Shown here: one piece after another, positions 1-46,204 of the stretch
How positions within the stretch are numbered: position 1 is the stretch's first letter
Layout of the letters: every line of letters begins with the position of its first letter
NCBI GenBank assembly: GCA_032718475.1
Contig: JAUCBJ010004836.1
Coordinates: 1-46,204 of the forward strand
DNA: 46,204 nt
Source: Nemertoderma westbladi
Lineage: Eukaryota; Animalia; Xenacoelomorpha
Direction: 5' to 3'
The notes under the pieces: generated by a model
The model's input: the letters and a program-made list of their open reading frames with translations, nothing else
Database searches by the model: none
What the model was told of the DNA's origin: nothing
Made by a program: the position numbers and the translations under genes

Positions 1-174
1 TCTAGCGCGGCGTATGACCCACCGGAGGAGGTGGGAGACTGGATTCGATGGCAGAAAGTCGTAGGGACAAGCCGTAGGATACCTTGTATTATTTGGTCGA
101 GCTTTACTATATAATCTCCAAAGACTCTGTTTATTTTCCGTTAAATACTGACAGTTCCTTTCACGTGTTGCGCT
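1..174 (-). CDS. Possible internal coding exon running off the window edge (SATRERNCQY...RWVIRRAR)
   Basis: Candidate acceptor tatttag at 175-181, then 58 open codons to position 1. No recognisable family. Confidence 0.2.
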
Positions 175-2092
175 CTAAATACTACGCAGAAATATGACTT
201 ATACTAACTACAACGGGTGGGCATAAGATAACGCAAATGTTTACAGCCTTTAGGGATGTATTTATTGAACGTTCACACTCTTCACGGACGGGCAATAGTA
301 CTGAAACACACCAACTTGCCACGTACGTTGGGGACTATGAAACAGCATGAACTCATACAAACCACTGTTATTCGAACTATGCAATTGTGAATAGTAAACC
401 CTTCCGCTTACCTCAATGATCATGAAAACCAAGAGATCTACCGGTTATTCGTAAGTATTACACGCAACTATTAACATGAATCCATTTGGATACAATACAA
501 TAACAACAGATTATAACAGCATAAATCAGTATAAAAATGCGGTGTTGCGCAATATCAGACAGTCAGTATGTGTTTCAGTGAGTAACCGAAGAACGGTTAA
601 AATGAATGAAAAGAGAATGTAAACGTTAATAGATTTGCGTTCTGTATCTTTCTAGCCACTGTTTTTTTTTGGGCAAAAAGGGTCAGGAAGTGAATAAGGA
701 AATCACAACTCTGCTGCCTGCAAGAATATTCTTGCCTCAAGTAGTCCACAAAGCATGAATCATATCGAACGCCGTAGAACGTATGGAACATGCAAGAACT
801 CCCAATCAGGGACCAGTTTCCATGCCATCAACCCATAACCAATGGATCAGGTAATTCAGTGTATGGGGTGACGTAGGAGGGAAAGTATACTGATTGGACG
901 GTGACTAACAAAAAGGAATGTAAACAAAGAGAATAATATCCAATGGCTGGTGATTTCGTAATCTGAGTATTTGGGTTTCTGTGGGAATGTAGGGGAAAGT
1001 GTTATACTGAGAATAAACGCTGGAGGGAGTAAGTTTACATCAGTTCATAAAATACAAAGTTCTTAAGAGTTTTTCAAGGGTTTAGAGTAACCAGCGCATT
1101 GTGTAAAACGGGGACATTTTGGCCGCAAAAGCTTTAACAGTTGCGCCTTTTTCTTATATTTGACTGACAGATAGTCGGATAGTCAGAAAGACAGACAGAC
1201 TGACATACAGAAATCAGCGACCTCAGCTGACCTCAGAAATGAAATCAGCGACCAAGAAAACCCCCATAACAAAAGTCTTAGCATGGTGTTTTGCTTTCTT
1301 GTTGATAGATATTGACAGACATTCTCACGAAATTTAAATTGCTACTCCTCTGCCAATTTTTAATATTTTTTCGTGAAATTTGGGCAGAGTAACCACATGC
1401 CTGGTACTGTATCTTCAAAAGTATTGGTCAGAAATTTAAAATTTTGATCCTAACTAATTTTATTGGCTTCGAAATGTGAAAAATACTATTTTTTTTTTAA
1501 ATAGGAAAATAATTAATTAATTTGATAATAAAATACCATCTACCATCTTTTTGTCAGATGGCCAAATATTTGTTCTAGAACAAAAACGTCATAATAAAAG
1601 ACATTTTCACAAGTAAAAGTTGGTCAATTTTTTTTTAATTTTTCAATTATAATTTTTTTACTAGCTAATATAAAGTACTACGTTAGCACAAAGTAAAAAT
1701 TACTGGCTACCATCTTACTGTCAGAGGGTCAAATATTTGTTCTAGAACAAAAATATAATTAATCCATTTTTTTTTAATTTGCGCATACACACCCCTCTAG
1801 ATACTATACTAATGCCATACTGTTGATATAACGCACTCATAAAGATTTTAATACAAACCTTATTTTTTCTAAAAAGATGTTCCAGAATAAATATATTTGT
1901 TCTAGAACATTTTTTATAAAGAAATACCGGTAGCTAATATACAGTAGAACATTTCAACAAAATAAATTATCAAAAACTAATTAATGTAGTATAAAACATT
2001 TGGTGGTGGGTGTACGCATAGGCTACTGAACCAATACCTTGTCAGAGTACAATAATTACTGTATATAGTTATCTCTTGCATAAAATACCCAC

Positions 2093-2660
2093 CTGTATAA
2101 AGTTTTTCGTTAATTTGGTTATTCCCTGCCGACGACAATGTCTCCTTACACGAACACGGATCCACCCCACATATACAGTCCGCTCTTATCTTCTCCCGCA
2201 CTTGGTTATTGAACCTGACAGTCTTATTCTTGGCAGTGTGTCCACTGTATCCGTTTGTAGGCCTATTACTTGGGGTAACTTTTTTCAGATTGGAACCACG
2301 GTATGTCTGGATGTCAACCTTAGCTGCATTGGCTATTTTTTGAGAGCTATTCTGCTGTTCCATTATTGTTTCTTTGTCTTCGGGTAATTTGACACCATCT
2401 ACAGAACAATTTGGACCAGTTCGTTCCCCCGGATGGAAGCGTTCGTTCCACGTCCAGAACTGCGGAGGAATATTGCCAAAGTTCTTCCGATGTTGAGACT
2501 CCGTCTCGTAGGTGGATAGACCATAGCGTTCCGGTAGATTGGATCTTGGTGGGTTATCTTTATCGTAATAATCCCGCTTGTGGTACGTATCTGGGTCGTA
2601 GGACCGATACCCAAAGGGTTTCCCGTTCTTAACACCCTTTAATCTATAATACCACTCCAT
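2093..2660 (-). CDS. Putative first coding exon of an unknown gene (MEWYYRLKGV...EKLYT)
   Basis: ATG at 2660 and a 227-codon ORF, GC-richer than its flanks. Plausible donor ACAG|gtgggt at 2093/2092, after which the sequence turns AT-rich. Confidence 0.45.
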
Positions 2661-3258
2661 AATTAAAACCGTTAGTTGTTTTTGGGTGTTTTGTTAATCA
2701 GCCATAATTCCTTCCACCCGTTTCCTTTCTTCAGATAGTCTTAATATTTATTCCAGAATAATTAATTTAATAGGCAGCATAGGATACTTATTCTACAGTA
2801 GGCCCTCTATGTCAACGTATTATTTCGTTATCTAAAGTTATCTAATCCAGTCCCTGGCCTTAAGTCCCGTAGGAATTTCGAGGTGGACGCCGTTTCTCAC
2901 TTGAACTGGGTTTGGGGTCCAAAAATGAAGACAAAAAAATTGGGTAGACTTTTAGGGTCCTGGGCCTAAGTTTTTTATGACGTCATTTTATGACGTCATA
3001 AATATACAAATATTCATCTGTGTCCTCATCACTTTTCCAAATCAAGAGTACAAATGATAATTATTATTTAGCTGTTGTTACCAGAGTTAACCAAATATAA
3101 CGGTTTTACGATGCTCCAATTCATCATAAACCAATCGAAGCGAGTTATAAAGAAACGAGGGCACAGTAAAATAGTTATATTGATATGATCACTGAGTGAA
3201 TTTATTATGAAATGTTATATAATGTTAATTAAATGCTATGAATTATAAAATGTTCTTA

Positions 3259-3570
3259 TTATGGAATATTTTCGCACTCCATTTCAAAATTGCATTTGCA
3301 AAATGATGTGCAAGAAACGATATCTTTCCGGCATCTGCATCGCATAGTATTGCACTTCTTGCAGAAGCAAGTAATCGTCACCCATTTAGGTAGTTCATTA
3401 TTCCAAGGATCGGGCATGATTGATGAGTCATTCTCATTAATAGACCATCCATTAATCTGTTGGTTCTAGGTTGGGCGAGTTACTATTTAATACTGATGTA
3501 CACAAATAAACATTGTAGAAGGCGCGCAACAAATGACCCTGCAATGAATGACTTGAACAAGGAAGGTTTA
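3259..3570 (-). pseudogene. C-terminal remnant of Academ-type transposase (LPCSSHSLQGHLLRA...GW...CFCKKC...CRCRK...CTSFCKC...CENIP*), Cys8/CXC finger
   Basis: Manual translation with one frameshift near 3452. Shows the LP..(S/A)L..H..RA, GW and 8-Cys pattern typical of this family. Confidence 0.7.
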
Positions 3571-3576
3571 ATAAGT

Positions 3577-4122
3577 TTGGAGCTTGATAACTGCACCTAC
3601 TGGCTCCAGAAGTCGAGGAAATCCTGCCAAGTACCTAACTGATCTAGACTTTGCTGATGACTTAGGAGTACTCTCAGAATCATTAGAGGGAGCCCAACGG
3701 CTCCTAAGCTCATTAGAACATGCTGCTTCTAGTGTTGGTATTTTTATTAACTCCAGAAAGACCAAAATTATGACAGTTAACTTTGAAAGTCCTCAGCAAG
3801 TCTCTGATCGGATGAGCATAAGCTCAAAGGATGGTATGCTTGAGCTTAATGCTTAATCGCCTCCGCTTTGCAGGAAATTGCTTTCGCCGTGAGGACCAGC
3901 CAGTGCATAATCTTGTACTTTGGCAGCCTCATGGAGTGAATAAGCATGGTGGACAGCCCATGACTTTCTTGAGACGCATCTTAAAGGACACAGGCCTTAA
4001 AGATGCGGATGATCTAGCAAATGTCATGGGTGATAGGGAGTTGTGGCGGTGCAATTTTGTTGACAAGCCGGCACAGCATTCCTAAAAATGGAGCTGCAAT
4101 GCAGCATGCCGATCCTAGTAGT
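3577..4122 (+). mobile_element. Short RTE LINE fragment with internal deletion, inserted in the Academ element
   Basis: Near-identical to about 9543-9805 joined to about 10157-10420; DLDFADDL RT motif; same cctagtagt 3' end. Confidence 0.9.
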
Positions 4123-4598
4123 TGATTACCGCATATAATGCAAGTTAATTGGGTGGGGTCGTCTTTAGGAAATGACCCTTGGTGACGTGAGGCGATTTCG
4201 GACCTGAGCCTTTTAGTTGGACTTGGAACAGACTCATTTTCTTTTCCGTTGGTTTCCTCTATCACTTCCGGTTCTCTTTGTTTTTTTAGAAGTGTTTTCT
4301 TTAATGTGTATAATTTGTAACACTCATTGTTGCAATGATATACAAACTCAGAGTCTAATCCCAGATAATTTATCCTTTTCAAAACGATATCTTTTCGGAT
4401 TTGTGCGGCTGCTATTATTTTCTTTCTACCTTCGGTTGTTCCGGTAACTGTGATATTATCCCCTGAACCCCCTAACCTAACTTGTTGACAGATAACACAC
4501 CGTGAAGCATCACAAACAATTGATGTCCCAAAACCATCTCGAATTAATGTTGTAGTTCTGCAAAGTTGTAGTCCAACAAGTTCCTTGTTGTCTCCCAT
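4123..4598 (-). pseudogene. N-terminal remnant of Academ-type transposase (CVICQ...YHCNNECY...CIICG)
   Basis: Part of ORF 4014-4628; CxxC / YH..CY zinc-finger motifs; truncated by the RTE fragment. Confidence 0.65.
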
Positions 4599-6004
4599 TT
4601 GAAAAAAAAACTGTTCGATGTTCAACAAGATAAATAATTATATTATTTATTATATGTACTGTACTTTTAACACCTTCTTTCTACATTATAAATAAAATAT
4701 GAAGGGCCTTCTTACGTATAAAATATATATACCCGTATCAAACAATATGAAACTGTAGCTAACACAGTTTTGTTAGCTACTGGTACTTTTGCATTATATG
4801 CCACATATGATTTTTTAATGATTTTTTAATAACATATATTTGCTTTAATATAATGTGTTTGTAAATTGTTCTAGAACAATTCTGTGATATTTCTTATTGA
4901 AAAATATAGCGAAAGATGTGCAGTAACAGAAATAATTAGCCTACATGGTTATGTTTATGGGGCCCTGAAGTTCGGAAAATACCATTTAACGAACATTATC
5001 GGTGAGACCAAGAACTTTTGCTTTCTGGTTTTATGTTAAATTAATTATTTATGTTTAAAATAAATACTTAAAATGATTTAACAAATTTTATTAATAGCTA
5101 TAAATTAGTAGCTAGTATTCTAGAACACAATGTATTTACTTGCAAAGCATAGAAAATATGTATAGGTAACATTATTACATGAAATAATTGGATCTTTTCA
5201 CAATGTATTAAAAAACAGGTACTGTATATTATGTTACGTTGGAAACTGTCATAGTAAATACTCAAATCGCCACAATTTTTGAAATTGTGAACAGCTCACG
5301 GACGCACAAAACAAATGGCTATAAAAAACTTAAGCCCAGGAACCAGAAAGTCTACCCAAGTTTTTTTCACCCATATATGTATGTCCAACTAGGATTCGGT
5401 GAGAAACCCCGTCCACCCCAAAATTCCTACGGGGTCTAAAGCCAGGGACTGGAGTAATCAGCGTTCTGATGACATCCTTGTAACGCTACAACGTAATCAC
5501 TGACTTATGTAGTAACAATAAACTTCTAGAACACGTCTTGAGCCATTACCATCACGTGCTCTTCGAACTATGCGCATTCTGTGTACATTAGGCTGTTTAA
5601 AATATAAATACAATAATTTATTACTTCGCCACAATACAGTACAACATGTACTGGAATATATATTGTTATTCACGTACCTAGACACCCCCCCCCCCCCCCC
5701 CCCCCCCCCCCGCAAAGACGTAATCCCGCAAAGACCACAGAGTCGCTTATTCGAATCCCGTCTTTATTCCGGAGACTTGAAGTTGCCTTATAAACTGATC
5801 AGTAGGTCCAATAAATCATTAAAAAATACCTTCTCAATTTAAATTTTGTGCTCTTTCTCTGAGACATCCAATTGGCACCACTGAGTACAGGAAATTTGCA
5901 GAAATTGAATGCAAACTCCAAACTTCATCACCTTCACCAATATCGCGATATATCGGAGCCAGTACACTCTACCCCAGATATCTCGAAAAAATAAGTAGTT
6001 CCAC

Positions 6005-6258
6005 CTTGGTGTAGTGGTCGCATTGAATTCACATCTCCCGTAGGTCGTGGGTTCGATTCTCACACGGGCCAGGGCAGTTTTCGTTTCGGCACGAATGCTT
6101 TAAAGGGACCAGTCAGGGCGCATCTCAGCCTTGCGTCCTTAAGTGGTAGCTATATGAGTACTGGAGTTTCCTCTGGGCCCGTAAATAAGTATACTGGAAA
6201 TAAGTCGTCCGACTTTGTGCGTAATCCCTGGCCTGCGGCCGAAGAAAATATACTTTAC
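6005..6258 (+). mobile_element. tRNA-derived SINE
   Basis: A box TGGTGTAGTGG, B box GGTTCGATTC, non-tRNA body including CTCAGCCTTGCGTCCTTAAGTGG...ATGAGTAC, simple tail. Confidence 0.7.
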
Positions 6259-7919
6259 TGTACTTTTTTAAGCAAGATATGGGAAAACGGTTTCCATATT
6301 TGGATTCAGCATGAAATTCTGCATCAGATAGGATATGTTTCAAAAATTCGACTTTTTAGTCAGATAATGCACTACCCCCCCCCCCCCCCCCCCCCCCTTA
6401 AATAGAATAAATGACCTCCTATCTATGGATTAATATTTAGCTGAGCGTTTAAAACTCTACATGTTTCTTCATTATGCGTAATTAATATTCTAGAATTGAG
6501 TAAAAAAACGTTAGAATTATACCGATTTACGTGTCAAAATGTATACTTTAGAATTTTTATAATATCACCGGAAGTTAAGGTGAAATTTAAAACGGTTTTC
6601 TGATTCCGAATCTGCAGATGAAGGGGTTCTAATGATATCTAGATTTCATTCCAAAGACGAAAAATAAAGCCGACGGAGGTGCCTAAATATTGCGAAATAG
6701 GCGATTTTTGACGGCTTGTTGTATCGTAATAGCTCATAAATTGATAGCCAACAAACTATCAACATACCAAATTTCGAAGCATATGATTGAAATTTGAAAA
6801 AAAATAGGGAGGGGGGGGGGGGGGGGGGGGACTCCGACCCACTAAAAATGGATGTTGTATTAAGGGAGATGGTGTATATTTATCAACATGACGCGTTTAC
6901 ATGTTGGACTTACGTCGTAAACGTATGGCTCATCACATACCGAAAAATATTGTCGTACTGCTATAAAATTAGTAAATTATGAAGAAGCTGCGATAAAATT
7001 AGGAAATCCCCCCCCCCCCCCCCCCCCCCCCAAACAAATAAAATATTTGGACTATATCATAACTATAATCGACGACGATTGTGCCAAGCGAGCTTAGCAC
7101 AATATATTACAATACAATAATAGTATGGCTGAGCTGAGCCCAAGATAGTTAAACTTCCGTTGAAACGAAACATTGATATGAAACATTTCGATTCACGATA
7201 AATTATAAAAATTCAATTTCCGTACGAATTTAAGCAACAAAATAAATCCAACCTACACCAACAACTGTAATTAGCTGAAATGTTTTATGAATGTATGTAC
7301 ACCCCTGTAATACAGTATTTTCCTATGTAATAGGCCTACGTAATATAATTATATGAATCGTTGTTGATTCGTTGTTAATTTTAATATACAGTTAAAAGCA
7401 AATTTGCGATATACTGCGAATGTACACCATGACTAGAATATGGAGTACCAGGATATAAACCGGTTCTGCCCCCTCCCTCAAAAAAAATTTTATTACAATT
7501 CGTAATGAAATTGCATAATCTTTGACATTTTTTCTTTCAACCTTTAGCTACTGTACAAGCGTTTGTAAAAGGCTTTTCCGTCGATATCGCACCAGTAACA
7601 CGGCAGTTACTCTTCAACGTTATGTACAGTGGTTGGTTTGTTGTGAGATGTGTGCGTCGAAAATCACATCGTTTTGCATTAGCGCGAGGCTATTTTATTC
7701 TATTTAAAATATACGCCGTTATTCTGGAACATTTGATTTATGTATGAATAGTTGTTATGTAATAGTATTATTGCACTGGTATTTTTGCGCCGATATTCAC
7801 ATAGCTTTACATAATATATTGCATTGCAGTATTGGAGTAGGCCTATTGCTGTATTGTTGCTTGAGTTCATTACGCCTCTCAATTCAGTCAATCAATTTCT
7901 TTTTTTCGCGCAACAACCC

Positions 7920-8026
7920 TATTGGAATTGAGCTGTTAATGCAACTCGAATAAAATAATATTATAATATGATTGAACTTCAACGAGGGTTGAACCAGCAC
8001 TATACGTGCGTTTCGGCATATCAGGC
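7920..8026 (-). mobile_element. Partial copy of the hammerhead/tRNA-like repeat (3' half of ribozyme plus B box)
   Basis: Minus strand GCCTGATATGCC-GAAA-CGCACG-TA-TAGTGCT-GGTTCAACCC; shares the flank ttggaattgagctgttaa with 38500. Confidence 0.65.
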
Positions 8027-8405
8027 TGTAAAAGCTTTTGCAGCAAAAATGTATCGTTTTGGGCAATACGCGAACTACTCTAAACGCAGCAATATCTCAA
8101 GGTAGTTGAGAACATATAAACTTACGCCTTGTTGCGTTTACTTTTGGTATATGATTCTGTTGACGAAATCACTCAAAAACTGAACCCTGGTTTCTTTGTT
8201 ACCGTACCCACTGTGCTGTGCTATCCAAACGGCCAATCAACGCAATTTTCATTTCATCCGGCCGTAGAGTTCCATTACACAGGAAACTGAATCCCCTAGT
8301 TACGGACAGCTGTCATGGATTACTGGCTCTCGATTGGAGTTTTGAACAAGATTCAAAGAATTCCCCTTTTTACTGGTGTTTATAAACACAGAGTACGCCT
8401 AGGTT

Positions 8406-10420
8406 AGCCTGTATACCCTCGAAACAGGAAACGGGCCCCCTGGACTGACAACAAAATTCAGAAGTGCCGAAATGACCTCTACAAGGCGCAGAAAGAGTCC
8501 CGACTCAAACAGACTACAGCGGCCAAGAATGCAGTTAAGGCTGCATCTAGGTCCCTGAACAGGCAGTACTCTGTTAATTTAAAGGAGCTAATAAACCAAC
8601 AGGTTGATGCCATCAATGATGCTGACGACAGCAGGCAATCATCCCAGGCATGGAGATCGATCAACTTGCTTACTGGGCGGAAAAGCCAACCAACCACCAA
8701 GGTTAAGGCTGAATCACCAGCTGATCGCCTCAATGGTTGGAAGGCCCACTTTGAAAAGCTCCTCAATAATGACAGGGTATTGCCTGATAACTTTATAGAA
8801 GTAAAAGTGTCTGAGTCTGTACTCCCAGATATTCCCATTGGTGATATCTCCTTTGCAGAAGTGAAGGCTGCTGCAAAGAACTTTAAACCAATCGTGCCAG
8901 TGGAGTAGATGGTGTTCCCCCTGAGGTCTTTAAAATACCTGAGTGTTTCAAGCTCATCTATCCCATCATAGTAGACATGTACCGAACAACAAGAGTCCCA
9001 CAAGAAATGAAAACAAATAAGTTGGTGCCAGTTCCCAAGAAGGGCAACCTAACTCTCTATGGTTCTTTTCGGGGAATCTCATTGATCTCGATTGCTGCAA
9101 AGCTATACAATATAATTCTATTAATTCGCATCAGGGATCCCATTGAGAGACTGCTCCGTGGAAATCAGAATGGGTTCCGTAAAGGTCGCGGGACCATGGA
9201 GCCCATTTTGGCACTTAGAAGGATAATTGAAGAGTTATCAAAAAAGAAAGACAGGCATCTGGCTGTTATCTTTGTTGACTTCTTCAAGGCCTTTGGTTCA
9301 GTCTCTCGCTCACGTATGTTCAGCACACTTTCATTATATGGGATTCCTGATGAAATTTTGCAGCAATCAGATCAGTATACGATGGTTCGACAACATTTGT
9401 GTCTACTGTTGACGGTGACACAGAACCATTTGAAGTGTTATGGGGCGTCCTCCAGGGAGACACACTTGCACCATTCTTGTTCATAATTGTTGTTGACTAT
9501 GTTCTACGCATGTCCTTAGATCATCATAATGATGATGGGGTGATGATAACTCCATCTACTGGCTCCAGAAGTCGAGGAAATCCTGCCAAGTACCTAACTG
9601 ATCTAGACTTTGCTGATGACTTAGGAGTACTCTCAGAATCACTAGAGGGAGCCCAACGGCTCCTCAGCTCATTAGAACATGCTGCTTCTAGTGTTGGTCT
9701 TTTTATTAACTCCAGAAAGATCAAAATTTTGACAGTTAACTTTGAAAGTCCTCAGCAAATCTCTGATCGGATGAACATAAGCTCAAAAGATGGTATGCTT
9801 GAGCATGTGGATGACTTCTGTTACCTGGGATCATGGATCCGGAAGTTGTGAGGACCTTCGAATAAGTAAGGGAAAGGCATGGGCAGCCTTGAATAGGCTT
9901 TCTAGGATTTGGAAGTCACCGAGAATTAATCGGAAACTTAAGGTCCGATTATTTAGAGCAGCAGTATTTCCAGTACTCCTCGATGGGAATCCATGCTGGG
10001 CTCTAACTGCTGAGGACACCAAATCTCTGAATGGCACATTCACAAGAATGCTACGCCGGGTTCATTGTGTCAAGTACAATGCACACATCTCCAACCAGAC
10101 ACTATATAACATTGGAGGTGTCTCATTGGTTCCCCCAAGCTTGACACTAGAACAAAATCGCCTCCGCTTTGCAGGACATTGCTTTCGCCATGAGGACCAG
10201 CCAGTGCATAATCTTGTACTTTGGCAGCCTCATGGAGTGAATAAGCATGGTGGACAGCCCATGACTTTCTTGAGACGCATCTTAAAGGACACTGGCCTTG
10301 AAGATGCGGATGATCTAGCAAATGTCATGGGTGATAGGGAGTTGTGGCGGTGCAATTTTGTCGATAAGCCGGCACAGCATTCTTAAAAATGCAGATGCAA
10401 TGCAGCATGCCGATCCTAGT
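8406..10420 (+). mobile_element. 5'-truncated RTE-clade LINE, RT pseudogene with frameshifts
   Basis: PVPKKG, QNGFRKGR, FVDFFKAF, GVLQGDTLAP, DFADD and YLGS motifs across ORFs 8666-10386; 14-bp TSD AGTACGCCTAGGTT (8392-8405, 10421-10434); short TAG tail. Confidence 0.92.
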
Positions 10421-11051
10421 AGTACGCCTAGGTTTAGGCAGTCAGCTAGTATTCAGCCCAGAAACCAACAGTGGCGTGAATTATCGAGCACAAGTAAATT
10501 ACCTGCACTCACTGCATTGACTCGCCTTTTTACTGAACGGCAAACATCTGACTGCTGATTAACTGCCGCCACTGCTGTTATTTACTGTTTTGTACTGTTG
10601 TTCATTGCTATTTGGTATATTATTGCTCGATGTTTATATTTGGGGAACACGTATACGTAATCGATAATCTCAACTAACTTTCTTTATTATTAAGAGGTAA
10701 GCAGAAGGGAAGTTCGAGTAACTATTTCGGTTCGTGTGGTTTGTGTGATATTTATGCTATTTCATAATACCAACATGAATGAGCTAAATTTCTCCTTATA
10801 CATGAACAAAATTGGTAACAGTCAGCAAATCAGCGTGTTTCCGTATTATTATCAGAGAAGTGAGTGCGACTACATAATACTACATTCCTAAAGAATGTAA
10901 ATCACAGTGTCTCGATTAAATAATCCGTTGTAATTATTGTAAGTCATGACTCTGTCTAGTATTTAGAGTTAACTAATTACCAATTGAGAAAATAAGTCAA
11001 TTAAGGTAAATGTTCGGGGTCTTACCTGGCAGAAACAATAAATACTGATGT

Positions 11052-11090
11052 TAGTGAACGTTTTCGCCCTTACCGGGCTACTTCAGACTA
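11052..11090 (-). ncRNA. Degenerate minimal type I hammerhead ribozyme, Penelope-like terminus remnant
   Basis: Minus strand TAGT-CTGAAGTA-GCCC-ggtaa-GGGC-GAAA-ACGT-TC-ACTA: stems I and II pair, stem III is palindromic, core has one deviation. Confidence 0.5.
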
Positions 11091-11856
11091 TATTATGATA
11101 AAAGTTAAATTATTGTAATAATAATTGCATCCCGCCACCAATTCAAAAATCCCTCTCTATTATATTACGAGGGTTCTATGCCATTAGGTCCTAATAACAT
11201 GTTATTAAGGAGAGATACGCACAAAACACAGGTTAGTAAAATACACAATCTGTAGTTTATTTAAAGCTACCATTAGATATGAGTAAAATGTATTTTATTA
11301 AATCGGGGTTGCTATGACAAAAAGCGATAACGAAATCGTACTCCGGTTCATGTATACGTGTTTATAAGGTATTAAAAGATGTGTAAAAGAATGAGTAAAA
11401 TGTATTAATAATATTGGGGTTAATGTGTTATGACAAAAGGCAATAACGAAGTCGTACTCCTGTGTGGGGTTAGGACAGGTATGATGTACAGTACACGAAG
11501 TATTAACTTACTTATTACTAACTTACGTATTAATTTACTTAATTACGATGCAACCCCTGGCATTGGCCTACCGTTTTATATCACAACTTAGTATTTAGAG
11601 CGCAGCATCTGAAAGGAACTGTTAATAATACTACCTTGAAAGTGAACATAGTTTTTGGAGATTATATAGTAGAGATCAATCGAATAATACAAATTAACCA
11701 ACTTATCACGCCGACAGAATTCAGTCTCCCACACACGGTGAGTTATAAGCCGCACAAGACTGTCTTCTACTGTTGTTTGATTTTGTATGGGCTAACAAAC
11801 AATATAAGACACGTAAATTAACAGGTTAAACTGTTAAAGGTCTAAAAGCGCGAACA

Positions 11857-11910
11857 CAGGCCTCGTCAGTAGCGCTAACCAGTTCAAGTACTCTCTCCCG
11901 GCCACTTGCC
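11857..11910 (-). mobile_element. Partial copy of the hammerhead/tRNA-like repeat (A box plus 5' half of ribozyme)
   Basis: Minus strand GGCAAGTGGC...TGAACTGGTTAGCGCTA-CTGACGA-GGCCTG matches 38627-38667. Confidence 0.6.
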
Positions 11911-12450
11911 TTCCAATTTAATCCACTTCAAACGCTTGTAAATATTATGGTTCAGCCACTATGGAGGAGTGAGGTGAAACTATCTCTATTATAAATTGAA
12001 TGCAATCTCATTACGATTTGTAGAAACATTATTTTTGTTTTATATCGTTGAATGGTACTACTGTATTACATACACTGGAGGAGGGTTACTATATTATTAT
12101 TTCCATATTGTTCTATCTTTACCTATAACGTAATGTCAACAGGGTTTATTTGGTCCAGTTATATTACTATAATGCGAAATAATGCGAATGCGTAATTCCG
12201 TGAATTATTATAACAAATTATACACCATGACACCCGTATTATCGGACACCCCCCCCCCCCCCCCCCCCCCCTACATTGTTCTACAAATCTTTATCATAAT
12301 GCTTGAAATTTGAAACTAGTTCAACTCACTTTTTGCCTTTAATTTTTTTTATAAGCGTTTTCAAAAAGTGTCTTGCAAAATTTCACCTTCCGTATATTGG
12401 ACATGCTCACCAACTCATAATAAAATAAATAATAAAGAATTAGAATTTTG

Positions 12451-12460
12451 TTTATTTATT
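12451..12460 (-). promoter_or_regulatory. Candidate polyadenylation signals of the SLC6 gene
   Basis: Overlapping AATAAA on the minus strand about 230 nt after the stop codon. Confidence 0.4.
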
Positions 12461-12683
12461 AAGTACAATAAATAAGGCCAAATCGAAAGTTCCGGCTTCA
12501 TGTTAACAATGGCGGTGAGTGCACTGGTTGTATTTCAAATTTCATTTTAAGCAATTTGATAAATATTTATAGAAAAAAATTTCTGTGTCGTCAGAAAATG
12601 ACACTTTACTACTGGTCATGGTGTAGATGATTGACAATAAATATGAATATATATAAATTTAAATAATATGAATTATTTGGCAT

Positions 12684-12959
12684 TTATGCCTTCCTTAATT
12701 GTTTTCGTAAGAAGGCTACTGCTCGCTGGGTACCCGACATAATCCGATCGAGAATGGAAGGATCGTGTTCGCAGAACACGATACCATGCTGCTCGCGCAA
12801 CCGCTCTTCCGGGAAGAACGCCGGCTCTTCTTTAGGGAGGCGAAGAATATTAAAGAATCTTAATGCGGCTATTAGCGGAATCCATATGGTTACGGTGAGA
12901 GTCAACAGGGCGCAGCAAAACTGTGCCCATGGAGGCAGATCTTTGTCAACAGTCTCGCC
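12684..12959 (-). CDS. SLC6 transporter, last coding exon (TM12 and C-tail: GETVDKDLPPWAQFCCALLTLTVTIWIP...RKA*)
   Basis: Acceptor ttttcag; phase 0 matches the donor at 28819; 92 codons to TAA; PxW...IP motif of TM12. Confidence 0.85.
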   Translation of the reverse strand, partial: GETVDKDLPPWAQFCCALLTLTVTIWIPLIAALRFFNILRLPKEEPAFFPEERLREQHGIVFCEHDPSILDRIMSGTQRAVAFLRKQLRKA

Positions 12960-13772
12960 CTGAAAATGAGAAATATTTACAAATCAAGATGTAAGTTAGA
13001 ATAGAATTACAGTAAGAGTGAGAAAATAGTCAAGAGTGGACTTAACGCCATACAGATAGTGGAGTCTCACATGTCGTTTCACATTTCCCGTTAGGGTTCA
13101 TCCATAAATCAGGTCACGCTGCGGACAGGTCTGCAATATCGTGAGGACTCATTGAGGTTTAACGATATCATTCAATAAATGGGGAAAAATACAACTCTTA
13201 CAATAATGAGAATAGTATTTTTTATTTTTTATTTATTTAGATTATGAATCTGCCAATATGTAGACAATCTTCCATGCTACTAATACCCCACATGTTCAAC
13301 CAGCAATTAAACCGCTAAGAAGGCGGCCACATGACGAGCTCAAGATCATCTGTAAGCCTCAACTTAATCCTCCATTAATTGTTAAATGTACAAACCACAT
13401 AGAAACTCTACAAGCGTATTATATTTTATTCTTTTGTAGCCAGTGGAGGAAATTATACTGTTTACAAACCAGACTCTCTCACTAGTTAGTAACAGCAGGC
13501 CTACAGTCCTACTAAATTCCCAAAAGAACCTAAGTAACAATACAGTCCTACTAAATTCCAAAAAGAACATTATAGAACCCAAAAGAACCACCCAAAAGAA
13601 TCTAAAGTAGCGAATTGTGAGAGTATAATGCAATTAATTGTTATGACATACTTTAACAACTTTACTATGTTTAGTATAATGTATAATATATTTATATACG
13701 TATTCAATTGTTTCTATCCCAACATTATTTACGCGCACCAACCCTATTGTGACTTTTATTATAAACTACCAT

Positions 13773-15003
13773 TGTTTGCGCTTTCAGACCTTTGGCAGTT
13801 TAACCCGCCAAATTAGGATGTCTTCTAGATAATAAATCGCTTTTAGCCTCTGACAAGTATTTGATTCACTACACTAGTTGAAACCAATCTGTGCGCGATC
13901 ATTCACCCGCTGGATATACCCGGGAGATTGACTTCGACGGCTTAATCTTATTGCTATGTAAGCCTAATGTATTATTCGACTGACAGTATTATATAATCTC
14001 TGACAATATTATTCACCTTCGGGGAATATTAACAGTTCCTTTAGGACGTGGCGCTCTATCTATATAAACAGAGTTATGACTTAAACTACATGCAACGATA
14101 TGGCTTAGTTACAATTCACATATATGGCGCATTCTTTAGGAAATGCTTCGTTATCAGTCTCACTCATACACAATGCTGCACAATACAGCACACTGATCTG
14201 CCGATCTTCACTGATTTTAGTCACATATAAAAGGAACACAGACCGACTCATGTAGGGTCTATCAGATAACATTAGATTCACTTCAAACCACTTTAACATA
14301 AGTCACAATCGTTATATGTAACCTGTCTCTCTTACCTTCGGTATATCAAGAATATTGGGTTTTCGGGGTTATTTCTCGTTATTCCAAATATAATATTTCA
14401 TCAACCATATAATGAATAACCGACAGTAAATAGCAGTATAACGTTATAAAAGTATGCACGACAAGACCAGCCAAGCATTGAGTAAGTTGTTAACCATTGA
14501 GTTACCCAGTGTGAATGGTACATGCAGATAACGGATATATGTCCTTATAATTAAGCCTACTAGTGTTAGGCTAAAAGCAGAAAAGCACAAATATTCCAAA
14601 AGCCGTTCTTTCTTGGCTCAGGACTGAATGATAACACTGCCCATAAAGCATTGCGTGATTTCTAGGAAATTTCTGTACAAGAACAGTAAAAACGCTCTGA
14701 TTGGTTGACTGAACTGAGAGGCACCGTAGAACAAAGAAAATCGACACGTATACAGCTCAGCTGTTAACCGTCGTCATAGTAACTACTGTTTCAAGAGGAT
14801 CTAGCTATTTTGCGTTATAGAATTGCCATAGAATCACCAACCATGTCCCCCAAAGTACACATACGGAAGAAATAGCTCTTAGGTCCTCTAAAAAACACCG
14901 ATACAGCAATAATACGGCCTCTTACGCCTACTAAACCAACTACAGAGTATTTTACGGGAAAAATAAGGAAAAATAACCGGGCAATTCCGCAAAAGCTTTT
15001 ACA
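13773..15003 (-). repeat. 3' LTR
   Basis: Same length as 24504-25734; I counted about 9 substitutions by eye. Confidence 0.97.
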
Positions 15004-15011
15004 CCGCTCCC
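15004..15011 (-). other. Short polypurine tract (GGGAGCGG)
   Basis: Purine-rich run abutting the 3' LTR on the coding strand. Confidence 0.55.
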
Positions 15012-15642
15012 AGAAAATGGGATTTTCAGTCTATAAAATATAAAAATCACAGTTTCTAAAACATAAAGATACTCTAAACAGTTAGTTTTTCTTGCGCGGA
15101 CGGCGTTCACGCAGTTTCCCGAGGCCAGCAAGAGTCCTTTTCTCTTTGGGGCGAGCCACTTTACTAGAAAGGCTATAACTCCTGGGTAAAGGGTGCAATA
15201 CAATTGCATTAGAAGGTTTGGGTTTACGGTCGGTGTCTCGTCCATTTCGATATGCTTCTCCTCGAGCTGATTTTCCTCCGCTTGTCATGGGATACGTTCG
15301 TCCAAAACTCTCGCAGAGAATAGGGTTTTCTAAGCTTGATATCTTCTTAGAGATTCGAGATTTCCCAATCGAACTGAGATAAGGCCAATTCGTTTATCGA
15401 TTGGACTTACTGTTAGAACTTACGTTTATCTGAACAAACGCAGGTTTCTTTTTTTGATCTTTATAGAATAGCGTTTAACTCGTTTCGTACAACGCTCTCC
15501 TTCACCTTGATGAAGGGTTGTATCGCGTTAAACGGGGACGACCATACGGTTGGATAGTGATATTAGGTGTCCGCGTCACAATCCGGCTAGGTAAGATGGG
15601 CGGCTAGCTAGAAATCACTGTCGGAGTGTTACCGATTAATTG

Positions 15643-16580
15643 TTAGGGTAGCACTAGATCTTTGAACAGTGAATACAGTCCGCGAGGATCCGCGACACCA
15701 CCAGGATCGCAGGTCTGAGGTCCAACTAAGGAATGAGGAGGTTTGACCGAGTATTCCGGGACTCTGATCGTAGGTTTACTCCAGGATCGTTCGAGCCGAG
15801 TGAGCATAGGTGATACGTCAAACAAGTTTCGCTCGAAACTCCAGTAAATATAACGAGCACAACTGTGTTTAACACAACGTTTCCGTGGATGTTTATGTCT
15901 TTCCGTTTATTGGCTGGGTCTAGGGCATTTATCGTAATAATACCAAAAACGCACGTCTTGTAGGGGAAACGCGAGTGATCTCTCTCCAGCTTACAATATT
16001 CCTCCATCCGTTCGAAGCTATCCGGTACAACAGGTAGCGATCGATCGGCGGTAAGATACATCATAGTGGAATAGAGCCGTTTGAGTTCTACCATGCGGTC
16101 ATGATGTATACCTTGAGGATATCGAGTTTCTAGATTCTGTTGACTGGCAATATTGAGATAGGTCTCTCTTAGGAATTCTAGATAATCGTTGAAGTCGCGA
16201 CGTTTATCAGGTTCTTCAACGTCTTCCCTCTCGAGTCTGTTTCGAATAGAGTTCTCGTGTTCTATTCTCGATTTATCGTTTCGACTCCGCTGGGTATGAT
16301 ATTTAAATAAAACCATTTCCCTTTCGGTGTCTATATCGTCGGTGTCGTGTAAATCAATAGGATGACCAGTAGTCAAGAAGTCCATATACGTACCATTACG
16401 ATGCGTATAGCGAGCGGTGAATTTTCCATAGTCTAATTCACGCGTAAGTTACTTCCAGGAAATCGTAGGTTCGATATAACGACCATCATCCTCCGTAGTA
16501 GTTGGACTAGTATCACCGCGTATCAAGCTATCAACAAACGCTTGAAAGTAGAGTATATCGCTCCCTGATACCAAGACCAT
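15643..16580 (-). pseudogene. Extra ORF of unknown function between pol remnant and 3' LTR
   Basis: The 219-aa ORF 15726-16385 extends in frame to ATG 16580 across a single TAA (16449-16451). Probable frameshifted C-terminus in ORF 15643-15825. Confidence 0.55.
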
Positions 16581-18245
16581 CTTCTATCAACTCCGTCATA
16601 TCTGCTATATATGAGTTTATTAATATTATAATGAGTTTATATTTAGGCTAGCGAGCGTCGCTGCCTACCCCAATCAGCCCCCGGACAGTGCGAGATCCTC
16701 AGCGCCGATGTGTCGTCGCCGCTGTACTTTCGCCAACGACGTAGCCGCACAACGACAACGACAACCGGCACAAGTCACTCGACTGTCTGTCCCAAAGGCT
16801 TAGATACACCTCAGGTTCTTACTGGAGAGTTAGGGTTACTTTCACAATTGCGACTCGCTACTGTAAACACACCTTAGTAGTAACATTCGCCTATAAACTC
16901 ACAAATACCACACACACAACTTGTCACAAATTACACACACTCGGGTCACTTGTCCGTTAGTCAGTGCCTTCCAGAATGTCACGTTATTATCATGTATCCT
17001 TGGATACTAGCAGTGCGCTATTTATTCCCTATGCTATTCAATGGGACAAGCTTTCTATTGTTCTTTTAACTCAATTCTAATTCTAGCGTGGTTGTTGCTA
17101 TGGTGACATTATGCAAAGCTAGCGGTAGAATTAGGGTAATTCCAATGCATACAGATCTGGGATGTTATTTAATAGTAATTCTTTAATGGTCAATGTCCTG
17201 TTTTATACATGGCTTTATGAATTTTATCGGCTATTGACTATGTTTGGGAGACTTTCGCACACTCATACGCATAAGAAGATAAATCTCCGCTCCCTTGATC
17301 TATTAATTAATGGAATTTTGGGAATGTTATAAATTGCGTAAAAATGGCAATTTATTAAATTCATTAAAAGGCATGAATTTAAATTTATTCCCTGAAATTT
17401 TATTATTTGATAATTAAATTGACATGTTTTGATTCTAGAACATGTCTGGGGACACAAGATCCTTAATTCTATGAAAATTGTCTTTTTAAGAATATCGGTA
17501 AATGCTACGATGTCTTAATTGACTAGAATTGTTGAAGGATCTGAATTTTACAGATTTTGATTTATTAGATTTGCAAATATTAAATAATTAATATTTGAGA
17601 TGGGCACCGATTTATTCCAGAACTTGTCTGGGGACGTTAACCACTGATTCTAGAATTTGTCTTTCAAGTATATCGGTGGGTGCCGCGATATCTTAATCGA
17701 CTAGAATTACAGATGGTCAAAAGGTTTAACAGATTTATTTGCGTTTCACGCTACTGTTAGAGGGACATCACGCTACTATATGTATTATTTAATATACGGT
17801 ATGAGAGCAATATCGCACGAAGCAATGTCAGTGTGAAGAGGCAAGTCGTTTCCAAGGTCTACCCAGAGCTTGGTTTAGCCAAGACACGAGGATCTGAACT
17901 TTGCATTCCTAATACTCTGCCTACCAATAATACTTAAATATAGTAGTGGCTTTATTGTACTTTAATAAGTACGGATATTTCATCTTACTGTAGTCACGTA
18001 TTTATAATATGATACGGACAGTAAGGAAAGAGAAAAATAATTATTTCTCGCCGTCGCACTAAATATATAATATACGTAATTAAATAATAAACGCGAATAT
18101 ATATTGCACTAATCTACTAAATAATCTCTAAAATACCATACTACTAAATAAAATTAAATAAAACGATTAAAATAAAATTACATAATAATACATAAAAATA
18201 AAACAAATACAAAATAATAGAGTCACACACCCACTCCATATGTTG

Positions 18246-20774
18246 TTACGTTATGGAGTCCCTAGATGTTTGAAGGATTAGGGAGGTGGTCGTGGGAAGA
18301 GAATCTTGCCTTCCACAGTTTCCGGAGAGTCCTCCATTCCCTTCCGGTAAACACAAACGACCGACTGGGTGATTGAGTCGCTGCATCCCGAATACAATTC
18401 CAGGTTTCCTCTTCGTCCTGGAATAGTGACGATAGAAACATCGCTCTAGGTACACGACGGCCTTACAAAGCCGATTCCAGGAGCTATAGTGGTCCGTCGC
18501 TCCCTGCAGGAGAGGTGAGAGTCCCTGCGAGACGTCTGATGTTCCAGAGCTCCAATCGCTCTCTCTGATCTTCATGAAGGATCCACTCGCGGTGGGGAGG
18601 TCCAGATCCACGGCGTCGTCCCTGGCAATATGTAATACCGACAGATCTATCCCGGGTTCAAATAACTCCGATCCACCCGTCCGGGTTTTAGGTTTGACTT
18701 TCTCCGCTCCCTTGGCTGGTCTAATCTCAGTCGGAGTAAGATGGGGAGTTGCTCCTCTGGAAGCGATGTCAGTTGGATTAAACTTCTTGGGGCAATATCT
18801 CCATTGATCTACATTGGAGCTAATATCGTCATTATCTGAGGAGTATGGTGTTCCCTCAGTTGGGTCGTCTCCCTCACTAGTATCATCTTCCCATTCACTC
18901 ACCTGGCAGACGCGATCTTGAAGCAGTCTTTCTCTGAGCGTTCTTCGGGAAGGTCCAGTAAGGTACCAACCTACTCTAGTTCTTACCGCATAGGTCTGAA
19001 GTGGTTGCGGTTGAGCAGGTCGTTTCTCCAATGTCTCCAGCGCCTCATGCGCGTTTTGACCGATTAATATTTGTACTCCAGGATAATCGGTGTCGAATCT
19101 AGGAATGTTAAGTCGTTGGGCATGATCATCTTCGTCCCAATTATAAGGTTCCACTTGGGTGGTAGCGAAGTTCTTTATTGCCACCATTTTGACTGACCTT
19201 ATACTGTGTTCTCCTAGTTTATCCTGTGGAGTGGACAACTCACCTATATAATAGTCGGCAGCCACAGCATATTTCCAAACCTGCATGATCCCTGACATGT
19301 TTAGCTTGGTTCGGAACTTGGGTTGTCCAGCAAAGATGTCTTCGGCTAGTTCTTTATCGATGAATGTTCCTGTGCTGCCGGAGTCCAGGAGGGCGTTCAC
19401 TATATAGCTCTTCTGAGGTCCGTGGACCCGTAACTGGGCTACAAGAAATTCTCGGATTCCTACATTTGAAGTTGGCGCTTTCCAAGATTGTTGTTGATCT
19501 GAAGTAGTTAGGGTGAGGTCGCTGTCTGTGTCTTTCTCATACATGAGTGCTCGATACACTGCGGTGCTGTTTATTAAGTAACAGGATTCGTTTTGGTCAG
19601 AGAATTCGTCCGTATAGAATCCTTCCATCTCAGAACTTTGGTCAGTGTCGTTCACATCACTGAATTGGACATGTAGTTGTTCGGACTCACTTACCTGACT
19701 CGGGCTGCTTCGTTCGAATTCAGTGTGCAACAAGATATGATGTTTTGCACCGCACTTTGCACACCTTGCGTCGGAGTAACAGGTTCGCCGTTGGTGTCCT
19801 TGTCTGAGGCAATTATAACACAACCGCTTATCCCACATGACTTCCCGTCTCTCTTTTAATGATTTCTTTAAGAATTCATCGCACATATTCAAGCGGTGGG
19901 GCCCGTCGCACAGCACACATTTGGGTTTGATGTTACTTACTTTAACCTGTGCTGTGTGGTGCACACTTGTTCTTTCCTCGGGCTTTCTTACATGAATTCT
20001 CTTGGGAGACGTAGGAGGAGTTTTTCTTACCTGTTCTCTCCTGTCATTGGTTCGAGACTTGAATTTACTTACATGGTCTTTAGGCGTTTTATTGGCATAA
20101 TAAGATCTTTCAGTGTCTTTCCCGCTATCCTCTCCTTGAGAAGTCTGGCTTTCGCCGTCGTCTGTATAACACACTGGTGTTACCCTTCTCCTAGAAACGG
20201 GTTTCTCACTTACCTTGTTTTCCAGTGTCTTCTCTCTGGACTGCCTTTGGAGCTGTAATTTCACTTCTCCATCTAAGAATGACATGAGATCAGACATGGT
20301 AGGGTCTCGTCGTTGTTGTTCCATCATATATAACACCTTCTTGTCCCAGCGTGTACCTACTCCACCCTTGGGCAAAGTAGATGCTAAGGCTCCTACAACC
20401 ATAGAATTCTGGTATTCATGAGACTTACCTAACCAATCTAGTTGTCTACAGATCTCCTGAATCTCATCGGAAAACTCTATAATCCCGCTGCTAAGAAACT
20501 TTCGGGGCGCCATTAATTTTGCATATAAATACCTAGCTATGTTAGTCCTATTACCATACCTGATGTTTAGTGTATCCCAAACTTGTCTTAATCCATCTGG
20601 ATGTCCAATAAATTTTAACGCCATTGACTTGGGAGGTCCTTCCAAGCACTCGATGAGGAATCTAAGTTTCTCTCCATTAGATAGCACAGAGTTCTGTATG
20701 TTATCTTTGTAATATTCATTAAAAGGTAACCATTTCATCTCATCTCCATTGAACTTGACGATCTCTCCCACCAT
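18246..20774 (-). CDS. BEL/Pao Gag capsid (DUF1759-like), triple Zn knuckle, aspartic protease, and remnants of RNase H tail, linker and integrase tail
   Basis: KFNGDEMKW...LEGPPK...LNIRYG; CVLCDGPH, CYNCLRQGH, CAKCGAKHHILLH; LLDSGS; RTRVGWYLTGP; QWRYCPKKFNPTDIASRG; YSSWNRL; HPVGRLCL. Confidence 0.9.
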   Translation of the reverse strand: MVGEIVKFNGDEMKWLPFNEYYKDNIQNSVLSNGEKLRFLIECLEGPPKSMALKFIGHPDGLRQVWDTLNIRYGNRTNIARYLYAKLMAPRKFLSSGIIEFSDEIQEICRQLDWLGKSHEYQNSMVVGALASTLPKGGVGTRWDKKVLYMMEQQRRDPTMSDLMSFLDGEVKLQLQRQSREKTLENKVSEKPVSRRRVTPVCYTDDGESQTSQGEDSGKDTERSYYANKTPKDHVSKFKSRTNDRREQVRKTPPTSPKRIHVRKPEERTSVHHTAQVKVSNIKPKCVLCDGPHRLNMCDEFLKKSLKERREVMWDKRLCYNCLRQGHQRRTCYSDARCAKCGAKHHILLHTEFERSSPSQVSESEQLHVQFSDVNDTDQSSEMEGFYTDEFSDQNESCYLINSTAVYRALMYEKDTDSDLTLTTSDQQQSWKAPTSNVGIREFLVAQLRVHGPQKSYIVNALLDSGSTGTFIDKELAEDIFAGQPKFRTKLNMSGIMQVWKYAVAADYYIGELSTPQDKLGEHSIRSVKMVAIKNFATTQVEPYNWDEDDHAQRLNIPRFDTDYPGVQILIGQNAHEALETLEKRPAQPQPLQTYAVRTRVGWYLTGPSRRTLRERLLQDRVCQVSEWEDDTSEGDDPTEGTPYSSDNDDISSNVDQWRYCPKKFNPTDIASRGATPHLTPTEIRPAKGAEKVKPKTRTGGSELFEPGIDLSVLHIARDDAVDLDLPTASGSFMKIRESDWSSGTSDVSQGLSPLLQGATDHYSSWNRLCKAVVYLERCFYRHYSRTKRKPGIVFGMQRLNHPVGRLCLPEGNGGLSGNCGRQDSLPTTTSLILQTSRDSIT

Positions 20775-22227
20775 CTCTCTAACCTACTTTCCTTTACGGT
20801 TCCCTTTAACTGTTAAACAGTCCCTTCTAACTCTCGGACCTGTTGGGAGGAGCGCACTCGATTCTCCTCCATCTTTTCGAGGAGAATGTCCATCCCCCGC
20901 CGTCTCTCGTCCACCCAATCAACCGCCGAAACGGGATCCGCCAACGTTGTAGCGGGCGGACGAGGGACAACGGGCGACAAATCATGAATATTTCGCTCGG
21001 AGTCCAGGGCATGAACTGTCTCATGGGCTGTTCTGCTGGGCACAGGTAGCTTAGTGCTGTGCAAAGGGAATTGAGAGGTAGGTTCAGGGAGTACAGGTGT
21101 CTCCACGACCGAAAGGGTGGCTTCGGGAACAGGCCTAATTATTTCAGGCTCATCTACTATAGTAGGGAGTCTCTCTATTGTAATTATTTGGTCTGTGGGT
21201 TCTGTACTACCTAAGTTGGTGTTATTTAGTTGCCTTCGAACAGCTGGAGGCAAATCAGGCATTTCTGACGGTGGGATGTTCTTTTACGTCTGCTTAGGTG
21301 AGATCTATTTCCTTTGCCTTCAGTGTCGGTGGTATCGCCTTCCTCAGATGATGTATAACCTTGTCTTTTGGGAGTAGATCGATTCATCATCTGCATATTA
21401 CTAGCTGTTAACTGTTTATTAAAGTTGTCTTGTCTCTCTTGAAGATTTTCCAACTCTAGTTGGGTTGTCTCTTCAGATGCCCTCCGTTCTGCTTCTGCCA
21501 CTGCTATTTTTCTTTCCGCTTCGGCCGCTGCCACTGCCGCTGCTGCTGTCTTTCTATCTTCTATACGTTTTTTCTTTACTTGTTCTTCTTGGACTCTAGT
21601 GATGCGGAGGAGTTCATCAAATTTAGCTTGGTTCGCAGCTAACATTTCCGCATCGATTGCGTCCAGCACAAGCTTGGTTCCTTCACTATTAGGGCTAAGC
21701 CCCTCCAGCCTTCTCCTCAACTCTTCATCTCCTACAAAGCGTTGATAGTCTGACAGATAGATGTCAATAGCATCCCTCTTATGCGGTTTCTCTGCTGTCA
21801 CTTCGCTTTCTTCTTGAGAAAAAGTGGCGTCGGTTGATTCTTCATAGGTTGGCCGCTCATCATAAACCTTATCCGCCATCTTCGCTCCACGTTCGGGCAT
21901 CCGCTCAACAGTATCCGAACTACTGGAGCTATCGGGCCGCTGAAAACTAGGTTCTTGGCTAGGATGTTGCTGCTGTTTGACAGCTGCTTCTTGATCCCGC
22001 TTGACTTGGGCCCGAGTGCCTATGGCAGACCAACGGCGCTTCACTAACTTCGCAAATTGCGAAATCGCTTCTACCAACCTAGGTTCTGACACAACCACTG
22101 CAGGGGTTGCCCTTCTTACAGTATGAGGGGTTTCAGACCTCGGTCTGGGATTCTCTACACTTTGATCTGAGAAACAGGCTGTTGTTTCTAGGAGACTATC
22201 TGACAGAGTTTGCCTTGTGTCAGCCAT
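20775..22227 (-). pseudogene. N-terminal part of gag (coiled-coil, Pro-rich), broken by two frameshifts and a stop
   Basis: ORFs 21226-22227 and 20813-21262 join by restoring one A near 21283. TAA at 20813-20815, then a further 1-nt shift before 20774. Confidence 0.7.
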
Positions 22228-23559
22228 GTTTGATTGTATAGTTGAATGCCTACTGCTATATTACAGTTAAAGCAAGTCTAGTAATTCAGTATCACTGTTA
22301 GCCTAACAATTAATTACCGATACTGCTACTCAGTGTAGCGTGATATATATAATATATTAGAATACCGGTATGCTTATAGTATATATATAAGTATTATTAC
22401 AGACTAGGTTTGTTACAGAATACCGGTATAATTTTAGCACAAATATATAAATATATAATAGGCCTATCGTGAATACCGGTATACAGCCTACTTATAGTAT
22501 ATAAATATAATTCTGGACTAGAATTAATTGCAGAATACCGGTATGATTTCAGCCTAAATTTATAGAAATAAAGATAATAGGCCTATCGTAAATACCGGTA
22601 TGTCAATTATTTTAAATAATTGAATTTCTGAATTTTAAGGGTTACTTGGTTACTTGAACTTACTTTATTACAGTTATTTAAGCAGTAGTCCAACTGATAT
22701 TGAGACCTAATTGTTATATGGCAGGCCTACTATTTATAAATCGTTTGAGTTGATTTATAATATATATATACCCGTTTAATGGGTTTTGTCAATGTTTGAA
22801 ATAAATGTTATTATTTCTGGGGGAGTCACTACACATAAGCTGTGCACTCTCAGTGGAGTGCTACTTGTTAGACACTAAAACAAATAATTCTAATTTACCT
22901 AAGTTACTTAATACTACAAATTACGTACAATTCGGGTTGAGATTACAATCTCTAAATAAACACAAAAATTTAATTACAAATACACAAATACAAATTTTTA
23001 GGGTAATTTTACAAGAAGTCTACTAACCAGCCTAACAAAGGGTTAGAATATCTGGTTATTACAACGGACAGGTTACTACGGTATTTGAGAATAATAAGTA
23101 GTAGTAAATATACTGCGTTGTCCAGATATGAAAATACCACCGCCTGATGACCTATAACCGTATCGCTATAGGTACTACGTTATGTATCACGGAGTGTTCC
23201 TACCCAGAAGTTAATTACCGCGGTCTACCAGAACCAACGTGCCTATTAACTACTTTACAACACAAATACACTGCCTACACACTAATCACCTTCGGAAAGT
23301 ACTGTACACTAAACCCTAAATTAGGTACAAGTACTTGTACAACAAATAATTAGTAGTTAAAAATACTTGAACAGCTAAAAGAACCACGGTATCTGCCGGA
23401 GTGACCAAAGCACAAAATCTCCAGTCTTTACCTACGCCGAGCAGCCCTGATGTAGTACCGGGGTTAGTTTAACTATAACGGTATGTATAACAAACACAAT
23501 TACTGTAGGAATAAACTTGGGGATATGAATGTTGCGAATAATAGCATAAACTCTGAATA

Positions 23560-24130
23560 ATAAATATTACGCTACGCGTACAAACTACTCAAACAAAATG
23601 CAGACCAAATACTGACAGACTACTATCAAGCCTAAACAAACTACGGTATATGCAGACTCCAAAATGATTAGTTAGTATGCGTTCTAACCCAGTAGTATGA
23701 CTTATTCTTTCACAGGGGGTTTACCTCACAGCACTTGAAGCCCCTACTTTCCTAACTTAGCACTTTATCGGACAGATGCTCTACACACACCGAAATTTCC
23801 TCAAACCCAACAACAGCCAGACAACTATCCAGCCTACAAATTATCTAAATAAAATTATACGCTACCCGTACAGACTACACAAACAAAGTACAGACCAAAC
23901 GCTGGCGGACTCCTATCAGGCCTAAATAAACCACAGGACATGCAGACTCCGAAATGGTTAAGTAGTATGCGTTCTAACCCAGTAGTACGACTTATTCTTT
24001 AGATGGGGGTTTACCTTACAGCTATGGCTGCCCCTACTTCCTAACCGTTCTTTATCGGACATACACTCTACATGCACTGCAATCCGTTCAGACCTAATCA
24101 ACAGTTAGCCAACAGTCAAGCCTACAAATT
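23560..24130. repeat. About 290-bp tandem duplication in the element leader
   Basis: tgcagactcc...agtatgcgttctaacccagtagta occurs at about 23651 and 23941. Confidence 0.8.
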
Positions 24131-24491
24131 GTCTGTACAATCTGATCAGGCTTACACGCCTTCTGTTCAATATTGGCCTACAAATAAATAAAACTGACAG
24201 AAATAAGTAAAATCTCAATAAAAAACCAGGGCGGGCCCTCCCTGATTAATTATTAAGGCCTACTGGTATATAATAATCAAAATCGAATAATACTGCTATA
24301 CCTGTACTGGAAGTACCGGTTAGGACAGTTGAACCTACGGGCCTACAGCAGTACTGGTTCAGGCAGTTGGGCCTACAGACCTACAGCAGTACCGGTTCAG
24401 GCAGTTGGGCCTACAGACGTACCGCAGTACCGGTTCAGGTTTACCGGTTGACCGGTACTTTCAACTTTATTGCTTACTGCAATAAAGAAGC

Positions 24492-24503
24492 TATATCCGT
24501 TAT
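24492..24503 (-). promoter_or_regulatory. Non-tRNA primer-binding site candidate, complementary to LTR 25259-25270
   Basis: Plus strand tatatccgttat directly abuts the 5' LTR. Its reverse complement ataacggatata is at 25259-25270 and 14528-14539. Confidence 0.6.
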
Positions 24504-25734
24504 TGTTCGCGCTTTCAGACCTTTGGCAGTTTAACCCGCCAAATTAGGATGTCTTCTAGATAATAAATCGCTTTTAGCCTCTGACAAGTATTTGATTCAC
24601 TACACTAGTTGAAACCAATCTGTGCGCGATCATTCACCCGCTGGATATACCCGGGAGATTGACTTCGACGGCTTAATCTTATTGCTATGTAAGCCTAATG
24701 TATTATTCGACTGACAGTATTATATAATCTCTGACAATATTATTCACCTTCGGGGAATATTAACAGTTCCTTTTGGACGTGGCGCTCTATCTATATAAAC
24801 AGAGCTATGACTTAAACTACATGCAACGATATGGCTTAGTTACAATTCACATATATGGCACATTCTTTAGGAAATGCTTAGTTATCAGTCTCACTCATAC
24901 ACAATGCTGCACAATACTGCACACTGATCTGCCGATCTTCACTGATTTTAGTCACATATAAAAGGAACACAGACCGACTCATGTAGGGTCTATCAGATAA
25001 CATTAGATTCACATCAAACCACTTTAACATAAGTCACAATCGTTATATGTAACCTGTCTCTCTTACCTTCGGTATATCAAGAATATTGGGTTTTCGGGGT
25101 TATTTCTCGTTATTCCAAATATAATATTTCATCAACCATATAATGAATAACCGACAGTAAATAGCAGTATAACGTTATAAAAGTATGCACGACAAGACCA
25201 GCCAAGCATTGAGTAAGTTGTTAACCATTGAGTTACCCAGTGTGAATGGTACATGCAGATAACGGATATATGTCCTTATAATTAAGCCTACTAGTGTTAG
25301 GCTAAAAGCAGAAAAGCACAAATATTCCAAAAGCCGTTCTTTCTTGGCTCAGGACTGAATGATAACACTGCCCATAAAGCATTGCGTGATTTCTAGGAAA
25401 TTTCTGTACAAGAACAGTAAAAACGCTCTGATTGGTTGACTGAACTGAGAGGCACCGTAGAACAAAGAAAATCGACACTTATACAGCTCAGCTGTTAACC
25501 GTCGTCATAGTAACTACTGTTTCAAGAGGATCTAGCTATTTTGCGTCATAGAATTGCCATAGAATCACCAACCATGTCCCCCAAAGTACACATACGGAAG
25601 AAATAGCTCTTAGGTCCTCTAAAAAACACCGATACAGCAATAATACGGCCTCTTACGCCTACTAAACCAACTACAGAGTATTTTACGGGAAAAATAAGGA
25701 AAAATAACCGGGCAATTCCGCAAAAGCTTTTACA
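24504..25734 (-). repeat. 5' LTR
   Basis: Direct repeat of 13773-15003; CCAAT (accaatcagag) on the minus strand near 25430. Confidence 0.97.
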
Positions 25735-25959
25735 ACCATAAAGAATATTGCTGCCGAATTCGTAAAGTACCATGACGAAATTCTGGAGACTTTCCGCTCA
25801 TGCAGGTCAAAAAAGAGTTCCTCAAATGAGGATGAGAGAGTAATATCCGATTTTTTATCATCGATCCTGAACTTTTACATTGTACTGCTCGAAAAGACCG
25901 CTAACTCCTGTCAGGAAGTAGCCGAAGTTCAGGGTAAATTAGCGGATGCGTGCCAAGAA

Positions 25960-27360
25960 ACTACAGGGGCGTTGTAAAACCCTGCACCCCGCCAGGACTA
26001 CTCGCCTAACACTCACAACATCAATGTACCTACAGGGGCGTTGTAAAACCCTGCTCCCCGCCCGGACTACTCGCCTAACACTCACAACATCAATGTAGCT
26101 ACAGGGGCGTTGTAAAACCCTGCTCCCCGCCCGGACTACTCGCCTAACACTCACAACATCAATGTAGCTACAGGGGCGTTGTAAAACCCTGCACACCCCG
26201 CCCGGACTACTCGCCAACACTCACAACATCAACGTAGCTACACGGGCGTTGTAAAATCCTGCACCCCGCCCGGACTACTCGCCTAACACTCACAACATAA
26301 CGTAGCTACATGGGCGTTGTAAAACCCTGCACCCCGCCCGGACTACTCGCCTAACACTCACAACATCAATGTAGCTACAGGGGCGTTGTAAAACCCGGCA
26401 CCCCGCCCGGACTACTCGCCAACACTCACAACATCAACGTAGCTACATGGGCGTTGTAAAACCCTGCACCCCGCCCGGACTACTCGCCTAACACTCACAA
26501 CATCAACGTAGCTACAGGGGCGTTGTAAAACCCTGCACCCCGCCCGGACTACTCGCCTAACAGCTACATGGGCGTTGTAAAACCCGGCACCCCGCCAGGA
26601 CTACTCGCCTAACACTCACAACATCAACGTAGCTACAGGGGCGTTGTAAAACCCTGCACCCCGCAAAGGACTACTCGCCTAACACTCACAACAGCAACGT
26701 AGCTACAGGGGCGTTGTAAAACCCTGCACACCCCGCCCGGACTACTCGCCAACACTCACAACATCAACGTAGCTACAGGGGCGTTGTAAAACCCTGCACC
26801 CCGCCCGGACTACTCGCCTAACAGCTACATGGGCGTTGTAAAACCCGGCACCCCGCCAGGACTACTCGCCTAACACTCACAACATCAACGTAGCTACAGG
26901 GGCGTTGTAAAACCCTGCACCCCGCAAAGGACTACTCGCCTAACACTCACAACATCAATGTAGCTACAGGGGCGTTGTAAAACCCTGCACCCCGCCCGGA
27001 CTACTCGCCTAACAGCTACATGGGCGTTGTAAAACCCGGCACCCCGCCAGGACTACTCGCCTAACACTCACAACATCAACGTAGCTACAGGGGCGTTGTA
27101 AAACCCTGCACCCCGCAAAGGACTACTCGCCTAACACTCACAACATCAATGTAGCTACAGGGGCGTTGTAAAACCCTGCACACCCCGCCCGGACTACTCG
27201 CCAACACTCACAACATCAACGTAGCTACAGGGGCGTTGTAAAACCCGGCACCCCGCCAGGACTACTCGCCTAACACTCACAACATCAACGTAGCTACAGG
27301 GGCGTTGTAAAACCCTGCACCCCGCAAAGGACTACTCGCCTAACACTCACAACAGCAACG
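25960..27360. repeat. Minisatellite, about 21 copies of a 69-70-bp unit plus about 52-bp truncated variants
   Basis: Unit ctacaggggcgttgtaaaaccctgcaccccgcccggactactcgcctaacactcacaacatcaacgtag. Confidence 0.97.
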
Positions 27361-28818
27361 AGATTGCGGCCGAAAGCGATCTATCGAATGAAACTGCGGG
27401 AGCCGAAGACAACGACGCTCCAAGTGCAGTCCAAACTTTGGAAAACAATGAAATCGAAATCAAAAAAAAATTGTAGAAAAAAGACATCGCCCATTTCAAA
27501 AGAAGAGGCCTCACAAACAACGCGCCACCAAAGCCCTAGGGAGATGTTGAAGAAGTTTCGGTTGTGAATCCAAGCCGTTCTGTTATCCAACCTCCCATTA
27601 GTCAATCCCCTACACCATGTCCTGGAATGTAGTGTCTTTATTCAGGTACCAGCCCCACGCCCCCCCCCCCGCACCCCCTCCCCCCAATTATTCTACAAAT
27701 CTTAATGAGATTGCGTGAAATTTAATACAGATATAGTTTCATCTCCCTCCTCCTTAGTGGGTGAACCAGAATTTTTATTTTCGCTTTCATTCTTTAGCTA
27801 CAAGCATTTGAAAAAGGTGTCTCTGACGATATTACACCAGTTACACCGCAGTTATTCTGCGGTGATTATAGTAGTGATTTGTTGGTACTGTGAGAAAGTG
27901 GCTATGCAAGGATTCCAAATATGTAACATAATCTGAATTTTGTCGTAAAATAGCTGAGATATGAGCTTCAAAAGTTACATGGTGTTGCACCGGCGCAAGG
28001 CTATTTTATTCTACTTAATAAATACAACATTTTCTGGAACCTATTGTTTATCCCATACATAGCTAGCTGGGCAAGGGCAACGATACAATACCTCTTTAAT
28101 CAATCTATTATGTAGTTTTTTTTTATGCCCAATGTTCCTATATATATTTATTATTAACATAGGTCTACCATTTACAAACAATGCACAAACCAAACAGCAA
28201 AAAAGTAAAACACATCTAGATAATGAATTAAACAATGAACAAACCAAAAGAAAAACAAAAACAAAACCCTCACCCTAAATACTAGATTAAATAAATAACA
28301 AACATAAACAGATTAAACGAGTTGATCGATGATTTTGATTGCGTAGCGCTTCATACAAAACAAAAACTGCAGGAACTTAATAACGACACTATATTCCGGG
28401 AAATGGTGTAATCATGGTGACAAGACCCGATCTCGAGCGCCGATAACTTGCCACTGGTTCAGACAAATTCGAGCTGATTTTTGAAGTTTGGGTTCTATTG
28501 GGGGGTTATTTTGGGTTCTTTCGAGTTCTTTTGGTTCCTTTTAGTATTTTTGGGTTCATCTTAGGGTTTAGTAGGACCCATAACAATAAATCAATCATAA
28601 TCGGCAGATACTTCAATTACCGAATCGTACCGGTTCTTATGGCTACGAGCTAACTGATCATATGCAGAACTTGGGGTTCTCGCTGATAATTTCTCAATTT
28701 ATCCATACATATCCCCCCACGGATAGTAGATAGATAGATTTATTTATACATTATGTAAAAACAATAACAAATACACCAAACAATGTACCATATAATGTAC
28801 CATAATATACCAACTTAC

Positions 28819-28981
28819 CATATCCATGTCCCATGCGGTATATTTCGCACCCTTAACTCCAATCATTGATATACTGGCTATGAAGATAACAATCATAACG
28901 GCAGGAGATAGATACTTCCAGCATATTAGCCAATAAAGTCCAGGTCGGAATCCGCACATCAACTCAATATCATCAGAGAAC
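28819..28981 (-). CDS. SLC6 transporter exon (FSDDIELMCGFRPGLYWLICWKYLSP...AWDMDM; TM11)
   Basis: ttccttcag acceptor, gtaagt donor, 163 bp, phase 2 to 0. Confidence 0.95.
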
Positions 28982-29151
28982 CTGAAGGAATGGAGAATTA
29001 GGATTTAAATAATTTAAATCAAATTGCGAGACCTCAATAACATAAACCATTTTCAATGCATAATGATAATGGAACTGAAAATGTAATAATGCCTTTTAAA
29101 TTTCCCGCCCAGTAAAATGCCAGTGTTATAATATTAAATTATAAATAGACC

Positions 29152-29430
29152 AGCAGCAGCTTGGTTTAGTGGGGACATTCCTGGACTCCCAATCAGGAGG
29201 CACTGGTTCTAACCCTAGAAGGGGAAGCATTGTTTGGGCGCAGTGCTTTAAAAGTTGCAGCCTTGCCCAACCCTGGCTTTCATCCTTAAACTGGTCGATA
29301 AATGGGAACTAAGGCAACTTACTTGGGAAACAGAGTGGAAGAGTTTACTGTGGAAGATCACCCATCGGTGGTGAACAGGCATTCCTTGGCTTAATGAGCA
29401 TAAAAGATTATCCCATTCATAATAATAAAT
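29152..29430 (+). mobile_element. tRNA-derived SINE, second family
   Basis: A box TGGTTTAGTGG, B-box-like GGTTCTAACCC, core ctttcatccttaaactggtcgataaatggg; sister copy at 37435-37633. Confidence 0.75.
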
Positions 29431-29713
29431 TCTAAATATTGTAGTGTTTCAAATTTCGAATAATAGATTATTCTTTTTTTTATATTTAAATTAAATGATT
29501 ATCAAATTGTTAAAGAGAATTATCAATGAGCATCGCGCAGGACGTAGTAAGCAAGCTTAGAATACAGGTAAGAACTGGTAAGTCGCCAACGGTAATGCTA
29601 TTTCATACTTTCGATAGACTACATGTGCACCAATTTACATTAGAGGGGATGGGGGGGGGGGGGGGGGGCTCCGACCTCCTAAAAATGATGGATGGTGTAT
29701 TCAGGGAGATGGT

Positions 29714-29854
29714 AGATAGATAGATATATTTATTTATACATTATGTAAAAACAATAACAAATACACCAATCAATGTACCGGTATAAAGGTATTGTCCAAC
29801 ATAACATATAGGATTACCCCTAAAGCTTTGCAGCTTATTTCCAAGGGGGTCCTT
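29714..29854 (-). mobile_element. LINE (L2-like) 3' end fragment with (ATCT)n tail
   Basis: 6-bp TSD GATGGT; minus strand ggacccccttggaaataag...aataaa...(atct)n; a shorter copy lies at about 28727-28790. Confidence 0.65.
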
Positions 29855-30581
29855 GATGGTGTATATTTATCAACATGACGCGTTTACATGTTGGACTTAC
29901 GTCGTAAACGTATGGCTCATCACATATCGAAAAATATTGTCGTACTGCTACTACATGTGTACCAATTTACATTAGAGGGGGGGGGGGGGGGGGGGGGGTT
30001 GCACCCCCAAATGGAATTTCGAATTTTGGGGTCTCTGGACACTAAAATTGAGTGCTAATAAACATCGTCTTAGCTGTTTAAGAATAGCCAAACCAAATAT
30101 TTTTAAAATTGCTCGAAAATGGCAATATGTATGGCCAAAAGTGCCTTTTTGCGCCAAAGGCTATTTTCTCCACGAATATTTAGACCATTGCATCCAATTC
30201 TTTTGAAACAATATTTGCTTCTTTAATACTCTGGCGCCTTTTTAGAACAAAAAGGCCAAAAGGGCTATTTTTAGGCCTATTTGATCTAAAAAGGCTCCAG
30301 AGCATTTGAGAAAAAAATGATGGACAAAATGAGGTATTTTGAACAAGTGTACTAAATTTCAAGTCATTTCAGTTAAAATTAGCTGAGAAATAGCCCTTTT
30401 CATGAAACTATTTCATTCTGAGATATAGGTGTTTAAAGTTTAAGGAACAATTCAAACTTTCGCCATATTTTGACCGGTACCGAAAATCGGTACCGGTCAC
30501 ATTACGTAGGTTTTAACTATTATACTTGTGAGTGCTGCTCTTATGTAATTAAATTCATAATTTTGAGGTACATCGTGTACC

Positions 30582-31400
30582 TGAGTCTGTACCCTCTGCT
30601 CACAGATGTCCCCATTGGTGAAATCTCCTTTGCTGAAGTCAAGACTGCAGCAAGGAACATCAAGACCGATCGTGTCAGTGGAGTAGATGGTGTGACCCCT
30701 GAAGTCATTCACCCCATTATTTTAGATATGTATACGACAAAGCGAGACACTCAAGAAATGAAAACAATTAAGTTGGTCCCTGTCCCAAAGAGGGACAACC
30801 TAACAACATATATTTTCGTGAATTTCGTAAGTCTCGATTGATGCAAAGCTATACAACAGAATTCTACTAAATCGCATTGAGGATCCTGTTGAGAGACAGT
30901 TACATTGGAACCAAAATGGGTTCCATAAAGGTCGTGGGACCATGGAGCCTATTCTGGCACTTAGAAGGATAATCGAAGAATTATCAATAAAGAAGGACAG
31001 ACAGTCTAATATATTTGTTGACTTCTTTAAAGCCTTCGACTCAGTCTCCCGACCACGTATGTTCAGCATACTTGCAGCATATGGGATTCCTGAGGGAATT
31101 ATTGCTGCTATCAGACCACTGAACGATGAGCACTGACAGAATCACTAGAGGGATCCCAAAGGCTCCTCTGCTCATAGAGGTAATCCCGCAAAGTACCTTA
31201 ATGAAGTAGAGTTTGCTGATGACTTAGGGGTAGTGTCTGAATCACTAGAGGGAGCCCAAAGGCTTCTCTGCTCATTGGAGCAGCTCGCTTGTAGTGTTGA
31301 ACTTTGTAAACTCCAAGAAGACCGAAATTATGAAAGTGAACCTTGACAGCCCTCAAGAAATATCTGATCGTAAGGGCATAAGCTCTAGGGACGGCTTACT
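30582..31400 (+). mobile_element. Degraded, rearranged RTE RT fragment related to 8406-10420
   Basis: PIGEISFAEVK, QNGF, MEPILALRRIIEE, FVDFFKAFDSV, EFADDL. Confidence 0.85.
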
Positions 31401-31409
31401 TCAGTAATC

Positions 31410-32060
31410 GATGGGACGGACCTCAGTGCTGAGGAGTTCTGCGATAATGTGTGGATGCGACTTCTTCGCCGTCCACGCATTAAGCTGCAAATCGGGAGGT
31501 TTGGTTGTGAAATGTCACAATGAGGTCAGGGAGGTCTTTGGGAACCTCTTGCCTCTGTTGTAGGACCATCGAGCGTGTTGCGGGAGGTGACCGTATTACA
31601 GTCAGTGGTGCTCGTGCCGACTTGGTATCTCGGAAAGTTTGGGCTTCTCAGAGGGTGGCGTTGTTCAACGTCGCAGTGATCAATGCTGACGCCACCTCTT
31701 ACTCACAACCCAAACAAACCACTCTACTGAGTCACTGTCGGATTAATGCTGCCGCTATAAAATGCGACATTACCGCGGAGTGTGTGGGGACTGGAGGATG
31801 TCCTTCACCCCCCTTGTTGGTTAACACTAATGGGGTCTGGAGTCTTGAAGCCCAGATACTCTTAAAACATATTGCAGAGGCCCTGGTAGCAAAACAGCAA
31901 GAAATGAGAGAACGGGGCCTCGCTTGGATGTTGGGGGGTGTAAGGTGGTGTCTTGAATTCGCACTTCTCTGGCCAAGCTCGCTCTACTTCCGTGGTGGCC
32001 CTCATTCGTGGTGTGGGCTGGATTTGGGGATGGAGCTGGGTTGCGAGGCAACAACATCGC
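31410..32060 (+). mobile_element. Degraded C-terminal restriction-like endonuclease region of a CRE-like non-LTR retrotransposon
   Basis: GARADLVSRKVW...ALFNVAVINADATSY...PLLVNTNG...EA..LLK.IA...L.FALL pattern in ORF 31520-32095. Confidence 0.6.
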
Positions 32061-32096
32061 GGCACAGTATTGAAACTCTGTTCTCTAGTTTCTAAA

Positions 32097-33380
32097 CCCG
32101 TTTAAACTAAGTATATTACTGCTCCAAATTTTAAACTTGTTTTTTTAGGTGGGTGCAATTTTGGTGCCAGCACCAAATTTTGAAATATGTAAATTTTGTA
32201 AATTGATTGTTTGAACCAGTTTTTGCGCAATAGGGGTTTTTTGGGGTTCTGGTTTAGATGGAATATATACGAGTTGCACCACGTGTATCAAACTTGTACT
32301 TTTCGGCGCTGTGTGTAAATTTTGGTGCCAGCACGTAATTTTGAAAATACATTCAATAGTTCAATTGCTTGTGACAACTTAATTCTCACGTTTTAGATGT
32401 TTATGGCGGTTTTGAATTCAATGGAATAAGTAATTATCTAACTAGACATTTCAAACCTGTATTTTTCGGAAGTGTTTTCGGACAAAATTTGGTGCTAGCA
32501 CCAAATTTTGTAAACCATAAAATATATCAATTGATTGTGTCACCTTGTTTCTTGCGTTGTACGGGCTTGTGAGGGTTCTGAATTCACTGGAATAAGTAAA
32601 AATTCCATAAGAGTTTTCAAACTTGTATTTTTCGTCGGTGGGTGAAAATTGTTGTGCCAGCACCTAATTTTTGAAAATAAGCAAATTGATCAATAGATAG
32701 TATCATATTCTTTCTTGCGTTATACGGGTTTATGAATGTCCGGAATCCGATAGAATCAATAAAAACCGCACTGGACATCTCAAACTTGTAGCTTTTGGTG
32801 GTACGAAATTTGGTGTTAGCACCAAAATTTGCCATATTACGCCGAAAAATACGATTAGCAATAATCTGGCAAATTAGAAATGTATTCCATTAGAATCAGA
32901 GCCCCAGAAAACCTAAAAATGTGAAATTATGGGATCGTATAAGTGAATAAAAATTTTGTGTTCAAACTGAAAAGTGCTGGTTACTTGTTTTTTTCATTTT
33001 TTGCCTACGTAGAGGACTAAAACAGCCATTTATACTAATCAGATTATTCTTAAATATTTTCCAATGGAATTTACGCACCAAAAAACCTATATTGAAAAAC
33101 AATTAGCCGAAAATTGTAACTTTCAAATTTTATGAAAATTTTTCACTACTTGTAATTTAGGTGCTGCAAAATAACCACCCAAATACTTTTTTCGAAATTA
33201 TTTTTTTTGAGTCGGATTCAGACTAGTGAAATCTACGAACAAACAAAAAATCAGACATTTTCGTTAAAATTTGTAGATTTTAGGGGGGGGGGGGGGGGGT
33301 CAATATGACCCCCCCACCCCCCCCCCCCCCCCCCCCGGTATTTGTGTACAACATTTTATAGCCCGGTATTAATAATAGGG
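32097..33380. mobile_element. Non-autonomous DNA element with five about 165-bp internal repeats, possibly piggyBac-like
   Basis: aattttggtgccagcaccaaatttt recurs at about 32158, 32319, 32487, 32648 and 32807. Right end AGGG|TTAA; left end weak. Confidence 0.45.
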
Positions 33381-33432
33381 TTAAATGTAATCATACATGT
33401 ATCACCAGAATATTTATACTAGTTATTCTTAC

Positions 33433-33592
33433 CGTTTAAGGCCATAAACCCAGCTGACAGCGATGGTCTCAGCTAATGCGATGATAAGCAGAGGAAAAGT
33501 AGCAGAGTACTGGTCAAACAGCTGGAGGACATATTCACCAGTACGGGAAGTAAAGCAGATCGCAAAAAGAAAGGAAAAAGTACAAAGACCAC
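33433..33592 (-). CDS. SLC6 transporter exon (TM9-TM10: GLCTFSFLF...GEYVLQLFDQYSATFPLL...VYGLKR)
   Basis: ttctag acceptor, gtaaga donor, 160 bp, phase 1 to 2. Confidence 0.95.
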
Positions 33593-33730
33593 CTAGAAAC
33601 AAAAACGTCCCCATTTAAGGATGGGACTTAAAAAAGTCATGTGTTATACTTTTATATAAAATATTTGATTTTATATATTATAAATTAAATTATTATATAA
33701 ATTATAATTACTATTATAATATATACTCAC

Positions 33731-33935
33731 CAGCAACGAGTTCTCTGCGGACGCCACGCATAATTTTCAATTCTATAAGCGGGGTGAGGACGCCTTGGAC
33801 ATACCCCAACATAGTGCCGAGACCAAGGGTTAGGAGCATGAGGAAGAATAGGGTGGACCATAGAGGGGCGGTCACTCCAAACTGGTTGATAGCCTCAGTA
33901 AACGCAATGAAGGCCAACCCAGTACCCTGGACAGC
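33731..33935 (-). CDS. SLC6 transporter exon (AVQGTGLAFIAFTEAI...WSTLFFLMLLTLGLG; EL4-TM8)
   Basis: ttacag acceptor, gtgagt donor, 205 bp, phase 0 to 1. Confidence 0.96.
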
Positions 33936-34099
33936 CTGTAACAGGGAAAATAGCATTTTGATAAGGTATGAAATACCTAAATCATGGCAATGAGTTGTTG
34001 AGTGCTCCACTCTTCTATGTGCTACTGATGATCTAGTGTGCGTTAGATGGTAAAAATCTCATGGGAAATACATGGACTCCATTGATATATATGTAAGGA

Positions 34100-35135
34100 C
34101 TGGTGCATGATTCCAACATATCATGTTTCCTTAGGCTCAATCGGGCTCTAATACCAAGAGTCAGCCAAAAAACCGTTCTACCGTTATAGCCGTGTACGAC
34201 GTTATACCCTCAGGTGCCCAACCATGGCGCTCCTGTACCAGGGGCTGCTGGTGCCGTGCATTTGTGATAGCATTGCCAATCTGATAAACGACCAAAACCT
34301 CTACATTGAGACTCTAACTGAACTTCATCTATAATATGGATTCAACCATTTCATCGCATCTCACTGCCTCAAGGATGATATTCGGGAGTTGCCTAAACTG
34401 ATAAACAACAACTTCCATGCCTTGGGGAGTTTCTCTTTAAAGTTGAATGGCGCAATTTCCCTGCTACTGAAGTGTGGGAATATCTCCAACTTCCACGCCT
34501 TATCCACAGTCACCACTCTGGTCGAAAAAGCTCCCTGGCAGGCTCCAGTACGAGTGGGCCAAGCAGTTTACTTTGCCCAACCTTCTGTCCTCTCAGCCAT
34601 CGAACTCAATCAATTTCATATGCAATCAAACTCATATTAATCGCATAAAAGTGAATTACTCAGAAACTCCCTGTAGCAACCCAAATCCCTAAGAACCCCG
34701 GAACTCAACTACCCTAATTCCTCTTCGGGATCGGCGTCTCACTGGGATAGCTCAAGGTTACCGATGTGTAACAAAGATAATGATACAACCATAACCATCC
34801 CGTTCGACCATCTGTGTGATGTGAGACTTTGTCTGCAAGTGTGGCCCAGCCATCCGGGGGCAACAATGGTTGTCAAAAATGCCAGGGTGACCACTCCATT
34901 CCATCCTGAAGCAGCTTCAAACAACTAATGGCGTGGGATTGAGCAACGCATGCCAAATACATGGGACTTTGTTTCGCTTGTCTCTTAAAGAAACTCTGAT
35001 CCATCGAATGCTTCATGAAGAAGCCATGTGAACCTAACGGCTATTTTAAGCGACATCATGCACTGCTTCACCACACCCCTTGCTTAACAGCTTCCAACCC
35101 CTTGGCCCCTGCAGAACCGATCAAATTCCATGTCG
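34100..35135 (+). mobile_element. Highly degraded CR1/L2-like RT remnant
   Basis: GC-richer block; LINNNFHALGSFSLKLNGAISLLLK resembles the LIN.SL..G.FP..LK.A.V.PLLKK motif. Weak support. Confidence 0.3.
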
Positions 35136-35144
35136 TTCAAGTGT

Positions 35145-35420
35145 GGGGTGAGCCACGAAGTGAGCGGAGCCTTAGCATATGGGTGCCATTGGCGAGTTGT
35201 CTGTCGTCGTCGTCGTCTGTCGTCTTAAATTTTTGATCGCTAATAACTCGGTTATTCTTCGATGAAATTAAACGAAACTTGGTAATTTTAGAGCGAACAG
35301 ATCCCAGAAACGTAATTGTTTGCACCTTTTTTGTACAAAATGGCCCCAACTCAATTTCAGCCAAAATTGGCAGCCTTCGATGCAACCATGAATTGAACAG
35401 ATTCACCAAATTTGAACTCA
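35145..35420 (+). mobile_element. Helentron/DINE-like non-autonomous element 5' fragment
   Basis: GC-rich head followed by a (GTC)n microsatellite and an aaacgaaacttgg-type core. Confidence 0.35.
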
Positions 35421-35797
35421 ATTGAATCGAAATTGTTCAAGAAATATGTTCAATAGTCTTTTTGGAAAAATAATGGACCTTTCTTCCGTTAAAGTGCCAT
35501 TTTGTGACCTCTTTAAAAAAAACTTGGATTGGCCATTAATTAAAATACATTTTGGTTACCCATGTAATAAGCATGAATGGACAGTTCACGAAGGGGAGGA
35601 GGAGGGGGTACTAAACATATTATTATCAGTTAAACAGTCACCCTCGAATTAAGTGCTTCTAACACACCTCATGTATAATAAGTACAATAATAATAAGTAC
35701 AATCATAATAAACTCAAACAGCTCAAACAAGATAAAATATGTATATGCATCTAACAATAGTAAATACCAAATACAAGTTGATACGATAAAGATTTAA

Positions 35798-36268
35798 GCG
35801 ATTCGGAAAATTAATTTTTTTTTTCATAATTTGAAATTTCAGAATTGGAAACGCTTACATTTTTTTTTGATTGAGCAAAATCGAAAACGGTTTCGAAATT
35901 CAGCGCATCAGTGTTGACCAGAAAAAGTTTTTTCGGGCAAATCTTTTTTGTGAAAATCGCCAAAAATCGACAAATCTCGTAAGCTGGATTTCGGCAACGT
36001 GATTTTGGCCATTTCGATTTTGGCCTAAATGCCTTTTTGGCTGACATTTTCAGAAAACATACCCACACTATCGGCGTGTTTGTGGCATAAGTTTCAAGGC
36101 GATTTTCTCAAAAAATTTCCCCGAAAACATCTTTTCTGGTCAACATTAATGCGCTGATTCCAAATTTCGAAACCATTTTCGATTTCGCTCAATCAAAAAA
36201 TATAAATTAGAGCGTTTTCAATTCTGAAATTTCAAATGATGAAAAAAAAATTGTATTTTCCAAATCGC
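35798..36268. mobile_element. MITE with about 170-bp imperfect TIRs, flanked by TTAA
   Basis: TTAA|GCGATT...AATCGC|TTAA; arms 35798-35960 and 36098-36268 are reverse complements. Confidence 0.85.
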
Positions 36269-36631
36269 TTAATTCTTACACAGGCCTAATAGACTAGGAG
36301 CTAGGGGCTGCGGTACATCGCAAAATAGCTATTTTTGACGATTACTCCAGGCAAAATATCGCGAAAATATAGATTTCCAAAATGGCCAATTTTGGAAATC
36401 TAAAAATTAGATAAAATGTGCATCATTTATATAGGTTGGAAAAATGAAGAGGACATTTCGGAATTAAATTTGTATTTGGTTTTTGAGATAATTGAGAAAT
36501 GAAAAATGAAAATGAAAAAAAACGCGAATTTTCCAAAATCTACAAACTTTGACCTTTGACCATTTAAGGTCGATTTTTTTTTAAAGCAAATAAAAAGTAA
36601 TATTTGCGTTCGCTACCCCTACCCCACCCCT

Positions 36632-36662
<31 letters not shown>

Positions 36663-37002
36663 ACCCAGAGCATTCCAATTTTAATATCGTCAAAAAAGAA
36701 AGTATCTGTTTCAAAATAATTACAATTAGGGAGGTAAAAGTTTGAAGCACTAGCTCGAGTATTATGTATCGTATATCACACACTATTGAATTTTCTTAAG
36801 TAATTTGCACTAAATCTTATCATTATAAAGTGTTGGCTGGACCGGTTTCATAGTTAAATGAAATTGAATACAGGTATGTAGGCCTAAATGTCAGCTGGTA
36901 CAGTAGCAGGTAGCAGCAGATTACAGGTAGACCTTAATTTGAGTTTATAACAGCAAATTACAGGTAGGACTGTGATTCATTGTATCATTGACATTTACTT
37001 AC

Positions 37003-37211
37003 ATCATCAAGAAAATGTTGGACCGAGCACTCCCTTAATGTTGGCATTACCACAGAGATTGTAACGTTTTCGCCATATTCGTTTATTATAGTGTGATTAA
37101 CAACCTCCCCAGGTAGGGGTAACTCTTCTGTATAATTCCCTTGGAAGGCCGTAAAAATTGTCTCATTGTTTTCTTTCAAGCAAGCCTCGTTACTTGTGTG
37201 CGCCTTGAAAC
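37003..37211 (-). CDS. SLC6 transporter exon (GFKAHTSNEAC...ECSVQHFLDD; long glycosylated EL4)
   Basis: gattag acceptor, gtaagt donor, 209 bp, phase 1 to 0; four NxT sites and two Cys, as in B0AT-type EL4. Confidence 0.92.
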
Positions 37212-37434
37212 CTAATCATAACAAAAAAACATTTAATTCTCAAATGAATTGGATTTATAACGAACCTGTCTTTAAACTGGATAGTTTTTTCTAAATCTGA
37301 GCCTTTTTGTCTGTTTGTTTGTATATTTATTTTATTGATATTGTATAACAACCAAATGGCTTCAAACCTCTTGCACGTATTGGAAAATTATAAACGCAAC
37401 TATTTATCTAGTTGTTGAATAAAAAAGATTGTGT

Positions 37435-37633
37435 GCGATCGAGTAAACCCTTTCACTCTGATTCCCAAGTTGCCTTGGTTCCCATTTATCGACCACTGAA
37501 GGATGAAAGCCAGGGTTGGGCTAGGCTGCAACATTTAAATCACTGTGCCCAAATAGTGCTACCCCATCTAGAGATCGAACCGGTGCCCCCTAAATGGAAG
37601 CCCAGGAATGTCACCACTAGACCAAGCTGCTGC
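37435..37633 (-). mobile_element. tRNA-derived SINE, same family as 29152
   Basis: Reverse complement aligns along its length; B box GGTTCGATCTC. Confidence 0.8.
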
Positions 37634-38494
37634 TTGGAATATTTGCATAATAATAATTAATATTTGCATATTATCAACATTATGGAACGCGAAATTAAAT
37701 ACTCACAACTACACTTTGACACTGAACAACATTTCACTAATAACGAACCTGCATATTAATAGTAAGCCAGGTTAGTTCTTCTCAAGAGTTGAGCCGTTCA
37801 AAAACACGATGTGGTTATTTATATATATGTGTATGTATAACCATCCAATATCTCAAAAACTTAAGCAGGTAAGCAAAAATTTTAAAAGCAAACTCTACAT
37901 GAATTTTGGTTTCGCTCTAATTTTTTTGGAGTCACTGAAAAATATCGGTTTTGAAAATTAAATGTCGAATTTCAACGATTTCAACTTATCGAATATGCAC
38001 CAACTATTTTATTTGGGATATTCAGTCATCTGATGAGCAACATATTTTAGCCTCAGAATCTTTTCAAATATCGCCAATCTCGCACATAATGTCGCCAAAA
38101 TTTGTTAGTCCTGCAAAACAACGCACTAATTCGTTTAAAAGAGTAAATTATTGGTTGTAGAATAATGTAATTCAACTAGAAAAGTCAGCAAGCTGCCTGC
38201 CTATAAGGAGACCGTCCATAGAGACCGTACATACTATATACATAACATAAAATTATTATAATAAAAAATTGCAAACAGTTAAATTACCTTGAAATAAGTG
38301 CCGGAGCATTAAAATTTAAATGAAATGTGAAATTAAAATTTAACTAAAGGTTAGTTCTGAGTTTGTTTATATATGATTTATATAGTGAAAAGGACAACAC
38401 AGCAAGATAGCAAAGCTGGTACGTGGCTGTGCGCCGTTTAGGAGATTATGGACGAACTTAATACAATAGGCCTACATGTGTTCATTAGAATTAC

Positions 38495-38980
38495 TAAATG
38501 AATTGGAGTTGAGCTGTTAAGCAACTGTAATTAACGATGTAATATTATGGTTTTGTTCAGAAGTGGAAAAAATGAGAAAGTGCGTCACCGGGGGTTGACC
38601 CAGCGCTATACGTACGATTCAGCCTATCAGGCATCATCAGTAACGCTAACCAGTTCAGCCACTTGCCCCTGACATTCACTATCCCACCTAACCCACTTCT
38701 ATTGAACAGGCATTCTTAAGTTGCATATCCTATCTCTAACAGCGGACCTACCGGCCTCAAGTATGTTAGAGTGAAACAGGAGGGAAGTACAAATAAATAT
38801 ATATTCAGCTCGAGTATTGCTGCCAGGTGATATTAATAAATGAATTGGAGTTGAGCTGTTAAGCAACTGTAATTAAAGATGTAATATTATGGTTTTTTCA
38901 GATTTTCAGATCTGGTTCAAACCCCGGTGACGCGCTTTCTCATTTTTTCCACTTCTGAACAAAACCATAATATTATAATT
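38495..38980 (-). mobile_element. Retrozyme-like repeat: 342-bp unit, partial second unit and an inverted fragment
   Basis: taaatgaattggagttgagctgttaagcaactgtaattaa at 38495 and 38837; 38912-38980 is the inverse of about 38540-38601. Confidence 0.65.
38602..38647 (-). ncRNA. Minimal type I hammerhead ribozyme (this copy mutated) between Pol III A and B boxes
   Basis: AGCGTTA-CTGATGA-tGCCT-gat-AGGCt-GAAt-CGTACG-TA-TAGCGCT: 7-bp stem I, stem II, palindromic stem III. Confidence 0.7.
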
Positions 38981-39105
38981 ACTACCATATACTTTGTAAT
39001 TAAATTTAAAGCACCGCATAAAAATATATGAATTCATATAAATGATAATCCATCTGTACACGTAGGTGCGACATTTGAACGAAAAATTACATCGATACAT
39101 GGTAC

Positions 39106-39615
39106 ATGCATATCATGTTAAAAGGGGAAAAGCCACCACCAACTTGGACTAAAGGTCAATTAAAGCCTCTCCCCAAGAAAGGAGACCTCGGTATACCAAC
39201 AAACTATCGTGGGATCTGTCTGCTTGTGGTAGCTGCCAAAATATACAATAAAATGATTCTATATAGAATTAGGCCTCACATAGAGAAACTACTGCGTGCG
39301 TAAGAGCCAAAACGGATTTCGACCATGTAGATCAACAGTAGCTCAAATACTTGCACTACGGAGACTGATTGAAGGAATTAAGTCAAAGAATCTCCCCGCA
39401 GTCATGACTTTTGTGGACTTCAAGAAGAGAAGAGGCATTCGACTCCATCCATAGAGGCAAAATACTTGAAATCCTAAGAGCTTATGAAATACCAGAAGTT
39501 GCTGGCATTGGAGAGTTATATTGTGACACAGAAGCGCAGGTACTCTCACCAGATGGTGAAACTGATTTTTTCTTCTGGCTGGGGTACTGCAAGGTGACTT
39601 TGTAATTGTGCTGGA
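39106..39615 (+). mobile_element. RTE LINE (second family), 5' part of RT
   Basis: PLPKKGDL...NYRGICL, QNGFRP, FVDFK, AFDSIHRG, GVLQG; interrupted at VIVLD. Confidence 0.88.
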
Positions 39616-42428
39616 CGGTCAGGGCCCTAAACCGATTAGGTTCTCTGTTCGCAGAACACCGAACACTATTCCGGCCACGGAACTAGTCCAGCAGAATGCC
39701 TTTATAGAATCCTGGGATTTGTGGGACGAGAGGATCTCAGCAACTAAGCGAAAACGAACAATAGGATGTTCCTAGACCCCCCCCCCCCCCCCCCCCAAAA
39801 AAATTTATCTAGAAGACTTTTTCCCATATAAATTACGTTTCAAAAGTCTACGGTTCTCCGGCTAGGGCCAATTTGAGTCAAAAAGTCCGCTTCCCTAGCA
39901 ACCACGTTGCTATGGAGCTACAGCCAAAACGGCTAATGCTACGGAGTTGGGACCGGCGCCAATCGATAGGCAGCATATGGGTTTACCTTCACAACTTCGA
40001 GTTTGAAGTTGCCCGATCAAGATCTTGACCGTGATCAGCAAAGATCAGTTTTGATCAGGGATCGGACACTCAAGGCTTGCTCCAATCGAAAAACTTAACA
40101 TTACAAAAAGATTCAGCGACCCCACATTAGTCATGATTCCCGTTAAAATATTTTAAAAAAAGTGAATTCTTCCCGGTCAAAACGCAAGATCATGATCGCG
40201 CAAAGATCGGACTTCGTAAAATCGTAACTAAGCATTTTGGATATAAACAATTACTGTAGGAAACGTTCAGAACACCGCCCTGAGTCGATTAAAAAAAAAA
40301 TTTGCTCGATCGGACAACCGGTTCTCGAGATCTGATACCTGATCATTAAAGATCAGATTTTTTAGTTTTTTCGGATTTTCTCGAAACCTTTGTTTGAGAC
40401 CCCCGATTTTTTTTTTACGAATCGACTTCTATGATGAAGGGGCAACTTTTGAGCATTTCGAAATTTTCAAAAAGCGATTTGATCAGGCCGCGATCAGAAA
40501 AGATCGTGTTTTCTGTTTTATTTCGAAGACCAAGTCCTGGGAGTTCACCGTATGGAAAAACTTAACATCACAAAAAGATTCCTCACCCTCGAATTATGGG
40601 GGGTAGCCAAAATTTGGGCATAAAAAAGTTCAAGTCTAGTGGGTCAAAACTCAAGATCATGATCGCGAAAAGATCAGTATATTTAAAATCGAATCTAAGC
40701 ATTTTTCTAATAAACATTCATTCTAAGAAATGTGCAATGGTCTATTCTGAGTTGATTAAAAAAAAAATTGGCTCGATCGGGCAACCAGTTCTCGAGATCA
40801 GCTTCCTGATCATAAAAGATCGTGTTTTTCTGTTTTTCCCGATTTTCTCGAAAACGTTGTTTGAGACCCCCAATTTTTTTTTTACGAATCGACTTCTATG
40901 GTGAAGGGGCAACTTTTGAGCATTTCAAAATTTTCAAAAAGCGATTTGATCTGGCCATGATCAGGAAAGATCATGTTTTCGGTTTTATTTCGAAGACCAA
41001 GTCCTGTGAGTTCACCGTATGAAAAAACTTAACATTACAAAAAGATTCCTCACCCTCGAATTAGGGGGGGTAGCCAAAATTTGACCATAAAAAAGTTCAA
41101 TTCTAGGGGGTCAAAAGATCATGATCGCGAAATGATCAGTTTTTTCGAAATTACTTCTGAGCATTTTGGGGCAAAACTTTCAAACTAAAAAACATTCACT
41201 GGAGTGTTCTAAGTAGATTAAAAAAAATTTCGACTCAATAGGCCTACCGGTACCGGAGATATGGTCGTCCAAAGTCTGCTTCCGGTAATTCGAAAATATT
41301 TCGAAAACCCTTGATCGAATTTTTTCCTTGAAAATATGTGAATGTACAGTTAGTGGACCCGCATCTAACGATATATCACAATCCATATTTCGGATGACAG
41401 GTACCGGTGAAATCAGACTTTACCGAAAAAAATTCAAATTTTAGCTACTCATGTCTGACTATCTCGAAAACTATAATAGGTATGGAAATACTTTCACTGC
41501 AAGAAATGTTCGCCTATCCAATGCGCTTCTAACTCTGTGCTCGGATTTTGCATAGTGTCAAAACCTACAACTTAACCCCCCCAGCGGAGGGAACGGAGTG
41601 ACCGGAGCGCCAGTACTATCTTTCATTATTATGAAGTAATAAGGGCGGTGGGTGGGGTAGGTGGTGAACACTATTTATAGGGTGGAGGGAGGGTCTAGTA
41701 TATTACTTTAGGATATTTGATTTCTTTGCAATATAGTTTAGCTGCCTCAGTCTTATTTGTAATATGTTATACATTATATCAAATTATATAAAGTTTTAAC
41801 ATACTACATTGTCTACCTGTAGGAGAAATATACAATGTAGGGCTCATAATATATTTATAAATAGATTTAGTATATTTACATTGTATAACAGAGTTAATTG
41901 ATACTATTACGGTATTATACTAAAGACGCCGCTTTGATATATCTGATCAAATGGCAATTTCTTGTATATTATCTATTTCACTATCTTGGGTATATCATTC
42001 AATTTCTAAAACTATAATAATAAACATTTACTTCACTTCTTGTTTACTCGCATGGATATATTGATATAAAACACTTCAGTATAATATCTTATAGGGCCAA
42101 ACACAGATTAATCGGAATAATATGTTTAATTATTATTACAATTGGCACATTGAAGTAAGTAGTACATGAGTTTGATAAAATAATTATGAATCTGTATCTT
42201 ATTCTACTTTGTCTATATGATTATGTTATATAATAATGTTACTTTATCACTTTGGTTTAAACCGATCTCCTTTACTATTACTTACTACTTATACTACTAC
42301 TACTACTACTATTACTACTACTGCTACTGACTACTACAGAGTTATATATTATAAGAGGATGGGGTTCGTGATTATTAGTTATTATACAAGTGCCCCTCGG
42401 CTATAGAGAGTCCACCCTCGGTTGCTTA
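39616..42428. mobile_element. 2.8-kb non-coding insertion splitting the RTE, with 467-bp internal tandem repeats
   Basis: Flanked by CTGGA (39611-39615, 42429-42433); cttaacat at 40094, 40561 and 41028; (TAC)n near 42300; no TIR seen. Confidence 0.7.
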
Positions 42429-43287
42429 CTGGATTACACAATGAGGACGGCCACAAAGGGTGAAGATCTGGGATTCACACTTCAAGAACGCAGAAGTAGT
42501 AGATATCCGGCAACTACAGTCACAGACACCGACTTTACGGATGACATCGCCCTGCTGCTCTCTAAGCTAGCAGATGCACAGCTTCTACTAAATAAAGTGG
42601 AGAGGGCTGCTAAGGAGGTTGGATTGCATATAAATGCTACCAAGACCGAATTCATGACCTTTAATGTTGATGGAAACTTGACAACCATTAATAGTAATCA
42701 ACTAAGGAAGGTTGACGACTTCCAGTACCTTGGGTCATGGATAGAGAGTAGCAAAAAGACATAGAAGTTATGAAAGCAAATGCATGGGTAGTTCTATTAA
42801 ATATTGATACCGTATGGAAATCAGACACCTCTGCAGGCATCTGAAGACCAAATTACTTCAAGCCCTATAGTGGAAAGTTTACTTTTATACGGGGGTGAGA
42901 ACTGGACACTGACAAAATTACTTAACGAATTTATGGTTGTTTCAAAGAGTACTAAGGGAAACCATAAAATGAGCTGGAGACAACACATAACAAACACAAA
43001 GCTTTATGGTAGTACCACCTATATCAAGATTAAGATTAAGCATGCAGATTAAGATTCAGTGGGCACTGCAGGAGAATTAAACTTGAGGTCATACCAGATC
43101 CACTTTTCTGGCAACAAGGAAAGCATAGCTGTGGACGACAGGCTATGACATATATATAGACCAACTTGAAAAGGATACTGGACTTGAGAGAAACGAAATT
43201 GCGAGTATGGAATCTCCAAATATGGAGAAGGGGCAATTCATTTCCATTGTCCGACTCGCTCGACCTAGTAGTAGTAGTAGTAGCAGT
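42429..43287 (+). mobile_element. RTE LINE (second family), 3' part with (TAG)n tail
   Basis: LDYTMR...DTDFTDDIAL...FQYLGSW; tail at 43266-43287. Confidence 0.88.
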
Positions 43288-43641
43288 AAATATGGCAATT
43301 ATTTAATTTTGATCTGGGCAAGAATTCAAATCGTCAAAAAGTATATTTATCCTTTAGGTAGTGTATCTGGCAGCATTAATTGTTTAGATTTTAAAGATTA
43401 TTTTGAGATAATTATATACAGATAATATACAGAGATTCAAAAATTGGGATTTTCGAAAAATTTACAAATATCAAAATAACAAACAAATTCCTTTAAACAA
43501 ACCATCAAGGTAAACAAACCACCACCCATTTATTAATAGTATGTTAGTGCTTTCAACGGTAATACAAGAACAGCGACAATTTTAACCAGTAACCATTACA
43601 TTATATTAAATTACGGTAACAACGCATTTACTTGAACCTAC

Positions 43642-43843
43642 CGAGAATGCTAAAGACCACGGTTCCAGCGTAGATGGAAGTAAGACAGTTAATTATTGAG
43701 ACACGGATAGCGTCACGGAAGGTGTTGTTACCAGGTGGATTATAGCTGGACATCGCAATGAGGCCACCAGAGGAGAGCGAGAGAGAGAAGAAGATTTGGG
43801 TTGCTGCCTCCAACCAAACTTCAGGATCCCCCAATCGATACCA
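43642..43843 (-). CDS. SLC6 transporter exon (TM6-TM7: WYRLGDPEVWLEAATQIFFSLSL...SSYN...VFSILG)
   Basis: atgcag acceptor, gtaggt donor, 202 bp, phase 0 to 1. Confidence 0.96.
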
Positions 43844-44269
43844 CTGCATGAAACATATAAACTTGTTATTATAACTTTTGTTTGGCAAAGCTTTGCAAAG
43901 TCGGCAAATGTTGGATCTAACTGGTTACCTCCGGGTTGGAAATCTTACACTCTAACCATTCAACTAGCGGCTCAGGTAAAAGGGAGACATAGAAATACTA
44001 CCTGATACCTTGTTTGTCCGCAAAAATTTACCTCCTCGTGGCCTCCCATCTGTCAATACCTTAATCTGTTGTAACTGTGCTCAACCCTACTGTACTTGGC
44101 CCTCTTTAACCACTCGCTACATGTTAGTAGATTTCGTCAGGTGGTGAGAGTTCGAAATCGTACTAATCATACGTTTAGTTAAATATCGACCTGCCGTCTT
44201 TCACTTTCACTCTGATTTCGGTCAGGGATATCTTTTTGGCGGTAACGGGCGCTGTTACCGCCAAAAAGA

Positions 44270-45495
44270 AATCAGAATAGAACATCAGAAAACGGAAGTC
44301 AGAAACCGGAAGTCAGAAAATGGAACTCAGAAAAAAAGAAAAAAGAAATGAAAGTGAGAAAAAAGAAAAGGAAGTGAGAAAAAAGAATTGGAAGTGAGAA
44401 CAGAGAAATAGAAGCCAGTAAATGGAACTCAGAAAATGGAACTCAGAAATTAGAAGTCAGTCTGTCTGTCAGTCTGACTTTCAGACAGTAGCTTATTAAT
44501 TATCCCATCCAGCATTTCATTCCCAGGCGATGATGCTTATATTCAGGAACCTAGCAAGGCCTTGGCAGGCACCGGTATCTCTAGCCAAGGCTATGGATCT
44601 ACTTATTTATGTTCATATTTCTATTTTACAGCGCTGCAGTACGGGTACCGGTATAATATTGACAGAATACAATTATTTTAAATATTGCAACCCCCACTTC
44701 AAATATTTAATTTTGAGCCAGATAAGATTCCCCTAGTACCAGTACGTAGGAGAGATTTACACGATTCGATTATTATACTGGTGGTAGAGTCTGTATTTAG
44801 GGTTAACAATTTAATATAAGTTAATCAAGGTCTTGCATGCTTATATAAAGTATTTATGAGCACTTTTCCCCGTATTTTCTAAACCTCTTCCTATTTTGGG
44901 CGTTGCCTAGCATTGCCCAGCTGGATATAAATAGCACATGAGATATATTGCACTTTCTGACTTCCATATTCTGACTTCCATATTCTGACTTCCGTTTTCT
45001 GACTTCCATTTGCTGCCTTCCGTTTTCTGACTCCCATTTTCTGACTTCCGTTTTCTGACTTCCATTTACGGACTTCCATTTTCTTACTTTCATTTTCTGA
45101 CTTCCATTTGCTGCCTTCCGTTTTCTGTCTCCCATTTTCTGACTTCCGTTTTCTGACTTCCATTTACGGACTTCCATTTTCTTACTTTCATTTTCTGACT
45201 TCCATTTGCTGCCTTCCGTTTTCTGACTCCCATTTTCTAACTTCCGTTTTCTTACTTCCAATTTCTGACTTCCATTTTCTGACTTTCTCACTTCCATTTT
45301 CAGACTTTCACTTTCTGGCTTCCATTTTCTGACTTCCATTTATTTTTTTTCACTTCCACTTTCTGACTTTCATTTTTCTTTTCTGACTTCAATTTTCTCA
45401 CTTCCTCTTTCTTGCTTCCATTTTTCTGACTTCCTTTTCCTGTTCTGGCTTCCATTTCAATTTTCTGACTTCCATATTCTGAGTTCCGTTTTCTT
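44270..45495. repeat. Two inverted arrays of a 15-bp repeat (ttctgacttccattt), foldback-like
   Basis: About 44280-44460 carries ggaagtcagaaaat units; about 44955-45495 carries the reverse complement. Confidence 0.85.
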
Positions 45496-45814
45496 GCTTA
45501 TCACATGACCATGCTAGCACTCACGTATATTAATGTTAAGCTATTGTTTGGTGTATATTATTTATCTGTACAGTGCATTATAACCAACCTACATAGGTAA
45601 CTGCATCCTAATAGTATGCCATCACCAATAGATAGAGAGAGAAAGATTAATTGAGACAAAGTAACCAATTAATCAAAATGGCATCAGCCAATAGCAGAAC
45701 AGCTGCCCTGAAACCTCATTGTTCAGGGCAGAAACCATTAGCCCTCTCTGAATCTAACAGTTTATCTAGCAATATATTTATCCTCACCCATGTCTCCATA
45801 TTGAATGCACTCAC

Positions 45815-45925
45815 CTCGGGTGTGAACATTCGAGATAATCCATCCGCACATCCCGGAAGAGTAATACCCCGAAAGAAGAATATTGTTAGCACGAGGTAGG
45901 GAAACGAAGCCGTGAAATAGACAAC
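45815..45925 (-). CDS. SLC6 transporter exon (TM5: [37 protein letters not shown])
   Basis: tatag acceptor, gtgagt donor, 111 bp, phase 0 to 0; not in the ORF-track frame. Upstream exons lie beyond the window. Confidence 0.96.
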
Positions 45926-46204
45926 CTATACGATGAAACAATTGCACTTACACATTATGCAAAACATTATTAATAATGAATTTAATTGTTGCTGAAATAA
46001 TTAAATTCTTTTTAAATTAATCATTGAACCAAATCCCTTTAAAATGTTATCTTATAGTCAAGTACAGAGACAGGGGGGGGAAATTTGACGCAAAACCCGC
46101 CTTGGCGAATTAATATCCCGCCTCAATGATAAATTATCAATTTAGGGAAGGAGCAGGTTACAGTGGTACGTTATTTTAACCAAAACAATAAACTAAACAC
46201 AATA

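Follow-up and report, generated by a model that had tools for sequence, protein, structure and literature searches.

How can an LTR retrotransposon start reverse transcription when the usual tRNA primer site is missing? The question is raised by a minus-strand LTR element of 11,962 bases in Nemertoderma westbladi (contig JAUCBJ010004836.1, positions 1 to 46,204; this whole stretch of 46,204 nucleotides is called the window below). At its 5′ end, the 12 bases that follow the LTR are complementary to a segment within the LTR itself. An earlier note on this DNA had proposed a self-priming BEL/Pao retrotransposon. Tf1-like self-priming is probably the best reading, with the RT served in trans; the note had overlooked that the element carries neither RT nor integrase, so that a partner would be needed.

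Anatomy and coding content of the element

Judging by the nine differences between its LTRs (four transitions and five transversions in 1,231 positions) and its intact 5-bp duplication, the element appears to be young and to have moved recently (Table 1). The long ORF at 18246–20783 contains DUF1759 (Pfam PF03564, E = 1.6e-13) as well as zinc knuckles and a DSG protease motif, the latter two read from the sequence. It ends in a weak piece that matches the RNase H part of a complete BEL/Pao polyprotein at 27%. The DUF1759 Gag, zinc knuckles, protease, TG...CA LTRs, target duplication and polypurine tract all agree with BEL/Pao; the lineage-defining RT is missing from the element. When four BEL/Pao polyproteins were compared with the whole window by tblastn, neither RT nor integrase was found, only Gag, protease and the weak RNase H-region piece. 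The element is thus a non-autonomous BEL/Pao derivative, whose priming would have to be served in trans by a partner RT. Its closest protein relatives carry Peptidase_A17, DUF5641 and rve and are mostly 25–37% identical, and because of this distance no RT-supplying partner could be named. ORF1 had no match in Pfam, and neither had the extra ORF in Pfam and Atlas.

The splice-donor-like AG/GTAAG is invariant at 25066 (minus strand), 10697 (plus) and 411 (minus), and acceptor-like sites lie ahead of two ATGs of the element, at 22227 and 20774; in spliced messengers, the primer site and the leader of 2.2 kb may therefore be left out. We rejected a primer built by splicing, as nothing interrupts the 12-mer and the distance from it to the conserved donor downstream is ~190 bases. 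The long non-coding stretches of the element contain internal direct repeats with 73–81% identity (23552–24134, 24312–24439, 22360–22601 and 17429–17736). Outside the element, we observed exons of a host SLC6-type transporter on the same strand (Pfam SNF; 33429–34058, 43628–43924 and 45716–45925, minus strand), a tandem array of ~69-base units just beyond the 5′ LTR (25959–27360), a 14-base tandem repeat in both orientations ~600–900 bases apart (44263–45452) and a degraded BEL/Pao-type zinc-knuckle fragment (34865–35071, plus strand).

Table 1. Features of the element and of related LTRs, in window coordinates
Feature	Position	Strand	Remarks
5′ LTR	24504..25734	-	1,231 bp, TG...CA, 99.27% identity to 3′ LTR
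3′ LTR	13773..15003	-	1,231 bp, TG...CA
Target-site duplication ATGGT, upstream copy	25735..25739	-	
Target-site duplication ATGGT, downstream copy	13768..13772	-	
Primer-binding-site position ATAACGGATATA	24492..24503	-	abuts 5′ LTR; without TGG
Predicted self-primer TATATCCGTTAT	25259..25270	-	exact complement of 24503-24492
12-mer copy in 3′ LTR	14528..14539	-	unchanged
Perfect 9-bp hairpin directly behind primer site	24465..24487	-	pair probability 0.9-1.0 in all three folds
U5-terminal arm	24507..24521	-	predicted pairing with 24629-24617; resembles one Tf1 pretzel flanking stem
U5 hairpin	24522..24543	-	two compensatory pairs versus sister solo LTR
Splice-donor-like AG/GTAAG	25062..25068	-	unchanged in the window's three related LTRs
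ORF1	21226..22260	-	344 codons between stops; ATG at 22227
BEL/Pao Gag (DUF1759, zinc knuckles), DSG protease, RNase H-region remnant	18246..20783	-	
Extra ORF	15726..16448	-	240 codons, before 3′ LTR
Short polypurine tract GGGAGCGG	15004..15011	-	abuts 3′ LTR
Solo LTR of sister family	8027..11856	+	duplication CAGGC; two nested insertions
Third related LTR	1139-1	-	runs off window; U3 resembles that of the solo LTR

The primer-site position and its complement in the LTR

The first 124 bases of the leader are devoid of TGG, in agreement with the earlier note, which had seen no TGG-type tRNA site near the 5′ LTR. The note had also described the 12 bases abutting the LTR as the perfect complement of 25270–25259, and the same holds for the copy in the 3′ LTR. 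Exact pairing spans 12 bases and goes no further than the edge of the LTR, as described. The 3′-terminal base of the LTR segment is paired to the base directly behind the LTR and points into U5, a polarity suited to priming. When up to one mismatch was allowed, TATATCCGTTAT occurred in the whole window only in the two LTRs. A weaker 7-bp extension with G-U pairs (25279–25273 with 24488–24482) competes with the hairpin at 24487–24465. Rfam returned three weak matches in the window, none of them near the primer site, and no tRNA gene was found in the window. A match of the site to a tRNA end or fragment had been named as a refutation; within the 124 leader bases, we found no tRNA 3′-end (TGG) site.

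The chance of such a 12-mer had been put at about 1e-4. When the LTR was subjected to dinucleotide shuffling, 4 of 30,000 shuffles contained the 12-mer. Under a looser test (a match of at least 11 bases starting 0–5 bases after the LTR), 78 of 30,000 shuffles scored, and among 9,468 other start positions in the internal region, one reached 12 bases and four more reached 11. Matches of this rarity (1 in 400 to 1 in 7,500) are expected now and then among many LTR elements scanned. The primer site begins with ATAAC, a 5-mer with a frequency of 0.0015 in the window whose likeness to Tf1 was noticed after the fact.

For comparison, we scanned other BEL/Pao loci with an alignment of 23 polyproteins, for which 80 of 576 confirmed loci were listed. 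We examined 61 loci with long matches and used as the control set the 36 whose coding region is flanked by a repeat on either side. A TGG tRNA site was present in 35 of the 36, at most 9 bases from the repeat end in 30 and further on, as TGGTCC, in five because the detected repeat was cut short; the one locus without it (L074) is a tandem repeat. The best self-complement in all 36 was only 3–7 bases long. As these controls are distant (none is a close relative) and mostly derive from one assembly (31 of 36), they indicate that the element is an exception to the norm and do not tell what is usual in its own lineage. In four of the BEL/Pao loci (L018, L022, L024 and L045), a long and possibly envelope-like reading frame continues past integrase.

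In predicted folds starting at 25270, 25279 or 25290, the 12-bp duplex had a pair probability of 0.88–1.0, and in these folds a U5-terminal stem lay on one side of the duplex and the 9-bp leader hairpin on the other. The energy of the U5-terminal arm was not above that of shuffles (8 of 40 were as good), and the flanking stems surpassed shuffles slightly at best (1, 2, 6 and 8 of 40). With regard to flanking duplexes like those of the Tf1 pretzel, the leader pairs locally, the energies of the flanking stems are near those of shuffles and the U5 stem is predicted. When the transcript was started near the Inr-like motif (~25357), the duplex fell to 0.5 with one choice of 3′ end and to ~0.1 with another, because 25322–25312 captures the U5 end; a start at 25480 gave 0.3. 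Self-priming would therefore need an RNA start close to the 12-mer. Two caveats of the earlier note stand here: no TATA box is found 25–30 bases upstream, the expected distance from the proposed start near the 12-mer, and an Inr-like TCAGTC lies near 25358. We rejected conservation of this Inr across the three LTRs of the window, since the motifs do not fall at matching positions in the alignment.

Copies, joints and sister LTRs

Contigs from four of seven listed sequencing runs, none of the seven on record as RNA, were aligned to 24200–25800. A contig of run X3, a second sample, with a depth of 1,329 covered 25140–25285 free of substitutions, with 14 gap letters at positions not given. A second contig of this run, with a depth of 419, covered 24433–24532 with two substitutions and three gap letters; 29 of its letters lie on the LTR side, two under the 31-letter bridging rule. 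For comparison, the long X3 pieces at the solo-LTR end had depths of about 17–50. The family is high-copy, and both the 12-mer and the primer-site region lie in multi-copy contigs, which argues that the TGG-less state is not a deletion in one copy, as the earlier note had allowed for. Summed depth over 24504–25171, which is not a copy number, was tenfold that over U3.

Seven joints were listed between 25161 and 25277, and five of them rejoin at 25256–25260 (depths 60–786). The remaining two rejoin at 25237 and, in a contig with a depth of 33.5 that lacks the 12-mer or has diverged there, at 25277; one further joint at 25258 appeared in a separate joint table. Several subfamilies keep the 12-mer side and replace the 70–95 bases directly 3′ of the 12-mer. 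Since strong-stop DNA would in self-priming end right behind the 12-mer, template switches would leave joints at this place, although the joints may just mark an indel-prone stretch. No sequence was inserted at the LTR–leader junction in the 15 joints listed of 18. Among the 40 of 229 variant rows listed, none fell inside either 12-mer and no compensatory change in the 12-bp duplex was seen. A scan for the LTR-end pattern had no matches in metagenome, viral or prokaryote genome contigs, and the BEL/Pao alignment gave 47 pattern matches against viral contigs, none a confirmed relative.

The solo LTR of the sister family contains two nested insertions, a LINE (14-base duplication, RT at 8887–9486) and a ~630-base insert (12-base duplication). 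The host repeat has its empty-site form near 38625. We also observed a 238-codon ORF (1977–2693, minus strand) upstream of the LTR starting at 1139. A repeat at 7564–8026, considered as an LTR of the element's family, was rejected on comparison. Where the element has its 12-mer, the aligned solo LTR has CAAGTAAATTAC (10491–10502), which predicts a different primer site for the sister family, namely GTAATTTACTTG behind the LTR end at 11856. In contigs at this end (11770–11885), loose ends pooled from several records had an agreement of 0.42–0.53; in two runs they start with ATAAT, which may be due to A+T bias. Between the element and the solo LTR, two pairs of the U5 hairpin (24543–24522) differ by a double change from G-C to A-U and a further pair by a change from G-U to A-U, and a G-U intermediate was seen in contigs (loose ends before 11822–11824). 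This covariation supports a putative RNA structure at U5 and says nothing of the primer type.

Priming routes and their meaning

Self-priming is already known in the gypsy and copia groups. The 11 bases at the start of the Tf1 RNA pair with the primer site and RNase H cleaves between positions 11 and 12 (PMC7175516), matching what the earlier note had stated; a structured U5 stands beside the duplex in a three-duplex structure (PMC10085805); and the Tf1 site begins with ATAAC (PMC11042837). Start-site choice governs primer inclusion in Tf2 (PMC5341516), Tj1 of the Tf1/sushi group is treated in PMC4600332, and self-priming is predicted for Tcn1 and for copia TAR, Houba and Osr-1 (PMC6317226). 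Belpaoviridae, by contrast, are tRNA-primed from an 18-base site complementary to the 3′ end of a host tRNA (PMC8742986, ICTV profile). In the main text of a BEL/Pao survey (PMC3118150), the words PBS, primer, tRNA and self are absent. We found no report of BEL/Pao self-priming in the literature searched; subscription journals, Repbase entries or supplements may hold one.

The element resembles Tf1 and Tf2 of Schizosaccharomyces pombe and the Tf1/sushi Ty3/gypsy elements Tj1, Tosmo and Tcn1 in that the site after the 5′ LTR complements an LTR segment, over 12 bases rather than the 11 of Tf1. With Tf1 it further shares the first five bases of the site (PMC11042837) and, as predicted here, a structured U5 next to the duplex (PMC10085805). 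By its anatomy it would thus work like Tf1, yet it is not a Tf1/sushi member: its Gag is of the BEL/Pao and not the chromovirus type, and it has no RT of its own and no chromodomain integrase. The loop would measure ~755 bases, and RNA start, cleavage and the full three-duplex pretzel are only predicted here. DUF1759 Gag, zinc knuckles, protease, RNase H-region remnant, TG...CA LTRs, 5-bp duplication and short polypurine tract are shared with Belpaoviridae, whereas the 18-base tRNA 3′-end site (PMC8742986), RT and integrase are not. The plant Ty1/copia TAR lineage (Houba, Osr-1) is another case outside Tf1/sushi in which self-priming was predicted from sequence (PMC6317226), in a different superfamily and kingdom. 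The independent origin claimed by the earlier note is therefore not new as such.

If the element primes as Tf1 does, its packaged transcript would start at or just above the 12-mer, where one of the purines 25271 and 25269 would make a more plausible start than a 5′ end at 25270. The first 11–13 bases, containing the 12-mer, would pair with 24503–24492, and folding places this duplex between the U5 hairpin and the leader hairpin. By analogy with Tf1, the RNase H of a BEL/Pao partner would then cut in trans between 25259 and 25258, and the freed 3′ end of the primer would be extended into U5. The resulting 755-base strong-stop DNA would end at 25258 and jump to the 3′ R region. U3 and primer would thus come from the end of the acceptor RNA, and recombination joints would be expected right behind the 12-mer.

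On balance, we consider self-priming likely. Counted in its favor are the register, polarity and length of the match, the missing TGG despite recent mobility, the multi-copy state, the joints, the folds, the ATAAC start and the controls; the single copy adds modestly. Alternatively, the primer could be a host RNA that is not an intact tRNA 3′ end, for example a half-tRNA or small RNA, and the LTR match could mask the site by a pairing with a role in regulation or packaging. If transcription began near the Inr-like 25358, the 12-mer would indeed be internal and other pairings would win, but the exact fit is explained without any host RNA, and Rfam gave no match of note. In tRNAs, a U is expected directly before the anticodon, and the complement, CC-GUU-AU, lacks it. 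We therefore regard a host-RNA primer as improbable, even though half-tRNA primers are known in copia groups (PMC6317226).

A chance match combined with another priming route, such as the 9-bp hairpin behind the LTR, is also doubtful. The hairpin at 24487–24465 is perfect and stable, fungal GalEa copia elements and bivalve TRIMs without a tRNA site carry such hairpins (PMC5445492 and PMC6934838), and matches of at least 11 bases occur at 5 of 9,468 internal positions. However, the 12-base length and exact register of the match with the LTR end speak against this reading, as does the clustering of joints at the 3′ edge of the 12-mer. For GalEa, the authors found nothing in the LTR that complements the site (PMC5445492), whereas the element has such a segment. 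It is very improbable that a normal TGG site was lost privately in a dead-end copy with tRNA-primed relatives. Such a loss would suit an internally deleted element without RT or integrase, and distant BEL/Pao relatives do use TGG sites, but the depth-419 contig spans LTR end, site and hairpin, and the junction is free of inserted sequence in the joints listed.

Returning to self-priming, we would give an even chance to a wider scenario, in which a BEL/Pao lineage dropped tRNA priming and reinvented Tf1-type self-priming, converging on ATAAC, with an RT that cuts the primer in trans for high-copy non-autonomous families and a genomic recombination edge that marks the cut. If true, this would be the third independent origin of self-priming and the first in the BEL/Pao superfamily, so that all three LTR retrotransposon superfamilies would include self-priming lineages. 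The common ATAAC start is a testable hint at a requirement of the RNase H cut. Self-priming would also explain the failure of tRNA-based annotation to detect a primer site in elements of this kind. The element itself would be freed from the host tRNA supply and would likely escape silencing when tRNA fragments are directed against the primer site.
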